A stretch of 60,401 nucleotides of DNA from Candidatus Thorarchaeota archaeon (GTDB lineage: Archaea > Asgardarchaeota > Thorarchaeia > Thorarchaeales > Thorarchaeaceae). Position 1 is the first letter of the stretch. Each line of letters starts with the position of its first letter. The position numbers were made by a program, and so were the translations under genes. This document shows positions 1 to 60,401 of this stretch, one piece after another. Where the stretch lies: assembly GCA_016933575.1 (NCBI GenBank), contig JAFGAR010000015.1:1-60401 (forward strand), read 5' to 3'. The notes under the pieces were generated by a model, which worked only from the letters and a program-made list of their open reading frames with translations, was not told where the DNA came from and made no database searches.

Positions 1-226
1 AGAAATTAATTAGAAGCCAATAAGGAACAATTTCATTGAATGTGGAATTGATCACAATTTCTACTTCATTGTCTTCACAAGTTGATTTAAAATCAGTTCC
101 TTTAGATGTTCCGTCTGCAGTCATAGGCGCAGGAGTGGTGGGCAGTCCCTCACTCACAGTGATCTGGTGGACCCTGAGGTCGGAGAGGGTATAGGTCGAA
201 TAGCGCTCTGCTCGGATGGGGAAGTA
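1..226 (-). pseudogene. Orphan C-terminal cassette 4 (type B arm), 5'-truncated, runs off the left window edge
   Basis: Manual translation of the minus strand gives YFPIRAERYSTYTLSDLRVHQITVSEGLPTTPAPMTADGT|SKGTDFKSTCEDNEVEIVINSTFNEIVPYWLLINF. The arm is nearly identical in protein to that inside 2135..3619. No start codon; open to the edge; not in the ORF track. Confidence 0.85.
109..226 (-). repeat. Type B homology arm, direct repeat of 2872..2989
   Basis: 118-bp manual alignment, about 17 mismatches (~86%), mostly synonymous; GC-rich. Confidence 0.92.
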
Positions 227-241
227 TGATAATTATTGATG

Positions 242-781
242 TTATTGATCTAATTCATGAAGTATTCTTTTGGTTATGATACCTGCTTTGTCGTTTCTGT
301 GACTCAGCTCACTTAGTTTATTCTTTGCTTCTAGGTTTCCAAGCTTGGACTCGTTATACAGATAGAGGACCAAGGGACGCATTTTTTTATCTGTGAGTTC
401 CTTGTCCCTATAGATTTTTGATTTTTCAAAATAACCATCGATGATTCCCCAGAGAAGAAATGATGGACCCAAAAACCACGTTAGACCTATTAGTTCAGCA
501 GCCTCGTCCATCAAGGTAATGAAAAGAATACCCCAGAAAAGCAAGGCCATGCATGAATACAAGAATACGTACAAAGTGATACTTCGAAAAAGGGTATTGA
601 TATGTTGAGAATACCACTTTTTCATGCGAAATGTAATGTTTGATTGTTTGTGCGTTTCGTTCTTAATTTCTGCAATATCATCAGATCGCAGAGTGTAAAT
701 CATCCACAGAAGTATTGACTCAATAGATACTATCGATACAATAGCTACGATCACATCAAATGTAGTTGCCATTTTCATCAC
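242..781 (-). CDS. Small membrane partner (putative immunity/cognate) protein of cassette 3; 3 TM plus C-terminal RND-x-x-G helical tail
   Basis: Starts 12 nt after the stop of 794..1822. Hydrophobic helices. Tail SHRNDKAGIITKRILHEL resembles IDRNDEVGKEAQKLWNEL of 1734..2129. Confidence 0.75.
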   Translation of the reverse strand: MMKMATTFDVIVAIVSIVSIESILLWMIYTLRSDDIAEIKNETHKQSNITFRMKKWYSQHINTLFRSITLYVFLYSCMALLFWGILFITLMDEAAELIGLTWFLGPSFLLWGIIDGYFEKSKIYRDKELTDKKMRPLVLYLYNESKLGNLEAKNKLSELSHRNDKAGIITKRILHELDQ

Positions 782-793
782 ATCATTATAGTT

Positions 794-1822
794 TCATAAC
801 AGATACGATAAGAAAAGTGCAATTGCAATTGTAAAACATACAATTGCCAATGCGAACCCAACGACATATATTGCATAATGGGTCCTTAAAACAGCACCTC
901 CAAGTCCATCAAGAGCTTCATTGCAGAATATCTTTTCAAATGCAGCCCCAGCACTACTCCAAAACGGGTCATGTGTTTTAAGTGTCATGTCTACACCCCT
1001 TTTCCCAGATATTGCGAGTAACAAAAGAGCAATGGCAATTGCTAAGAAAGTTATACCTGCTTTCCATGGCGCCATAGCACTGTTTAAAACAGCATAGATT
1101 AGAAAACCGATATACACCAGAGTTCCTGCAACTGCGGCCATCAGAGATAACCAAAACCAGCCCTCGGAAGAATGAGTAATGTCAATTGCTAATAGTCGTG
1201 GAATTGTCCATAATACAGACATCACAATGAACCCAATCAAAATTCCCATATCTGATAGCCATGCATTTTCTGCCTCATCCATTAGATCATCGGATTCTTG
1301 AGAAGTCATTTCCTCTGCACCATAGAAGGTGTAAGAGAAATCACTAATAGAAGCCGAACCTAACAAATCTATTGTTCCATGAATATTAAAAGAAACATCT
1401 GAATTAAATGTTTTACTAACAATAACATGGAGATTAGGCCACAAACCCGTCCAATAGGTGACTATTTCAAGAATTGCTAATGACAAATTATTGCTCAATG
1501 TTGTTTCAAATTCAAATCCAATGCTCTCACTTGTTCCATCATTATCATCCGGTTCCGGCACCAGGGTCTCCTGGGTAGCAGAGAACTGGATGACATGGAG
1601 GCGCATGTCGTTCATGGCGTAGCCAGAGTATCTCTCCATCCGGATGGCCAGGTACTTGATCTGGCGATAGGGGTTGGCCACTGCCCCCATGTCCCAAATA
1701 TCCTCACGCAGCATGTAGTTGTAGAAGTATGTATTAGATTGATGACTCCTCTGAGGCCAGTTCATTCCAGAGTTTCTGTGCTTCTTTGCCAACTTCATCA
1801 TTCCGATCAATGAAATATTCAA
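794..1822 (-). CDS. Orphan C-terminal cassette 3 (type A arm plus variable multi-TM C-terminus); homologous part begins at ~1695
   Basis: DMGAVANPYRQIKYLAIRMERYS...IQFSATQETLVPEPDDNDGT matches the big gene. It is followed by YWTGLWPNLH and 4-5 hydrophobic helices. The 1696..1822 part overlaps the neighbouring gene and is probably fortuitous. Confidence 0.85.
   Translation of the reverse strand: MNISLIGMMKLAKKHRNSGMNWPQRSHQSNTYFYNYMLREDIWDMGAVANPYRQIKYLAIRMERYSGYAMNDMRLHVIQFSATQETLVPEPDDNDGTSESIGFEFETTLSNNLSLAILEIVTYWTGLWPNLHVIVSKTFNSDVSFNIHGTIDLLGSASISDFSYTFYGAEEMTSQESDDLMDEAENAWLSDMGILIGFIVMSVLWTIPRLLAIDITHSSEGWFWLSLMAAVAGTLVYIGFLIYAVLNSAMAPWKAGITFLAIAIALLLLAISGKRGVDMTLKTHDPFWSSAGAAFEKIFCNEALDGLGGAVLRTHYAIYVVGFALAIVCFTIAIALFLSYLL
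1533..1695 (-). repeat. Type A homology arm, inverted copy of 12380..12542
   Basis: 163-bp manual alignment, about 19 mismatches (~88%). Confidence 0.93.
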
Positions 1823-2129
1823 GGATGTCTAAAATCTCGTCCTTTGATGGTTTTCCTCTCCGTATCATTCTATCGACTGTCCGGCGGAGGACTGTTTCAG
1901 GTCTATCTTCCTTCCTCATCGTGGACTCGAGAAGAATTGTGTACCCACGAATGCCCTGTTCACTATTTTTGTATGTGCCCTTGTTAAGATAGAATAGGAT
2001 GGCAAAGAGAGCAGTAAAGAATGCCTTCGATAGATCGTTTATTATTATGAACCATAGTGTTAGGCAGATAAGTCCTATTACTAATATTAGTCTGAGAGTG
2101 GGCCAGTATTTCATTTTTTGTTCAGTCAT
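1734..2129 (-). CDS. Small membrane partner (putative immunity) protein of cassette 2; 2 TM plus RND-x-x-G helical tail
   Basis: The ATG of MTEQK at 2129 lies 5 nt after the TGA of 2135..3619 and is preceded by GGTGAG. The ORF-track start at 2219 overlaps the upstream gene. Confidence 0.78.
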   Translation of the reverse strand: MTEQKMKYWPTLRLILVIGLICLTLWFIIINDLSKAFFTALFAILFYLNKGTYKNSEQGIRGYTILLESTMRKEDRPETVLRRTVDRMIRRGKPSKDEILDILEYFIDRNDEVGKEAQKLWNELASEESSI

Positions 2130-2134
2130 CAATC

Positions 2135-3619
2135 TCACCCTTGAACACTCATGATAAGATGATACACGAAGAGACCAGAGAATAGAGCTAATGCGCCTAG
2201 CAAGATTACACTTCCCCATTTAGTACGTGGACCTGACGATACTTCTTCTATCCATGGTAGCCAGATTCCAGCTCCACAAAGATGGATTTCGAAAACTACT
2301 CCTAAAAGAACTGCGGTCGTCGCTCCAAGTACATTCTTCAATGTTTTCCAACCAAATATGACTAACACAATCATAAGTGCTATTGCAAAGTATCTCCAAG
2401 CTGCAGTTCCATGTGAAATCATGCCACTTGCTAGATCATTTTCAATCACCCCAATTGGAGCAAGATAGGCTAGAATTGTTAGACCTACTGCGACTCCTAA
2501 TGCTACCGCGCACCATGGGCTACCGGGCATAATGGTTGATGCCATATCAAAAATATTTATAGCTACAACTGCAGATTGAAGCAGCATTGCAAAAATTGAA
2601 GCAAAAACAAAGTTAACAGCATTGGATAGGAAATCATCAAATGAAGGTCCTCCATTCACCTGAAGTGCAATAAGCTGAGTAATACCAATGAGATCTATTG
2701 TTAGATGGATCTCTTGTATCAAATCCAAAACAACAAAGCTTAGTAGCAAGTGGCATACTGGCCAGAAATTCTCCAAAGCCCACCAACTTAATAGGTTATT
2801 TCTAATGAAATTTATTCCAGTTTCTACTGCATTTTGTGTCAGTCTATTCTCATTGATGTTACCACACCAGCTTCCATCTGCAGTCATAGGGGCAGGAGTC
2901 GTGGGCAGCCCCTCGCTGACGGTGATCTGATGAACTCTGAGGTCGGAGAGGGTATAGGCTGAATAGCGCTCAGCCCGAATGGCGACGTAGGTGATGACCC
3001 GCTCGGGGTTTACCACGTCCCCAAGGCTCCCTGTTGCATACCCAGGAATCTCGTACTGCATCTCACCATCGTGGACCCAGAGCTTGCCTGTACGATGAAT
3101 GGACAATGTTGTGGTTGGCGTTGAATCATACTGCGCGCTTTCACCCTGCGGATAGTAAGCCACATGGAAATAGCCCTTGACATCCCAGGCCCACGCATCA
3201 CCCCAGTAGACCATGAGGACAATCTGCATGTTCTCATCGAACAGAGCCACATTAATCGCCCCCATCTGCGAACTGTGTTGTACAAGCTCTCCCTCCACCG
3301 AGAACTCACTCAGGTCTCCTAGTCTGAATGGATCATTTAAGACATGCACGAAATTCGGACCATGCCATCCGCTTGGACTATTAGGTATTGCAGATGGATA
3401 GAGGTAGCTAGAGCCAATGGATAGTTCGCCATAGGTAGTAACACCCCATGGAAATCCATTGTCAAGTGGAAAGTTGCTGTTACTGCTACAGTCGTCACTG
3501 AATGGTGGCGGAGGAATTCGTCTATTGGGGTCTGCAAGGATGTTGATGTCCTGAATTCGCATATCGACAATTGGTGTGGTAGAATACTGACAACCAAGTA
3601 GTACTAGATACTTGATCAC
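2135..3619 (-). CDS. Orphan cassette 2: end of repeat 2, a complete alternative repeat domain (type B end) and a variable multi-TM C-terminus
   Basis: The upstream in-frame LAECSNASRVIKY matches LGQCYNASRVIKY of the big gene. Contains GWHGP, ALFDEN, YWGDAW, GYFHVAYYPQG and PAPMTADGS, then WALENFWPVCH and hydrophobic helices. No signal peptide. Confidence 0.88.
   Translation of the reverse strand: MIKYLVLLGCQYSTTPIVDMRIQDINILADPNRRIPPPPFSDDCSSNSNFPLDNGFPWGVTTYGELSIGSSYLYPSAIPNSPSGWHGPNFVHVLNDPFRLGDLSEFSVEGELVQHSSQMGAINVALFDENMQIVLMVYWGDAWAWDVKGYFHVAYYPQGESAQYDSTPTTTLSIHRTGKLWVHDGEMQYEIPGYATGSLGDVVNPERVITYVAIRAERYSAYTLSDLRVHQITVSEGLPTTPAPMTADGSWCGNINENRLTQNAVETGINFIRNNLLSWWALENFWPVCHLLLSFVVLDLIQEIHLTIDLIGITQLIALQVNGGPSFDDFLSNAVNFVFASIFAMLLQSAVVAINIFDMASTIMPGSPWCAVALGVAVGLTILAYLAPIGVIENDLASGMISHGTAAWRYFAIALMIVLVIFGWKTLKNVLGATTAVLLGVVFEIHLCGAGIWLPWIEEVSSGPRTKWGSVILLGALALFSGLFVYHLIMSVQG
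2872..2989 (-). repeat. Type B homology arm, direct repeat of 109..226
   Basis: Encodes YVAIRAERYSAYTLSDLRVHQITVSEGLPTTPAPMTADG. Confidence 0.92.
3137..3177 (-). repeat. 41-bp core repeat (GYFHVAYYPQG), inverted copy of 12221..12261 and direct copy of 5116..5156
   Basis: 3 mismatches in 41 bp versus the big gene; the 25 bp AGGGCTATTTCCATGTGGCTTACTA are identical. Confidence 0.9.
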
Positions 3620-3638
3620 TCTAGATGCATTGGAACAT

Positions 3639-4001
3639 TCAGCAAGTGTGATTGATATCCTCTTTCTGTAAACCTTCCAATCTAAATGGAACCGTTAGTG
3701 CTGCGAAAATTACAAGTGCTATCCATGGCAAGCTTAGCATAACAACATGTTCAAACATCGCAGGTTCATACAGCCATTCATACACATATGCAGTCATGAA
3801 AGGCGCAGTAAGTACAATTACACAATACAAACCGATACTTAACCGAGTATGGATGTATTGTTCGAAAATGCGATGAAGTGTACGAAATACTTTTCTGTCA
3901 GAAGTTTGGAATTTTCCACTAGGATGCAAACCGATTGCTGCACAAGATATTCCAATCAGAAGTAGTAGGATACCTACACCAATTGCAAGAAGGAGGGTCA
4001 T
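3639..4001 (-). CDS. Small 3-TM partner (putative immunity) protein of cassette 1
   Basis: 120 aa with a GGAGGT Shine-Dalgarno upstream. Similar size and hydropathy to 13238..13606. Confidence 0.78.
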   Translation of the reverse strand: MTLLLAIGVGILLLLIGISCAAIGLHPSGKFQTSDRKVFRTLHRIFEQYIHTRLSIGLYCVIVLTAPFMTAYVYEWLYEPAMFEHVVMLSLPWIALVIFAALTVPFRLEGLQKEDINHTC

Positions 4002-4095
4002 GGAATTACCTCCCTTCTAATTTGTTGGAGTATTTGCGCAGGCATTTTTCCATTCTATTAGACATGGACACTTTGTTTCTATATAATATCATTAC

Positions 4096-5142
4096 CTACC
4101 ACCAACCTTGTATCATTCCATAGTAAGTTGCAATTGTGATAACAAGGAGAATCATCATTGTCACAAAAACAATTGCATTTGCACGGCCTGAAGATCCAGT
4201 GCTGCTATTAGATCTTGCCCAACCACCACTGAAATAACCAAGAGCACCTAAGAATCCAAGTGGAGAAAAGTGTAAGAATATTGCTGAAATAAGCCCAATA
4301 GCCAATACTGAGAGCGCCGCAAAAAGAAATGTCCATTGAGCATCACGCTGGTTCATTTCCATTTGTTTCACAGCAAAAACCAGCGACCACATGAACAATA
4401 AATAGATTGATGTCGTAATTATGCAGGCTTCAACGACGATTCCAGTGGCTATGTATGGGATAAGGCACAACACCTGTAAGACTAACAAAGAAACCCACAC
4501 TCCTACAAAGAGATATTGAACCACGTCATTCCAAAATGTGGAAGTCGAGGTCTTTTCTACCACACAAGAATAGAACATTCCTGCTTCTTCTTCTGTAATC
4601 TCTTCTGCACCTCCAAATTCTGACTCCACATTCTGAATTGAAACCAGTCCCAATAAATCAACAATTGACTGAATGAGAATCGATACATCTAGAGAGAGGC
4701 TTATTGATACATCTATATGTAGGACTGGCCAAGGACCTGTCCAATAGATACTCAATGATTGATATGCTTGCTCCATCATTGTTGTTGTATCATTATCATG
4801 ATTACTAGCTATTCCATCAGCTGATGAAACGGAAGTCCCATCCGCCACCATCGGCTCCGGCACCAGGGTCTCCTGGTCAGCGTAGAGGTTGATGGTGTGG
4901 AGGCGCATCTCATTCATATCATCAGCGGAGTAGCGCTCCATCCGGATGGCCAGGTACTTGATCTGGCGATAGGGGTTGGCCACTGCCCCCATATCCCCGC
5001 TCTGGATGGTCCCGCCCTGGTCCTTGATCTTGTAGGTCACGTGACCACCTGTCACTCGGAACTCTCCGATCCGGTAGAAGGAGGTGTAGATGTAGCCCGT
5101 TGTATCGGAGACCGTGCTTCCACCCTGTGGGTAGTAAGCCAC
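4096..5142 (-). CDS. Orphan C-terminal cassette 1 (long type A arm plus variable multi-TM C-terminus)
   Basis: The first ~103 aa are almost identical to the second half of repeat 3 of the big gene, ending PEPMVADGT. YWTGPWPVLH and hydrophobic helices follow. An in-frame stop lies shortly upstream, so there is no N-terminus. Confidence 0.9.
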   Translation of the reverse strand: MAYYPQGGSTVSDTTGYIYTSFYRIGEFRVTGGHVTYKIKDQGGTIQSGDMGAVANPYRQIKYLAIRMERYSADDMNEMRLHTINLYADQETLVPEPMVADGTSVSSADGIASNHDNDTTTMMEQAYQSLSIYWTGPWPVLHIDVSISLSLDVSILIQSIVDLLGLVSIQNVESEFGGAEEITEEEAGMFYSCVVEKTSTSTFWNDVVQYLFVGVWVSLLVLQVLCLIPYIATGIVVEACIITTSIYLLFMWSLVFAVKQMEMNQRDAQWTFLFAALSVLAIGLISAIFLHFSPLGFLGALGYFSGGWARSNSSTGSSGRANAIVFVTMMILLVITIATYYGMIQGWW

Positions 5143-5156
5143 ATGGAAATTGCCCT
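4834..5156 (-). repeat. Long type A homology arm, inverted copy of 12221..12543
   Basis: 323-bp ungapped manual alignment, about 37 mismatches (~88%); ~55-62% GC in sampled 60-nt lines. Confidence 0.95.
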
Positions 5157-5193
5157 TATTCTCTCCAGATGAACTGTTACATTAGAGCTTCAG

Positions 5194-5313
5194 ATTCTGA
5201 TTCATCAATATAACGGGATCGACAACGCACGAGTAATAGACTCGATCGTCAGCATTGAAGAAGATATAATGACATTCATCAAAATCGTGGAGGATTTTCT
5301 CGGTGAATCGTGA
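5194..5313 (+). pseudogene. C-terminal remnant of a HEPN (DUF86-like) toxin gene
   Basis: Translates ILIHQYNGIDNARVIDSIVSIEEDIMTFIKIVEDFLGES*, resembling the RNxLxHxYxxID end of DUF86 but lacking the RN and everything upstream. Its stop overlaps the GTG start of the MNT gene. Confidence 0.7.
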
Positions 5314-5695
5314 TAAGATACGTAGAGATCCGCATTTTCTCAGTAAGAGGGAAGTAGTCCTCTTTGGATCTCAGGTCTCTGGAACTTTCGATTCGCGTTC
5401 TGATGTAGATATAGCTATTATAACACGCTCCCAAGACAAAGATGAGATGATGCATATTCGCCTAGATGCTCTAGGTAAGGCTCCAGATGGCTACGACATC
5501 CAGATCTTTGAAGAGCTACCTTTAGTCATCAAAGGTGCCATCATCGAGGAATTTGAAGTTCTCTTTGGAGATTCCCTTGAGATTGGTATGTACTTCTTCT
5601 ATATTCGAAAGTTTTGGGAAGACTACAATCATCGAATTGAAGTTCCAACAATTGAAGAGATTCAGAGGGGATTTGCAGAAGGTCAAAATCCATGA
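5303..5695 (+). CDS. Minimal nucleotidyltransferase (MNT, pol-beta superfamily), HEPN-MNT antitoxin type
   Basis: LFGS...SDVDIAI (GS plus DxD), third Asp in YDIQ; 130 aa. Confidence 0.9.
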   Translation: MNRDKIRRDPHFLSKREVVLFGSQVSGTFDSRSDVDIAIITRSQDKDEMMHIRLDALGKAPDGYDIQIFEELPLVIKGAIIEEFEVLFGDSLEIGMYFFYIRKFWEDYNHRIEVPTIEEIQRGFAEGQNP

Positions 5696-5790
5696 TCTAC
5701 AAGTTCTTCTTGTTATTCATTATGCCCTTGGGTATCTCCATGTGTCATAAACTTGAAGTGTTTTGGATTTGATAATACGAATACGACTTA

Positions 5791-7053
5791 TCACTTCTTC
5801 AATTGTTCAAGTAATTCCTTTGCTCTCTCGACTTTGACATTCTTTTCTTTGACTAGACGTTCAGCAATGGTATCAACCATATCTCCACGAGCTCCAGCAG
5901 TTGCTGCAACATTTCTTGCGTGTAGTGCCATATGCCCCTTTTGGATCCCCTCTGATGCTAATGCACGGAGTGCTGCAAGGTTCTGGGCAAGTCCAACACT
6001 AGCAATGATGTGACCCAATTCAAGCGCAGTTTTGACTCTAAGGATCTTCACACAAGCTCGTGCCACTGGGTGCACTTTTGTTGCTCCACCAACGAGACCA
6101 ACAGCCATTGGAAGTTCGATGGAACCAACAAGATTTCCATTCGGGTCTATCTCATACTTTGTAAGAGATCCATACCCTTCCCGTGCGGCATAGCTATGAG
6201 CTCCTGCCTCAATTGCTCGAAAGTCATTCCCCGTGGCAATTACGACTGCGTCAATGCCATTCATTATTCCCTTATTATGGGTTGCACACCTGTAGGGATC
6301 TGCCTCAGCAAATGCCCATGCTGTGATAATATCATTTACTACCTCAGCTCCACCAAGAAGTTCCTTGTCAAAGGTAGCCCTCACGCGAACCAATCGATAT
6401 TCTGCAAGGTTTGATAGAATTCGGAGAATCACTCTTCCGCCTGTTATCTTTTCGATGCGTGGCGCCAAAGCTTCAGCCATTGTGTTTACTGCATTTGCTC
6501 CCATTGCATCTCTTGTATCTACAATGAGTTCGCAGACAAGCATCACACCAACCTTTGAGTCAAAAATGCGAACTCTGAGGTCTCTTGCGCCGCCTCCGAA
6601 CCGGACAAGGATTGGGTCTTGCTCATTAGCAAGCTGAAGAAGTTCTTCCTTTACTTCAATTATCCTGTTCTTTGCAGCATAGGGTGCAGGAACTTCTACA
6701 GTCTGAATCTGTGCTATCATTAAAGGACCTGTATCTGTTGCAACGAACCCGCCAAGGTTTCTAGCAATTCTCGCTGCATTACTTGCTGCGGCAACAACAG
6801 ATGGTTCTTCGATTGCCATTGGTATCAGGTAGTCTTTTTCATTTATCTTGAAATTAGTCGCTATCCCTAAGGGAAGGGTCATTGCTCCAACAACATTCTC
6901 AATCATATGGTCCAAAACTTCTAGGTCAACCTTACCTGGATTCACCAATGGTTCAAGATCTTCATCTCCGAGTCCAGTTACTTCCTTCAGTTTCTTCACA
7001 CGTTCTTCGCGCGTCAATTTGTAAAATCCTGAAACCTTTGAATCTTCGACCAT
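5791..7053 (-). CDS. hmgA: Hydroxymethylglutaryl-CoA reductase, class II
   Basis: Motifs ENVVG, EEPSVVAA, DAMGAN, THNKGIMNG, GIQKGHMALH. Confidence 0.96.
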   Translation of the reverse strand: MVEDSKVSGFYKLTREERVKKLKEVTGLGDEDLEPLVNPGKVDLEVLDHMIENVVGAMTLPLGIATNFKINEKDYLIPMAIEEPSVVAAASNAARIARNLGGFVATDTGPLMIAQIQTVEVPAPYAAKNRIIEVKEELLQLANEQDPILVRFGGGARDLRVRIFDSKVGVMLVCELIVDTRDAMGANAVNTMAEALAPRIEKITGGRVILRILSNLAEYRLVRVRATFDKELLGGAEVVNDIITAWAFAEADPYRCATHNKGIMNGIDAVVIATGNDFRAIEAGAHSYAAREGYGSLTKYEIDPNGNLVGSIELPMAVGLVGGATKVHPVARACVKILRVKTALELGHIIASVGLAQNLAALRALASEGIQKGHMALHARNVAATAGARGDMVDTIAERLVKEKNVKVERAKELLEQLKK

Positions 7054-7148
7054 GAAAAGACCTCGACAACTTTGATAGTCTGTTTCGACATTACCATAAA
7101 AGAATGTCCATCGTACAATTTATCTTGATTCATCAGACTCATAGATAC

Positions 7149-7583
7149 ATGTCGTATAACTCGGGTAGGGGCATAGGTGTCTGTCTTTCAATTACATTCG
7201 GTATAATGACCATCGTGTTTGGTCTGATGTTTGTCTTCTTGTTTTCTACAATTGATACGTTTTTCCAATCAATTTCGTGGTATGTATTTTGGGCTGGAAT
7301 CGTGTTGGTAATTGTTGGTGTCGTATTGATTCCTAGTGCAAGAAATGAAGCACGTACACGAAGGAAAATTCTAGAGATAGCTGCCGTGAGAAAAGAGGTG
7401 ACAATCTCTGAAATCAGTGCAGAAACTGGTATAGATAGTGAATATATTCGAAATCTAATCACTACCCTTTTGATAAATGGAATGCTCTTTGGGTATCTTG
7501 AGGGTGACCTATTCGTTCGTGACACTTCTGCACGACCCAGATATTATGGTGGACAAGCGGGATTGTTTGGTGCCCTTGGGTAA
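7149..7583 (+). CDS. 2-TM membrane protein with C-terminal PCI-like winged helix
   Basis: Two hydrophobic helices, then VTISEISAETGIDSEYIRNLITTLLINGMLFGYL. Likely start MSYNS at 7149 (ORF track 7104). Confidence 0.7.
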   Translation: MSYNSGRGIGVCLSITFGIMTIVFGLMFVFLFSTIDTFFQSISWYVFWAGIVLVIVGVVLIPSARNEARTRRKILEIAAVRKEVTISEISAETGIDSEYIRNLITTLLINGMLFGYLEGDLFVRDTSARPRYYGGQAGLFGALG

Positions 7584-7664
7584 TTTTCTGCTTGTGCGAA
7601 GATATAGTTTGGAACCATAGGGTTTATTTCACAAGCATTTGACGATGCAGACTGGTCATGTATC

Positions 7665-9182
7665 ATGAGTTCAGAACGAGACTTTAACGATGTCATCATG
7701 GGTTTAGCAAAGAAGAGAGGGTTCTTCTGGGGTCCTAGCCCGGAGATATATGGTGGTAGTTCTGGATTCTATGATCTCGGTCCACTTGGCAAACTACTAA
7801 AGAACCGACTAGAGAACGCTATCCGGTCCTCGTTTGTAAAAGCCAACTTCTGGGAAGTTGAATGTCCCACGGTCTCTCCTGAGGCTGTCTGGAAGGCTTC
7901 TGGTCACCTTGACGGATTCATAGACCCTGTGACACAATGTACAAAATGCGAACAAGTATTCAGAGCAGACAATCTCATTATTGAACAATCTCCTGATGCC
8001 CAGATAGCTGGTCAAACTGTAGACCAACTCACCGAAACCATCAAGAAACTTGGTATTGTATGCCCTGCATGTAAGAGCCTCCTGGGTCCAGTTGAAACAT
8101 ACAATCTTATGATGAAGACAAGGCTAGGTCTCGTTCAGGATGCATATCTCCGCCCCGAAACCGCAACATCAACATACTTGCTTTTCAAGAGGTTCTTGAC
8201 CTTTTTCAGAGACAAGCTACCAATGATGGTCTTTCAGATTGGTAAGGCTTATCGTAATGAGATTTCTCCACGACAGGGAATGCTTCGATTGAGAGAGTTC
8301 ACTCAGACTGAGGGTCAAATATTCATTCTTGAGGAAGATGAGCAAAACTGGCCGCAGTATGATTCTATCAAGACTGTGGAACTTCCTCTCCTGTCAAACA
8401 TTGCTCAACAAAAGGGCTCTACACAGCCAGTTCGAATGAAGATTTCTGACGCTATCAAGAAGGGTCATTTTCAGAAACCTGCGTATGCATGGTGTGTGTA
8501 TCTTGCGTACTCTATATTCAGAGGTATGGGCTTTTCTGAAGAGAAACTACGACTTCGCCAACACTTGAAGACTGAGATGGCGCATTATGCGCAAGACGCA
8601 TGGGACTTGGAAATTCAAACACAGAGCTTTGGATGGGTGGAGTGCTGCGGTATCCACGACCGTGGTAACTATGATCTCACTCGTCATCAGGAATTCTCGA
8701 ACGAGAAGATGAGTGTGAGTGTGAATAAGCAACCTGTCATCCCAAATGTTCTTGAAATTGCATTTGGCATCGAGAGACCTCTATTCTGCTTGATTGACAA
8801 TTCTTTCCAACCTGAGAGTGAGGCTCGTGATACGGATTGGCTTCAGTTCCCACCCGAAGTAGCTCCGATTCAAGTTGCAGTATTTCCTCTGATGGGTAAG
8901 GATGAACTACTTCAACCTGCACGTGAGATTTACGATTCTATTATAGACGTAGGTTTCATTACGCAGTTCGATGTCGGTGGTTCGATAGGCAAGAGATATA
9001 GACGTCAGGACGAGGTTGGTACACCTTTTTGTGTCACTATCGACTATACAACTCTTGAGGATGGCACAGTTACCATTAGAGACCGTGACTCAATGAATCA
9101 AATCCGTGTACACAAAGATGACATTATCCAAGTGTTGAGAAGACTTATTCGTAGGTCAGTGCTCTTCGATTCTCTGAAGTAA
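7665..9182 (+). CDS. glyS: Glycine--tRNA ligase (archaeal/eukaryotic type)
   Basis: Motifs IYGG..GFYDLGPLG, YLRPETA, YRNEISPRQG..RLREFTQ, GSIGKRYRRQDEVGTP. Confidence 0.97.
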   Translation: MSSERDFNDVIMGLAKKRGFFWGPSPEIYGGSSGFYDLGPLGKLLKNRLENAIRSSFVKANFWEVECPTVSPEAVWKASGHLDGFIDPVTQCTKCEQVFRADNLIIEQSPDAQIAGQTVDQLTETIKKLGIVCPACKSLLGPVETYNLMMKTRLGLVQDAYLRPETATSTYLLFKRFLTFFRDKLPMMVFQIGKAYRNEISPRQGMLRLREFTQTEGQIFILEEDEQNWPQYDSIKTVELPLLSNIAQQKGSTQPVRMKISDAIKKGHFQKPAYAWCVYLAYSIFRGMGFSEEKLRLRQHLKTEMAHYAQDAWDLEIQTQSFGWVECCGIHDRGNYDLTRHQEFSNEKMSVSVNKQPVIPNVLEIAFGIERPLFCLIDNSFQPESEARDTDWLQFPPEVAPIQVAVFPLMGKDELLQPAREIYDSIIDVGFITQFDVGGSIGKRYRRQDEVGTPFCVTIDYTTLEDGTVTIRDRDSMNQIRVHKDDIIQVLRRLIRRSVLFDSLK

Positions 9183-9351
9183 ATCTCTGGCATGAAATAC
9201 TAGAAATTCTATAATTTTTGAATTAGAACATCATTATTGACAATGAGACTATACTATTAATAGAACTGGTTTCCGGTGGATTTATATTGCTCTACAAGTA
9301 ATAAAATTCCAGTGCCTTTACTGAAAATCGTGGTTTCGTGAGGACAGCAAA

Positions 9352-12300
9352 TTGGGACGCAAGGGCGTTCTTTCAAAGAGAAATGTGGTCTTACTATGTA
9401 CCACTTTTGTGACACTTGTACTTTCAATGCAGCTGGTAGCAACAACTGCATGGACAGCAGATGTTGCCAATGCTGGACCGGGAGTGACTATCGTTCAACT
9501 CTCGGATGACAGTGATTCTGACTGGGCGACGCAGGATCTGATTAGTCGTCTATCTGAGTTCATTCACGATGATATATTTTTCAGAGATAGAATCAGTGTG
9601 ATAAAGACTGACAACCCACATGTCGTTGTATCAATTGCTGACAATATTGTGATTTACGTTTCACATGGAGGTCCTCTTGGCATTGTCACAGGGAAACATT
9701 TGACAACCTGGTCCAGAATGGCGCAGATTGTGGAGAACTCAAAAGCATCAATTCATCTCTTCACCGCCTGTTCCAGTAAGAACATCATTAGACACGGGAG
9801 TGCTGATTCAACTAAGCAGCTCTACACTGTGCCAGGCGCACGACCCGCAGAAGTGACCAATGTCGAGATCACAACAACCGTCCTACTTGCTCTGGGATTT
9901 GATACAGAATATGCAGACCAGTATCGCACATCAGAACTGACCAAGGCAAAAGAACTCGTCGAGACTGGAAAGAGCGTTCACATCATGGTCTTCGAAGAGA
10001 TCATTCTGACCGAGATTGAGAATATTGATAATTCATACAATGAGACTTGGACTGATGATTTCAGGGTCTATCGCGAAGCTGTGGTTGTGACATATACCAG
10101 TACTGGAGATTTCTACTTACTACCGTATGATCTAAAGAATGATCTAATTCATTACTATAGGAATTTTGTTGATACTGATGGTGTTGACGCACTCAGAGAA
10201 CTCGGACAACTTTACATTACCTACACGAAGAACTATTACATCAACTCAACGTACACTGGTGAGGGATCATCCCAGCTCTTACCTGACTCACTTGAATTCT
10301 CTATTACAGAAAACAATGGTTTTAGTGATTATTATGAAACAGCACTATTCTTCACAAGCGGTGGGTGGGTAAATGAGACTCCAGTTTTCACTGGAGGGAC
10401 CTATTCGGGATGGTTGAAGTACGCGGGAGACCACATCGAGTTCCAACAGGTTGTGGTTAATGTCACTGCCAGTGGTTCAATACTTGCTGCAAATGAAACA
10501 ACACTGGTAGATTCAATCTCCCTGCAACAGATTGATGCAGGTGGTACATATCTACAGCGGCAAAAGATTGACGGTGTCTGGCAAGAGCCTTCTGTAGGTC
10601 GAAATCCAAGACGGACTGGCGGACTCTGGACAGATCCCGGTATCAAAGCTGACTATGAGTATGAGTCAGGATGGACACCTCCATTGGGGTACACCGCGAG
10701 CACAGGCGTAATTCATTCCAGTGGTGAGTACATCTATATCGACTCCATTCCCTCTGGGACTTCATGGCATGGACCCTCCTTTGTGAACACATTGCCATCC
10801 TATTTCAGAATGAACGATTTCGGAAGTTTCTCAGCGAATATCTCCATGGTTCATGGAACTGGTGTCAAGCTTGCCAGAGCATGCGTCACCCTCTATGATG
10901 AGAATAAGAAGGTCGCGATGGTTCTCATGATATCTGATGCCTCTGGAGACCGTCAGGAAGAGGCGTTTTATGCCTATTACTATCATGAAGATGGGACTGG
11001 TGCTGGTCTGGGTTCGCAGGTGTTCACTGGCGATACATCAGGCATTGTCCAGATTCGTTATGACCCGCATCAAGGGATTTATGCAGATGTTCCCGGAAAA
11101 GATGAAGTGCGCCTCTTCAAATGGACAGAGATCGACCCTGAACGGGTCATCAAATATGTGGCAGTTCACTGCTACCGCTACAGTTCGTATACACTGAATG
11201 ATGCGCGGTTTAACAGTATTCAGGTGAATTATGCAGGGTCTGAGTACACAGTTCTTCACGACAACTGCAATGATGTGAACAACTTCCACCTTGACGACGA
11301 TTTCGGGTATGGTACATATGCATACGGTGACCTCTACGTTCCTTCTGGGCAGAGCTACATGTCCTTTACAAACATCCCCACAACACCATCAGGTTGGCAT
11401 GGTCCTGATTATGTTCACGTTCTCGATAGGCCATTCAGGCTCTGTCAACTCAGCGAGTTCTCGGTCATTGGCGAGCTTGTTCAGAGCTACTCAACCATGG
11501 GAAACACCTACGTGGCACTCTTTGATGAGAATGAACAGATTGCGATGCTGGTGTACTGGGGCGATGCATGGGCCGGGAGTAAGAAGGGCTGGTTCAACGT
11601 CTATTTCTACCCCCAGAATGGCGGTTCTTACAGTCAGGAGTCCGGTTATATCTATACATCATTCTTGAAGACCGCGACTCTCTGGTGGGGGTCCTATCCC
11701 GGAATTGAGGGGTCAATCTATTCAAAGATCGACGGTACCTCAAAGCAACTTGGTCAATGCTATAATGCATCTCGTGTGATAAAATACGTAGTTCTCTTAG
11801 GCTATCGGTACTCACACTATGGTCTTGTGGATATGCGGATTCATGATATCAATGTTGTAGCGGACTTGAAGTGGAACCAACGTGCATTGGTGCTAACTGA
11901 TGATTGTGAAAATATGGATAACTTTGAGAACGACCCCACTTTCGGATGGGGCACGGTCTCAGCAGGAGAACTCTATGTTCCCTCCGGTCAGAGCTATATG
12001 ACCTCTACAGGTATTCCAACAACACCCTCTGGCTGGCACGGGCCCACATATGTCCACGAACTTGAGGCTCCGTTCAGTCTGTACAACCTCTACATGTTTA
12101 ATATTCATGCTGAGCTATTCCAGTACTACGACCAGCGGGGTCTCACAGAGATTGCTCTGTTTGATGTGGACAAACAACCTGTTCTGAAAATCTATTGGGG
12201 CGATTCTTCTGAAGAGATGCAGGGCTATTTCCATGTGGCTTACTACCCACAGGGTGGAAGCACGGTCTCCGATACTACCGGCTACATCTACACCTCCTTC

Positions 12301-13236
12301 TACCGGATCGGAGAGTTCCAAGTTGTTGGTGGCCATATGATGTACAAGATCAAGGACCAGAGCGGCACCCTCCAGAGCGGGGACATGGGGGCAGTGGCCA
12401 ACCCCTATCGCCAGGTCAAGTACCTTGCCATCCGGATGGAGCGCTACTCCGCTGATGATATGAATGAGATGCGCCTTCATGCCATCCAGTTCTCTGCTAC
12501 CCAGGAGACCCTGGTGCCGGTGCCGGAGGATAATGATGGGACTCTTGAGGGTAAACTAGATAATTGTGAATCTCAGGGATATGAATTAAGTGAATATTAT
12601 GCGAGCCAAGCTAATTCAGAATTACTCATTTATTGGACTGGACCATGGCCTGAACTGCACTTTCAAAGAAGTAGTCCAAGTCGTGAATCAAATACAGAAT
12701 TTCACCTGAAAGCAAATCTCATTCATGAAGTTACTCTATGCAGTGCAAATGAAGGCAATTACAACGAACCTCAAGGAGGTGAATTCTATAATGAGGTTGT
12801 GATTGAATTTTTGGTAATTGAATGCACTGTGTGTGCACTCATGTTTCTTGCTCTTCTTGCTGTTGATTGCTACCAAACATCACTTGGAACTAATTGGGTT
12901 GCTTTACTTGCTTCTGCGATATTAGCTACTTCAGCAATATTTAGTGGATTATTACTTTTGAAATATTTCTACGATTCTGGATTCGATATCGAATGGGTAG
13001 GTTCCATGTTCTTTTTGTTAGCAGTTGAAATGTTGACTTGGGCATGGGGTGATATTATCCTTTGGATCTTCATTGGGATGACTCTTGGTCTACTTTTTCA
13101 GTCAGTCAAGAAGATTGCTTTCAAGAACGCCTGTTCCGCACTTGATTTTCTCTGGATTAAGAAAATATACTTAACAACCGCTGCAGTGTTTTTCTTCATA
13201 ATGGCAGAATTATGCTATACACAGGGGTATTTATGA
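9352..13236 (+). CDS. Large secreted polymorphic protein: signal peptide, caspase/CHAT-like peptidase motif, three ~200-aa repeats and an exchangeable multi-TM C-terminus
   Basis: N-terminal basic then hydrophobic leader. IYVSHG (H105) and LFTACSS (C140). Three repeats with WHGP, (L/Y/F)D, IKY, RYS and D/E-x-R motifs. Sharp GC drop after PVPEDNDGT. Alternative C-termini lie at 1..5156. Confidence 0.9.
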   Translation: MGRKGVLSKRNVVLLCTTFVTLVLSMQLVATTAWTADVANAGPGVTIVQLSDDSDSDWATQDLISRLSEFIHDDIFFRDRISVIKTDNPHVVVSIADNIVIYVSHGGPLGIVTGKHLTTWSRMAQIVENSKASIHLFTACSSKNIIRHGSADSTKQLYTVPGARPAEVTNVEITTTVLLALGFDTEYADQYRTSELTKAKELVETGKSVHIMVFEEIILTEIENIDNSYNETWTDDFRVYREAVVVTYTSTGDFYLLPYDLKNDLIHYYRNFVDTDGVDALRELGQLYITYTKNYYINSTYTGEGSSQLLPDSLEFSITENNGFSDYYETALFFTSGGWVNETPVFTGGTYSGWLKYAGDHIEFQQVVVNVTASGSILAANETTLVDSISLQQIDAGGTYLQRQKIDGVWQEPSVGRNPRRTGGLWTDPGIKADYEYESGWTPPLGYTASTGVIHSSGEYIYIDSIPSGTSWHGPSFVNTLPSYFRMNDFGSFSANISMVHGTGVKLARACVTLYDENKKVAMVLMISDASGDRQEEAFYAYYYHEDGTGAGLGSQVFTGDTSGIVQIRYDPHQGIYADVPGKDEVRLFKWTEIDPERVIKYVAVHCYRYSSYTLNDARFNSIQVNYAGSEYTVLHDNCNDVNNFHLDDDFGYGTYAYGDLYVPSGQSYMSFTNIPTTPSGWHGPDYVHVLDRPFRLCQLSEFSVIGELVQSYSTMGNTYVALFDENEQIAMLVYWGDAWAGSKKGWFNVYFYPQNGGSYSQESGYIYTSFLKTATLWWGSYPGIEGSIYSKIDGTSKQLGQCYNASRVIKYVVLLGYRYSHYGLVDMRIHDINVVADLKWNQRALVLTDDCENMDNFENDPTFGWGTVSAGELYVPSGQSYMTSTGIPTTPSGWHGPTYVHELEAPFSLYNLYMFNIHAELFQYYDQRGLTEIALFDVDKQPVLKIYWGDSSEEMQGYFHVAYYPQGGSTVSDTTGYIYTSFYRIGEFQVVGGHMMYKIKDQSGTLQSGDMGAVANPYRQVKYLAIRMERYSADDMNEMRLHAIQFSATQETLVPVPEDNDGTLEGKLDNCESQGYELSEYYASQANSELLIYWTGPWPELHFQRSSPSRESNTEFHLKANLIHEVTLCSANEGNYNEPQGGEFYNEVVIEFLVIECTVCALMFLALLAVDCYQTSLGTNWVALLASAILATSAIFSGLLLLKYFYDSGFDIEWVGSMFFLLAVEMLTWAWGDIILWIFIGMTLGLLFQSVKKIAFKNACSALDFLWIKKIYLTTAAVFFFIMAELCYTQGYL
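10700..12500 (+). repeat. Three tandem ~200-aa intragenic domain repeats (~10700-11235, 11257-11865, 11896-12500)
   Basis: For example YVPSGQSYM...IPTTPSGWHGP.YVH occurs in repeats 2 and 3, and IPSGTSWHGPSFV in repeat 1. Boundaries are approximate. Confidence 0.85.
12221..12543 (+). repeat. Recipient homology arm in the full-length gene
   Basis: Matches 4834..5156, 1533..1695 and 3137..3177 (all inverted) and 13623..13688 (direct). Confidence 0.95.
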
Positions 13237-13237
13237 G

Positions 13238-13606
13238 ATGCAAATTGACTTTATACTAAGAACATCATTGTTTCTTCTAGCATTACTACCAGTAGGACTG
13301 ATTATTCCAACATATTTGGAAGTTGTCACTTGGTTTCTGGGTCGTAAGAGTATGCATGATAAAAATATCTTGAGTATATTCCGTACAAAATCAATTGTGA
13401 TCTGTATTGGATTAATTGCAATATCTATAGTGACCTATTATTGGTGGGGTGTTTTCTGTTACCAGTTCATTATGAGTCCCATACTTGGACTTGGCGCTCC
13501 AATGTTTTCAATCATGCTTATTATACCGTCATGGTTTTGTTTCGTTCCAGTCTTTCGAGAATACTACTCTTCAATAGAGAAAAGAACTAAGAATTCAACT
13601 ATGTAG
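13238..13606 (+). CDS. Small 3-TM partner (putative immunity) protein of the full-length gene
   Basis: ATG 1 nt after the TGA of the big gene (TGAGATG); 122 aa, AT-rich, hydrophobic. Confidence 0.8.
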   Translation: MQIDFILRTSLFLLALLPVGLIIPTYLEVVTWFLGRKSMHDKNILSIFRTKSIVICIGLIAISIVTYYWWGVFCYQFIMSPILGLGAPMFSIMLIIPSWFCFVPVFREYYSSIEKRTKNSTM

Positions 13607-13622
13607 ACATGGAGAATATCAA

Positions 13623-13688
13623 GCCATCCGGATGGAGCGATACTCTGGCTACACTATGAACGACATGCGCCTCCACACCACTAACTTC
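13623..13688 (+). repeat. Residual type A arm fragment with no C-terminal domain attached
   Basis: GCCATCCGGATGGAGCGATACTCTGGCTACACTATGAACGACATGCGCCTCCACACC encodes AIRMERYSGYTMNDMRLHT; the frame closes shortly afterwards. Confidence 0.9.
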
Positions 13689-13881
13689 AATGTTGGGAAT
13701 TCGATTTTTAGGCAGCTAAATCAAGAGTTTTGTCTGAAACATATCTCTTCAATAATTTAAACCTCGTCGAATTTTGGAATACCCTACATCAGCATAACAT
13801 ATTTGTGCAGCACTAGCACGTATGGAACATCCAGTTCGCGCTCAGTCCATATGAGATACGAGCATTTCGAGGTCGAGCTAC

Positions 13882-14616
13882 ATGGAAGATGAATGCACAC
13901 AATGGGAACGGCTTGCAAACGAGTTCCTGGAAAGAGAGAATTATAGCCAAGCAGCCAATCAATTCAAGCAGGCTGCAAGCTGTTACCTCGACCGTGTATT
14001 AGAAATGACAAAGAAGGCTGCAGAGTATTTCCACATGCATGCGGAGGAATGTGTTGACAAAGATGATCACAAAGCCGCGGCGATGGCCTATCTTGAAGCT
14101 GCAACCCAGTACAGACAAGTGAGTGATTTTTCAACTGCGCTATCACTCTATGAGAATGCAGCAAAGGAAGCTCTCCTTGAGAGAATGACTGAGACAGCAG
14201 CACAAGCATATCTATGGGCAGCCTACTCCTGTCATAAGACTGGAAATAGAGAGTATTTCTTGACTTGCGCTTTAAATATGGGAAACCTCTATGATAAGGC
14301 TGCAGAGAAGGCAATTGATAACGGAAATGCAGAACGAGCTGTGATTGACCTCTCACTAGCAGCAATGGGTTTTGCTACAATTGAGAAGATGGACAAGGCA
14401 AAAGAGAGAATTGACAAGGCTAAGAAGATTATCGACAAGACTAGATGGGAATGGCTTAGAACCCTTCTAGAATTCAGCGAGAATCTAGCTGATAATAATC
14501 TGGATGATGCAGATGAACTTTTGAGGATCTTCAAGGAAGAGGAAGCCATCCAAGAAGTAATGGGTGCTTGTCTGAGTATACGAGAAGAGATTGAGAGAAA
14601 GAAACGGAAGAGATAG
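13882..14616 (+). CDS. Alpha-SNAP/TPR-like helical repeat protein
   Basis: Repeated A-A-x-x-[YF]-x-x-A-A helices (QAANQFKQAASCY, AAAMAYLEAATQY, ALSLYENAA). Confidence 0.7.
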   Translation: MEDECTQWERLANEFLERENYSQAANQFKQAASCYLDRVLEMTKKAAEYFHMHAEECVDKDDHKAAAMAYLEAATQYRQVSDFSTALSLYENAAKEALLERMTETAAQAYLWAAYSCHKTGNREYFLTCALNMGNLYDKAAEKAIDNGNAERAVIDLSLAAMGFATIEKMDKAKERIDKAKKIIDKTRWEWLRTLLEFSENLADNNLDDADELLRIFKEEEAIQEVMGACLSIREEIERKKRKR

Positions 14617-14623
14617 TATTCTC

Positions 14624-15874
14624 TCAACCAACTCGTATCATGGCACTCTTAACGACTTCTTGACCAGTTCGTCCATCAACCGCTGTAATAGTGACTAGTT
14701 GTTCACCTTGCATTATAGCCTTTACAAATATCTGGAAATGCATACTCTCTTCACTACCTAGGAAGTTGATCGATTTCTCCTCATTTCCTAAAGAGATCTC
14801 TAGACCCTCAGATAGATTTGTTTTCACAGTGATATGGTCAGCAGGACCATCACCAATATTTTTCAACTCAACTTCGAGGATAGCCTCATCACCCAAACTA
14901 CACGAGACTCGCTCAGGAGTAACTTTCAATTCAAGATTAGAAGGTGCACGAGCAATTGTGAATTCGATGACATTGCTATGTTTATGCACCAAGACCTTAT
15001 CGCCCTCCAGAGTTACTGTGTAAGGACCAATAGTAGCACCTCCACTAAGGACTGGTGTGAACTCGATAAGCCAAGACTCATTTGTTGAGGGGCTCTGAGA
15101 GAATTCAGGTTCCTTTTTCATAACAATACTATTGCTGAGAGATACTCTATGGTCTACAACTCGTACCGGTGCAGGGCACTTGAATTGCAATTCCAGTTCC
15201 ACTGGTGTCTTTACAGGTGCTTCATTTTGAGTGGGTCCTGCCCATTCTAAGGTTACTTCAGTATCAAGTGCTAATCTTGTTGATCCAACAACAAAATCAA
15301 TCAAGGTTTGTTCAGAGGCTTTTGGTTTAGAATTACGAACTGTCTTTTCAAAATCCTCCTTAGCAACATCAGATCCTTCACATAGAATTCTCACACAGAT
15401 TCGTGCAAGCTCATACAAGGGGTCTATCTTGCTCGTAGAATCAGTCATCCTCTTCTCAGTCTTTCGCATCAAATTGGTTGCAGTATCGAAATTCCGAGCT
15501 CCAAGGTAGCCTAGGATAGCAACTCCTGATGAACGATTTGCATCACGAATTTTTTTCTCACGTTGTTGATGGTCTGAAGCTTCCGAATAGAGACCGCCAC
15601 CTTCATCATATCGACCTTCCACAAACAGACACTCTGCAGCAGCTATCTTCATCTCAGCGCTTCTGCAATGATTATTGTTCTCAAGAGCTGTATAGGCAGC
15701 TTCTCTGAAATATTTCACAGCAAAATCATACTGCTCAATCTCGATAAACAACTGAGCGGCTTTTTCATACTCAACACTTGCATATTGTGGATAGCCTTCC
15801 TCAATCTCAATGAGTGCCTTTTCTACATGTTTCTTAGCTTTTTTAGCAGGATCTGTTTTCAAGAATTTGAACAT
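14624..15874 (-). CDS. SNAP/TPR-like N-terminus fused to Ig-like (CARDB-like) beta-sandwich domains
   Basis: ASVEYEKAAQLF, AVKYFREAA; C-terminal LEVELKNIGDGPADHITV. Confidence 0.7.
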   Translation of the reverse strand: MFKFLKTDPAKKAKKHVEKALIEIEEGYPQYASVEYEKAAQLFIEIEQYDFAVKYFREAAYTALENNNHCRSAEMKIAAAECLFVEGRYDEGGGLYSEASDHQQREKKIRDANRSSGVAILGYLGARNFDTATNLMRKTEKRMTDSTSKIDPLYELARICVRILCEGSDVAKEDFEKTVRNSKPKASEQTLIDFVVGSTRLALDTEVTLEWAGPTQNEAPVKTPVELELQFKCPAPVRVVDHRVSLSNSIVMKKEPEFSQSPSTNESWLIEFTPVLSGGATIGPYTVTLEGDKVLVHKHSNVIEFTIARAPSNLELKVTPERVSCSLGDEAILEVELKNIGDGPADHITVKTNLSEGLEISLGNEEKSINFLGSEESMHFQIFVKAIMQGEQLVTITAVDGRTGQEVVKSAMIRVG

Positions 15875-16012
15875 CTATTCTAGCCTCAGGATTCCAAGTA
15901 AGAATGGAAGAAGGTGTAAAGGCTATATCGCTTTCGGATAAGAGGTCATGATATTAATCTTCGACCAATTCAAAAGGAAATCATCTATCTTTCATAACAT
16001 AGGTGCCATAAG

Positions 16013-17221
16013 ATGAATGTTGAACCGCACTATTGGTTGGATCCAATGAAGAATAAATTCGAAATTAATATTGAGTCTATTATGGAAGCTAATGGAACAA
16101 CATATGTCACTATCAACAAACCGGTGGTTAAACCAACTAGTGGTGGCCAAGCAGGAGACCGGGGCTTCCTAGAAATCGGGGATAAAAGATACGAGTTCAC
16201 TAACACAGCTAACTACAATAATGCAACTGCACTTGTTATGAAGATGGTCCCAAAGAACAAGGGACCTGCAATACTTCATATCGATATGAATTGGCGTTTC
16301 TCAATGATGAGACACCATACATCAGAACACATCTTTGTTGGTATTCTGAAACAGAAATATCCAGAAACCAATCTTGGTCGTATCTGGATAGATGGTGACC
16401 ATGGCACAATTATCCTTGAGGGAGGACTATTATCCTATGACCAGACTCTTGAAGCTGAAGCTGATGTTCAGGAACATATCAGAGAAGCAATTCCTGTAAC
16501 TACAGAATTGGTAAAAGCAGAAGATATCGATGAAACGATAAGAGCACGCGAGGGAATCACATCTAAGCACAATGTTCTACGAATTGTAAAGGTAGGAGAA
16601 CTAGATAGTTCTGCATGCTCTGGTATCCATGTGACAAACACAAGTGAAATCCAAATTTTCAAGGTTATTGATATCAAGCATCAAGAAAATAACACGTATA
16701 TCGAGTTTATCTCAGGTCCAAAAGCTATCAAAGCTCTGTGTCATGCCTATAATCTTGCACTTGTTAGAAAACATGATTATCCATTTGAAATAGAACAACT
16801 TGGAGCGATCCTTGATAAAGCAAAGAGTGTTCAGGCTTCTTTCAATCTGCTAGTCGGAAAGGTGCAACAATTAATGACTCAAGGGCCTCAGAGAGAGCAA
16901 ATAGGTGAAATCGAATTCTGGCACGAATTCCTTCCCGGACTTGATTCCAATAGCCTCCGCCAGTTACTCAAAGAAATTAAGATAGACCAACCATCAATAG
17001 TCCTCTTTTTTGCACCAGGAGTAAAATCAAATCTTGTTCTTTGGACGAATGCAATGCCGGAGGACGCATCGTACTATATCAAAGAGAAAGTAGTAGAGCT
17101 AGGCGGGCGCGGAGGAGGAAGTAGAGACTCTTATACAGGAGGATTTACTGATGTTGAGGAACCTGAAATCCTCTATGAGAGAATAGTAAACTATGTTAGA
17201 GATAGGATACTGGAGAGATGA
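16013..17221 (+). CDS. alaX: Alanyl-tRNA editing protein AlaX-L (with DHHA1 domain)
   Basis: GGQAGDRG, HHTSEH (HxxxH), CSGIH (CxxxH), C-terminal GGRGGG. Confidence 0.9.
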   Translation: MNVEPHYWLDPMKNKFEINIESIMEANGTTYVTINKPVVKPTSGGQAGDRGFLEIGDKRYEFTNTANYNNATALVMKMVPKNKGPAILHIDMNWRFSMMRHHTSEHIFVGILKQKYPETNLGRIWIDGDHGTIILEGGLLSYDQTLEAEADVQEHIREAIPVTTELVKAEDIDETIRAREGITSKHNVLRIVKVGELDSSACSGIHVTNTSEIQIFKVIDIKHQENNTYIEFISGPKAIKALCHAYNLALVRKHDYPFEIEQLGAILDKAKSVQASFNLLVGKVQQLMTQGPQREQIGEIEFWHEFLPGLDSNSLRQLLKEIKIDQPSIVLFFAPGVKSNLVLWTNAMPEDASYYIKEKVVELGGRGGGSRDSYTGGFTDVEEPEILYERIVNYVRDRILER

Positions 17222-17243
17222 ATATAGATTGGATGCAATTGAT

Positions 17244-17699
17244 TTATACAAGTTTGTGTTTCTTAGCAATCTCAGTCCAGAATTTTTTCACAGCCCAAGG
17301 AACTGCTAGGAACTCCTCTCTGAAACCATCAAAATTCAGACCTTGAATCATCATCTCCTGAGAGGTGCCAATCGTCTTCCGTGATTCATCAAAATCAAAA
17401 CAGACCTCAGCATAGGTTCGATTGGTTTTAAGGAGGTCAAGAAAGACATCTTGCCTCTTATCAGTAGGTATTTGGTCAATCGGATAAACATCAGCATATA
17501 TCTGAATCCACCGTTCACCCGGCTTGATAGTGATTGTGTACTTGAATGTTGAATCATCATCTACTGCTCCAGGAGTGTAATTCTTCGCATCTTTTCGTTC
17601 ATTAAACAAGAGACTGAATGAACCCGTCTTTTCATCCCAGGTGAACTTCATATCTAATAGACTCAAGTAATCTTCAATTTGCCTCCTCGTATCAACCAT
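17244..17699 (-). CDS. YbjN-like / T3SS-chaperone-fold protein
   Basis: 151 aa with an alpha-beta pattern and FLDLLKTNRTYAEVCFDFDE. Confidence 0.6.
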   Translation of the reverse strand: MVDTRRQIEDYLSLLDMKFTWDEKTGSFSLLFNERKDAKNYTPGAVDDDSTFKYTITIKPGERWIQIYADVYPIDQIPTDKRQDVFLDLLKTNRTYAEVCFDFDESRKTIGTSQEMMIQGLNFDGFREEFLAVPWAVKKFWTEIAKKHKLV

Positions 17700-17761
17700 A
17701 GCGCGATACCTCTAGATTAGAGTCAAGGACCTCTGATTTAAGCATTTGCGACACATTGTAC

Positions 17762-19366
17762 TCAAGGAGTCGTATAGAAAGTAGTTCTCTCCCAATCGAT
17801 ATGGTAGACTCTCATACTGTCGCGTCCGCAGATGACATTATCTTCCAATTCTACGGTGTAAAGAATCTGAATTGCACTTCCAGGGAAGAACCTATAGTAA
17901 TAGACAAACAGTTCAGGAAAGAACACTATGTAATTACATCCATGTTCATACAAGTACTTCATACGGTAATAGTCAGTCATATTTCCATGAATTATGTCAG
18001 GACTAACAAGACCAGCCAAATCAATCATAGTTCTATTTGAGAAGAAACGTAAGGCTCCTGCATCATGGGTCGCAAAGACAGCATCAGGAGGTGTGTTATC
18101 AGCAAGCCACTTTCCAATTTCGACTTGCATATCATTGATATTACCAGCGGCTTTTCCGTAGAATATAGCTTGATTTGAATAACTAGGAATCAATGGGACA
18201 ATGATAAGGAATGCTATCATCAGAACACCAATTGTGTTCAGAGTTACATCGTCACGGATTTGTATGATTGCGATGAATACTAAACGAAAGAAAATTGCTG
18301 CTGAAGCAATTGCCGCGATAAGGAATAAATCGAAAACAGGTAATAGGTACCTATTGTTATTGATAAGGGCTGCATAGGGCGTAGATAGACGGTAGAGAAC
18401 GGTGAGGGAAACAGGTAGAAGCCATGCAAAGGGCTTTCCCTTGGCAATGAGAATAATTCCAAGAAATGCACCAACTGGAAGGAAAAATAGCTCTCGAATA
18501 AAATATGACCAGAAGATGTCCCAAGTCTCGATCTCGAACGCTGTTGGTTCATGTACTTTAGCATAGAACGTATCTGGCAATGGATAACCTGTTACGTTCA
18601 GACAATGTAGTATCCATGGTGCAGCAACTGCCAATGCAATGAGACCGGATAATACCAAGGTTCCAAATCTTTTCAATGAGACCTCCCGCTTGGCAGTCAA
18701 CATGGCAAAGCGAATTGGTATGCATAGTGCTACAATGATACCTTCAGGCCGTGATAGAAATGCAAGACCAGCAAGCACTCCGAGAACAAGGTCGTATTTC
18801 ATCTCCTGTTTATCAAGAATGACTATGGAGAGTAGGAGAATAAAAACAAAGAGAGGAGTTTCCATACCTGATAACATTAACCATGTGTTACGTGGCACAA
18901 CGACAAATGCAATAATGGCTACGATACCCCATTGTGCACTCTCAAGGTAAGTCGTTACTATTCGCCCAGCAAGGCATGTTGACCCAAAATAGAAGATTAT
19001 AGAAACAACATATGTACCCCAAACAATTCCGATTGGATCTGTGGTGAAGAAAAAGACACTGACAAGAATTATTGACCAAAGCGGACTTGTTGAGCCTGTG
19101 CTTGGATACCCGGGGGAATATTCCCAAGGTGTTCCTTCAAAAATAGTCCGTGCAAATTGAACATGAATCCATGAATCATCAAGGGTAAGACCAGGAGCTG
19201 ATATTGCCAGCATTGTGGAAAGATAGTAAATGCACGAAACTAGAGTAGCAATTAGAGCTGAGAGAAGGAGGATAACATCCGTCTGATGTTGTCTGATGAA
19301 TGTGTGAACCAAAGACTCCACTGATTTACCTTCTTCATTCTCAAGACCAGTGTTATGCTCTGTCAT
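17762..19366 (-). CDS. GT-C fold membrane glycosyltransferase (ArnT/PMT-like)
   Basis: LDDSWIH, GSTSPLW, SGMETPL, RPEG, DAGALRFF; multi-TM. Confidence 0.82.
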   Translation of the reverse strand: MTEHNTGLENEEGKSVESLVHTFIRQHQTDVILLLSALIATLVSCIYYLSTMLAISAPGLTLDDSWIHVQFARTIFEGTPWEYSPGYPSTGSTSPLWSIILVSVFFFTTDPIGIVWGTYVVSIIFYFGSTCLAGRIVTTYLESAQWGIVAIIAFVVVPRNTWLMLSGMETPLFVFILLLSIVILDKQEMKYDLVLGVLAGLAFLSRPEGIIVALCIPIRFAMLTAKREVSLKRFGTLVLSGLIALAVAAPWILHCLNVTGYPLPDTFYAKVHEPTAFEIETWDIFWSYFIRELFFLPVGAFLGIILIAKGKPFAWLLPVSLTVLYRLSTPYAALINNNRYLLPVFDLFLIAAIASAAIFFRLVFIAIIQIRDDVTLNTIGVLMIAFLIIVPLIPSYSNQAIFYGKAAGNINDMQVEIGKWLADNTPPDAVFATHDAGALRFFSNRTMIDLAGLVSPDIIHGNMTDYYRMKYLYEHGCNYIVFFPELFVYYYRFFPGSAIQILYTVELEDNVICGRDSMRVYHIDWERTTFYTTP

Positions 19367-19545
19367 CAGGCTTCAAGTTCTCAGAATTCAGTCGGGTATA
19401 TTTGTTTTCTCTGACGCATTTACTTTCGGATATCCCTCTCACCTCTCTTGTTGTTCGTTCTATCGTAGTCAGCTTGGAGAGAAGCAACTTAGCAGAGTAA
19501 AACACCAATCTAGTGAGGTCCACCTTCACCCGGGGGTATCAACAG

Positions 19546-20706
19546 ATGGCACTTCACCAAGTTCCAACGACTCAGATTCAATTTATACAACCATCTATTA
19601 ATAGACAGATTACAGCCTTCTCTCCACCAGGATTGAATATTGAGGCGGCGAAATATCCGATTTTAATTGCAAGTATTCTAGCCTCTACTGAGCCTTTAGA
19701 GTATCTCTCCATTTTCGATCATCCTGAAGCTTGGGGTGGTCTTGACAGAGAAGCAATTCTCTCAATGAGACGGCGATTGTACAGATTTTCAGTACCTATT
19801 GATGCAAGAGCAATGGAACCTTCCGATATTGTTGAAACATTACAAACTATTGCATTATCTGTTAGTCCAGTAGCAATTGAGACTGAAGCAGGTACTCTGC
19901 CACAGCAAAGACTCAATCCATTAGGAGGGCAGCTACCAGCTTCTCCTGAAATTAGAGTCAAATCCTTTGATATAATCTCTGAACCCGAGATAAGTCGAGT
20001 AGCTAAAAGAATCACAGAGTGCGATATCCCCGCATCAGAAGCAGCTTGGAAATTATTTGATTATGAATACACCCTTGATCAAGTAGCCAGATTGATGTCA
20101 GTGGGGTTACTTGGAAGAATGGACAGTCGGAGATTTGTTCCAACTCGAGGGGCTTACAAGGCTGTTATTGATGCTTTTGTCAATCGTTGCCTTATGGAAC
20201 TTCTTGAACAACCAATTACATCATCATATAGTCTTGCTACTGCAGAACTATTTGGAGAAAATTTCACAATCCTTGCTCAGCCTGGAGAACCTCGTGTAGA
20301 TTACCTTAGGATTGAGAGAACAGAAAATGGTCTCGAGCGAGGCGTAAGCCTTGAAGGTATAAAGAATATCACAATAGATTCGAAGACTTCAGTATTTTCA
20401 GATCACGTACGATTTGTATCCTATGAATATCTATTGAAAAGAGAGGAAACATCTCATCTTACGGTCTTTCACTTTTCAAGAAGTAGCAATAATAGTATCT
20501 TTGGTCCTTGGTTAGCCCGTGCAGGTGTTAAAATGGCTCTTGACACTGGACTGGTCGAGTTAGATAACCGGGAGAATGCATTGGCAGTACTAAAATCGTT
20601 TCTAGCTCCTGACATATCAGTTTGGACACAAGAAGATACACTGTTCGATGGGTATAGTGGTGCTTTCAGAATTATAGAGAATAGCTCTCCGAGAACACAA
20701 TTATAA
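19546..20706 (+). CDS. Divergent Nre-family DNA repair protein
   Basis: LMSVGLLGRMDSRRFVPTR...AVID resembles the Nre LGxxRxLVPTRWSITAVD motif. Likely start 19546 (ORF track 19513). Confidence 0.7.
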   Translation: MALHQVPTTQIQFIQPSINRQITAFSPPGLNIEAAKYPILIASILASTEPLEYLSIFDHPEAWGGLDREAILSMRRRLYRFSVPIDARAMEPSDIVETLQTIALSVSPVAIETEAGTLPQQRLNPLGGQLPASPEIRVKSFDIISEPEISRVAKRITECDIPASEAAWKLFDYEYTLDQVARLMSVGLLGRMDSRRFVPTRGAYKAVIDAFVNRCLMELLEQPITSSYSLATAELFGENFTILAQPGEPRVDYLRIERTENGLERGVSLEGIKNITIDSKTSVFSDHVRFVSYEYLLKREETSHLTVFHFSRSSNNSIFGPWLARAGVKMALDTGLVELDNRENALAVLKSFLAPDISVWTQEDTLFDGYSGAFRIIENSSPRTQL

Positions 20707-20719
20707 AATAAAAAAGGAG

Positions 20720-20739
20720 AGTGTAGGAAGACCTACACT
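20720..20739. terminator. Hairpin between convergent genes
   Basis: AGTGTAGG-aaga-CCTACACT, flanked by A- and T-rich tracts. Confidence 0.5.
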
Positions 20740-21734
20740 TTCTCTTTTGCTTCTTTTCCAGAGGCTGCCTTGTAAATGAGAATAAGACCAAGGATGGAAA
20801 GTAAGCCGCCAGACACTGCTCCTCCACCGACTAAGGTATCGGGTCCCAAAGTGAGACCTGAGAGTAAAGCTCTCAAATCGAAAATATTGAAAGCAATCAA
20901 AATCAATCCGATTCCGAGCAAGAGCATTATCAGACCTATTCCGATTCCACCAGCACGGAATGACATTGACCTTGGATATTGACTTTCAATCACATAGCCA
21001 GTTGGTGCAGATACTGATGCTTTGTATTTCTTGTTGCCATACCGGTATGCAAGTTCCCATACAGGAACATGCACCAAGTAAGTCTCACCAACATCAATAT
21101 CATCATTCCTAGACTCAATCTTGCTTACTTCTTGAAGAACAAGTCTTGTTTGCCTGTCGAAAGCTATCTGACGAGCGGTCACTCGGGCTTGCTCTTCACT
21201 AATATTGCTATGGAGTACCTTGCCATCGAATTCTTCTGCATGGGCATGGCTAAAGTATTCCTTTGCACGGGTTGGTATAGGGTGATTACGAATATCCGAA
21301 TCGATATCCTTTACACCAGCAATGTTGATCTCATGCCTTCTAGTGAACTGGCCTGATTCTGGTTTCCAGAAGAAGTCAATTCGCTTGTAGGCGCCTGGTC
21401 GTTGTGGCCATTCATTGTAGAAATTGGCATCACGACCCATACCATGATAGTCTGTGCGAGCATCAACACGACTTATCCAGAACGGATACCAGACCTGTTG
21501 ATACTCAATAAACTGAGCGGCAACAGGAAGATCTTGTGGTGCTCCAAGTTGTTTTGATACCCAATCGAGTAGGGTTGTCTGAGCTTGATGTTGATCAAAA
21601 TGAACACGAATCATATAGTGGTCCTTGAACTTTATTCCTTCTGTGGTCTGAGCAGTACCGCAGTATGGACAGATTAAAAGAACATCTCCGGGACCAGTTT
21701 CAAAGTTCGCATCGCAAAAAGCACATTTCGCCAT
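20733..21734 (-). CDS. Double zinc-ribbon membrane protein (paralog of 21739..22779)
   Basis: CAFC/CPYC, WYPFW, VHVPVW..YRY, two C-terminal TM helices. Confidence 0.75.
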   Translation of the reverse strand: MAKCAFCDANFETGPGDVLLICPYCGTAQTTEGIKFKDHYMIRVHFDQHQAQTTLLDWVSKQLGAPQDLPVAAQFIEYQQVWYPFWISRVDARTDYHGMGRDANFYNEWPQRPGAYKRIDFFWKPESGQFTRRHEINIAGVKDIDSDIRNHPIPTRAKEYFSHAHAEEFDGKVLHSNISEEQARVTARQIAFDRQTRLVLQEVSKIESRNDDIDVGETYLVHVPVWELAYRYGNKKYKASVSAPTGYVIESQYPRSMSFRAGGIGIGLIMLLLGIGLILIAFNIFDLRALLSGLTLGPDTLVGGGAVSGGLLSILGLILIYKAASGKEAKEKV

Positions 21735-21738
21735 TTAA

Positions 21739-22779
21739 TCACCCCTTCTTCACTCGCTCGGTCATAATCAACACCCGAAATCCCATGAAAGTCATTACTA
21801 GACCGATAACAAGAGCTGCAATTCCAACAAAGAACATCACGGTGATATCTTCAGTGGAAATAAGATTCAAGTATGTGAATTCTCCACCAATACCTGCAAG
21901 AATTAAGCCTATGAGACTCATGAGGGTCCAAAGGATACGTTGTCCTCGTGTTATCGGAATCTCACCAAGAACCACGTTTCCAGTATGCCCATCAATCGCG
22001 GTCTTGTAGAGGTGTCCTTGGAACTTGTACCGAATTAGAGAGAATGGAGCCTGTAGATAGGTTGTCCCTCGTACCGAGGTGTTAGTCCTACAGTCAAACA
22101 GCTCAGCAAGTCCGCTTGCTGCCTGCGCTCGGTGATTGTCTGCTACCCTTCCATGGATAGTCTTCTCGAATTCCTCCTGGCCAATCTCTGCATTAAGCAT
22201 AATTGGTTCAAGATCCTTTATTCTCTCAAAGTTATACGGTATTGTGTTTTCAATCTTAACCTTTGAAAGATAGTCTTCGAGACCGTAGAATCGAGCTCCC
22301 TTTCTTGCGAGTAGGTGCTCGTCAGTATCAGTATGGAGTTCACTCTGGACTGGAACATACCCAGTTTCATAATCAGTGTATGTTTCAGTTCGCGTATTCC
22401 CATCTGAGTCTCTAACGGTTCGAGTCTTCTGAACGGGTACTTGTACAGTCTTGTAACCCTTGTAGTAGGAATCAGCCTTGACCTTTGCAGTCCAGATTGG
22501 CACGAAGATCAATCGATTCTCAACAATCTGTGCACCTTGGACCAAGGACTTGTTCATCCCTTTGTTCTTATCCAAGAATTTTCGGAACCCGCTGACTCTT
22601 GTATCAGAATCAACTGCGGGTTCCATTAGATGGTCACCGATTGCTTTTCCTTCTATTGTGCTAGCACTTCCACAATAAGTACAAGTGATTACAACATCGT
22701 CAGGTCCCGTTTTTACGTTGCCATTACACACCGGACACTTGAACATGTCCGCTGTCTGTGCTTCAGAACCCATTTTCAA
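21739..22779 (-). CDS. Double zinc-ribbon membrane protein
   Basis: CPVC/CTYC, FVPIW, IDGHTGNVV.GEIP, two C-terminal TM helices. Confidence 0.75.
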   Translation of the reverse strand: MKMGSEAQTADMFKCPVCNGNVKTGPDDVVITCTYCGSASTIEGKAIGDHLMEPAVDSDTRVSGFRKFLDKNKGMNKSLVQGAQIVENRLIFVPIWTAKVKADSYYKGYKTVQVPVQKTRTVRDSDGNTRTETYTDYETGYVPVQSELHTDTDEHLLARKGARFYGLEDYLSKVKIENTIPYNFERIKDLEPIMLNAEIGQEEFEKTIHGRVADNHRAQAASGLAELFDCRTNTSVRGTTYLQAPFSLIRYKFQGHLYKTAIDGHTGNVVLGEIPITRGQRILWTLMSLIGLILAGIGGEFTYLNLISTEDITVMFFVGIAALVIGLVMTFMGFRVLIMTERVKKG

Positions 22780-22873
22780 ACTCTCCAGAGTCTGTATCTA
22801 GACGAAAAATGATATCGAGTTCTATTTAGGGTTGCGGTGATTAATATCTATCAAGAATAGTATAGGACAGCAT

Positions 22874-23563
22874 TCATAACCACTCTTGTGACTGTGTTTT
22901 TTGTATACCATCTTCGATTACAAATCTCACTTGTTCTTTGTAGAAGATGGCTACAAGTAGTACTGATTCCACTAAACTGAGAATAACGTTAAGTACTCGC
23001 GATAAGATAAAACCTTCAAGTGGCAAAAGAGAAACGATCACTATATTCGTGAATATGCCTAGAAACATCGAAAGAAGTACAATCAATATGTAGTATTTTA
23101 ATTTCAGACTGCTTTCTACTAGTCTAACTATCGACAACAGAATCCAAACGAGGATTAGAGTTCTTGTTATACCTATAGCGTATGAAACGAATTGATAGAT
23201 GATAGAAGGAAGAAATGGATAGAGAAGTGATACATTAAAAGCGTAGGAACTCAATGAGATGAAGACATAAGGCAATGCTAATTTGCTACCATATTTTCTC
23301 AGTAACGCAAAGAATCCAATATTGACAAAGATTACACTTGTGAAAAAGAAATAGGTCAATAGTATATGGAGTTCAATGTAGGTTGAATAATCAATCAATG
23401 CTAACATGAAAGAAATATAGATAGAATTCGATAAGGTTGTGTTAATAAATACTAAAACAGCACCAAAGATACCCACTTTGAAACTCATCTGCAGCATTGG
23501 TTCTTCAGTTGCAGCTATTTCAGGTTGTATTTCTTCTCTCCACAAAATTATATCCCCAATCAA
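22874..23563 (-). CDS. Polytopic membrane protein
   Basis: About 6 hydrophobic helices; GFFALLRKYGSK is shared with 24420..25241. Start uncertain. Confidence 0.65.
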   Translation of the reverse strand: MIGDIILWREEIQPEIAATEEPMLQMSFKVGIFGAVLVFINTTLSNSIYISFMLALIDYSTYIELHILLTYFFFTSVIFVNIGFFALLRKYGSKLALPYVFISLSSYAFNVSLLYPFLPSIIYQFVSYAIGITRTLILVWILLSIVRLVESSLKLKYYILIVLLSMFLGIFTNIVIVSLLPLEGFILSRVLNVILSLVESVLLVAIFYKEQVRFVIEDGIQKTQSQEWL

Positions 23564-23625
23564 GCACTATGTTCGAAATGTTTAATGAAATCACATAAAC
23601 AATTCGTTCTCTAAATTTGATATAA

Positions 23626-24414
23626 TCATTCTTTCAACTTGCGAATTCCCAGAGCAAACCCAATAAGATTGAATTCCACATGTAGAATAATAGAAGGCAA
23701 GAGGCTTCCTGAGTAGGTCAGAAAAATACCCGCGACAAGACCTAGTATGAATGCTGAGCCCATAAGTACAAATATCGAACCACCCATCTGTTTTGCAGGT
23801 GCTATGTGGACCAGACTGAAGAGTAACGCGGAAACTAGAGCTCCTGCAGTGAGAGAAAAGAGACCAAAGTCAATCGATAATAGTAATGTTCTATCCAAAA
23901 TGCTCTGAAAGAATCCACGAAATAGTACCTCTTCAGAAACACTTGCAAGGATAACAATGACGAAGAAGAATACAATTCTTTCTCGAGTGGCGGATGGTGG
24001 ATTCATTTTTTGAGGTGTTGGAGATAGGCGTTCACTCAATCCTACTGTGATAGCAGCTATTGTCAAACCAACTATACTTAGAAGACTCAGGGTCTCATAT
24101 GGAACCAGTTGAAATCCCCAGAGATCAAGCTGGGTACTTCCAAACATGAAAATTGCGGCTAACGATAGTAGGAGAACAATAGGGCTTACAATAATACTAG
24201 ACATCCATGGATTGACTAATGCCACATTTGCCTCACTACCTTTTCGCTTAGTAATCATCACCATAATGGAAAATGCGACAAAATAGATTGCCATGGAGAC
24301 TGCAAGCCCGATTCCTAAAGCAATGAACCACTCTATCAATGCAGACTCCTCATTTGTTTGCTGATGCAAACCTCCTGATATGCTATATGTTTGAAGCGTT
24401 GAGGATCTGTTCAA
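23626..24414 (-). CDS. CPBP (CAAX protease/Abi) intramembrane metalloprotease
   Basis: EEVLFRG, FSLVH, LHVEFN motifs. Confidence 0.9.
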   Translation of the reverse strand: MNRSSTLQTYSISGGLHQQTNEESALIEWFIALGIGLAVSMAIYFVAFSIMVMITKRKGSEANVALVNPWMSSIIVSPIVLLLSLAAIFMFGSTQLDLWGFQLVPYETLSLLSIVGLTIAAITVGLSERLSPTPQKMNPPSATRERIVFFFVIVILASVSEEVLFRGFFQSILDRTLLLSIDFGLFSLTAGALVSALLFSLVHIAPAKQMGGSIFVLMGSAFILGLVAGIFLTYSGSLLPSIILHVEFNLIGFALGIRKLKE

Positions 24415-24419
24415 ACCAT

Positions 24420-25241
24420 CTATGAAATAGGAAGAATAGATTCATCATTGCGAAGTTCGTTGATAAACAATAATAGCGTCAGTATGAAGGTTAGGATGGG
24501 TATCAGGATAAGTGGATAATAGAATTGGGCATTTAGAAAATAGTGTACTGTATATTCGTAATATGAGAACAAGACAATAGTTACTGACGCCTGATATGGC
24601 AACGTGATAATTGGCCATAATAGGTTGAATAATGGAGAGAAGAATATCATTATCGATGCAAGAGTCAGAAGAAGAGTGCTCGAAGTCGTATTTCGAGTCT
24701 TCAAAAGAATTGCAGCTAAACCGATTTTTGCGAGAATAGATCCGTACTCATAAATAAAATGTAAAAGTTTCGGGTCACTAAGAAACGGAGGAAAACTGCT
24801 AACAAATGATAGTAATAGGTAGACAATATCATCGAATGACATTAAGACAAAGACAATACTAAACTTACTTCCAGTCTTTGAGAGATACCCGTAATAACCC
24901 GTAGCTACTAGACAAGATATTTGAAAATCCCAGGAATGAATTGTATTGAATAACTCATTACTTTGAGTGATTATATCATGGTCTGCAGCAAGAACACCTT
25001 CAATGAACAAGGGATATGTTGCCCAATATGCAAAAATAACCATAATTGCAGCAACAAGACCAATAATCCCTAATGAGAGACAAAATCTGTAGATTCTACG
25101 ACCTGTTATAGGTTGAATTATGTGAATTATTTCATCTCCTCGATCTGACAACTGAACAGCCTCGAAGAGAAGCTTGCAGAAATGGACTTTAAATGAACTT
25201 ACAGTTATAGAACTGCACGTGTACAAGGGTCTCACAATCAC
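24420..25241 (-). CDS. Polytopic membrane protein
   Basis: Multi-TM; GYYGYLSKTGSK. Start uncertain. Confidence 0.6.
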   Translation of the reverse strand: MIVRPLYTCSSITVSSFKVHFCKLLFEAVQLSDRGDEIIHIIQPITGRRIYRFCLSLGIIGLVAAIMVIFAYWATYPLFIEGVLAADHDIITQSNELFNTIHSWDFQISCLVATGYYGYLSKTGSKFSIVFVLMSFDDIVYLLLSFVSSFPPFLSDPKLLHFIYEYGSILAKIGLAAILLKTRNTTSSTLLLTLASIMIFFSPLFNLLWPIITLPYQASVTIVLFSYYEYTVHYFLNAQFYYPLILIPILTFILTLLLFINELRNDESILPIS

Positions 25242-25280
25242 ATGATTGAAATATGAAACCCTTGCATCCGAACCATCTGT

Positions 25281-26429
25281 CTATTTTCGGATATCATCCC
25301 TGAGTCGTGAGGCTGAGAAATCTTCAACTCTATCCTTGACCTCTTCTCGAGCAGCTTGATGCTTTTCAAGAAACTCCATCATCATAGGTGCTAGAATCTG
25401 TTTACATTCTCCGCATAGAATCTCACCAGAACGGCATTTATGTTCAATATCAGCAAGATCCTTGTTATCGGGCATGAAGAGGAAGTTGTAGTATTTGAAA
25501 ACACTACATATATCGGGATTTGCACCTAGCCTGCGTTGTTCTTCGACTGTCGTTCTACCACCAGTGAAAGCAGCCATGACCTTTTTCTTTGCAGCCTTGG
25601 GGGTATCAGTTGTGAACACTGCTGACATTGGATCTGATGCAGACATCTTGCCACCTTCTTTCAGACCAGGGACAAACATGCATTGGATGCTCGCAGGTTT
25701 ATAGTAGCCAAGCTTCTCAGCAACATCTCTGGTAACTCTCCAGAAGGGATCTTGGTCAATTGCGCATGGAATGATACAAGGTGTATTACGTCCATATATC
25801 CAAGAGTGTAAGAATGCTGGCACTGCTTGAATTGCAGGATGCCAGATTGATCCAATATTAGTACTATTATCGAATCCGAAGGTAGCCTTCACAGTTGAGA
25901 ATGTCACTTTTCTGGCAACTTCTACAGCTATCTCATAGAGGAGACCAATATGCTCGATATCTTGGATGATGTAGGTATCCTCCGGATTGAATCCGAGAGC
26001 CAACAGGTCGAGTGTGTTCTCGTAAGTATACCGTTTGACATCCTCAAGACTGAGATGAGCATTGAAGAAGTACTTCTCATCATTGGTCATCTGAAAGTAG
26101 AGCCGAGTCTTCATTCGGTCCTGAAACCATTTTGTGAACATCCAAGGAACAAGATGGCCAATGTGTGTGTGCCCACTTGGACCCCTTCCAGTGTAAATGA
26201 TAAAGGGATTCTTTTTCTCGTATTCATTCAAAACCCAATCAAGGTCTCTATGGGAGAAGAATAGATCTCGCTCAAGCAAGAAATGTCTATCACCGGCGAT
26301 TTTATAGATCCGCTCCTTCAATTTCTTATTGATCCGTTGTGTGCCAAACTCCTCAATCAACCGATCATAATCGAGAATCCCACGGACTTCGAACGGGGTA
26401 ACTATCATTTCGTCTTTTTCATCACTCAT
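25281..26429 (-). CDS. trpS: Tryptophan--tRNA ligase
   Basis: YTGRGPSG..HIGH, AIDQDP, KMSAS, CGECK. Confidence 0.97.
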   Translation of the reverse strand: MSDEKDEMIVTPFEVRGILDYDRLIEEFGTQRINKKLKERIYKIAGDRHFLLERDLFFSHRDLDWVLNEYEKKNPFIIYTGRGPSGHTHIGHLVPWMFTKWFQDRMKTRLYFQMTNDEKYFFNAHLSLEDVKRYTYENTLDLLALGFNPEDTYIIQDIEHIGLLYEIAVEVARKVTFSTVKATFGFDNSTNIGSIWHPAIQAVPAFLHSWIYGRNTPCIIPCAIDQDPFWRVTRDVAEKLGYYKPASIQCMFVPGLKEGGKMSASDPMSAVFTTDTPKAAKKKVMAAFTGGRTTVEEQRRLGANPDICSVFKYYNFLFMPDNKDLADIEHKCRSGEILCGECKQILAPMMMEFLEKHQAAREEVKDRVEDFSASRLRDDIRK

Positions 26430-26809
26430 TCGAGTGTCACCTTGGATGATTCACTGATTTCGAATCAGTATGAATAGGCAATTTTCCATTGCAATTAAGC
26501 GTGATGGTGGTCATAGAAGGAGCATTTTCACTCTCATAAGCTAAGTGTCCAATTCTATCAGCTTGCCTAGTTTCTTGTATTCTCGGATTTCGTGCTCTAA
26601 GATACATATTTCGAAAGCGTGAGATTGCACTAATTCCTTATAGTCCTGGTGAGATTTCAAGAACTTCTAATATCATCACATCTGAGGAAAGTCTACCTCT
26701 GTCTATTGTAACAATAGATGGAGGAAATTGCAATTTAGCAAAACAGTTACTCTAAAAAGGGTAAATTATAGAATCCGAGTAACTGCAATAGGCCTAGGAA
26801 GTCAGGATT

Positions 26810-27061
26810 ATGCGAATTGAAGATTATGAATTCGAAGAGGAGAAGACGCAAAATAACTTGGCTGATTTACTCATCGAAATGGCAGAACAAATACGAGCGG
26901 GGGGAAAGCTTATGCTCCCCATGCCCACCTTAAAGGAAGGAGTACTGGAAGTACCGTTGGGAGAGCCTATTGAAACGGGGATCGAAGTCTCTCTTCGTCG
27001 TCACTTCATCCATGTCGATATAATTTTGTCTTGGAGAAGAATAAAAGAAGAGGAGGGCTAA
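26810..27061 (+). CDS. Small amphi-Trp-domain-like protein
   Basis: Amphipathic helix LADLLIEMAEQI, then beta strands ending in IILSW. Stop overlaps the next ATG. Confidence 0.6.
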   Translation: MRIEDYEFEEEKTQNNLADLLIEMAEQIRAGGKLMLPMPTLKEGVLEVPLGEPIETGIEVSLRRHFIHVDIILSWRRIKEEEG

Positions 27062-27684
27062 TGTTGACAGAGAATTACTTGGACAGATCATCTATACTCA
27101 ATCATTTTGAGGCAATTCTTGGATTCCAAGAGAAGATTGCAGAATACGTTGACAAGCGACTCTCTTTAAAGAATGAGATCTTGGATGAATCTTGGGAAGA
27201 AAAGCGGAAAGAGGCATTCAAGTTCGTAAGGACTCTTATCGATAAATATGCTTTTTCAATTGACCTTCCAAGAGATAATCTTGGAATAATGGCTCAAGCA
27301 ATTGTAACCTACCTTCTCAACATTCAACATGCCTTTCTACAGGTCTTGGTTAAGATTGATATGTTGCATCACAAAGCCTTCAATGAGATCTACATGGATT
27401 CAATGACAAATATCTCAGCTAAAGTCCATGAAATGGTAACGAATCTGAAATTGATGATTAATCATAGAGCTCAAAATAGTCAGGATGCTGAAAATGCACT
27501 CGAGTTAATCATCAAACTAGAACGGCAAATAGATGAGGATAATATAGTGATCTGCCGACAGATTTCTGTAGCCACCAATGGCGATTCTGACTTCATTTGT
27601 TATATGATGAGAAAAATCGTGTCAGATCTGGAACATATCTCAGACTTTGTAAAAGAATGTGCAGAGATTGTTGCGGAGATTTGA
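27061..27684 (+). CDS. PhoU/DUF47-like helical regulator
   Basis: LERQIDED and DLEHISDF motifs; TAATG stop-start overlap at 27059-27063. Confidence 0.65.
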   Translation: MLTENYLDRSSILNHFEAILGFQEKIAEYVDKRLSLKNEILDESWEEKRKEAFKFVRTLIDKYAFSIDLPRDNLGIMAQAIVTYLLNIQHAFLQVLVKIDMLHHKAFNEIYMDSMTNISAKVHEMVTNLKLMINHRAQNSQDAENALELIIKLERQIDEDNIVICRQISVATNGDSDFICYMMRKIVSDLEHISDFVKECAEIVAEI

Positions 27685-27690
27685 TTTTCC

Positions 27691-29430
27691 TTGATGCAAG
27701 GAGATGATCTATCAACAACAATACTAGTTCTGATTGCTGGTGTTCTAATTATAGGTGTGGCAATTGCTAAAGTTGCAGAGAGATATCGTGTTCCACATCC
27801 AATACCACTTGTCATCACTGGATTATTGATGGGAAGACTTCTTGTGTTATTAGGACCAGACGTCACATTGGTTCAGATAGCGGGCTTTGACTTCATTGCT
27901 CAAATCACTTTGGCAACGATTCTATTCTATGCGGGTCTTACTCTGAATTTGAAAAACCTTCGTCTCTCAATCGTGAATGTGTTACTATTAGCTACAGTAG
28001 GAGTTTTAGCAACCTCTCTGATTGCGGGTTTCACACTACAAGCTCTAACAGCTGCAATCTCCATACCAATAGGAATTGTAGCATTTCTTATAGGAGCAAT
28101 CCTTGCACCTACTGATCCTGCTGCCCTGTTTGCCGTCCTTGAATCAGGAGGATTGAGAGTGAAACGTAAATTGTTCTCAATTCTTGAGGGAGAAGCGGTA
28201 TTCAATGATGCTACATCAGTCATTCTCGTTATTACGGTATTTGAGCCAATAGTGATAGCTTCATTCTTCAGTACATCTAGTCAAACCAATTGGTGGCTAA
28301 TTTTTGGGGAATTTTTAGCAAGTATGGGATTGGGCGTCTTCATAGGATATGTTGTAGCTAGAATAATCAGTTACGCGATTCCAAAGGCAGGCAATGACAC
28401 AAATATTGCTATTCTAACCGCTACGACACCATTCCTTGCTTATGGTCTAGGAGAACTCTTTTCAATCTTCTTCATTCATCCTGGCGCTTTAGCCGCGGTT
28501 TTTGCAGGAATCTTTATTGCCAATTACCGAGGAGTCAATCTAACACCTCTACCTCAACGTTCAATGAGAGGAGTCATGAAGAATGTATCATTTTTCTTCG
28601 AAATTATGGTCTTCATACTTCTCGGGTATACACTAAGTGTTCCACTCATTGAGGGAGATCCATTAACTGAACCAATTGCATTCATATTTGCAAATCCAGG
28701 AGTTATTACTCTTGGTTTCATTACGGCATTATTGGCAATTTTCGTTGCACGGCCAATCTCAGTCTTCCTCATTACTGCTAGCGATAGAGCACTAGGATTC
28801 AGAGACAGATTCTTTATTAGTTGGGCGGGGATAAAAGGTGTTGCCAGTGCGGCTCTCGCAGCAATTTCAGTCACAGTTATAATACAATATTCACATAATT
28901 TGGTCGGACAAGCAAGAATTGACTATGTGGCTGCTATTTCACCAATTGTACCTGCCATCTATGCTATTGTGTTTACTGTCTTAATATTCAGCCTTGTTGT
29001 TCAGGGGCTATCTACAGGTTATTTAGCTACTAAATTGGGCTTAATTGAAAAGCAGGATAAAGCAAAGGAGATTACGGTACATCGCGATGCTACACGACAG
29101 GCTTTGCTTCACCTCGTTGACGAATACACCGAAGGCAAACTGGACACGGAAATATATAGCCGTTTGAAAGCAGAACTCGAAGAAGAAATATTTACTCTAG
29201 AAGACGAGTTAAGAATAGTGGTTTCTGAGAGAAGAGCAAGAGTTCAAGAATTAAGCGCACGGGAACAGATATTCAGAAACAAGCTTGAGCATTATAAAAT
29301 GGAGTTCGAAGCTGGTAAGATTTCAGATGGAGTTTACCAGGATTTAAGAAGCAATCTTGAGTCTGAAATTGAGGAAGTCAACAATAGAATAAGAACTCAA
29401 GAAGAACGAATCATTCTTGAAAATGGTTAG
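27691..29430 (+). CDS. CPA1 (NhaP-type) cation/H+ antiporter with coiled-coil tail
   Basis: APTDPAA, EGEAVFND, ARP, WAGIKG, VVQGLS. Confidence 0.9.
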   Translation: MMQGDDLSTTILVLIAGVLIIGVAIAKVAERYRVPHPIPLVITGLLMGRLLVLLGPDVTLVQIAGFDFIAQITLATILFYAGLTLNLKNLRLSIVNVLLLATVGVLATSLIAGFTLQALTAAISIPIGIVAFLIGAILAPTDPAALFAVLESGGLRVKRKLFSILEGEAVFNDATSVILVITVFEPIVIASFFSTSSQTNWWLIFGEFLASMGLGVFIGYVVARIISYAIPKAGNDTNIAILTATTPFLAYGLGELFSIFFIHPGALAAVFAGIFIANYRGVNLTPLPQRSMRGVMKNVSFFFEIMVFILLGYTLSVPLIEGDPLTEPIAFIFANPGVITLGFITALLAIFVARPISVFLITASDRALGFRDRFFISWAGIKGVASAALAAISVTVIIQYSHNLVGQARIDYVAAISPIVPAIYAIVFTVLIFSLVVQGLSTGYLATKLGLIEKQDKAKEITVHRDATRQALLHLVDEYTEGKLDTEIYSRLKAELEEEIFTLEDELRIVVSERRARVQELSAREQIFRNKLEHYKMEFEAGKISDGVYQDLRSNLESEIEEVNNRIRTQEERIILENG

Positions 29431-29511
29431 AATAATCAGAGAATTGATGCAAATCATGTCTTTTATATTAGATAGAAGATTCTATCCAATCAGGTTTCCG
29501 AAGGTGAGATT

Positions 29512-32358
29512 ATGACCCAAAAAAAGCATGATGTGACAGAGGAATTTATTGACTACAACGATTGTCTTCTAAGTCTTGGTACTAATCCAGAAGGGCTCAG
29601 CACTACTGAGGTTAAAGAGAGAATCGAAGAATTTGGTTCAAATACTCTCACCTTAGAGCAAGGTGATAGTCCATTAATCATGTTTCTTAGGCAGTTTAAG
29701 TCGCCACTTGTATATGTTCTGATTCTAGCTGCAACGGTTTCGTTACTCGGAAATCATATCGAAGATACTATTGTGATTGCAGTTATTCTTTTGATCAACT
29801 CGACAATTGGTTTTATCCAAGAATGGAGAGCTGAGAAAACAATCGAGTCAGTTAAGAAACTAATAGAAGAAAAATCGATTGTCATTCGAAATGGTGATGA
29901 GTTAGAGATATCATCATCTGAGATCGTACCGGGAGATATCTTACTACTGAGAGCAGGTGAAAAAATACCCGCTGATGCGAGAGTTATTTTTGAGAGGAAT
30001 CTTCATGTTGACGAGAGTCTCTTGACTGGCGAATCCTTGCCTGTGAAGAAAGATGTCACCTGTCTAATTGAAAAGCCTCATTATTATGAAGAATCTAACA
30101 AAGTGTTTGCAGGGTCCTTTGTAACTCAGGGCAGAGCAAGAGTGCTAGTTGAGAAGACTGGCGACCGTACCGTATTAGGAGAAATTAACAAGGAATTACA
30201 GGATGTAAAGAAAGAACCTACAACAATCGAGATTAGATTGAAAAGGTTGAGTATTTTTTTCATTACTCTTGCATTCACTTTTCTGATTGCTACACTACTT
30301 CTTGGATTCTATCGACAAATAGACACCTACGATTTAATTCTATTTTCGCTCTCATCTCTTGTATCATCAATTCCTGAAGGACTCGTTGCTGTTATCACGA
30401 TAGTACTCTCAGTTGGTGTTTACAGATTATCACGTAAGAACGTCATAGTACGAAATCTTAGTGTTGTAGAAACACTTGGTCTTGTCAATGTCATCTGTTC
30501 TGACAAGACAGGAACTCTAACAAGAAATCAGATGATGGTTCGAAGGTTATTCACACCTTCTCATTATTTTGAGGTGAGTGGAGTTGGTTTTGATGTTGAT
30601 AGTGGAGGAATTTTCATTCAAGGTTGCGGACCAGCGGGATGCCTTCGCTCAAGTAAAACACATGAGAAGGCGGATTCAAGTCAGGGAGCGGTCTTGAAGG
30701 AACCTGTTCACAAAGAAAACCTTCAGCAATTTCCAGACCTCGAGAAGCTTTTGTCATATCTCGCTCTATGCAATGATTCAGAGTTATACATGGAGTGCCT
30801 AGATGAGAGTGACCCAATCAGGAAGTGTACGGGAGAGAATCGATTGTGGAAAATTCGCGGTTCGCCCACTGAAGCTGCGCTGTTGGTTGCATTGGAAAAA
30901 ACCGGTCTGCACAGATATGTTCTTGATGAAGTATGGTCAAGGGTCTCAGAGATTCCCTTCACTAGTGACAGAAAGTATATGGCCACACTTCATCAACCAA
31001 GCCAAGCAATCAAAGAGGGAGATCCATTCCTGTCAAGTCACAACTCAAATCTCATGATTGTGAAGGGAGCCCCAGAGAGACTTGAATCTTTTCTCAAACA
31101 ACCATCTCAGACGAATGAAATAGTCAGTGAATTTGCGTCACAAGGACTACGAGTTCTTGCCTGTGCAGTGAAGCATCTTCCAAGAGACCGGCTTCAGATA
31201 ACTGAAGCAGATCTAACAAATATGGACTTTGTAGGACTTTGTGGAATCAATGATCCTCCTCGTGATGGAGTTACTGATTATATTAAGAAATGTGAACGAG
31301 CAGGTATTGAAGTCATAATGGTAACGGGTGACAACGAATTTACTGCCAAGGCTATCGGCGAGGAAGTAGGAATATACAAACCGCAACGAGGCGATATTAG
31401 CCTTGTAGGAGATAACATTGATGCAATGGATGATGATGAACTTCAAAGATCACTAGAGCAACGTGCTAACATACTTGCTCGTACTAGCCCGATTCATAAA
31501 CTAAGAATTGTGAAAGCTTTTCAAAATTTGGGAAAGATTGTTAGTATGACAGGAGACGGAGTGAACGATTCGCCAGCACTTCGCCAAGCAAATGTAGGAA
31601 TAGCAATGGGCATAACAGGGACTGATATTGCAAAGGAAGCTGCAGACATTGTTCTTCAAGAGGAAAAATTTGAGTCCGTAGTAGATGGTATCGAAGAAGG
31701 AAGGCATATTCTCAATACCTTCAGAAGGGTTGTCCTATTCCTAACCTCTACGAACTTTGCAGAGAGTTTCGTAATCTTAGCAACACTCTTACTCTTTGTG
31801 GATCCTGTTTTATTATTGCCCCTTCAAATCCTCTGGGTCAATCTTGTAACAGATGGAATGTTGGATATCGCAATATCCCTCGAACCAAAAGAGAAGGGCT
31901 TGCTCGACAGGCCGCCAACATCAATGGCGGAGAAAGTACTGTCAAGACAGACTCTCTCAAGAGCATTATTCTATGGCACTAGTATGGCAATAATTGTCAT
32001 GATAGTGTACTTCTTATATCTAGGTCAAGGAACAAAGCTTCGAACAATGCTTTTTGTCACCTTGATAGTGGCTCAATGGTTTAGTGCTCAGAACTGCAGG
32101 TCGCCAACAAAATCAGCATTTGATTTGGGGATATTCAAAAATAGAGTTCTGTGGATTGTCTATATAATTGATATAATGCTTGTAGCAGTCCTCTTTCTAT
32201 TACCACCTTTGACCGCTTTGTTCGAACTCACAATGATAGATCCGCAAGAATGGATCTTTGTATTCCTACTCTCATCACTCGTATTCATTGTGGAAGAGAT
32301 TCGAAAGAAACTCGCAACAAAAATGCAGAGTAAGATGTTACCAGAGTATCCTCCCTGA
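29512..32358 (+). CDS. Type II P-type cation-transporting ATPase
   Basis: TGES, IPEGL, DKTGTLT, KGAPE, DPPR, TGDN, GDGVND. Confidence 0.96.
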   Translation: MTQKKHDVTEEFIDYNDCLLSLGTNPEGLSTTEVKERIEEFGSNTLTLEQGDSPLIMFLRQFKSPLVYVLILAATVSLLGNHIEDTIVIAVILLINSTIGFIQEWRAEKTIESVKKLIEEKSIVIRNGDELEISSSEIVPGDILLLRAGEKIPADARVIFERNLHVDESLLTGESLPVKKDVTCLIEKPHYYEESNKVFAGSFVTQGRARVLVEKTGDRTVLGEINKELQDVKKEPTTIEIRLKRLSIFFITLAFTFLIATLLLGFYRQIDTYDLILFSLSSLVSSIPEGLVAVITIVLSVGVYRLSRKNVIVRNLSVVETLGLVNVICSDKTGTLTRNQMMVRRLFTPSHYFEVSGVGFDVDSGGIFIQGCGPAGCLRSSKTHEKADSSQGAVLKEPVHKENLQQFPDLEKLLSYLALCNDSELYMECLDESDPIRKCTGENRLWKIRGSPTEAALLVALEKTGLHRYVLDEVWSRVSEIPFTSDRKYMATLHQPSQAIKEGDPFLSSHNSNLMIVKGAPERLESFLKQPSQTNEIVSEFASQGLRVLACAVKHLPRDRLQITEADLTNMDFVGLCGINDPPRDGVTDYIKKCERAGIEVIMVTGDNEFTAKAIGEEVGIYKPQRGDISLVGDNIDAMDDDELQRSLEQRANILARTSPIHKLRIVKAFQNLGKIVSMTGDGVNDSPALRQANVGIAMGITGTDIAKEAADIVLQEEKFESVVDGIEEGRHILNTFRRVVLFLTSTNFAESFVILATLLLFVDPVLLLPLQILWVNLVTDGMLDIAISLEPKEKGLLDRPPTSMAEKVLSRQTLSRALFYGTSMAIIVMIVYFLYLGQGTKLRTMLFVTLIVAQWFSAQNCRSPTKSAFDLGIFKNRVLWIVYIIDIMLVAVLFLLPPLTALFELTMIDPQEWIFVFLLSSLVFIVEEIRKKLATKMQSKMLPEYPP

Positions 32359-32365
32359 TATAGAC

Positions 32366-32956
32366 TCAGATTGTTGAGGCATCGGAAGGTTGTCTGCATT
32401 GTTCCTTTATATCAGTACGTCCAATTATCAGTCTTACAAGACCATTCGCAAGCAATGATATTACTAAGAAGATTATCAACGCCTCGAATCCAACATTCGG
32501 AAAGATGAACACAAAAGCTGCTAGGTTGATTGTCAATATACCAGCAAGTACCTGTAACATCTGCACCCAAAGTGCGATGTCTCCAATGAGAAAACCAAGA
32601 ACCATTCTAGAAAACCCAACAAGAATCATTGCTGATGCGGGAAAAATGATTAGAGATTCGGGTGGAAGAGTATAGAGAATGAAATCCACAAGAGAGAGGA
32701 TAATTGCTGAAATCCCGGTTATAATCATAAAGACTCTAGCATAGGTATTTGAATGCATAATGTATACGCCCCAAACTACCCATGCTACTCCAGTAAGCAG
32801 TAAGCCTATCGACAGAATCTCTAGGGCATAGGTAAAGCTAAAAGCCAATTCTAGCACAGCTGCCAATGCTACAGTAATTACAATGACCCCGGTGAAATCA
32901 TCAAGTAATCTAATCCAACTTGGGTAGCTAGAGCCGCTCATGAGAGTCACTGTCAT
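32366..32956 (-). CDS. HdeD/DUF308-like membrane protein
   Basis: 6 TM helices in three hairpin repeats. Confidence 0.65.
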   Translation of the reverse strand: MTVTLMSGSSYPSWIRLLDDFTGVIVITVALAAVLELAFSFTYALEILSIGLLLTGVAWVVWGVYIMHSNTYARVFMIITGISAIILSLVDFILYTLPPESLIIFPASAMILVGFSRMVLGFLIGDIALWVQMLQVLAGILTINLAAFVFIFPNVGFEALIIFLVISLLANGLVRLIIGRTDIKEQCRQPSDASTI

Positions 32957-33227
32957 GATGAGGAAAGTTATCTCTTTCGGTCTTACCGTTCATTGTAAGT
33001 TGTACAATCTTGGACACCTGAGTGTTGTACCCCCAGGGAACGGCACTGGGTGGACTCTGTGAGGTCAGAGATGTGTTGTTTCGATCTCATGCTTGAGTCA
33101 TCGGACTGGACTATAAAAGGTCCACTATGATCTCTCAAAGACTCATCTACGAGATGTCTAACATTGTCTAAGATTTCAGCAGCTGTTCACAACCCAATAA
33201 ATCTAGAAGAAAATTAGCCTCAATCTC

Positions 33228-33884
33228 TCACAATTGTACCTTCTTATAGGTTTCAGGTAGTCTTAAGCCTGTCTTTCCAGAGAAGACATCTCGTAGGAGT
33301 TCAATATGCTCATCGAGATCCTTCAAGAGCTTATCTCGTGCACTACCTTCAATGTTAGGTTCAACCATCCAGATTGTCAGGTAATTACTGACTACGCCAA
33401 TCTCAATTGCACCTTCTTCAAAATCGCGGAAGATCGTGAGCTTAACGAGAAACTCTGACTCGTACATATTGAGAATATCACGTACACTGATCATAATGAG
33501 ATCCAGAAATCCGATTAGGTCTTCCAACTCAGGAGATTCTGAGAGATCGCCTCGCATAGTCTCTGTAAGTGTCTGTATCGTTGATGCAGTATGTCTAAGA
33601 TTCTCAAACATGTGCATCAGTTTGGTGAATTCACGAATTGAGGTTTCTAAGGCTGGCACTAATCGATCGTAGAGATTGACAAGTAGTATTCCTTTGGAAT
33701 TTTCTCGAATGTTTTGAAAACCATCTAACTTACCAAGAGGACCATCCAGATGCTCAATCTGCATGATAGTGTTTGTCACCGCTTGAATTGCTTTTGCAGA
33801 TTTCCGCTGAATGTTTGCCCACTTCTCCACGAAAGTATCAAGACCTTCGCGAAGGTCGTCGAGGGATTCCAAGTATTGAGCCAA
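33228..33884 (-). CDS. Helical protein resembling the eukaryotic CINP / C1orf109 (AIRIM) family
   Basis: KWANIQ near the N-terminus and C-terminal MYESEFLVKLTI...YLTIWMVEPNIE. Resemblance recognised from memory. Confidence 0.55.
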   Translation of the reverse strand: MAQYLESLDDLREGLDTFVEKWANIQRKSAKAIQAVTNTIMQIEHLDGPLGKLDGFQNIRENSKGILLVNLYDRLVPALETSIREFTKLMHMFENLRHTASTIQTLTETMRGDLSESPELEDLIGFLDLIMISVRDILNMYESEFLVKLTIFRDFEEGAIEIGVVSNYLTIWMVEPNIEGSARDKLLKDLDEHIELLRDVFSGKTGLRLPETYKKVQL

Positions 33885-33984
33885 GTCGTATTTCTACTCC
33901 GATAATCATCTTATTTTCAGTCCATATAAGAGATTCTGAGAGGACACATTCCACAAAAAATTGCATTGTATTCTTTTCTGTTAC

Positions 33985-36441
33985 TCATGAGAGCCCCCTT
34001 GTATCCACACGACCTCTTGCTCTTCCGAGAACCAGTCTAAGGGCATTGATGCCCCCAGTCGTTAATCCGATTACATCACCAGAGAAGAGGGCCAGAAGAA
34101 CCTTAGCAGCTTTTGCTGGTGCATCGGTTCTATGTTGAATTTCATCCACTCGTTTTGAAAAGATGTTCATTAGGTTATCAAGTGTACCCCGTTCTACAAT
34201 ACCCTCCTCTTCTAATGCTTTGAGGAGATTCCCCCCAACATGTCCTTCCTTGCTAAATCGAAGAACTGTATCAAGAGCTAACTTTGATTCCTCATCTTCT
34301 TGAGACTTAGATAAGAGATCAACAAATGCAGAAGTCGTATTTTCTACTGTATCTAGGAGGTCAAGGAGTTGAATCTTCTGAAGAGGTGTAAGATTCGATT
34401 TCAATGTCGCATCAATTGAACTTTCAATATCTCCAAAATCCACGAAAGAGAGGTCCTTCCCACTCAGACTACTCTCACCCTTATCGCTTCCAAAGATTTT
34501 TTCGCAGAATCTCTTAGAATCCAAGAGAGAGAGAGTATCATCTATTATCTGATTGATGTTGGTTCGGTCGCCCATTATTCTTTCAGTCTTCAAATCCTCT
34601 AGAAATGACCTGAAATTGGGAATAAACATTCTAAGTTCGAGGAGGAGCCTAGTTGCGCTCTTTCTTATACTGTGTTCAAACTCAATATTTTCTGAAGTGT
34701 GTTTTAGGATTAGAGAGGAATACTCTATTGGAACGCGCCAAGTTTCCTCAGCCTTGGTATCAATCACCTTAGAGAGTATCACAGATTTGACGGATGATAA
34801 CAAATAGGATTGGAGAGTATCATCGAGCTGTTTCTTTGTCTTTCCAGATTCTCGTTCTAGTATAGATCCTGCATTAAGAAGTAAAAGAAGATCGAACTCA
34901 GTGGGTTTACAAATACCTTCTGCAATTAATTGAAGCCCATCTATGATGATTTCACTCTGTTCAGCTGATAGTCCACTATTGAACACTAATTGGCCTAATG
35001 GGGTCAGCGAAACATCACCTTTCTTACTTTTTTCAACAAGTGGGTAAATTCCTTTTGAGAGATTCTTTATTGAAAGTTCTGTGGAACCCTTCTTGAACAG
35101 AAGCCCAAGTCTATCAGAGATCTTCTTGCGATCAGACTCGGTCCTCAAGAGACCTAGGCCAATCATTCCAAGAAGAAGTCTGGTGAGGTTGTTATCACTC
35201 AGAAAACGAATTGGTAGTTTTGGACTGAAGTAAACACGATTAAGAGCCTCTTCATCTTCTATTGTTTTTGTGAATACTGTGCACGTTCCAGGTTTTCCAT
35301 GACCTCGTCTTAGTCGGACCGCTCTTGCCATCATCGATTGTCTGAAAATCTCATCAATACCAGGTGATTCCATCACTACATGAGAAACCGGAGTATTGAC
35401 ACCGTATGCCAGAGCTTCAGTACCAAAGAGGAAACGAAGATGTTTCCTTCTAAAAGCCCACTCAACAAACCAACGATGTTCCTCATCGAGTTGGCCATGA
35501 TAACAACCAATTCCTCGTGTGATGAACTCTGAGTGAGGATAATCCAATTCGTCCAAGATTTTTGCAACTTTTTCCAAGCGTGAACGTACCAAAGGATCAA
35601 GATCGTAAGTCACAAATTCAGTGATATCATCACCTTTCTCCACGAGCATTTTCTCAATATTACTAATTATCTTCATGTAGACGAGAGTTCTCTGGCCCTG
35701 TTCTGCAAGTTCTTCGAGAAGCTCTGCAAGTTTCTGATCTTTTTCTCCAGTTGATTTGTATTTCACAAGATTGATAGTAGGTGGTTGATAGTCTGTTGTG
35801 TCCTGAATCAATTTCACACCAAATAACTTCTCAAGCCGTTGTGGTTCATCAAACACTGCAGAGAGGAAGAGTACACGTGGCCTTGGACTAACACATATCC
35901 GGAAGAAATCGGATAGCTCCAAAAGCATTGAACCGCGAGCTGGGTCATGAAGAATTGAATGAACATCATCAAAGACAATAGTCAGGATTTTTTTACTTAA
36001 CAACCAATCTCTTGACTCTTCCATTCGGATAATATCTTGAAGAGCTCCGGGAGTGGCGATGATAACATTTGGTGCTAGACCCTTTGATAGCCGAACAATA
36101 ATCTCACTCTGACGGACTTCGCCAATTAATACCAATGGTCGCAAGAACCATCCAAATAATTGAGACACTAAATTCGAGGTCTCTCGTGCAGAGGCATGGA
36201 ATGGAGCTACGATAATGGAAAGGGCAGAAGTATCTGGTTCAGCACTGATACACTTGAACATCTCATTAGCTACAAGTAATGTTCCTGCAAAGCTCTTACC
36301 AGTACGACTCTGTGAAACCAGTGCATAGTCCCCAGGTTTGGTGTACAAGCCACCCTTTGCGGCTGCTTTTTGTACCTCATTGAATTCTAAGACTCCAAGT
36401 GCACGAATCACTCGAGCAATGTCTGGATGCAAACGTTTCAA
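33985..36441 (-). CDS. Divergent Ski2/Hel308-like SF2 helicase
   Basis: SQSRTGKS, FDDVH, FLSAV, YHGQL, TEALAYGVNTP, MMARAVR, winged-helix LTPLG. Confidence 0.85.
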   Translation of the reverse strand: MKRLHPDIARVIRALGVLEFNEVQKAAAKGGLYTKPGDYALVSQSRTGKSFAGTLLVANEMFKCISAEPDTSALSIIVAPFHASARETSNLVSQLFGWFLRPLVLIGEVRQSEIIVRLSKGLAPNVIIATPGALQDIIRMEESRDWLLSKKILTIVFDDVHSILHDPARGSMLLELSDFFRICVSPRPRVLFLSAVFDEPQRLEKLFGVKLIQDTTDYQPPTINLVKYKSTGEKDQKLAELLEELAEQGQRTLVYMKIISNIEKMLVEKGDDITEFVTYDLDPLVRSRLEKVAKILDELDYPHSEFITRGIGCYHGQLDEEHRWFVEWAFRRKHLRFLFGTEALAYGVNTPVSHVVMESPGIDEIFRQSMMARAVRLRRGHGKPGTCTVFTKTIEDEEALNRVYFSPKLPIRFLSDNNLTRLLLGMIGLGLLRTESDRKKISDRLGLLFKKGSTELSIKNLSKGIYPLVEKSKKGDVSLTPLGQLVFNSGLSAEQSEIIIDGLQLIAEGICKPTEFDLLLLLNAGSILERESGKTKKQLDDTLQSYLLSSVKSVILSKVIDTKAEETWRVPIEYSSLILKHTSENIEFEHSIRKSATRLLLELRMFIPNFRSFLEDLKTERIMGDRTNINQIIDDTLSLLDSKRFCEKIFGSDKGESSLSGKDLSFVDFGDIESSIDATLKSNLTPLQKIQLLDLLDTVENTTSAFVDLLSKSQEDEESKLALDTVLRFSKEGHVGGNLLKALEEEGIVERGTLDNLMNIFSKRVDEIQHRTDAPAKAAKVLLALFSGDVIGLTTGGINALRLVLGRARGRVDTRGLS

Positions 36442-36517
36442 GGTGTGCGCGTCCTCCTAATACGGTCAGGTCTTCGATACACACCTCCAAATAAACCATG
36501 AGGGTCAAACAGAAAGT

Positions 36518-37057
36518 CTAGGTCAGTTTGAGGAGATCGGACCTTGTTATAATTCCACGAATCCTTCCTTGGTTGTGGACCAGAATTGCTTGGTAGGTCT
36601 CAAAGAGAGGAGTAATAACATCCACTGGAGTGGTCTCATCAATAATTGGAACACCTTCAGGACTCATCACCGCCTGAACTGAGAGTTCGTTCATATCATG
36701 CTGAAGATTTCTAATGATATCCCGCTCAGTCACCATACCAATCATCTGAGTTCCACGAAGAACTGGTATCTGTGAATACTTGTAACGGTGCATCATCTTT
36801 ACTGCCTGAGAAGCAGGATCACGTGCATCAATTGTCTTCGGGTCCTGTGTCATAATATCTGCACAGGTCTTCTTCCTACGACTTGTGAGAACACCGATGA
36901 TCTTGTTCACTATTGAGAGTTTCGGATCTAATGAACCTCGTTCCAATCGTGCGATGTAGGATTGTGATACACCTACTTCTAATGCTAGCTCAGTCTGAGT
37001 CATACCAGTTTCACGACGCAGATTCTGCAAGCTCTCGGAAGTAATCATAAGCTTCAT
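36518..37057 (-). CDS. XRE-type HTH plus CBS-pair transcriptional regulator
   Basis: MTQTELALEVGVSQSYIARLERG; YSQIPV and GIITRSDLL. Confidence 0.93.
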   Translation of the reverse strand: MKLMITSESLQNLRRETGMTQTELALEVGVSQSYIARLERGSLDPKLSIVNKIIGVLTSRRKKTCADIMTQDPKTIDARDPASQAVKMMHRYKYSQIPVLRGTQMIGMVTERDIIRNLQHDMNELSVQAVMSPEGVPIIDETTPVDVITPLFETYQAILVHNQGRIRGIITRSDLLKLT

Positions 37058-37063
37058 GAACCA

Positions 37064-37110
37064 TATTACCCTTGGTAATAAAAATGTATTGAATATTACT
37101 ACTAGGAATG
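37064..37110. promoter_or_regulatory. Candidate operator: perfect 7-3-7 palindrome plus a degenerate copy in the divergent promoter
   Basis: TATTACC-ctt-GGTAATA at 37064..37080; TATTACT-act-AGGAATG at 37094..37110. Confidence 0.5.
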
Positions 37111-37171
37111 ACTTATGAAAAGCTATTTATGGAGCGATTTTCGCGCTCGTTGGAAAGAAGAGTTGGTCATT

Positions 37172-38371
37172 ATGAATGTACGAGTAACACGCGGCGCCGG
37201 ACCGTCTGTAGACAAACTTGAAGTTGAAATTGTAGAACGAAAGGGGAAAGGTCATCCGGATACCCTATGCGACAAGGCTGCTGAAGAGCTCTCAGTACGA
37301 CTGAGCGAGTACTACATGCAGGTCTTTGATCAGGTTCAACACCACAATGTGGACAAGGTCTTACTAGTAGGTGGACAGTCCAATGCAAAGTTTGGCGGTG
37401 GAGATGTGATTGAGCCAATATATATTCTCATGAGTGGTCGTGCTGTCGACGTTGTAGACAAAGACTACGAACGTCAGGTTCCTGTTGGTAAGTTTGCTGT
37501 TGAGCACACTCGTGATTGGTTGAGCAAAGATCTTCCACATCTTGATGTCAATTCTGATGTTATCATCGATTACAAGATTAGAGCTGGTAGTACAGACCTA
37601 GTTGGTAACTTCGATCTTGAGAGAGGTGTTCCTAGGGCTAATGATACCAGCTTTGGAGTTGGATATGCACCTATGTCGCCAACTGAGTTGATCACCCTTG
37701 AATCTGAACAGCTACTGAATAGCGAGAAGATCAAGAAGAAATGGCCTCAGATTGGTGAAGACATAAAAATCATGGGAACACGAATTGACGACAAGATTCA
37801 CGTTCAGGTAGCCGCAGCCATTATCTCAAGCGAAACTAAGGACAAGGGTGAATATGCTAGTGTCATGGAAGGTATTCGAGACATTGTCCTAAATTTAGCA
37901 GTCAAGATTACAGACATGGAAACAGAAGTGAGTGTGAACACTGCAGATAGTCCAAAGGATAATCTATTCTACCTAACAGTGACAGGCACATCTGCTGAAC
38001 ATGGTGATGATGGTCAGGTAGGTAGGGGCAATCGTGCTAACGGATTGATCACACCCTATCGTCCGATGACCCTTGAAGCAGCCGCTGGAAAGAATCCAGT
38101 ATCCCATGTTGGTAAGACGTACAATGTAGCTGCTAGAGAGATTGTCGAAAGAGTCTACAAAGAACATCCCGATCTATCACAGGTCTATTGCTATCTTGTT
38201 AGTCAGATTGGGGCACCCATTACTGAACCAAAGGCAGTTAATGTAGAGATATTTGGTGACTGTGACCTAGACAAAGTGAGGGGATCAGTTGTATCAATCA
38301 CAGAAGAAGTAATAGCAAAACTACCTCGTGTCTGGGAAGGTTTCGTCAAGAGACAATACCAACTCTGGTAA
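37172..38371 (+). CDS. mat: S-adenosylmethionine synthetase, archaeal type
   Basis: EIVERKGKGHPDTLCD, ANDTSFGVG, GEDIKIMG, GQVGRGNR, GKNPVSHVGK. Likely start 37172 (ORF track 37115). Confidence 0.97.
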   Translation: MNVRVTRGAGPSVDKLEVEIVERKGKGHPDTLCDKAAEELSVRLSEYYMQVFDQVQHHNVDKVLLVGGQSNAKFGGGDVIEPIYILMSGRAVDVVDKDYERQVPVGKFAVEHTRDWLSKDLPHLDVNSDVIIDYKIRAGSTDLVGNFDLERGVPRANDTSFGVGYAPMSPTELITLESEQLLNSEKIKKKWPQIGEDIKIMGTRIDDKIHVQVAAAIISSETKDKGEYASVMEGIRDIVLNLAVKITDMETEVSVNTADSPKDNLFYLTVTGTSAEHGDDGQVGRGNRANGLITPYRPMTLEAAAGKNPVSHVGKTYNVAAREIVERVYKEHPDLSQVYCYLVSQIGAPITEPKAVNVEIFGDCDLDKVRGSVVSITEEVIAKLPRVWEGFVKRQYQLW

Positions 38372-38391
38372 TAGATAGCAAATAGTAAAAA

Positions 38392-38417
38392 GTGTAGGGT
38401 CACATCAATCCCTACAC
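38392..38417. terminator. Hairpin between convergent genes
   Basis: GTGTAGGG...CCCTACAC followed by a T-rich tract. Confidence 0.5.
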
Positions 38418-38437
38418 AATTCTTCTTTTTCTAAGTT

Positions 38438-40408
38438 TTATATTCCAAGTGACTTGAGAAATGCATCACTATTTGGTTCACGACCAAGAAACTCTCGAAC
38501 CATTTCTTCCGGGTCACGACTTCCGCCAGGAGCGAGAATTGTTGTTCTGTACTTGTATCCAGTTGCACTATCCATATACCCATTCTCTTCGAATTCTGTG
38601 AAGATGTCTTCAGCATAGACTTTGGACCATAGATATCCATAGTATCCTGCCTCATACCCGCCCATGAAGTGAGCCATTGAAGCCACAGGATTAGTTCCTT
38701 CTGGATGTCTGATGTGCGTTATCTCTGTAAAGGACTTAATCCAATCACTATCAGGATCATCTATCATGTGAGTATGAAAGTGGATGTCAATGAGTGAAAA
38801 GAACACCTGTCGAAGCTGCATGAGCCCTACATCAAGTAATTTCCCAGCAATCATCTTCTTCAACAATTCAGTTGGTAATTTCTTAACAGGCTCTTCATAA
38901 TGTCCAGAGAGCAGGGATAGAACCTCTTCCTTCCAAGCCCAATTTTCAAACATCATAGATGGTGTTTCAATAAAGTCGGGAAGAACTCCACTAAGGCCAA
39001 AGCTTGCATAGCTTGCACTATTTGACAAAGCATGCATGAGATGACCAAATTCATGGAAGAATGTTTCAACTTCGTCATGCGTCAATAGTGATGGCTTACT
39101 AGCTGTTGGTTTTTGATAATTGGATACCATGGACGCAATTGGTAGGAGAACCTTGTTGTCTTTGACTCTACGGTTTAAGATGTCAAACACTGCATAGTGT
39201 TTGAATTTCCCTTCACGGGGGTAAAGGTCTAGATAGAAGACTCCTTTCAATTCACCTGTATCTTTGTCGATGACCTTGAACGCTCTGATATCATCGCTCC
39301 ATGCATTTGGAGAATCAATCTCTTTAAACTCTAGATCCAGCACCATCTGATAGACTTCTAGCACACCAGCTACAACGCGTTCCATCGGGAAGTATTTCTT
39401 TATTTCATTCTGATCTACTGAATATCTTTCTCTCATGAGCATCTCATGATAATAAAACAAGTCCCAGAGTTCAATGGTAACTAATTCAGGAGATAGACCC
39501 AATTCCGTTGCCTTCAATTCTTTCAATTCTCTAAGTTCTCTCTGGGCTAACGGAGACAACTTGTCTTTTAGGTCACTCATAAATTCAAGAACACGTTGAG
39601 ATGTCTTTGCCATTTTTATGCTGATATTATAATCAGCAAAATTCGCGAAACCTGCCAATTTTGCCTTACGATCTCTTAATGCAAGAGCATCAGATAGGCG
39701 TTCGCTATTCTCTTTTCCACCTCTTTGATAATATGCAATGGTCATCTTCTTTCGTGTTTCTGGATTCTTAGCATAAGATCGTACTGGAATGAAAACAGGA
39801 TAGTCCAATGTTAGTTTGTAGAAATCTCCATCTCTCTCAAGATTTTCATAGACATCAGGAGGGACTCCTTCCAATTCCTCTATTGTGCATGGAATAATGG
39901 TTGTATCTTCATTATACACTCTATTGTAATCAGACTCTAGTACTGTGATATTATTAGATATCTCGAGGAACTCCTTACGTTCATCATCAGCAAGGGCAGC
40001 TCCTCTGTGTACAAAATCTTCAAGGGTTCGTTTAAGTAACATCTGCTCTTCAGGACCGAATGAATCAGAAACTGCATCAAGACGTTTGAATACATCATAA
40101 AGGTCCTTCCTCCCGCCAATCTCGTTGAAGAACTTCAAGACCTTCTTCTCAACATCATTACCAGCATCTCTTTGAGCCTTATCTGTTGAAATGTCTTTCA
40201 GAAATATAAAAGGACGTGCCAAATCACCCAGTGCACTAGTTGACTCTTCGAAGTCAAGTAGAGTCTGAAGAGTCTCTTTTCCTTCAGGGACTTTCGCAAT
40301 CTGGTCAATCTTTTTCCGTGTATCTTCGATATATCCATCCGTTAGAAACTGAATCATCTCAGGTTCAATGGTCCAATCAATATCACGGATTATTCCTTCG
40401 AACGACAT
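38438..40408 (-). CDS. M3 family oligopeptidase (thimet oligopeptidase-like)
   Basis: FFHEFGHLMH, DFIETPS, YLDLYPREGK, GYYGYLWS. Confidence 0.95.
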   Translation of the reverse strand: MSFEGIIRDIDWTIEPEMIQFLTDGYIEDTRKKIDQIAKVPEGKETLQTLLDFEESTSALGDLARPFIFLKDISTDKAQRDAGNDVEKKVLKFFNEIGGRKDLYDVFKRLDAVSDSFGPEEQMLLKRTLEDFVHRGAALADDERKEFLEISNNITVLESDYNRVYNEDTTIIPCTIEELEGVPPDVYENLERDGDFYKLTLDYPVFIPVRSYAKNPETRKKMTIAYYQRGGKENSERLSDALALRDRKAKLAGFANFADYNISIKMAKTSQRVLEFMSDLKDKLSPLAQRELRELKELKATELGLSPELVTIELWDLFYYHEMLMRERYSVDQNEIKKYFPMERVVAGVLEVYQMVLDLEFKEIDSPNAWSDDIRAFKVIDKDTGELKGVFYLDLYPREGKFKHYAVFDILNRRVKDNKVLLPIASMVSNYQKPTASKPSLLTHDEVETFFHEFGHLMHALSNSASYASFGLSGVLPDFIETPSMMFENWAWKEEVLSLLSGHYEEPVKKLPTELLKKMIAGKLLDVGLMQLRQVFFSLIDIHFHTHMIDDPDSDWIKSFTEITHIRHPEGTNPVASMAHFMGGYEAGYYGYLWSKVYAEDIFTEFEENGYMDSATGYKYRTTILAPGGSRDPEEMVREFLGREPNSDAFLKSLGI

Positions 40409-40602
40409 AAGGTTCCCAAAAAATCAACAATATATAAGACCCACCTTCCGAGCGATTCCTATCAATAAGTAGTCAATCTCTGTGATTAGAACAGGCGAAC
40501 TATCTTGTAACATCTTTTTTAAGCACTCAAGTATAGTTTCCAGTCAGGTCAGCTCTAGTTGTGATACTATAGAGTTGAAAATTATTTAGGAGAAATAACA
40601 GC

Positions 40603-41163
40603 ATGGGTAAAATAACAGACCCAATTGCCAAGCGAATCAGAAAGAAGGCAGCCAAGGACATCAAAGGAGGCGTCTTTGGAAAACTTACTCATTACATCCC
40701 CGGATGGCACGGCTACCAGGAAAAAAATGAGAGACGCGCCGCTGACAAGGTCCTCCGTGAGTTTCTAGCAGACCAACTCCGTCTTGTTAAGCAGGACTTG
40801 GAAAAACTACAGATGATGGTAGTAGAGTACAACCTCAGTAAGACATGGGAGACCTTCGATAGGATGCTTAATCTAACTGACAAGATCGAGAGCGGTATCC
40901 GATATGCCGACTACGGCTATGCGGCTTGGGGCTCAAAGGAAAAGATCAATGAGAAAGAGTTGGACCAAATGTACGAGTTCGACTCAGTACTTATTGATGA
41001 CATTGGCGAGATCAATGATGTCGTCGAGGACTTCCAGGATCAGATGAATCAGGGTAAGTTTGATGATGCCTGGAATTACACCTATCGAATGTGGACCATC
41101 ATGCAGCGACTCGAAGAGAAATGGGCTCAGAGAGAAGGCTTCATGAAGGGTTATCAAGATTAG
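40603..41163 (+). CDS. Conserved helical hypothetical protein
   Basis: IPGWHGYQEKNERRAADK; AGGAG Shine-Dalgarno; hairpin downstream. Confidence 0.75.
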   Translation: MGKITDPIAKRIRKKAAKDIKGGVFGKLTHYIPGWHGYQEKNERRAADKVLREFLADQLRLVKQDLEKLQMMVVEYNLSKTWETFDRMLNLTDKIESGIRYADYGYAAWGSKEKINEKELDQMYEFDSVLIDDIGEINDVVEDFQDQMNQGKFDDAWNYTYRMWTIMQRLEEKWAQREGFMKGYQD

Positions 41164-41175
41164 TCTATCGATTTG

Positions 41176-41197
41176 TTCCGGAGCGCAAGCTCCGGAA
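41176..41197 (+). terminator. 9-bp stem, GCAA tetraloop, T-rich tail
   Basis: TTCCGGAGC-gcaa-GCTCCGGAA followed by ttctacttcttttt. Confidence 0.7.
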
Positions 41198-41261
41198 TTC
41201 TACTTCTTTTTGATTACAAATCATAGTTTGGATTATGAAAAAAATATCCTTACTAGAAGTG

Positions 41262-42293
41262 TTAAAATGTAGCAGGAAGTAAGATTCTGAAATTTGCGCC
41301 ACTCTCAGCATCGAGAAGCTCGATAGTCGAACCACATCCTTTCAAAATTGTTGATACCAGATAGAGACCAATTCCACCCTCGTTTGACGATCCTCGCAGA
41401 AAAATCCGATCAATTAGATTACTTGGTATCCCAGGACCGTTGTCTGAAATGATCATTTCTATTTGATTGGAAATCCTTCGAAGATTGACATCTACATGAG
41501 GATATTCACCACAATATTGTGATGCATTCCGAAACAGGTTCTCTAGCGCCACCTGAATCAAAGATGTACCATAAACGCGTGCTTTCATGATATTTTGATC
41601 GGCATTGATACTGATTGTCAGTCCGGGATGTGTCTTCTCAGCAGCTATTGCTGTTTCATCAATCATCGATAGTAATTCTTTGTCAGAGCTCTCACTTTGA
41701 AGGGAGAATGTCTTGACCAAACGTGACATTCTTGTTGCAGCCATTCTTGCAGATTCTATGAGGGTCTTAGAACGAGTCTCATCTGATTCAGCCATCTCAA
41801 TATATCCTAAGACTGCTTGGAGATCGTTTCGTAGGTCATGTCTAAGAAGTGTAGCATAAAGCTCGGTCTCACGTTGGTTTTGTTCAGTTTTTAGTCTGAT
41901 TTTATCGAGTCGGTTTGTGTAAAGAAATATACCAAGACCTACGAGTAATAACCCGAGAGCACTGAAATCCTCTAAATCCCAACCTGATAAATTATAATTT
42001 ATCACAACAAACTCATCAAGAACATTTTCAATTTCACCAAACAGTACTATTGTTAATCCAATGAACATGAGGAAATATGCAATCCTGTATTCACGGAATC
42101 TCTGACTAACGATAACTAGAATGCACAATAGAATCATGGTGATGACTTTTTGGATGACTCGATCCATGTCCACATTCGAGGATGGATTCATCACATTGAG
42201 TATCCATATTGAATATAAAATAGAAATTGCAAGAAGAAAAAGAGGACCGATGAGATAGTCAATATACTTCTTTTCTTGAGTTAATTCGGTCAT
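41262..42293 (-). CDS. Membrane sensor histidine kinase
   Basis: 4 TM, H-box RHDLRNDL, N-box NLFRNA, DNGPGI, GGIGL. Confidence 0.93.
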   Translation of the reverse strand: MTELTQEKKYIDYLIGPLFLLAISILYSIWILNVMNPSSNVDMDRVIQKVITMILLCILVIVSQRFREYRIAYFLMFIGLTIVLFGEIENVLDEFVVINYNLSGWDLEDFSALGLLLVGLGIFLYTNRLDKIRLKTEQNQRETELYATLLRHDLRNDLQAVLGYIEMAESDETRSKTLIESARMAATRMSRLVKTFSLQSESSDKELLSMIDETAIAAEKTHPGLTISINADQNIMKARVYGTSLIQVALENLFRNASQYCGEYPHVDVNLRRISNQIEMIISDNGPGIPSNLIDRIFLRGSSNEGGIGLYLVSTILKGCGSTIELLDAESGANFRILLPATF

Positions 42294-42382
42294 ATTCGGA
42301 TCACCTCTGCATGACTATTTTTGAAATATTACCAATTGTCAATTATGATTCTAATATTCATATCATGTTCAATATTATGGTA

Positions 42383-42652
42383 CTATACACCAAGGTCTCG
42401 AAGGGCTTTATGAATGAGTGTAATGTTGACTAATTTCTTGCAAGAGTTGCAACAGAATGAATCAGGACCAATCCACTCAGTTCCATTCTGGAAATTAATG
42501 GCAACACCACAATTGGGACATTTGAGATTCTTACTGATCGAAGATGTTAGAAATCTAGTAGTTAGGGATTGAAAGACTGGCTCAATCAAATCTGATTCAA
42601 GTGATTTTGTGACAGCTGGACCTCCAGAGGGTTCTCTTTTCAAATCGCCCAA
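42383..42652 (-). CDS. Small zinc-ribbon protein
   Basis: CPNC...EWIGP...CNSC; paralogous to the C-terminus of 43740..44417. Confidence 0.65.
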   Translation of the reverse strand: MGDLKREPSGGPAVTKSLESDLIEPVFQSLTTRFLTSSISKNLKCPNCGVAINFQNGTEWIGPDSFCCNSCKKLVNITLIHKALRDLGV

Positions 42653-42763
42653 TTAGTCGAACAACTCCTTCTGATAGTCAGTAGAGAATCAGACTATAAG
42701 ACTGAGCAATACAATACCTAAGTGCTGTCTCAAACACAAGAGGAACAAATCGAATTATGTTTC

Positions 42764-43696
42764 CTACTGAATCCCACTCAAATCATGTATCTTTCGTTGA
42801 GAATCATCTACTAACACACAGGGCATACGCTCTCTCTCTTGTTCTTCTGGACTCTCAAGATGTTTCTTGGAATGATACATCTGTCTACTGAAATGCCTGT
42901 AATCTTTGAGGAGAGGTCCGAGAATTCTTGCAACCCGTACAAGGCGTTCCCAAGCAGATTCAATATGGTCGCCATCATATACTCGGATATAGGCATCAAA
43001 CCCGTGTGGGGCATAGACTGATTCCCAGCCAGCCATATCACCGAGAGTGAAAAAGTGTGGAGTAGAACCTGGATAACTGCGCTCGTCAAACATCACATAT
43101 GGTCTGTATGGCTCTCTATCAGGATGTTCCCATTTGAGTCCTGAACAACTCTCAATGGTTGCAAAACCGAGCTCATTGAGCTCAATGATATGATTCCTAA
43201 TTGACCTATCAACATAGTCGATAAACTCACTTGGAGGTACATATTCATGAAGGCATGATTCCCAGAGTTCTCGGTGCCATTCAGATGCATGATGGCCCCA
43301 GACAATAGATGGGTACATACCACGGTCAATCATCCTTCGATAAGACTTCACTCGATCCGCGATTACTGTAAGAGCATCGGTAAGACGTTGCCATGTCGCG
43401 ATTAGAATATGGTTGGGTGTTGTGCGTTCTTGACTACATCTTGTAATTTCAGGAAAAGAAAGGAGTATGTTGTATTCGGGATTGAATTGAGCACGCCAAT
43501 TGGCAATAGCTGCAACAGTGAAAAGATGAGCTTCTACGCCGGGATATGATGTTCTATCTATAGTAACACTCGGTATCTCCAACGAACCATCTTCAAGACC
43601 TATATGAATATCACTGACCAACAATCCGAATTTTCTAAATACTTTGTTAAAATGGCGCGACCTGTTCATGAACAACTCGCATGCCTCAGATGACAT
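42764..43696 (-). CDS. Hypothetical protein
   Basis: 310-aa ORF with an LNELGFATIESCSG..H motif and an internal repeat (SYPG..HxFT...A.W...AWxRL). Confidence 0.65.
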   Translation of the reverse strand: MSSEACELFMNRSRHFNKVFRKFGLLVSDIHIGLEDGSLEIPSVTIDRTSYPGVEAHLFTVAAIANWRAQFNPEYNILLSFPEITRCSQERTTPNHILIATWQRLTDALTVIADRVKSYRRMIDRGMYPSIVWGHHASEWHRELWESCLHEYVPPSEFIDYVDRSIRNHIIELNELGFATIESCSGLKWEHPDREPYRPYVMFDERSYPGSTPHFFTLGDMAGWESVYAPHGFDAYIRVYDGDHIESAWERLVRVARILGPLLKDYRHFSRQMYHSKKHLESPEEQERERMPCVLVDDSQRKIHDLSGIQ

Positions 43697-43739
43697 ACAC
43701 TACATCAGCATGTAAGGTCTTCGTTGTGATTAAGTTGCA

Positions 43740-44417
43740 TTACTCATCGAGTAGGTCTACAAGATATACAGCTTTGCCACAGTGGGGACAGGTCAAATCA
43801 GATGGTCCAAGCCACTCAATTCTCTTGTTGAAGTCAATCGCTCCAAGGCAGTGAGGACATGGTCGTGTAGGTGCTGAAGGACCAACGAACCGACGAGTTA
43901 TTGATTCGAATTTTATAGCGAATCCAGCTCGAGCTTTATCTCCATGGGTCTTTCTATCAGCAGTCTTTGGGTATTCTCTCTCAAGATATGAATCCAACAT
44001 TCGCTGTTGGTTGCGACTGCCCCATTCATTTAGAAGAGGATCAAGAAAAGTATCAATCACAATCAAGAATGTACAACCACTAAAGATTATTGTGAATATA
44101 TTGAAGAATTCCATGATGTTGCCAAATATGTGAATAGAAAAGGATTCCATAATTGTAAAAATAAGAAGCACAAATGAGAAAATAGAGCATAAAATTATCC
44201 AAACCATTATTCGTTTGAAACTCATCATATCTGATACCTTAGGTCTGTAAATGTGGATGATCAGAAAGAAACACAATGAAGTCAAAAGAATACATGAAGT
44301 TATAATCAGCATGAGAGAGAGTTCTGTAACAATTAGTAGTTGTCCGGATAATAATAAGTCGATAATTGAAAATATCGAGAGGACAATCAAGATCTTCTTC
44401 TTTTCACCATTAGTCAT
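43740..44417 (-). CDS. 4-TM protein with C-terminal zinc ribbon
   Basis: CPHC...EWLGP...CPHC. Confidence 0.7.
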   Translation of the reverse strand: MTNGEKKKILIVLSIFSIIDLLLSGQLLIVTELSLMLIITSCILLTSLCFFLIIHIYRPKVSDMMSFKRIMVWIILCSIFSFVLLIFTIMESFSIHIFGNIMEFFNIFTIIFSGCTFLIVIDTFLDPLLNEWGSRNQQRMLDSYLEREYPKTADRKTHGDKARAGFAIKFESITRRFVGPSAPTRPCPHCLGAIDFNKRIEWLGPSDLTCPHCGKAVYLVDLLDE

Positions 44418-44500
44418 TGTGCTTGTCCTCCATAATAACAGCTGTATCTACAATTGATATAGATTTGGAAAAGTGTGGGATTATTCAAAAAAAGAAATCA

Positions 44501-44524
44501 GGGAAGTGAAACCATTCACCTCCC
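44501..44524 (-). terminator. Hairpin with minus-strand T tract
   Basis: GGGAAGTGAA-acca-TTCACCTCCC preceded by an A-run on the plus strand. Confidence 0.5.
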
Positions 44525-44540
44525 ATTTGTTAAAACAATT

Positions 44541-45404
44541 CTACTCGTATTTTTTGGCAATCTTTCCCATCCCATAGATGAATAGGATGATTAGTAGAAT
44601 CGCTCCAAGATTGCCAATACCGACGCCAGCCATGTTCCTGAAGAACTCAATTGATGTTGGAAATGTAGGAGCAAGTGATGGAAGAGTAGGCCAAGGATAT
44701 GTTATCAACACAGTGACAATATAACCAGCTACATTGTAGGTTATACCCAGGAGAAATATTAACACCATCAACATGTAGAAGATCTTTGCTAGATCACCAA
44801 ACCAACCACCAATCTTGCTTCCAATTTGCTTGGATAGAATATTGAATAGTCCATATGCAAGCAACACAAAAGCAAACGCAACTGCAATACCACCACCCAT
44901 GAAGATGAGTTGGGGCATTACGTGATTCCAACTGTTGAGTCCTACAAGTGCATCAAGGTTCCAATTAGCATAGAATCCTGCTGCCATTATCATGAATAGA
45001 CCTTTCAAAATATGAAGCAGATTTTTGATGAGGTCCCAGTTCTGCATTCTAGGTTCAATCAAAGGACCAATGAAAAAAAGAAGTCCAACAAATAGTGTCA
45101 TTACTGCAGCCAGTACCTGTGCTGGCTCAACAGCTGCCCAAATTACTGAGCTAATTAGAATTGACAGACCAAGTACGTACCATGACATATTTTCCTGTTC
45201 AATAGCATAGTATAACGGGAACATTAGACCAAGTACGAGGGTAAAATAGTACACCCAAAGTAGTAGAGGGTCCATAGTAGCTGAAAAGTAGGAAAGCTTT
45301 GTCCATGGTAAGTAGATTAGAAAGAACAAAGCTAAAGCAATAGCTGATAGATATTGGATTAGCTTATTGAAGTTAATTTGTTCACTCAAACTCTCACGCT
45401 CCAC
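44541..45404 (-). CDS. Polytopic membrane protein (~8 TM)
   Basis: Hydropathy only. Confidence 0.7.
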   Translation of the reverse strand: MERESLSEQINFNKLIQYLSAIALALFFLIYLPWTKLSYFSATMDPLLLWVYYFTLVLGLMFPLYYAIEQENMSWYVLGLSILISSVIWAAVEPAQVLAAVMTLFVGLLFFIGPLIEPRMQNWDLIKNLLHILKGLFMIMAAGFYANWNLDALVGLNSWNHVMPQLIFMGGGIAVAFAFVLLAYGLFNILSKQIGSKIGGWFGDLAKIFYMLMVLIFLLGITYNVAGYIVTVLITYPWPTLPSLAPTFPTSIEFFRNMAGVGIGNLGAILLIILFIYGMGKIAKKYE

Positions 45405-45637
45405 TCATAACCAATAGGTTAGAAATGTTAATGTTAAACAGATTAGAACTAACATAAATGCGTGTTGTTTTCACTGAAATTGAGGCGCGAAACAGTCAAG
45501 CAGTGTACAACAAGTAGAACCATTTGTTCGAGAATTAGAATATTATCAAAGTAAAGCGTTGTTTAAATAAATTCAAAGTCATTCATCATGTGTATTGAGG
45601 AGCACAGGCGGAGGTTTATACATGGTGTTCTATTCGT

Positions 45638-47581
45638 GTGTGGGAGTTGAGCCAATTGAAAAGGATCGCACGTGATATCCTGCTGAGTTGCTTGGTGATC
45701 ATGCTTCTTGTTATGATGACAGCTCCAGTTGCAACAGAGAGGGATAGAATGTTTCTTGTGAAGAATTCAATAATGTATACATCAGAGGATTCAATGATTC
45801 CAAGCAATGTAACATTGGAAGGTACAGTGATTGATAATTATGCAAACATCAGCTATCAAATGGTGTTTGACAATAATGAATCAGAGATTGCTTCAGAGAT
45901 CTACTGGGATTTCGAATTACAGGCAGGAGTAAGATTGAGTAATATTTCAATCATGAACAGTAACTTGACATACTGGGGTCGAGTCCTGCCCGAACAGGAA
46001 GCCATCACTACCTATAATGAAAGCGTTGAAGCTAATAAGAGTGCATTGCTAGTAATTAGAACATATAATGGATATCAAATAAGATTCAATCTAGAAAACA
46101 ACTCAATTGCGACTATTAGTGTCTATGTCGAAGGTTTGTTAACTAGAAAACTTGGACTCTATAGCTTAGTCTTACCAATATCAAAGGAATTTGCGATTAA
46201 TACAGCTATAAGCCTTGATCTAGCAGTTATCTCGAATTTCGGTGCTCTTGCAGGATACGCGGTAAGAGGGCTGCCATCATTCATTGCTACCGATCTTACA
46301 AATGGAATTCATATCCACTATTCAAGTACTTTAACTTCAGTTGATGAGATTAGAATGGACTACGCATTAGATCGCCAGATTGGTGGATCACAACTTCTAA
46401 CCTACACAAACGGTACTGACCAATTCTTTGTATATCTTCTAGCACCTTCAATCACGGAGATTACTGATAGAGCAAGCAGACAATATGTCTTTGTTCTGGA
46501 TAGATCTGGGTCTATGTACGGAGTAAAAATCAGTCAGGCAAAAGGAGCATTCAATGCAATGGTTGAAACACTTTTGTCCAATGATGTTTTCAATCTGGTA
46601 TCTTTTGACAGTACCATACAGACTCTATGGTCGGAACCAAGAACAGCTTCGCTCACCAATATTAATGCGGCTCAGACATGGGTCAACAGCATTGAGGCAG
46701 GGGATATGACCAACTTTCATGGAGCAGCACTGACTGGACTTAATATGATGCAACCTGGAGAAAATGTGAAGGTCATGTTCATTCTCTCAGATGGTCTACC
46801 CACAGCTGGAACGATTCAGGATACTTCGGGTATCTTATCAGCAATTAGAGAAGCTAATGAACTAGATGTGTCGATTTCAACTGTTGCTTTTGGTAGTGAT
46901 GCTGATGAGAACCTGATGGCAAATATTGCAGTTCAGAATAATGGATTCTTTGCACTCATTCAACCCAATGATGAGGCTGCAGATGAAATAATGTCCTTCT
47001 ATCAGGAATTCGCAACTCCTATAGCTAATTCTTATTCAATTGAGTTTACTGGACCTATCGACGTGAATACACTAATGCCATTGAGAGATTCACCCTTCTT
47101 TAATGGTACAGAGGTGCTTGTTTCCGGACGGTATGGATCATCAATGAGTGTTTCAACATCGATAGACTATACAACTGGCACGGAATCATATTCAAACTCT
47201 GCAGGTGCAGCATCCACAGAAAACAAACATATTGAGCGAATTTGGGCTCAACAGAGAATCTCATTCTTATTACGTTGTATACAGCTTCATGGAGAGAATT
47301 CATCTCTAAGAGATGAGATTGTTAGCATTGGCATGTATTATGGGATAATTGTCCAAGGATATACAGCTTTGATATTAACAGCCTATGATGTAAATGAAGA
47401 AAGTTCCTCAGACTATGGGATATATCCTGCACCAGTAGCAACAGGAACAACAGGTGGATATCCTGTCATTGCGGGAGGTGGCTTCAATTCATTAGGATTC
47501 GTACCCATCATCATAACTAGTTCAGTATTGATCATCGTGGCGATTATTCTAGGTAGGAGAGCAATCGCTCATAGTCATTGA
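45638..47581 (+). CDS. Membrane-anchored VIT plus vWA domain protein (ITIH-like)
   Basis: Signal peptide, VIT-like N-terminus, MIDAS DRSGS, LSDGLPT, ERIWAQQRI, C-terminal TM. Confidence 0.9.
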   Translation: MWELSQLKRIARDILLSCLVIMLLVMMTAPVATERDRMFLVKNSIMYTSEDSMIPSNVTLEGTVIDNYANISYQMVFDNNESEIASEIYWDFELQAGVRLSNISIMNSNLTYWGRVLPEQEAITTYNESVEANKSALLVIRTYNGYQIRFNLENNSIATISVYVEGLLTRKLGLYSLVLPISKEFAINTAISLDLAVISNFGALAGYAVRGLPSFIATDLTNGIHIHYSSTLTSVDEIRMDYALDRQIGGSQLLTYTNGTDQFFVYLLAPSITEITDRASRQYVFVLDRSGSMYGVKISQAKGAFNAMVETLLSNDVFNLVSFDSTIQTLWSEPRTASLTNINAAQTWVNSIEAGDMTNFHGAALTGLNMMQPGENVKVMFILSDGLPTAGTIQDTSGILSAIREANELDVSISTVAFGSDADENLMANIAVQNNGFFALIQPNDEAADEIMSFYQEFATPIANSYSIEFTGPIDVNTLMPLRDSPFFNGTEVLVSGRYGSSMSVSTSIDYTTGTESYSNSAGAASTENKHIERIWAQQRISFLLRCIQLHGENSSLRDEIVSIGMYYGIIVQGYTALILTAYDVNEESSSDYGIYPAPVATGTTGGYPVIAGGGFNSLGFVPIIITSSVLIIVAIILGRRAIAHSH

Positions 47582-47678
47582 AACTAAATCGAATGGTGTT
47601 GGAGAACAATCCAATACCTCCGATTTTTTTTTATTAATCAATAATTGAAACGATTAGTAGTGATTTTTAGAGAAATGG

Positions 47679-48104
47679 ATGAGTGTGAGTTATATAGTGC
47701 TTTGTAGAGAGAAACATCGGTGCACACTAGTGTATCAGAAATTTACAAGCAACCTTCTTGATGACCGGGAGCATCCAACTACTTTTCCAGGTGCACGATT
47801 TCTAAGTGAAGCAAAATACATGACAGGGCTTCTTCTTCAGGATGCTACTAATCAGCTAGATCGAATTGAACTTCTAAATCAACAGAAAAACATGGTTGAT
47901 GCCCTTGAATATATCTGGGAGAGCGTTGAGAAGGGAGATCTTCGTGTTCGGTCTATTGCAGTCCTTCGTGCAGCAAAGAATGTGTCATGTGCAGAGATAG
48001 AGAAAAAAATCAAGAGTCCGAACATCGACCATGCTCGGGTAATAAGCGAATTGAGACTTCTGATTAACACATTTGAGTACATTATCAAGCCAGAGTTAAC
48101 CTGA
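47679..48104 (+). CDS. Hypothetical protein
   Basis: ORF fills the gap in a co-oriented run. Start uncertain. Confidence 0.5.
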   Translation: MSVSYIVLCREKHRCTLVYQKFTSNLLDDREHPTTFPGARFLSEAKYMTGLLLQDATNQLDRIELLNQQKNMVDALEYIWESVEKGDLRVRSIAVLRAAKNVSCAEIEKKIKSPNIDHARVISELRLLINTFEYIIKPELT

Positions 48105-48155
48105 TACAAATGGAAAGACTAATTCATTGTGTTGATGCATTGCATAGTGAGAACC

Positions 48156-48911
48156 ATGAAGATCACAATGTTGGGTACGGGAACATCATACCCTGATCCT
48201 GAAAGAGTGCAATCAGGTATACTCATAGAATCAGATAATGAGAATGTACTCCTGGATATTGGTTCAGGAGTCCTACACAGACTCACTCAACTCCAATTCG
48301 ACCTAGGAGATATCAGTGCCATCTTCATCAGTCATTTTCACGTCGATCATTGCTCAGATTTTCTTACTCTTTGTCAGAGTATGTGGTTGACGCATTCAGA
48401 GGAACCTCTTAGAGTGTATGGTCCACCATTTATTCATGAATGGTCACGGGGAGTTCGTGATATTGCATTTCCATATCTGACTGAAAAATTAGATGTTCAG
48501 ATATCAAGACTTAATGAGAATGAGATCACTCAAGTAGGAGACATATCTGTTTCTAATTGTCCTACGATTCATAGTACAGTGGATACAAGAGCATTCCGTG
48601 TTGAATCGGAGGGCAAGAGTATTGTGTTTTCTTCCGACACTGCACCTTGCCGAAGTGTCGTGGAATTAGCAAGAAATACAGACATCCTCATTCACGAATG
48701 TAATTGGCTGGATGGCCCTCATCCAGAGGGTGTCCATACCAGCCCAAGTGAACTTACTCAAATTATTGAAGATGCAGATCCTGCGAGGGTTGTACTGACA
48801 CATCTATCACCAGATGTTGTGCAAAACACGGAGAGAGTATTGGAAATTGTTAGTAGGAGAACTGAGGCGAAAGTCGTACTTGCTCATGACTTGCAATCAT
48901 TTGAAATTTAA
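48156..48911 (+). CDS. Metallo-beta-lactamase fold hydrolase (RNase Z-like)
   Basis: MLGTG, SHFHVDH, SSDT, LIHEC, LTHL. Likely start 48156 (ORF track 48129). Confidence 0.9.
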   Translation: MKITMLGTGTSYPDPERVQSGILIESDNENVLLDIGSGVLHRLTQLQFDLGDISAIFISHFHVDHCSDFLTLCQSMWLTHSEEPLRVYGPPFIHEWSRGVRDIAFPYLTEKLDVQISRLNENEITQVGDISVSNCPTIHSTVDTRAFRVESEGKSIVFSSDTAPCRSVVELARNTDILIHECNWLDGPHPEGVHTSPSELTQIIEDADPARVVLTHLSPDVVQNTERVLEIVSRRTEAKVVLAHDLQSFEI

Positions 48912-49450
48912 TACGCTGGTCTTGGACCCCACATTCGCTTGATATTTGCCATCCCAAATACCCCACCCATAATGAACATTGGAGTCCATGATGTCAAATC
49001 TTGAAAGTCTGTGAGAAAGACAAAACTTCCAGTCTGAGCATAAGAGAAACCATTTACGACCAGAATGAGGAAGAATGTTATAGAATATCCAAGATTGACG
49101 ACTGCTGCTTGTTTCGCAAATTTGTACTCGTATGTATGAACCACTCGAACTGTATCACGAATTAGCTGAATGACAAAGAACAACATCATTGCTATAACAG
49201 CTGGATAACCAACTAGGAAAAACAGTACATACGCAATAAGCACAGCCAATGTGTAGAATACATAGTTCACCAAAGGATTGAAAGCCCTCATTGGAGGACG
49301 AGTACTCTCAGACTTTGTTTCTGATTTGGGTGGTGTGGTATCTTCATCACTCAAGGTATAACACAGCAAGACTATCTTCCTTTTGCTAATAACTTGACGT
49401 TTAGGAGCAAAAGTGAATGGAAGATACATCGCTCGGAACTGAATAATCAA
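48908..49450 (-). CDS. Small membrane protein
   Basis: 3-4 TM. The true start is probably downstream of the ORF-track start. Confidence 0.6.
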   Translation of the reverse strand: MIIQFRAMYLPFTFAPKRQVISKRKIVLLCYTLSDEDTTPPKSETKSESTRPPMRAFNPLVNYVFYTLAVLIAYVLFFLVGYPAVIAMMLFFVIQLIRDTVRVVHTYEYKFAKQAAVVNLGYSITFFLILVVNGFSYAQTGSFVFLTDFQDLTSWTPMFIMGGVFGMANIKRMWGPRPAY

Positions 49451-51093
49451 AATCCTCGTTTTTTGCGGATAACCAGAACTAGGACAACAGCACCAACAAC
49501 CAAACCAAGAGTTGTAACAATGAAGGTCATCATAATAATGGGAAATTCTGTCGCAGAAGTCGTAGTAGTTGAGGTTGGTAGAGTCTTCAATACAGCCAAT
49601 ATCATTATGTTAGCTTCAAGTGAATTACCAACATAATCCGTCACTGTGATATGAAGATTGTATGTGCCATCAAGATTTGTAGCATTAGTGAGTAATCCCT
49701 GATTGTCAATTTGGAAATGAGTGTCATTCACTATCCATGATTGGAGTGGAGCTGCGGAGGTCGCATTTAGTTTATATGTGGGGACTGGAATACTGTTTGT
49801 ATACCAAAGTTGATTCATTGGTTCTCTAATCCAAGACAACTCAGGGAAGAGCATTATTTGGAAATCCCATTCTTCTGTCCCAAAATCGCCAGTTGACCCC
49901 GCGGTCACAAAACCGCCTTCATCTGCACTCAATAATACAAACACATGAACCGAATGGTCACCAACAGGATATTCCCATATTTTGATACAACTTGAATCAG
50001 TTCTCAATAACCAGTGTGTGTCAAAAGAACTATTGAAATCATGATTTCGACCTATGATGCAGAATCCAAGATCAGGTGTTTGAACTATTGACATACCATC
50101 ATAGGTTTGATTTGTACCGTGACCAAAGGTCTTGTTGTAAAGATGATTTCCAGCGAAGTCCACTCTTAATAGAAGTAAGTCACCTTCTTGACCATCGCTA
50201 ATACCTCCAGCTAGAGCAAATCCAGTTCCCGCAATTTCTACAACATCAAAGACTTGATCATAATATGGTGTCGCAAAAAGTTTGCTCCAGAGGAAGGTTC
50301 CATTTTCGTTAGTCTTTACCAGATAAATATCCCATGACGAGGTTGGATTCCACGAATATCCGACAAGAAGATATCCGCCATCAGTACAACGAATGATTTG
50401 TCTACACCATTGGTCATAGACATCACCAAAAGTGACATTCCAAAGTGCAGTTCCATTTACATCTGTACGAATAAGCATATAATCCATATTGGCTGTACTT
50501 GTGTTTGTGAAACTGCCCCCAATCATAAATCCATCTTCGAGTTCAACAAGACCAGCAGCATAGTCGTATCCGGAACCACCATAAGTCTGATTCCATGAAT
50601 AAGAATACGAACTATTTGTTCGGACCAGTATCCAATCATTATATTCGCTCCCATTTGGTAGAATCATTCCTAAAAGCGCAAATCCACCATCATGACATTC
50701 GATCAGGCGGTTTAAGGAAGCTCCTGGACAGTAGGTCTCATTCCATTCATACACTCCATTCTGATCTGCTCCAAGAAGCCGCATACCACCACCTAGCGCA
50801 TTGCCTAGATATCCACCAAGAACATAGCTTCCATCTTCACGATGAACAAGTGTTGTTGCTGTCTGAAGTCCGGTTTCAGGATAGGTTACGTCAATGTAGG
50901 GATTTCCATTGGATACGCCCGATGTTGTCTTGTAATTCACAGACATAAGGGGGTTTCTTTGGGGAGACCATCGAATGGTGTTCACTAGACCAAACATCGA
51001 TACAAATAGAGTAATACAAATAACTAATCCCAGTAGACTCCGCCCGTTCATCCTGTGTGACTCCAGACTATTCCCTCTGCCTTGAGTTCTCAT
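49447..51093 (-). CDS. Cell-surface beta-propeller repeat protein with Thr-rich linker and C-terminal anchor
   Basis: Repeats of DGG[YF]xLxG...DxxLxRTDxxG...WNxT[YF]G; TSTTTTS; TM plus RKKR. Confidence 0.85.
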   Translation of the reverse strand: MRTQGRGNSLESHRMNGRSLLGLVICITLFVSMFGLVNTIRWSPQRNPLMSVNYKTTSGVSNGNPYIDVTYPETGLQTATTLVHREDGSYVLGGYLGNALGGGMRLLGADQNGVYEWNETYCPGASLNRLIECHDGGFALLGMILPNGSEYNDWILVRTNSSYSYSWNQTYGGSGYDYAAGLVELEDGFMIGGSFTNTSTANMDYMLIRTDVNGTALWNVTFGDVYDQWCRQIIRCTDGGYLLVGYSWNPTSSWDIYLVKTNENGTFLWSKLFATPYYDQVFDVVEIAGTGFALAGGISDGQEGDLLLLRVDFAGNHLYNKTFGHGTNQTYDGMSIVQTPDLGFCIIGRNHDFNSSFDTHWLLRTDSSCIKIWEYPVGDHSVHVFVLLSADEGGFVTAGSTGDFGTEEWDFQIMLFPELSWIREPMNQLWYTNSIPVPTYKLNATSAAPLQSWIVNDTHFQIDNQGLLTNATNLDGTYNLHITVTDYVGNSLEANIMILAVLKTLPTSTTTTSATEFPIIMMTFIVTTLGLVVGAVVLVLVIRKKRGF

Positions 51094-51259
51094 CGCTTAA
51101 TGACTCTTTTTGTAACTGGCATTTTCATTATTATTTTCAGATTTCAATATCCATTTCAGGCATTTTATGGCCTTATTGACACTCGAACCATACCATGTCA
51201 ATGTTTAAAACCTATGAGAACTTTAACCAATCAGAACTCGATTAGTAACGGGTGTTCTT

Positions 51260-52150
51260 ATGGCAGATGCAATTGAATGGACTAATGCCAGTCCTGACCA
51301 CATCGTCTGGAGATATCCAGACAACAGAATTGAATGGGGTTCGCAATTAATCGTTATGGAGAACCAGGCAGCTATCTTCTACCGAGATGGCCAAGCACTG
51401 GATACCTTTCTTGCGGGCCGCCACAAGTTGACCACCAGTAGCATGCCAAGCCTTGTTGGTTGGTTACAGAAGAAAATCAAGGGCGATATCTTTGAAGCTA
51501 CTTGTATCTTTATTTCCAGGTCCCAATTCCAAGGTAAATATGGTGGAAGAGGCCAGACAAGTGATCTTGCTCCCCTTATGTTCCATGGCAACTTCTGGTT
51601 CCGAGTCAAAGAACCAAAGATTTTCGTGATGGAAGTCGTCTCTAATCAGAACGCATTCTCGACTCAGAAAGTCAATGACTTCCTCCGCTCATTTATGAAC
51701 GAAAGAATCATAGACGAATTCGCTCATTATGACTTGCAGGCTGTATTCACACAGCTTGATGAGACCTCACTTAAGGTCAAGACACAAGTCCGAATGAACT
51801 TTGAGAGAATCGGACTCGAGCTTGTTGATTTGAAGTTCGAAGGCATAGACACGACAGAAAAGTATCGTGAACGACTCTTCTTCATGAAGACCGGTGGCGT
51901 AAGCGGATCTCAATTGTTGGGTTCAGAGACCGTCAAGTCCTCAGCAGAATCTCTTGGTAAGAGTCCCGGAGCTGGTTTCGGTGCTGGGATGGGTTTCATG
52001 GGAGCTGCTGCAGGAATGATGGGCGGTGGTGGACAACAAGGTGGCGGTGGAGGCGGTTCAGCCCCAGCTGGTGCTAAGTTCTGTCCAAACTGTGGTACTG
52101 CACTTAGCGGCGCCAAGTTTTGTCCCAACTGCGGTACAAAGATCGGATAA
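51260..52150 (+). CDS. SPFH (band 7-like) domain protein with double zinc ribbon
   Basis: IVWRYP...GSQLIV.ENQ.A.F; GAGFGAGMG; AKFCPNCGT twice. Confidence 0.9.
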   Translation: MADAIEWTNASPDHIVWRYPDNRIEWGSQLIVMENQAAIFYRDGQALDTFLAGRHKLTTSSMPSLVGWLQKKIKGDIFEATCIFISRSQFQGKYGGRGQTSDLAPLMFHGNFWFRVKEPKIFVMEVVSNQNAFSTQKVNDFLRSFMNERIIDEFAHYDLQAVFTQLDETSLKVKTQVRMNFERIGLELVDLKFEGIDTTEKYRERLFFMKTGGVSGSQLLGSETVKSSAESLGKSPGAGFGAGMGFMGAAAGMMGGGGQQGGGGGGSAPAGAKFCPNCGTALSGAKFCPNCGTKIG

Positions 52151-52161
52151 TAGAATAATAT

Positions 52162-52185
52162 TGGTTGGGCGTTTTTGCCCAACCA
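52162..52185 (+). terminator. 9-bp stem hairpin plus T tract
   Basis: TGGTTGGGC-gttttt-GCCCAACCA followed by tttcgtttctttttc. Confidence 0.7.
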
Positions 52186-52397
52186 TTTCGTTTCTTTTTC
52201 TTCCTTGACATTTGATCATCTTGTTCGGTTTTTGTTTTTGCTATTAACACCTCGGTGTTTAAAGAAGACATAGGATAGGTGAGATGGTAATTATTATTTT
52301 ATTACTTTATGCATAAAATACAAATGTTTATTAATCATCGCGAAAAAGGTACTATTTGACTCTAATGAGTCACATGAAAATTGGAGCGAGAAATAAA

Positions 52398-52976
52398 ATG
52401 AAATCTAACCTTTCAATAATCCTAGTTCTAGGAATTGCAATGCTTATGTGTGCACCTTCAGTGCAAGCCATTGACCTAGATCCAGGTGGTGGGGGAACTG
52501 AATACTACATATCCATCCAAGCGACCTATATCAGATTGGCTCAAGACTCTGATTTATTTAGCGAGGGAGAAATATACATGACAAATCCAGGTACAGATAT
52601 CTGGACAGTTGATAAACAAAAATCTTGGGAAGATGATACATACCTTAGTGGTAGTACGTACTACGGAAAGCTGTATACGGTTCCTTATACTGTCAAGTAC
52701 GAAAAAGTGATCTCATTAAGTGACATTGGTACAAAATTCTGGTTTGAATTGGTGGATGATGATTTACTTTGGGATGCGTCCTTATGGAGTGGCTATATTG
52801 AGATTCAGAGTACAGGAGGATTGAGTGGAGATTGGTGGAGTGCTGCTGGTCGTGGTGTGAGCCGAGACCTTGGTCCTCTCCTATTGAAGACATCGGATTC
52901 AGCTCATTGTATTGTAGGTTCAGACATTCAAGTCTATAACCAAGTAGCATTTCATATATCGTTCTTTCTATTCTAA
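52398..52976 (+). CDS. Secreted hypothetical protein, possibly C2-like beta-sandwich
   Basis: Signal peptide MKSNLSIILV...SVQA; DSDLFSEGEIY and FELVDDDLLWD acidic loops. ORF-track start 52356. Confidence 0.65.
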   Translation: MKSNLSIILVLGIAMLMCAPSVQAIDLDPGGGGTEYYISIQATYIRLAQDSDLFSEGEIYMTNPGTDIWTVDKQKSWEDDTYLSGSTYYGKLYTVPYTVKYEKVISLSDIGTKFWFELVDDDLLWDASLWSGYIEIQSTGGLSGDWWSAAGRGVSRDLGPLLLKTSDSAHCIVGSDIQVYNQVAFHISFFLF

Positions 52977-53022
52977 TCGAAAAGAGTGCATTTGTACACC
53001 TAATCTATTTGAGGAATAAACC

Positions 53023-53044
53023 GCGGTGATAATACTATCACCGC
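53023..53044 (+). terminator. 9-bp stem hairpin plus T tract
   Basis: GCGGTGATA-atac-TATCACCGC followed by actctttttt. Confidence 0.65.
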
Positions 53045-53185
53045 ACTCTTTTTTCTGCGAACACCAGTGTGGACCAACAGAACATGAGAATACTGACACG
53101 AGCTGAATCAGTAATCTTGCGTTTGTCTAGTTCTTTTTTAATAAAAAACAACAAAAAAAAACAACTTCAAAACGAGGTTTATACT

Positions 53186-53956
53186 ATGACCACGAAGGTA
53201 AATATCCCACTTGCACGTGAGTTACTAAAGAATCCTAATTTTCCTCGAACCTGTAAATATGATCCAGAGTGGCTGGTGAATCTTGATCTTGGGTGTCCGA
53301 CATTTTGGCTTCTTGAACGTCTGTGCGAGAAAATGAATCTAGAATCAGGAATGAGAATCCTAGATCTCGGATGCGGAAAAGCAGGAGGTGCGATTTTTCT
53401 AGCAAAGGAATTTGAAGTCGAGGTTTGGGCAGTAGATAGCATGGTGAGTCAGAGTGAGAACTGGGAACGCATTAAGGAGTTCAATCTTGAAACTCGTGTG
53501 TTTCCTCTTAGAGCAGATGCTCGTGAGCTTCCATTCCCAAGAGATTTCTTTGACGCCATCATCTGTGTTAATTCACTCTTCTTCTTTGCTACCGATGATA
53601 TCTATCTGAAACACTATCTCATTCCACGCATTAAGATTGGAGGACAAATAGGGAGCGTGGTACCTGGATTCTATGAAGACTTCAACGATTCACCTCCATT
53701 AGATATACCTGAACATCTGAAGGAGTACTGGGCATCTTGTATGCTCTATACTTGGCACTCCGCGAAATGGTGGAAGAGGCACTGGCTAAAGACAGAACAG
53801 GTCGAAGTTGAAGTGGCTGATAATTTCCCTGACAATGAAGGATACCAGACATATCTGGAGTGGGAACGAATCATCGGGTATCCACAGAAGATAGCTGAGG
53901 ATGATAGAGGGCGAAATATCACGTTCTCGCGATTGGTTGTTCGGAGAACGAAATAG
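53186..53956 (+). CDS. Class I SAM-dependent methyltransferase
   Basis: ILDLGCGKA, VWAVD, ADARELPF..FFDAI; GAGGT SD before 53186 (ORF track 53069). Confidence 0.9.
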   Translation: MTTKVNIPLARELLKNPNFPRTCKYDPEWLVNLDLGCPTFWLLERLCEKMNLESGMRILDLGCGKAGGAIFLAKEFEVEVWAVDSMVSQSENWERIKEFNLETRVFPLRADARELPFPRDFFDAIICVNSLFFFATDDIYLKHYLIPRIKIGGQIGSVVPGFYEDFNDSPPLDIPEHLKEYWASCMLYTWHSAKWWKRHWLKTEQVEVEVADNFPDNEGYQTYLEWERIIGYPQKIAEDDRGRNITFSRLVVRRTK

Positions 53957-54031
53957 GAAGGATGCCTTCTAAGTACATTTGCAGTCTATATCTAATGCTA
54001 TTAGTTACTGAATCTTATAAGAAGGAAGAAA

Positions 54032-54211
54032 CTAATCCAAGGAAAATATTGGATTCCATCCAAGCATTATTTCCTCTAAAGATGCAATTCGATGATAAAG
54101 CTCAACGATAAATGACCAATCACGTTTGTGAAGATATTCATCAACAATCCGCTCTAGCCTTTGATAATCCCTTAATTCCATAAGAAAACCTATGATGTTT
54201 TCAAGGCTCAT
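54032..54211 (-). CDS. Possible 59-aa small protein (below the ORF-track cutoff)
   Basis: MSLENIIGFLMELRDYQRLERIVDEYLHKRDWSFIVELYHRIASLEEIMLGWNPIFSLD; amphipathic and fills an intergenic gap. Confidence 0.35.
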   Translation of the reverse strand: MSLENIIGFLMELRDYQRLERIVDEYLHKRDWSFIVELYHRIASLEEIMLGWNPIFSLD

Positions 54212-54268
54212 TTTCAGTTTTCGAATTCGGTTGTTTTGATTAAAATCTTGTAGATATAGAAAGATTTC

Positions 54269-54604
54269 TCACTCTATACCAACAGGCTCAGGATTGCGAG
54301 GCACATTTGATCTCTTTTTATCAAACCAATATTGAACAAAGGAGAGAGCAATCAATGCATACCCTCCTATCAAGCCAAAGGGACTTGTCCAGTATGCCGT
54401 GCAGTGACATAAGACAATCCAGAAATAGTTGACAAGAAATCCACCAGCCCAAAAAGTTGCTATGGCACCAAAGATGTAAGTCTTCGTTGCTGCAGAGGAA
54501 TCTTTCCTTGAAAAGAGAAACACTGCGAAAGTAATAGCTACAAAGATACTGATGAATCCAGATAAATGATACCATTCCTGAGATGCTGGAATATCGATTT
54601 GCAT
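54269..54604 (-). CDS. Small 3-TM membrane protein
   Basis: Hydropathy; GAGG upstream. Confidence 0.6.
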   Translation of the reverse strand: MQIDIPASQEWYHLSGFISIFVAITFAVFLFSRKDSSAATKTYIFGAIATFWAGGFLVNYFWIVLCHCTAYWTSPFGLIGGYALIALSFVQYWFDKKRSNVPRNPEPVGIE

Positions 54605-54737
54605 ATACTTTCATTCCTCACAGTATCGCGATTGATTGATTACAAAAAAGAAGCTGAGATAAATCATTCGAAAATATGATCAAGTCAAAGAGACCTCTTA
54701 AGTGTTCACGATAGACAAGTCATGAAGGCAGGCTATT

Positions 54738-55187
54738 GTGACAACATTAGTCAGATTGAAAGTAAAATGCCCACAGTGTAATGAAACCTTTCGATGTATT
54801 GTTACATCTTCCTTTGGATTCCGTGGAATTGATAGGCAGGGATGTCGAGAATATTGGGGTATGAATCCCATGCAGTATCAACTGGTTGAGTGTCCGTTCT
54901 GTGAACACATAGATTGGTACTATGGTTATGAAAAATTGGAGGGTGAACCTGAGGATTCATTGGTTGAAAACACGCCATCATGCGATTCTTACATGAAATT
55001 TGCAGAAAATCTCATCAAGAGTGGAGCTGAGTCTTCGATAATTGCTTTCACTTTTCAACAGGGTGGATGTTGCAAGAGGATGAATGGAGAAGATCCAAAG
55101 ACTGAGTTTCAAAGAGCTCTGGAGTATTTCAGGAAAGCAAAAGAAGAGGGTGTAAAACCTTTTGACAAACTAAGTATTGATAATTGA
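54738..55187 (+). CDS. DUF2225-like zinc-binding protein
   Basis: CPQC...NPMQYQLVECPFC, then TPR-like ALEYFRKA. Confidence 0.65.
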   Translation: MTTLVRLKVKCPQCNETFRCIVTSSFGFRGIDRQGCREYWGMNPMQYQLVECPFCEHIDWYYGYEKLEGEPEDSLVENTPSCDSYMKFAENLIKSGAESSIIAFTFQQGGCCKRMNGEDPKTEFQRALEYFRKAKEEGVKPFDKLSIDN

Positions 55188-55343
55188 ATTCTCATGATGT
55201 CAGAATTTGTCAGATCATAAGAAACGAAGCTCAGTCATATAAGATACTTGTCCAAGTATGGAGTAATTCTAGCAGCAGTAATTGGATAACGTAGATAGTG
55301 AGATTTTTCAGATACTGAAAATTGAAATTCATTGGCGTTTAGA

Positions 55344-56507
55344 ATGAGTAATGTTTCTATTAACGAGCTATCCATACTCACACTCCTCAAAAAGCTCATT
55401 ACAATAGAGTCCGTTAATCCATCACTTGTAAACGGAGGTAGTGGTGAGGAAGAGATTGCCAAATTTATTGGTGAATTTCTTGAAAAAAGGGAATTCGACA
55501 TCGAATATCAGAAAATAGATGACAATAGAATGAATGTCATCGGAGTTCTCCATGGGAATGGATTGGGTAAATCCTTGATGTTGAATGGTCATACAGATAC
55601 AGTAGGCATATCAGATATGCAGATAGATGCCTTGAAACCTGTGTTTAAGGAAGGAAGAGTGTACGGGAGAGGTTCGTTTGACATGAAAGGGGGATTAGCT
55701 GCAATGATGATCCTCGGAGAGTTTTTTGCAAACTCCAAACAAAAACTGAGTGGAGATCTAATCTTAGCCTTTGTAGCAGACGAAGAATTCGCAAGTAGAG
55801 GAACAGAGGAGCTTGTCAAAAAATATACTGCTGATTCAGCCATAGTAACAGAACCTACAGGACTTCAGGTCGTTACAGCCCACCGGGGTTTTGCATGGGG
55901 ACGTATCGACATTGAGGGAAGAGCTGTGCATGGAAGTTTGTATGAACAGGGTATTGATGCAATTATAAAAGCAGGAAAAGTCCTTCTGGGACTTGAGAGA
56001 ATCGAATCAGGTTTTACAGAATTACCCAAACATCCACTACTAGGCAGACCATCAATCCATGCGTCTCTTATAAGTGGAGGCACTGAGCTTAGTACTTATC
56101 CATCAAGCTGTAGTTTGCAGTATGAAAGACGTACACTACCTCATGAATATCGCAAAAACGTCGAATTGGAGCTTCAGAGTCTCCTACGAGAAGTTCAGAA
56201 ACTGGATCCAGATTTTCGAGCGATTTCAGATATTTTCTTTTATCGACCAGGTCTGGAAACAAAGCATGATACGCCAATAATTCAAGAGATTACACGCTCA
56301 GCCTTAGAAGTCACCAGTGTGAAACCAGAACTTATAGGAGCTTTATGGTGGACTGATGCCGCTCTTCTGTCTGAAGCAGGTATTCCATCGGTTCTATTTG
56401 GTTCGTCTGGAGAAGGGGGTCATGCACCTATCGAGTATGTTGACTTTGATTCATTGATAAAGACAACAAAAATCTTAGCCACGACGATTATGAATTACTG
56501 TAAATGA
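55344..56507 (+). CDS. M20 family ArgE/DapE-like deacylase
   Basis: LNGHTDTV, GRGSFDMKGG, DEE, EPT, H..IEYV. Confidence 0.92.
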   Translation: MSNVSINELSILTLLKKLITIESVNPSLVNGGSGEEEIAKFIGEFLEKREFDIEYQKIDDNRMNVIGVLHGNGLGKSLMLNGHTDTVGISDMQIDALKPVFKEGRVYGRGSFDMKGGLAAMMILGEFFANSKQKLSGDLILAFVADEEFASRGTEELVKKYTADSAIVTEPTGLQVVTAHRGFAWGRIDIEGRAVHGSLYEQGIDAIIKAGKVLLGLERIESGFTELPKHPLLGRPSIHASLISGGTELSTYPSSCSLQYERRTLPHEYRKNVELELQSLLREVQKLDPDFRAISDIFFYRPGLETKHDTPIIQEITRSALEVTSVKPELIGALWWTDAALLSEAGIPSVLFGSSGEGGHAPIEYVDFDSLIKTTKILATTIMNYCK

Positions 56508-56517
56508 TTTTAATTTT

Positions 56518-57321
56518 CTAAAACCAAGTGCCAAGTCGTTCATCATCTTGAACAAGTTGTTCTATGGCATTTAGAACAACTTGTGCTTGGATCAGGCATG
56601 TATTCTTGTAGGTGTCATTCATATATTCTACTCTCCATCCCTCTGTCAAATCTAGATACGGTTGCAACAAAACGCCTATAGGAATATCCTTCTCTTTACC
56701 AAGAGAATAGAGAGCTCCTGTTTCACCATTATCCACAGAGAGACAACCCATACTTCTAAAGTCTGCAACTAATTCAGGAGTTATCCTATAGAGAGCCTCG
56801 CAAGATCCAACTGCACCACTTCTCCAGGAAGAGCAAGTTTGTTCCAATGAATCCTTGAGAATGGCATGTCCTCTGAGTTCACAAGATACTCTTTCAGGAG
56901 AACTGCCATAATGAGGTGATGTTCCATTAAATCCTATACTCATCGTTGGCAAATGGATTTCACCATTATCCAAGAATTTTCTACCAAGACTCCAAGAAGC
57001 GCATAAAAGAAAAATTGCACGAGTTCCAAAATGGATAAACTCTTCACATAAGCTAATCAGAGGAGACGCACCCATAGGAGGGACAATCAAAACAAAAGGG
57101 ATTCTGTTGTGTTTTCCGACAAATGATTGTACAGGAATTGAATAAGGAGAGAACTTAGAACCAATCCAGAACCACTCTTTCATTTTACAACTCAAAACAA
57201 GCTTCTCAACTATTGTAGTACAAAAGGTCATTATCAAGATTGGGGGAACAGACAATTCATTTTGATGAATTCCTGCTGATAATGCTGCTCTTCGAATCTG
57301 GTCGGGATTAATAAGAAACAC
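56518..57321 (-). CDS. Nucleoside phosphorylase family protein
   Basis: MGAS....CEEF..FG, GTSPHY, EALYRIT, GCLSVDNGE. Confidence 0.75.
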   Translation of the reverse strand: MFLINPDQIRRAALSAGIHQNELSVPPILIMTFCTTIVEKLVLSCKMKEWFWIGSKFSPYSIPVQSFVGKHNRIPFVLIVPPMGASPLISLCEEFIHFGTRAIFLLCASWSLGRKFLDNGEIHLPTMSIGFNGTSPHYGSSPERVSCELRGHAILKDSLEQTCSSWRSGAVGSCEALYRITPELVADFRSMGCLSVDNGETGALYSLGKEKDIPIGVLLQPYLDLTEGWRVEYMNDTYKNTCLIQAQVVLNAIEQLVQDDERLGTWF

Positions 57322-57902
57322 TGAGATTCCTCTCTTTTACCGTTCTTCTTTTCAATCAATTAAACAGAACAAAATCAGTTAACGGAATTTGATTCGAACT
57401 GATCTTTGATTGAATGACTTAAGGATTTGGAACTATTAATAAAAAACTGCATTCTCATTACTGGTAATAGTCAATTTTCTCTTCGATTAGTTGGATTAAG
57501 ACTCTGAATCCATTATTGGACATAGTATTTTATCTTTAAATTCATGAATGGTATGACAGAACAGACTGGCTAGTATGATTCCAAATATCCGTATTTGGAG
57601 TAAAAGATGATGAAAAACCGGAATGTGACCATTATGCAGTTTGAATATCTTAGTTACCGATCCGATATCGTGAACTGTTGGGTCACAGATAGCATATAAT
57701 AGAGGTGAGCTTCAAAATGATTCTCTATTCTCCATATTGTTGCAATCGGTCTACAATTGCAACGCAGGCTGTATGGGTTCCCTCCTCGCATCCGCCCTCG
57801 CATCCGCAAGTGCCAGTCTGTTCGTTTTTATTGAATCTCAATATTTTATTCTGAAAAATGATGTCAATACTAACATTTGTTTTCTACCGACAGATTATGC
57901 TA

Positions 57903-58394
57903 TCAAATCATACGGTAACAATGATTGCAACATTCATGGCCTTGCATCAATGTTTTGGAACGGGAGAACTCCATTTTGGAATTAAATCCTCTTACCATGT
58001 GTTCATCATCCGAACAATAGAGATCATAGCCCCATTCAGAAGGAATCTCTAAATCGTTCACAAGCTCGGCAAATAGACAACGCGTGACTTTGATGCAAAT
58101 GCCATTGTCCTTCGTCTTTCCATATTCATATTCAACAATCCTACGTTGTCGCATTGGTGTCCATAATATTTCTATCAAACTCTCGATCGAATTACTTTCA
58201 ACTTGTGTACCAATATATTCCCATTGAGAACGAACAGATTGTGAACGTTCCATTCTTATTATTTCTCTCACACGCTCTCCAAATTCAGTTTCCATTGCTC
58301 TGAGAAGGAGAAACTTCTCTTTCAAATGGCGTTTCTCAGATCGAGTAAAGGCTTCAAGTTGTTCGTCAATGTTATTCAGCTCATCGTCGCTCAT
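57903..58394 (-). CDS. ATC-hydrolase-like (V4R-related) protein
   Basis: VTRCLFAE, YCSDD, RSKTLMQGHECCNHCY. Confidence 0.85.
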   Translation of the reverse strand: MSDDELNNIDEQLEAFTRSEKRHLKEKFLLLRAMETEFGERVREIIRMERSQSVRSQWEYIGTQVESNSIESLIEILWTPMRQRRIVEYEYGKTKDNGICIKVTRCLFAELVNDLEIPSEWGYDLYCSDDEHMVRGFNSKMEFSRSKTLMQGHECCNHCYRMI

Positions 58395-58526
58395 TATATT
58401 TCACCAGTCACGAGATTGATTGTCACGTATGTCAAAGAAATACATCAAATTTTTGGACAATATGTGTGAATGTATTCTCTCTAATAGTAACTTTTATATC
58501 TTTTTATAAGAATACAATCTCATAAT

Positions 58527-58712
58527 GTGAGAATATATTTCGATGTGGTTATGATGGTTCGAATCGACGACGATGCAATAAAGAGAATCTCTCAACAAGA
58601 AAATATGGTTCAAGATAGTGATTCCTACTCCCAAAGAGATGTATGGGAGGCTGTAATCACATTCTGGAAAATGAGAGAACGGAACAAGACCCGATTTACA
58701 ATTCATAAGTAG
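58527..58712 (+). CDS. Possible small protein
   Basis: 61-aa ORF co-oriented with the downstream gene; weak support. Confidence 0.3.
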   Translation: MRIYFDVVMMVRIDDDAIKRISQQENMVQDSDSYSQRDVWEAVITFWKMRERNKTRFTIHK

Positions 58713-58740
58713 ACACATTTCAAAAGAGAGGTGGATTCCG

Positions 58741-59604
58741 GTGTCTTTCAGTAAAGCCTCTAGATCTCGCGTTCAAGATAGGATACTTTCAATTCTTGAG
58801 GAGGCTCCAAGTTACGGATATGAGATGATTCGTCAATTAGGAAGCGATTATGGTGACCTGCGACTGAATACCCTCTATCGTTGGTTAGCAGATATGGAAA
58901 AGAATTCATTAATTCACAGTGAGATAAGTCCAGGACCACTGGGACCAAATCGGAGAATCTATAGTATAACAGCGGGAGGAAAGAAACAGGTTCAGCTACT
59001 TCTTCGAGACTCGATTCAAATTCTATTGAATTTCTACGATGATTATAGACGTTTCTTAATCAACAACCTTGATGGAATATTAAAGAATGTTTCAAGTAGT
59101 CATACAAGTGGACGTACTCTTCTTTGTTTTGGTGCAGGGATTACTAAGAGAGACCAGGCAATACTGGATTTTATTACAGAACGGTGTAGCCCTGATCCTG
59201 TCTATGTAGTAGGAGAAACATGTACAATTTCTGACAGTAAGAGGAAATTGCGTTTACTAGGAGGAAGTCTCACAAATATTCCGAGTAAAAGTAATTCATT
59301 CAATGAGATATGGGTAACAAAATTACCAGAGAGAGAATATTGGTCTGTCACTCTTAATGAGTGTAAGAGGGTTCTAAAAAAGGGTGGGCGACTCTGGATT
59401 TTGCCAGCATTTGCATATCTTGTTCCTCCATTTCAACATACAATAGAAGACTTCCTTCGAGTCACAGCAGTTCACTTGTTTCCAAATTTAGGCGTTATCG
59501 AGTCTGAATCTTTGACTCAAGAGATACAAGATAGTTATTCAGAGGGGGGTGCTTGTGAAATTGCCTATGGAGTAACAGCATTTTGGGCAACAAAAGAGGA
59601 ATGA
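58741..59604 (+). CDS. PadR-family wHTH fused to a methyltransferase-like domain
   Basis: SYGYEMI...LYRWL..ME...RRIYSITAGG; C-terminal ECKRVLKKGGRL. Confidence 0.8.
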   Translation: MSFSKASRSRVQDRILSILEEAPSYGYEMIRQLGSDYGDLRLNTLYRWLADMEKNSLIHSEISPGPLGPNRRIYSITAGGKKQVQLLLRDSIQILLNFYDDYRRFLINNLDGILKNVSSSHTSGRTLLCFGAGITKRDQAILDFITERCSPDPVYVVGETCTISDSKRKLRLLGGSLTNIPSKSNSFNEIWVTKLPEREYWSVTLNECKRVLKKGGRLWILPAFAYLVPPFQHTIEDFLRVTAVHLFPNLGVIESESLTQEIQDSYSEGGACEIAYGVTAFWATKEE

Positions 59605-59720
59605 AACATCCTGATTTCTCACATCTCTCCTATTCTACTCTTGGGACATAGCTTTTCTTCTACAAGAGCGAGGTAGAACATGTATTCGAAATCATTATAC
59701 ACAAGAATGTATGGAACCAA

Positions 59721-60395
59721 ATGGAGCGTTATACAATGTCGAAGAAAAAGAAAATAGAGTATCAGGATGTGATTTCCTTCAAGCCAGCTCCATTGAAGGT
59801 TCTTTCTGATGAAGCCACTGTTAAGACTCTAACGGATCCAACCTATTACCCAATCATTGGAATGCTTCGTCGTGGACCCATGACTGTCAAAGAGATTGAG
59901 AGAGAATATAACAAGAATGCAAAGAAATTTGGCTTGGAATCAAAATCTGACAAGACAATCTATAGATATCTCAAACATCTCGAGAAACATGGACTAATAG
60001 CTCCTGCTGGGAAACGCGTATTCTTTGGGAAGACTGCCACTGAAACGTTATTCGTACGTACTGGAGATATGTTCCACTTCAGAGACTTTGCTCCAGAATG
60101 GTGGGATACAGAGCCTTCACTTCAATTTGCAAAAGGTATTGCTGCTGCTACAGAGGATCTTTTCCAAGATTGCAAACTCTCTCCAGAGTGTGTTCTTAAA
60201 ATCGTGAAGCTTTTCGAAGAAGAAAAAGAGGTGAGAATTCGAGAGTTTGTCGCTCAAGATGACGCAAGAGTGAAGGAATTCACATCTGTTGCAGAGTTTA
60301 CAAAGATTGAGCTTGCACTCCAATATGTTGGTATATTTGCAGTCTTAGTAAAATATCCAAATATCATAGAAAAAATCAGAGAATGCTGCCATTGA
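59721..60395 (+). CDS. Winged-helix (ArsR-like) transcriptional regulator
   Basis: LRRGPMTVKEI...SDKTIYRYLKHLEKHGLI. Alternative start at 59736. Confidence 0.85.
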   Translation: MERYTMSKKKKIEYQDVISFKPAPLKVLSDEATVKTLTDPTYYPIIGMLRRGPMTVKEIEREYNKNAKKFGLESKSDKTIYRYLKHLEKHGLIAPAGKRVFFGKTATETLFVRTGDMFHFRDFAPEWWDTEPSLQFAKGIAAATEDLFQDCKLSPECVLKIVKLFEEEKEVRIREFVAQDDARVKEFTSVAEFTKIELALQYVGIFAVLVKYPNIIEKIRECCH

Positions 60396-60401
60396 ACTCC
60401 A

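Follow-up and report, generated by a model that had tools for sequence, protein, structure and literature searches.

A Thorarchaeota genome carries a locus that we lean toward reading as a polymorphic system of carrier, exchangeable tail, and cognate partner, in which the C-terminal tail of a large exported protein would act on membranes as an effector and the small membrane protein encoded beside it would be the protector. The window, meaning the whole 60,401-nt stretch of DNA that was analyzed, is contig C56 of a MAG (G000; 85% complete, 7% contamination) and begins at a contig end. The genomes that carry the protein belong to Candidatus Thorarchaeota, in agreement with the Asgard archaeal host proposed in the original prediction, and the system is restricted to one Thorarchaeota family.

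Carrier gene and cassette array

The carrier gene, MAIN, is a single open frame of 1,294 aa on the plus strand (9352..13236). A second plus-strand gene (13238..13606; 122 aa, three to four hydrophobic segments) starts 1 nt past the MAIN stop, and this partner is translationally coupled to MAIN. A full-length secreted gene with a coupled small membrane gene had been predicted, and both are present, the first as an open frame with a leader. The neighbors of MAIN encode GlyRS, HMG-CoA reductase, and TPR proteins. Neither an Rfam nor a tRNA scan gave a match in the window, and no secretion or injection apparatus was found linked to the locus.

Four cassettes, c1, c2, c3, and c4', all lie on the minus strand and are inverted relative to MAIN, an orientation that was missed when start-less alternative C-termini with homology arms were first, and rightly, recognized here. 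Cassette c1 (4096..5196) consists of an arm (4834-5194) and a tail (4096-4833), and its partner (3639..4001, minus strand) has 120 aa and three hydrophobic segments. Cassette c2 (2135..3655), the arm of which begins within the last codons of the c1 partner, contains more than one whole repeat and a tail of the W.L.NFWP subtype; its partner (1734..2219, minus strand) has 161 aa divided between a membrane N-half and a helical soluble C-half. Cassette c3 (794..1696) has an arm (1526-1695) and a tail, with a partner of 179 aa (242..781, minus strand). The small genes after these three complete cassettes are all different, as originally described, and encode two to four hydrophobic segments each. 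Cassette c4' (1..232; repeat D2) has a short arm (109-226) and the start of a tail.

The cassettes first listed are real, but the array is larger. The first 87 nt of contig C56 are identical to the start of contig C38, and the c4' frame is continuous across the overlap; because this overlap of the two contig ends is exact, we take c4' to continue on C38. After contig joining, the array spans ~15 kb and holds at least seven cassettes. A fifth fragment, an arm remnant without a tail behind it, lies on the plus strand after the MAIN partner (13623..13695; repeats D4, I3, and I4). An arm fragment also follows the partner at the equivalent position in L072. A third, degenerate locus of the system lies at the end of contig C57, and the arrays of G000 occupy three contig ends. 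The arrays also contain partner-only genes, among them a copy of the c2 partner (C38:9693..10061, 75% identical).

The arms end where carrier and tail meet. At the end of repeat 3, the MAIN homology arm (12183..12543, plus strand) forms inverted repeat I1 with the c1 arm at 4834-5194; the two are 86% complementary over 361 nt and ~94% within 12225-12476, with exact runs of 50, 49, 40, and 30 nt. In 60-nt windows, arm identity is ~90% across 12190-12540 and then drops to 26-61%, mostly ~35-45%. The c3 arm is 87% complementary over 170 nt, and the c4' arm matches the c2 arm at 86%. All arms share one end point, the DGT at aa 1062-1064 (nt 12535-12543), and the junction motif reads ...ETLVP.P...DG[TS]. 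Moreover, a TAA stop stands just 5' of the c1 arm, and conserved arm codons come before the first possible start codon. Thus, the cassettes are truncated copies and not independent genes with N-termini of their own.

Domains and relatives of the carrier

The carrier begins with an N-terminal signal peptide or membrane anchor (aa 1-36; 9352..9459, plus strand), a basic and then hydrophobic stretch that looks like a Sec-type leader and is presumably cleaved. Next comes a caspase/legumain/CHAT-like (clan CD) alpha/beta domain (9472..9978, plus strand) with a conserved SHGG...ACxS. The best fold match to its AF2 model (residues 12-180) was SAVED-CHAT 8tl0 (Z 11.3, 158 aligned, rmsd 4.0), followed by legumains, metacaspase 4, caspase-8, and GPI transamidase (Z 8-9.6); generic alpha/beta folds reach Z 8-9, and the CHAT match is only modestly higher. 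The model places SHGG after strand E70-74 (beta strand 3) and AC after strand E105-109 (beta strand 4). Two residues, His76 and Cys111 in fragment numbering (aa 105 and 140 in the full protein), do not vary among eight homologues. Pfam gave no match to the domain, nor did a PDB sequence search with the N-terminus. The modeled domain is clan-CD-like with an invariant His and Cys, and it is a putative peptidase.

A beta-rich middle domain (10060..10659, plus strand) is built of AF2 strands of moderate confidence, and no fold match covered it. Self-alignment reveals three ~200-aa repeats behind it (10687..12534, plus strand; R1 at 10687-11271, R2 at 11272-11886, and R3 at 11887-12534). The AF2 model of R3 has a pLDDT of 94-98; its best Foldseek match was the CBM2 of phage J-1 Dit (5ly8; E 7e-10, TM 0.70), and further matches were calreticulin lectin domains and GH16. 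The repeats are thus modeled as concanavalin-A-like lectin/CBM sandwiches. Searches of Pfam, NCBIfam, and PADLOC found no match for carrier, tails, or partners, and by sequence comparison no part of the system matches a described family.

MAIN has 204 relatives among 1.84 billion representative proteins, and orthologues share its N-terminus and repeats but differ in the tail, as anticipated. The 1,319-aa orthologue in the sister species G001 is 62-63% identical up to aa ~1115 of 1,294, and the tail has no match at seven named loci whose carriers keep the N-terminus and the repeats. In nine full-length homologues, N-terminal alignment scores were 274-1626 and tail scores 34-49, and the tails do not align. 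The canonical layout, a main gene and then co-oriented orphans, occurs in G001:C7 and L080, and the same architecture lies inside a 138-kb contig of another assembly. We conclude that the layout is not due to chance, because every tail frame examined is open and the same layout is found in independent assemblies.

Tails and partners

The variable tail of MAIN (~230 aa; 12535..13236, plus strand), delineated by AF2 and hydrophobicity, starts with an acidic linker, continues with a helix and a four-stranded W..WP/DLLG module (12580-12750), and ends in four long hydrophobic helices (12775-13224). Its predicted form is an integral membrane domain of four helices. The other tails keep the W..WP and DLLG motifs, and all represent one membrane domain in highly diverged forms rather than assorted toxins. 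All tail frames examined are open over 229-259 codons, two of them being cut at a break. A protein atlas search with the tail gave no usable match, a word-based homologue search with the partner returned only the query itself, and complex prediction for the MAIN tail and its partner scored 0.01.

Related tails have related partners. The MAIN tail shares 63% identity with P0086, an orphan cassette on an ENA scaffold (L072), and 19-30% with every other tail, and the MAIN partner is ~48-50% identical (BLAST 47.6%) to the gene after P0086. Likewise, the c1 tail and the first orphan of G001 share 48% identity, and their partners are 35-36% identical. When 15 tail/partner modules were compared in 105 pairs, three tail pairs were related (63, 48, and 76% identity), and these were exactly the three pairs with related partners (49, 35, and 71%); the remaining pairs were 15-32% identical. 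Cassette C38_c2 and its partner form an orphan pair in G000, and in G001 this type is found as main tail and partner. These identities show that tail and partner are inherited and moved across genomes as one module. Between the C38_c2 orphan and the G001 main tail, dN is 0.14 and dS 0.80, a dN/dS of ~0.18 that is given for this one pair only, dS being saturated in most cross-species pairs. The open tail frames and this ratio indicate that the orphan cassettes are maintained.

Gene order and tail exchange

How the present tail came to follow the carrier is suggested by gene order. In G001:C5 and G010:C87, the order is ASKHA-USP-MGMT, then GlyRS(-) and HMGR(+), then TPR-g14624, and the short contig G006:C163 has the same cassette-free GlyRS neighborhood on the MGMT side. 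In G000, the GlyRS-HMGR block is flipped, and both conserved flanks keep the orientation seen in G001 and G010. The block sits exactly between the arms of MAIN and c1, the only long inverted repeat of the region, and reversing the inversion gives the ancestral housekeeping order together with the canonical layout of G001:C7 and L080. We infer with good support that homologous recombination within the arm, up to its DG[TS] end, exchanges the tails and that in G000 the last exchange was an inversion between the MAIN arm and an oppositely oriented orphan arm.

The putative inverted segment (5197..12182, unstranded) contains an NTase gene, the HMG-CoA reductase gene, a small membrane/wHTH gene, the GlyRS gene, and the 5' 2.8 kb of MAIN. 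Its inversion would have turned GlyRS-HMGR around, left the previous tail (c1) as the first cassette of the array, and fused the present tail to the carrier. Other breakpoints are possible. An inversion that used the 73-nt remnant at 13623-13695 in place of the MAIN arm is less likely, as identity there is only 78% over 73 nt, and an inversion of NTase through GlyRS alone is less likely, as repeats are absent at those ends. A Pfam-based search found no site-specific recombinase among the gene products of 1-16 kb. The arms consist of ~360 nt of diverged coding sequence and so point to general homologous recombination. In G041 and L072, cassettes next to GlyRS lie in the opposite orientation, and thus the history of the locus is more complex than one event.

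Proposed function

How the carrier, tail, and partner work together can be framed as toxin and immunity or as self-recognition, which are equally structural readings of the locus, and kin recognition is the main rival to the effector/protector reading. If the tail is an effector, the lectin repeats of the carrier would bind a glycan on a neighboring cell, the caspase-like domain might release the tail, and the tail would insert into the membrane of the neighbor and cause damage. A matching small membrane partner in that neighbor would be the immunity protein that prevents the damage, and the partner-only genes of the arrays would be stockpiled immunities. We note that the modeled tail, with its four hydrophobic helices, would pass for a membrane anchor as readily as for a weapon. 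More tentatively, we propose that Thorarchaeota have their own system of contact-dependent antagonism or allorecognition with parts unrelated to the bacterial ones: a lectin carrier, a caspase-released and membrane-inserting tail, an outcome set by the partner, and a change of type by way of silent modules, including reversible inversions that carry essential genes.

Alternatively, the locus might serve nonlethal self/nonself (kin) recognition, in which a transferred or apposed tail would have to meet its cognate membrane partner and the outcome would be adhesion, fusion, or boundary formation, perhaps by analogy with IdsD-IdsE of Proteus or TgrB1-TgrC1 of Dictyostelium. We consider this possible, if somewhat doubtful. 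Tails that are alleles of one fold, with W..WP and DLLG kept, would suit identity tags, as would the many deeply diverged tail types (mutually 19-30% identical) and the embedding of both variable part and partner in the membrane, as in IdsD/IdsE. Moreover, one type is common to two species with fewer synonymous differences (pS 0.49) than housekeeping genes (0.78-0.80). Stockpiled spare tails and partner-only genes, however, fit weapons and immunities more easily, and a single expressed tail beside many silent ones implies a switchable identity, which weakens a stable kin signal.

Variation of the producer's own surface is unlikely. The tail would then anchor a lectin adhesin in the membrane, with the partner as an assembly or stabilizing subunit, and the cassettes would provide phase or antigenic variation, as pilE/pilS do, or escape from viruses. 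Silent 5'-truncated copies with homology arms are indeed what pilS-type systems have, and the tail is predicted to be an integral membrane domain. Nevertheless, the exposed parts, which are the peptidase-like domain and the lectin repeats, are conserved and the buried part varies, whereas antigenic or receptor variation would predict the reverse. Moreover, every tail here has a co-varying cognate gene, and pilS-type cassettes have none.

Finally, the array might be pseudogene debris of a paralogous family or collapsed or misjoined strain variants, given that the cassettes lack starts, the MAG is fragmented, and arrays lie at three contig ends, but this very improbable reading is largely refuted by the open tail frames, the low dN/dS of an orphan relative to its expressed counterpart, partner genes that are intact with their own starts, orphan types conserved across species, tails too dissimilar for collapsed strains, the recurrence of the layout inside long contigs of independent assemblies, and exact runs in the inverted arms of at most 50 nt, shorter than the contig-end overlap, which make a misjoin unlikely.

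We return to the effector/protector reading and what it would mean. Asgard archaea are the closest prokaryotic relatives of eukaryotes, and almost nothing is known about how they fight, recognize, or attach to other cells. Cell-cell contact is central to models of eukaryogenesis, and the locus is a concrete and testable candidate: a lineage-specific surface system that is organized genetically like polymorphic toxins or allorecognition loci and that appears to switch variants by inversion between gene and silent cassette across housekeeping genes. The protein families are all unannotated, and naming them would remove several hundred "hypothetical" entries.

Comparison with known systems

Polymorphic toxin systems with orphan CT/immunity arrays (CdiA-CT/CdiI, Rhs, and MafB) were defined by Zhang et al. 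(2012; PMC3482391), and Sec-exported polymorphic toxins are documented to include caspase-like releasing peptidases (PMC3482391). The locus resembles them in its large exported carrier, with an N-terminal part that is conserved and a C-terminus that varies from orthologue to orthologue, in the sharp junction motif with a small gene directly downstream, and in the start-less spare C-termini with homology arms, each with its own small gene. The modeled caspase-like domain may likewise be a processing peptidase. The locus differs in its archaeal host, in the absence of TPS/FHA, YD, PAAR, LXG, and MafB-N, and in a partner that is always a small multi-pass membrane protein. Moreover, the tails are one diverged membrane fold and not many enzyme folds, such as nucleases and deaminases, and the peptidase-like domain is N-terminal, unlike the bacterial releasing peptidases that are adjacent to the tail.

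The original prediction of a polymorphic family with a layout like that of CDI, Rhs, and MafB is supported, with the qualification that the tails are not assorted toxins, and the further claim that the carrier has no Rhs/YD, FHA, LXG, or MafB features held up, none being detectable. Pfam found no TPS secretion domain or FHA repeats on the carrier, and no CdiB gene lies among its neighbors. Nor did Pfam find an Rhs/YD match; the repeats are modeled as ConA-like sandwiches, and the junction is the ETLVP-to-DG[TS] motif, not PxxxxDPxGL. In bacterial CDI and Rhs loci, orphan cassettes follow the main gene in its own orientation. The spare tails of the present locus point the other way, and the switch seems to occur by inversion and not by deletion or duplication. 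We know of no description of bacterial CDI or Rhs orphans being used via inversion across housekeeping genes. A literature search on polymorphic toxins in Asgard archaea or Thorarchaeota found no description of the system; the archaeal polymorphic toxins of Makarova et al. (2019, mBio) fell outside the comparison.

Some toxins depolarize membranes and are countered by membrane immunity proteins, including CdiA-CT/CdiI of Escherichia coli EC93, the TspA/TsaI arrays of Staphylococcus aureus, and the pore-forming colicins with immunity proteins of three to four transmembrane segments. The locus shares with them a hydrophobic helical C-terminal domain, a small integral membrane protein as the candidate protector, and tandem extra immunity-like genes, but no relation in sequence or fold was detected. 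To our knowledge, their delivery routes (T5SS, T7SS, and Tol/Ton) do not exist in this organism.

Among archaea, a similar layout is that of VARTIG in Thermococcales, a large Ig-domain surface protein with a hypervariable C-terminal Ig domain, for which recombination was inferred between genomes only and no counterpart outside Thermococcales was reported (Makarova et al. 2021; PMC8416519). Both are archaeal large surface proteins with a hypervariable C-terminal region and variant-specific downstream membrane proteins, and both have a polymorphic-toxin-like layout, no recognizable toxin, and the same three candidate functions. Unlike VARTIG, the repeats here are modeled as lectin/CBM/calreticulin/GH16-type and not Ig, the variable part is a predicted membrane domain, and silent cassettes are present in the genome.

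Cognate pairing of membrane proteins is also known from Proteus mirabilis, in which variable regions of the transferred IdsD and the resident IdsE set binding. The two adjacent, co-varying genes of the locus recall this pair, but Ids is T6SS dependent and has neither a silent cassette array nor a lectin carrier, and no homology was detected.

Switching by silent cassettes or invertible segments is familiar from pilE/pilS of Neisseria, shufflons, and invertible hsdS. As in these systems, a single expressed gene has beside it 5'-truncated copies without promoters, which would recombine via shared sequence, and inversion of oppositely oriented copies would change the expressed 3' end without loss of information. 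Unlike the invertible switches, the locus has coding arms of 361 nt, no recombinase in 1-16 kb, and a 7-kb segment with essential genes, and unlike the silent-cassette systems, it has a partner gene with each cassette.

Organization of the carrier gene and its cassettes

The window covers the beginning of contig C56 in a 3.47-Mb MAG that is 85.5% complete with 6.9% contamination. The sole full-length gene of the system, the carrier (9352..13236, +), encodes 1,294 aa and is followed, 1 base past its stop codon, by a partner gene (13238..13606, +) for a 122-aa protein with three to four hydrophobic segments. Incomplete copies of the carrier's 3′ region lie on the minus strand as cassettes c1 (4096..5196), c2 (2135..3655, spanning more than a complete repeat), c3 (794..1696), and c4' (1..232). 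Three mutually different small membrane genes follow c1, c2, and c3 (3639..4001, 1734..2219, and 242..781, respectively), and an extra short fragment of the region homologous to the carrier, the arm, is found at 13623-13695.

The array does not end with the contig. Nucleotides 1 to 87 of C56 are the exact reverse complement of nucleotides 1 to 87 of contig C38, and thus the two are neighbors in the genome. The reading frame of c4' continues across the overlap into C38, and the break point falls inside a cassette tail, the variable C terminus. When joined, the array covers about 15 kb and holds at least seven cassettes in a single orientation, and its far end is marked by an MFS transporter gene, beyond which lie MGMT-like, USP, and ASKHA genes. 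At the edge within the window sits a lone nucleotidyltransferase gene of the Polbeta/MNT type (5303-5695, +; Pfam E 6e-10). The equivalent position is held by MazE-PIN pairs in a relative (G041:C89) and in ENA scaffold L072, and by HEPN-MNT on contig C57 of the source genome. Toxin-antitoxin genes seem to mark the borders of arrays.

The arms define the cassettes. The c1 arm repeats 12183-12543 in inverted orientation (86% over 361 nt), and in 60-nt windows the carrier and c1 are about 90% identical from 12190 to 12540, after which identity falls to 26 to 61%, mostly about 35 to 45%. The c3 arm follows the same pattern, with high identity from 12365 to 12540 and then a drop. All arms end at a common point, the DGT codons at 12535-12543 (aa 1062 to 1064). 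A TAA stop lies directly upstream of the c1 arm, conserved arm codons precede its first possible start codon, and the c2 arm begins within the final codons of the partner gene before it. Thus, the copies are truncated 3′ ends and not genes with N termini of their own. Long open frames run antisense to the arms (12115-12480, −; 4828-5169, +; 1484-1810, +), but they look conserved between copies only because the arms themselves are conserved, and they are probably not genes.

Domains of the carrier protein

No model in Pfam, NCBIfam, or PADLOC matches any part of the carrier, tails, or partners. After a Sec-type leader, an alpha/beta domain is predicted at residues ~41 to 209 (AF2, 19 homologues, mean pLDDT 70). 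Its best structural match is SAVED-CHAT (Z 11.3, 158 aligned, rmsd 4.0), followed by legumains, metacaspase 4, caspase-8, and GPI transamidase (Z 8 to 9.6), and caspases 3 and 6, CHAT, and a C11 protease are among the Foldseek matches. Z values of 8 to 9.4, however, are also reached by generic sugar-binding and LacI folds, and thus the match to the clan CD fold is by itself suggestive and not conclusive. SHGG after the third strand and ACxS after the fourth reproduce the clan CD arrangement, and the His and Cys of these motifs are invariant in the eight closest homologues. The motifs add weight to what is suggestively a clan CD peptidase-like N-terminal domain.

A beta-rich domain, for which no fold match was returned, separates the clan-CD-like domain from three repeats of about 200 aa, the last of which is modeled as a concanavalin-A-like sandwich (pLDDT 94 to 98) with a phage carbohydrate-binding module (5ly8, TM 0.70), calreticulin lectin domains, and GH16 as its nearest folds. 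Elsewhere in the genome (C138:84709-85767, C102, C215, and C78), further large proteins contain distant paralogues of the lectin-like repeat (25 to 31% identity). Past DGT, the tail is predicted to consist of a low-confidence acidic linker, a helix, and a four-stranded sheet with conserved W..WP..H and DLLG motifs, and, after a further acidic linker, four long hydrophobic helices. Two natural short variants from other samples (P0042 and P0112) have the lectin repeats deleted, which brings a DLLG motif and hydrophobic tail almost directly up to their caspase-like N-terminal domain.

Carriers are conserved and tails vary

The orthologue in a sister species (G001) is 62 to 63% identical to the carrier up to residue ~1115, where the match ends. 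In seven named loci, the N terminus and repeats are 42 to 67% identical to the carrier protein, and none of the seven matches its tail. Among nine full-length homologues, local alignment scores are 274 to 1626 for the N terminus, 76 to 628 for the last repeat, and 34 to 49 for the tail. The original prediction that orthologues would share an N terminus and differ in the C terminus therefore holds in both sets.

Among 85 further genomes of the family, 17, spread over 12 genera, have the N-terminal domain (400 genomes of the phylum searched), and outside the family only two weak matches were found in 314 genomes of the phylum. The genomes that carry the domain are titled Candidatus Thorarchaeota (OWC3, C14-20, A361, and MP5_2600, the last being G010, of the same genus as the source genome), with one Hermodarchaeota and one Promethearchaeota. 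Among 1.84 billion representative proteins, 204 relatives reach E <= 0.001, and many are of cassette size.

Tail and partner form one module

Judged by global alignment of 15 tail-partner modules from the source genome, G001, and L072, a tail and its partner are one module. Only three pairs of tails are related (63, 48, and 76% identity), and the same three are the only pairs with related partners (49, 35, and 71%); all remaining pairs lie at the floor for global alignment (tails 19 to 30%, partners 15 to 32%). Modules also change position. The carrier's own tail and partner are present in L072 as an orphan, and the C38_c2 cassette on C38 is, with its partner, an orphan of the type that occupies the main-gene position in G001. 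Comparison of C38_c2 with that counterpart gives a dN of 0.14 and a dS of 0.80, and thus the orphan is under purifying selection. The synonymous difference of the module (pS 0.49 for the tail and 0.60 for the partner) falls well short of the values for GlyRS, HMG-CoA reductase, and the carrier in the same two genomes (pS 0.77 to 0.80, saturated), which suggests that the module moved between the lineages after their split; this is a single pair and a lead.

Probable inversion at the GlyRS site

G001 and G010 share the gene order ASKHA-USP-MGMT, GlyRS, HMG-CoA reductase, a TPR protein, and a 416-aa protein, with no cassette nearby, and the GlyRS-MGMT side is likewise cassette-free on a short contig of G006. 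Both flanks keep this order and orientation in the source genome, the left on C38 and the right (TPR and 416-aa genes) at 13882..15874. The GlyRS-HMG-CoA reductase pair between them is flipped, with the array to its left and the carrier to its right. The arm pair is the only long inverted repeat in the region and shares exact runs of 50, 49, 40, and 30 nt. Inverting 5197..12182 in silico restores the ancestral arrangement, GlyRS(−) and HMG-CoA reductase(+), and yields the layout of G001:C7 and of the Thorarchaeota OWC3 locus (L080), namely, main gene, partner, and co-oriented orphans. With the segment turned back, the carrier acquires the c1 tail, and the tail it has now becomes an orphan next to the TPR gene. 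From the species comparison, we infer that recombination from arm to arm inverted the segment, which swapped the tail in the expressed position and left the present structure; the breakpoints may have been others. General homologous recombination is the likely agent, as no recombinase gene was found among the gene products of 1 to 16 kb (Pfam).

The GlyRS site has been rearranged more than once, as cassettes adjoin GlyRS in opposite orientation in G041 and L072, and two cassettes lie head to head in L072 (2273-3745). One of these is cut 8 aa before DGT, the other begins at the W..WP motif, and a further inversion that broke at the junction appears to have left this scar.

Two neighboring genes deserve mention. 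The TPR-like protein (13882-14616, +; 244 aa, all helical) is 84 to 85% identical in G001 and G010. At 24.6 bits (E 2e-5), just short of the cutoff of 25, it is a borderline match to the Pfam model of soluble NSF attachment protein (SNAP), which may be of note in an Asgard archaeon. The other gene (7104-7583, +) lies between those for HMG-CoA reductase and GlyRS and is missing from that place in G001 and G010. Its product is small, with two hydrophobic segments, a CD20-like Pfam hit (E 4e-7), and a winged-helix-like C-terminal part.

A degenerate locus of the system lies at the end of C57 (258800-264400), syntenic with the main locus of G001 (adenylosuccinate-lyase-like and OTC-like flank). 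Of its carrier, a signal-peptide remnant is left (30 aa, 80% identity) immediately ahead of a cassette. About seven small membrane genes without tails follow, with the HEPN-MNT pair alongside.

Discussion

How the system acts is most likely indicated by its genetic logic, which is that of polymorphic toxin/immunity loci. Shared with such loci are an exported carrier that is conserved, a C terminus that varies beyond a sharp junction, and a cognate gene next to it, together with silent spares that bear arms and a surplus of partner genes without tails. Processing domains of the caspase-like type are known from polymorphic toxin systems (PMC3482391). As the variable part and the partner are both membrane proteins, the simplest mechanism would be a membrane effector and a membrane protector: the tail would insert into a membrane, and the cognate small protein would neutralize it there. 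Ionophoric CDI toxins, TspA/TsaI, and pore-forming colicins are membrane-inserting effectors neutralized in the membrane by a small cognate protein.

The main alternative is nonlethal recognition, as with IdsD/IdsE, and it would agree with all tails being alleles of one fold. Variation of a membrane anchor fits poorly, since it is the buried part that varies, with the exposed parts conserved. Pseudogene remnants or an artifact of assembly are largely excluded. A toxin/immunity-like system remains the preferred reading, and a literature search that did not include Makarova et al. 2019 found no description of it in Thorarchaeota. The closest archaeal analogue is VARTIG, for which its authors reported no counterpart outside Thermococcales (PMC8416519) and which differs from the present system in being built of Ig domains.

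Follow-up and report, generated by a model that had tools for sequence, protein, structure and literature searches.

Composition and arrangement of the locus

The window analysed here is the whole stretch of 60,401 nt that forms positions 1 to 60,401 (forward strand) of contig JAFGAR010000015.1, here named C56, of Candidatus Thorarchaeota archaeon (GCA_016933575.1). The source genome (G000) is a Thorarchaeota MAG of 215 contigs with a completeness of 85.5% and a contamination of 6.9%.

The locus contained one gene of 1294 aa and at least eight silent modules, each composed of a membrane tail and a small membrane partner. The full-length gene (9352-13236) is located on the plus strand and the cassettes A, B and C (5181-4096, 3694-2135 and 1828-794, respectively) on the minus strand. 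Two single-copy genes, hmgA and glyS, are situated between the full-length gene and the silent cassettes A-D. The promoter-bearing segment has oppositely oriented homologous cassettes on both sides, A-D on the minus strand and the current tail together with a vestige on the plus strand. The following features were found:

2 to 232, minus strand: 5' part of cassette D, with an in-frame continuation on contig C38
242 to 781, minus strand: partner of cassette C, 179 aa
794 to 1828, minus strand: cassette C, 344 codons, with its arm at 1526-1695
1734 to 2219, minus strand: partner of cassette B, 161 aa
2135 to 3694, minus strand: cassette B, 519 codons, retaining a whole jelly-roll repeat and carrying a second junction class that is common to B and D
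3639 to 4001, minus strand: partner of cassette A, 120 aa with three membrane helices, 34% identical to the partner of an A-type orphan in the related genome G001
4096 to 5181, minus strand: cassette A, 361 codons from stop to stop, with the left inverted arm (4834-5194) at its 5' end
5303 to 5695, plus strand: accessory gene of an MNT-type nucleotidyltransferase, within the inverted block
5791 to 7053, minus strand: HMG-CoA reductase (hmgA), single copy, inverted relative to its conserved right neighbour
7104 to 7583, plus strand: gene of a small CD20-like membrane protein between hmgA and glyS, with a 52% homolog in the sister genome G023
7665 to 9182, plus strand: glycyl-tRNA synthetase (glyS), single copy, inverted relative to its conserved left neighbour, which is located on C38
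9352 to 13236, plus strand: full-length gene, 1294 aa, the one expressed surface-protein gene of the locus
12183 to 12543, plus strand: right inverted arm inside the full-length gene, coding for the last part of jelly-roll repeat 3 together with the junction motif AIRMERYS...MRLH...LVPxP..DGT
12469 to 12479, plus strand: recombination breakpoint inside the arm (maximum chi-square, p 0.0015-0.0023)
13238 to 13606, plus strand: partner gene of the expressed tail, 122 aa with approximately 3-4 membrane helices
13623 to 13695, plus strand: vestigial orphan consisting of the junction motif alone, 94% to cassette C and 91% to cassettes F and G
13761 to 13788, strand not given: right-hand end of the polymorphic insert

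From approximately 13790 onwards the sequence is the conserved promoter region of g13855, the next gene. The start of C56 and contig C38 share an exact contig-end overlap of 87 nt, and the cassettes E-H were found further along C38.

The full-length gene

The product of the full-length gene is composed of an N-terminal signal/anchor, a tentative caspase/CHAT-like domain, three repeats that take a ConA-like jelly-roll fold, a Thr/Pro/acidic linker and the variable tail, which comprises 230 aa with 4-5 membrane helices. Orthologs of 1305-1333 aa were found exclusively in Thorarchaeota. In a collection of 5.8 billion proteins, in which a relative of the same species is absent, the best non-self match was 63% identical. 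Neither the full-length gene nor the tails or partners matched a Pfam family at E<=0.01, and YD/Rhs repeats and FHA/TPS domains were likewise missing from them. For the expressed tail, a look-up in the ESM Atlas gave no usable match.

Within the N-terminal domain the motif H105-G-G-P and C140 were invariant across 14 homologs. Its structural model (pLDDT 59) had the best Foldseek matches to SAVED-CHAT (E 6e-4) and caspases (E 3-7e-3), at TM values of only ~0.3 and with other alpha/beta folds scoring alongside them. A profile search of this domain against PDB sequences gave nothing significant. It may tentatively be regarded as a candidate clan CD (caspase/CHAT-like) peptidase, in which H105 and C140 would form the catalytic dyad.

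Silent cassettes and their partners

The cassettes are promoterless and silent. In all eight modules a membrane ORF of 120-205 aa directly follows the tail. The eight tails have 230-250 aa each and share a mutual identity of 20-28%. The switch from conserved to variable sequence is sharp, with the 60 aa preceding the junction being 70-85% identical among the current gene and cassettes A, C and F.

Comparison with relatives showed the same division. The ortholog in G001 could be aligned to the full-length gene over residues 5-1115 alone, and its expressed tail and partner were 69% and 71% identical to cassette F and the partner of F, respectively. Two further full-length proteins, P0010 and P0011 (loci L048 and L049), differ by exactly the tail plus the partner. 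A 369-aa ORF on the minus strand upstream of these two was considered as an inverted cassette and rejected, as it is a conserved membrane protein and inverted repeats were not found. Tail and partner presumably act together, as a putative cognate toxin/immunity or recognition pair.

Inverted arms between cassettes and full-length gene

Repeat search and blastn identified the arm pair 4834-5194 / 12183-12543 with 361 nt and 86.1% identity (E 1.5e-118). A sequence-only reading of the window had reported an ungapped inverted repeat of 323 bp (~88%) at 4834..5156 and 12221..12543; block counts gave 88.5%, and this range is composed of a 256-nt core of 93% and a 67-nt flank of 73%. The pairing of 1533..1695 with 12380..12542, which it had listed as well, was recovered by blastn (163 nt, 88.3%, E 7e-53) and is part of a slightly longer pair at 1526-1695 / 12380-12549 (170 nt, 87%). 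A third, short pair was found at 3134-3177 / 12221-12264 (44 nt, 91%). The spacings from arm to arm are 6988, 9043 and 10684 nt, within the 7-11 kb predicted for the inversions. Coordinates also bore out the opposed strands of cassettes and full gene, and the general anatomy held: one complete gene, C-terminal cassettes that lack a promoter and each have a partner, and inverted arms in frame. The plus-strand vestige at 13623-13695, the extension of the array into C38 and the division of the arm into core and flank were additional to that reading.

According to coordinate arithmetic, the arms align without gaps and keep the reading frame of the full-length gene. Position 5181 mirrors 12196, which is position 1 of codon 949, and 1828 mirrors 12247, again a first codon position. 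A crossover within the arms is predicted to yield in-frame fusions of approximately 1309 aa. In the surroundings of the hmgA-glyS block the cassette arms were the sole long inverted repeat, and the longest exact stretch common to the arms was 50 nt.

The arms are recombination mosaics, which is statistically supported (p about 0.002). The arm of the full-length gene resembles cassette A over 12221-12468 (95-97%) and cassette C from 12480 onwards. All four segment combinations were found among the arms of the full gene and the cassettes A, C and F.

Short conserved crossover sites of the kind that delimit several invertible segments were absent from the locus; the arms overall are long coding homology of 44-720 nt with 74-88% identity. 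In profile searches of the whole assembly, which is 85.5% complete, tyrosine recombinases (PF00589) gave one match, on contig C189, and serine recombinases (PF00239) none, so that C56 and C38 were both empty, in line with the earlier statement that no site-specific recombinase is present. RadA is encoded in the genome.

Orientation of the hmgA-glyS block in related genomes

In five relatives (G001, G013, G002, G010 and G006) the gene order was c38_12046, c38_11529, glyS, hmgA and g13855, and the big gene was absent there. The genes hmgA and g13855 were adjacent and on the same strand in 23 of the 23 congeners that carry both on one contig, and additionally in G067, where the contigs overlap. 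Compared with these 24 congeners, the source genome alone has the two genes on opposite strands. Here, the hmgA-glyS block is turned round with respect to the conserved flank on either side.

The sequence-only reading had proposed to compare the orientation of hmgA-glyS in relatives. Since the block has the opposite orientation to that of all 24 readable congeners, gene order indicates that at least one inversion carrying both genes has happened in the source lineage. Its crossover was probably located in the arms. They are candidate crossover sites, as an inversion en bloc with breakpoints outside of them yields an identical sequence. In the spacer alignment, conservation was limited to the 3' coding end of hmgA and approximately 100 nt of the g13855 promoter. 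The ancestral spacer and its 363-aa membrane gene, present in G023 and G001, are missing from the source genome, and the alignment therefore does not distinguish the two routes. At the breakpoints that an inversion en bloc would require, no inverted repeats >8 nt were found.

Sister species and further relatives

The loci L045 and L047 belong to two strains of a sister species (JGI samples 3300057034 and 3300056885). The sister locus L045 is located at the same chromosomal site and carries cassettes on both strands flanking the gene. Its arms (272 nt, 93%) are in frame and include an exact block of 95 nt; in the arms of locus L047 the inner 132 nt are identical. In the species of L045 and L047 the arms are 93-96% identical, have a distance of only 3.3 kb and bracket the N-terminal part of the gene alone.

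Between L047 and L045 the N-terminal part plus spacer was 99.3% identical over 3859 nt, and the tails differed. The expressed module of L045 (1772 nt, 99.3%) was found inverted in the upstream slot of L047, with module breakpoints inside an arm (3034-3042) and at the edge of an arm (4647-4663). A single flip between the two loci was rejected, as the tail of P0047 and the upstream inverted cassette of L045 (L1 tail) are just 46% identical. Conversion plus replacement fits the difference as well as nested inversions do.

Among the 87 genomes of the order, cassettes sharing a contig were nearly always on one strand. Examples of such one-sided arrays are G001 (contig C7), G042 (C12), G052 (C221), G062 (C77) and G101 (C38 of that genome).

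Reads and assembly

One sequencing run contained this stretch (X1, probably the source sample); it had a coverage of ~13x and was available as Logan k=31 contigs only. These contigs break within the arms at the mirror positions 5121 and 12256, and several bins were uncovered. An independent k=31 contig covers 5121-10069. Strand-changing joints were not listed among the X1 contigs, which have little power in this respect at ~13x and with breaks inside the arms. The overlap of the assembly was k=87, as derived from 20 contig-end pairs, and the window is free of Ns.

Two short sequences were compared with a metagenome collection: a 30-mer specific to the full-length gene, taken immediately upstream of its arm, and a 31-mer from the corresponding place in the sister locus L045. 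Each had 0 matches, and the collection therefore does not contain these organisms.

Proposed mechanism and alternative explanations

We propose that each silent module opens with a piece of the gene's conserved end, namely the arm, and that modules would be exchanged with the expressed gene at the arms by general homologous recombination or gene conversion, with a dedicated invertase not being involved. As the silent array and the gene point in opposite directions, a reciprocal exchange would invert the intervening DNA. The genes hmgA and glyS would tolerate such an inversion because the segment carries their divergent promoter region along with them. Our reading of the locus as a two-sided polymorphic C-terminus system of a Thorarchaeota archaeon, with modules swapped by general homologous recombination or gene conversion and no invertase, appears probable, if with some reserve.

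A possible, though rather doubtful, alternative is a single illegitimate inversion en bloc, starting from a one-sided minus-strand array next to glyS. The ancestor would have had the full gene, its partner and the vestige, followed by A, B, C and so on, all on the minus strand. The segment of vestige, partner, full gene, glyS, hmgA and nucleotidyltransferase would then have turned between breakpoints at ~5194/5195 and 13761-13788, and the arms would be a by-product that never served as crossover sites. One event reproduces the present sequence in this way, whereas the route through the arms needs a pre-existing inverted module. The order of expressed gene, partner and same-strand vestige is the canonical layout, and one-sided arrays are the norm of the family. 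However, the required breakpoints lack repeats, and illegitimate inversions are rarer than repeat-mediated ones. Moreover, the species of L045 and L047 has a two-sided layout at this site as well, and there modules change strand at breakpoints located in arms. An artefact of assembly, with a true genome of ancestral orientation and C56 mis-joined at the repeats, is very improbable. The genome is a MAG with many contigs and some contamination, and the k=31 contigs break in the arms and none bridges the outer junctions, but the final k of the assembler (87) exceeds the longest exact shared stretch of 50 nt, and two symmetrical mis-joins would be required in a window without Ns.

It is unlikely that the locus represents a recombinase-independent nested inversion of the Campylobacter fetus sap type in Thorarchaeota, in which the promoter and the N-terminal 950 codons would lie between opposed arrays and flip recurrently within populations, each flip changing the displayed membrane tail and two captured essential genes flipping along. 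We regard as quite unlikely a frequent and reversible sap-like or shufflon-like phase variation, whereby cells of one population flip the segment and express different tails. The position of the promoter and the conserved 5' part between oppositely oriented arrays would suit such a switch, since inversion loses nothing, as would the perfect arm block of 95 nt in L045 and the identical inner 132 nt in L047. Also, the exact 173-aa partner of the sister species was present on five contigs of ~1.1-1.5 kb from other samples, which may be in line with such a switch. Against this, the contig is unbroken through both arms, so one orientation dominates, and arms of just 86% identity are poor substrates for frequent recombination; neither an invertase nor joints in the X1 contigs were seen, the latter being contigs-only data of little power. 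The reversible, shufflon-like switching put forward from the sequence alone was not borne out, given the lack of an invertase and of short crossover sites, the 86% arms and the mostly one-sided cassettes in the 87 genomes. From the idea of shuffling by inversion, evolutionary, recombination-driven shuffling is supported and the programmed shufflon-like switch is not. The recombination events were probably rare and evolutionary, rather than a frequent phase switch.

Comparison with known systems

No known organisms are more closely related to eukaryotes than the Asgard archaea. To our knowledge, almost nothing has been described on competition or recognition between Asgard cells, and recombination-driven inversion for surface variation has been documented mainly in a few bacteria. 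Judged by its architecture, a polymorphic tail/partner cassette system in the style of Rhs/CdiA is present in an Asgard archaeon and would be rebuilt by homologous recombination. With the silent array inverted, recombination would reshape the chromosome, here turning hmgA and glyS. The locus offers a concrete case in which a use of recombination-driven inversion by archaea to vary their surface can be tested.

Loci of Rhs/CdiA polymorphic toxins carry orphan CT/immunity cassettes (Poole et al. 2011, PMC3150448; Zhang et al. 2012, PMC3482391; Koskiniemi et al. 2014, PMC3967940). Shared with these are the large conserved N-terminal part, the sharp junction between conserved and variable sequence and the small cognate gene after each tail. 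Promoterless orphan modules that keep a fragment of the conserved region, exchange by homologous recombination and modules common to several species are further similarities. Unlike Rhs/CdiA, the Thorarchaeota locus has neither YD/Rhs nor FHA repeats and no Pfam match, and its host is an Asgard archaeon. Its tails form one divergent family with membrane helices, whereas those of Rhs/CdiA have unrelated enzyme folds. Furthermore, the orphan array is inverted and exchange would invert DNA, in contrast to the bacterial systems, which delete or duplicate.

The CDI ionophore toxins have polymorphic C-terminal domains that are predicted to be helical membrane bundles, and their CdiI immunity proteins are membrane proteins too (Halvorsen et al. 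2024, PMC11630599). As in these, the tails are predicted to be helical membrane domains of constant size, and the partners are small, divergent integral-membrane proteins (~20-30% identity within the family). A sequence relationship was not detected, and delivery, toxicity and immunity would apply to the Thorarchaeota tails and partners only by analogy.

In Thermococcales, VARTIG comprises a large surface protein whose C-terminal region is hypervariable and recombines, along with variable genes downstream, and a likeness to polymorphic toxin systems has been pointed out (Makarova et al. 2021, PMC8416519). Unlike the family studied here, to which it has no homology, VARTIG is built with Ig domains, and neither orphan arrays nor inverted cassettes have been described for it.

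In the R64 shufflon and other systems of its kind (Rci, the Hin/Gin family), site-specific inversion chooses which of several C-terminal segments a gene carries, and nothing is lost; the shufflon depends on a tyrosine recombinase encoded next to it and on short conserved crossover sites. The Thorarchaeota locus differs by having neither, its repeats being long, diverged coding homology.

The sap S-layer locus of Campylobacter fetus reportedly undergoes nested DNA inversion. A promoter segment that carries other genes is said to lie there between opposed cassettes and to be inverted by general recombination with no dedicated invertase; the conserved part reportedly spans ~600 bp at the 5' end and is nearly identical between cassettes, with whole genes being swapped at high frequency. 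The two loci have in common a promoter-bearing unique segment between oppositely oriented cassettes with a conserved region, and other genes inside this segment; nested inversion by general recombination without a dedicated invertase, reaching distant cassettes, would be a further parallel. In contrast to sap, the conserved part of the Thorarchaeota locus is a coding sequence of 2.9 kb, and its arms have an identity of 86%, compared with 93-96% for those of the sister species.

Composition of the locus

The locus consisted of a plus-strand gene for a surface protein, here named BIG, and silent modules of tail and partner gene (cassettes) on the minus strand. These strands, as well as the inverted repeats shared by gene and cassettes (here named arms), had been proposed by a sequence-only reading and were borne out, the repeats by repeat search and blastn.

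Features of the locus (window positions)
232-2, minus, cassette D (window part), small membrane ORF behind
1828-794, minus, cassette C, small membrane ORF behind
3694-2135, minus, cassette B, small membrane ORF behind
5181-4096, minus, cassette A, small membrane ORF behind
9352-13236, plus, BIG, ORF of 1294 aa
13238-13606, plus, BIG partner, gene of a 122-aa membrane protein directly after BIG
13623-13695, plus (as BIG), junction vestige of 73 nt, 3' of the partner gene
4834-5194 / 12183-12543, inverted, arm pair 1, 361 nt, 86% (blastn E 1.5e-118)
1526-1695 / 12380-12549, inverted, arm pair 2, 170 nt, 87% (blastn E 7e-53)
3134-3177 / 12221-12264, inverted, arm pair 3, 44 nt, 91%

All homologs of BIG were annotated as hypothetical or DUF2341 and originated from Candidatus Thorarchaeota / Promethearchaeota, which identifies the host as an Asgard archaeon. 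A Pfam search of BIG gave no family match.

Domains of BIG
1, N-terminal signal or anchor helix
2, window 9440-10370 (residues 30-340), alpha/beta fold with invariant H105-G-G-P and C140
3, three repeats, ConA-like/CBM jelly rolls, confidently modelled (pLDDT 86.5)
4, Thr/Pro/acidic linker
5, tail of 230 aa with 4-5 hydrophobic helices

The model of domain 2 (pLDDT 59) weakly resembled SAVED-CHAT and caspases; tentatively, this domain might be a self-processing peptidase that releases the tail.

The MAG holding the window comprises 215 contigs (85.5% complete, 6.9% contamination). Window nt 1-87 were the exact reverse complement of nt 1-87 of the neighbouring contig C38, and joining both contigs gave back an intact cassette D of 292 codons, the break being inside D just past the junction. 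Ancestral flanking synteny in congeners confirmed this join. The array went on in C38 with cassettes E-H and their partners; then came a HicA-like gene, an MFS transporter and conserved genes. The eight tails (230-250 aa each) shared pairwise identities of only 20-28% and the partners of 14-26%. The 60 residues preceding the tail were 70-85% identical among BIG, A, C and F; cassettes B and D represented a second junction class.

Contig-end overlaps of 87 nt occurred 20 times in the assembly, some of them as bubbles (C91/C92). The graph branch at the start of the window and C38 hints at a variant population path left unbinned. The HicA-like toxin gene (C38 9153-9488) is set in the array end; at the matching edge by glyS, the congener G067 and the sister-species locus L045 carried PIN or PIN-VapB. 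A second orphan array was located on the minus strand of C57 (258000-265019) of the same genome, and its partners closely resembled the C38 ones in sequence. Here, a 282-codon tail ORF behind a remnant of the BIG signal-peptide region (75%, residues 23-54) looks like an internally deleted BIG copy, and a HEPN/MNT pair adjoins the array.

Inversion of the hmgA-glyS block

Five congeners showed the order c38_12046 / c38_11529 / glyS / hmgA / g13855 / g14627, with glyS and hmgA divergent and hmgA facing the right-flank gene g13855; a big gene at the glyS-hmgA site was absent in these five. Across the genus, 23 genomes had hmgA and g13855 on one contig, and in all 23 the two genes were same-strand neighbours; the same arrangement was read through a contig overlap in G067. 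In the window genome, by contrast, hmgA was found on the strand opposite g13855, and the strand of glyS relative to the left-flank gene c38_11529 was the reverse of that in relatives. Since both genes are reversed, the block hmgA-ORF7104-glyS is inverted against both conserved flanks. Thus, glyS and hmgA were indeed carried along by an inversion, as predicted. Both genes were present in one copy each.

The sister genome G023 had the order g13855 / hmgA / ORF7104 homolog / glyS / MFS / c38_11529 and no cassette locus; hence the locus was gained, or retained only, in the window lineage.

ORF7104 (7104-7583) encodes a 159-aa CD20-like membrane protein within the ~490 bp gap between the divergent hmgA and glyS; its homolog in G023 (52%) has the same position, and in most congeners the gap measures 6-40 bp. 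On the 3' side of hmgA an MNT-type nucleotidyltransferase gene (NTase, 5303-5695) was located, with a homolog in G023 (71%) 2.5 kb off, between c38_11529 and c38_12046. Relatives carried a 363-aa membrane gene between hmgA and g13855, which the window genome lacked.

Recombination within the arms

Every arm was without gaps and, by coordinates, in frame with BIG, so that a crossover would yield fusions of ~1309 aa, in agreement with the in-frame C-terminal fusion expected from the sequence-only reading. The junction motif within the arms corresponds to the final strands of jelly roll 3. Identity along arm pair 1 was not uniform: 96.9% (12221-12316), 65.5% (12317-12345), 95.4% (12346-12476) and 73.1% (12477-12543), with longest exact runs of 50, 49 and 40 nt.

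The site patterns of BIG were A-like to 12468 and C-like from 12480, those of cassette A were BIG-like, then F/G-like (maximum chi-square p 0.0015-0.0023). All four of four segment combinations (SADDMNEM or SGYAMNDM with IQFSATQE or INLYADQE) were found among BIG, A, C and F. Judged by these patterns, exchange at the junction is proven, whether by reciprocal crossover or conversion and whether before or after the inversion.

At window 5007 and 5011, the sole Logan contig over that part of the left arm deviated from the MAG (T>G, C>A). This pair of bases is unlike the right arm and unlike cassette F and may represent a variant or an additional copy.

Modules in related loci

The G001 ortholog shared 63% identity with BIG (residues 5-1115), and its expressed tail and partner matched the silent module F of the window genome with 69% and 71%; the first orphan and partner in G001 were of A type. 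The homologs P0010 and P0011 from 92%-identical strains of another lineage differed in exactly tail and partner. The locus architecture is that of a polymorphic toxin/recognition system with orphan cassettes (PMC3482391, PMC3150448, PMC3967940). The nearest functional analogue of tail and membrane partner is the CDI ionophore family with membrane CdiI partners (PMC11630599), and tail and partner may act in toxicity or recognition.

A BIG ortholog of the sister species (P0008, 57% identity) was found at the same chromosomal site on a JGI contig, L045.

Order of the sister-species locus L045
Usp / MGMT
three cassettes, minus
spacer of 336 nt
gene, then partner, plus
two orphans and a fragment, plus
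PIN-VapB / glyS(-) / hmgA(+)
9378-9649 / 12974-13245, arms, 272 nt, 93%, 95-nt exact block, in frame

The segment bracketed by these arms is limited to the promoter plus 2.97 kb of N-terminal sequence. In L047, the locus of the same species from a second sample, spacer and N-terminal part were 99.3% identical over 3859 nt, and the expressed tail shared only 19-23% identity with that of L045. The module that L045 expresses spans 1772 nt, from its arm through the tail and the 173-aa partner into the inner part of the following arm. L047 carried this stretch at 99.3% identity on the opposite strand in the upstream slot, with breakpoints inside an arm (L047 3034-3042) and at the inner arm edge (4647-4663); the inner 132 nt of the L047 arms were identical. 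A single flip was ruled out, as the new L047 tail shared only 46% with the L1 tail of L045. Two nested arm-mediated inversions with an allele difference explain the data, and gene conversion into the inverted slot with a replaced expressed tail does so equally. Under either route, these alignments indicate that modules cross strands via the arms within one species. The window locus belongs to a family whose inverted arms demonstrably exchange modules.

G067 carried plus-strand orphans and a PIN gene by glyS, as on the right side of L045. The arms of both (L038, G067 C89, 1420-1627; L045 13050-13257) were 90-93% identical in DNA, thus more alike than glyS (80%) and hmgA (75.5%), which suggests that cassettes have spread horizontally between species. 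An identical copy of the sister-species partner (173 aa) was also present in five other samples (L051, L052 and three Logan contigs), on contigs of ~1.1-1.5 kb only.

Route of the inversion and the question of a switch

A reversing crossover between 4834-5194 and 12183-12543 gives back the ancestral orientation and, at the same time, a canonical minus-strand gene, in which the N-terminal part carries tail A, with a direct orphan array behind it. Other inverted repeats at conceivable breakpoints did not exceed 8 nt. The present sequence is also given exactly by a single en-bloc inversion of vestige, partner, BIG, glyS, ORF7104, hmgA and NTase out of a one-sided array (breakpoints ~5194/5195 and 13761-13788), without need for a prior inverted module. 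The window genome has lost the ancestral spacer, which might have told both routes apart. Because the arms show recombination and the sister system L045/L047 exists, we would weight the arm-mediated route somewhat above the en-bloc inversion. That contig C56, the window, was misassembled at the repeats seems very unlikely. Contigs of the k=31 assembly of X1, probably the source sample, do end at mirror positions within the arms and leave the outer junctions unbridged; however, this independent assembly confirmed the inner segment in a single contig (5121-10069), C56 contains no Ns, and the 20 contig-end pairs overlapping by exactly 87 nt set the final assembler k at 87, compared with at most 50 exact nt shared by the arms.

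The inversion had been read as part of a reversible, shufflon-like switch. Transport of glyS and hmgA and arm exchange in the family stand, the term shufflon-like does not: the locus lacked the recombinase and did not classify as a member. Profile searches of the assembly (85.5% complete) gave a sole tyrosine recombinase match, on a contig other than C56 and C38, and no serine recombinase, consistent with the earlier statement that the window holds no site-specific recombinase; RadA is encoded in the genome. The contig, unbroken through both arms, indicates that a single orientation dominates the sampled population, and with arms of 86% identity crossover should be rare. In a survey of cassette strands in 87 genomes of the order, contig-sharing cassettes were one-stranded in G001, G041, G042, G052, G062, G064, G067, G048, G060 and G101. 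The absent local recombinase, the one-strand arrays, the dominant orientation and the 86% arms count against a programmed switch.

In the C. fetus sap locus, nested inversion is driven by recombination. By analogy, the mechanism would most resemble orphan-cassette recombination of Rhs/CdiA together with the recombination-driven nested inversion of sap.

The only other opposite-strand case among the 87 genomes was contig C7 of G044, from another genus. Here, a 29-kb contig (L036/L037) had cassettes at either end (1-4150 and 24300-29245) that occupied opposite strands in convergent orientation, and the interval encodes three very large proteins; it may be a further two-sided locus.
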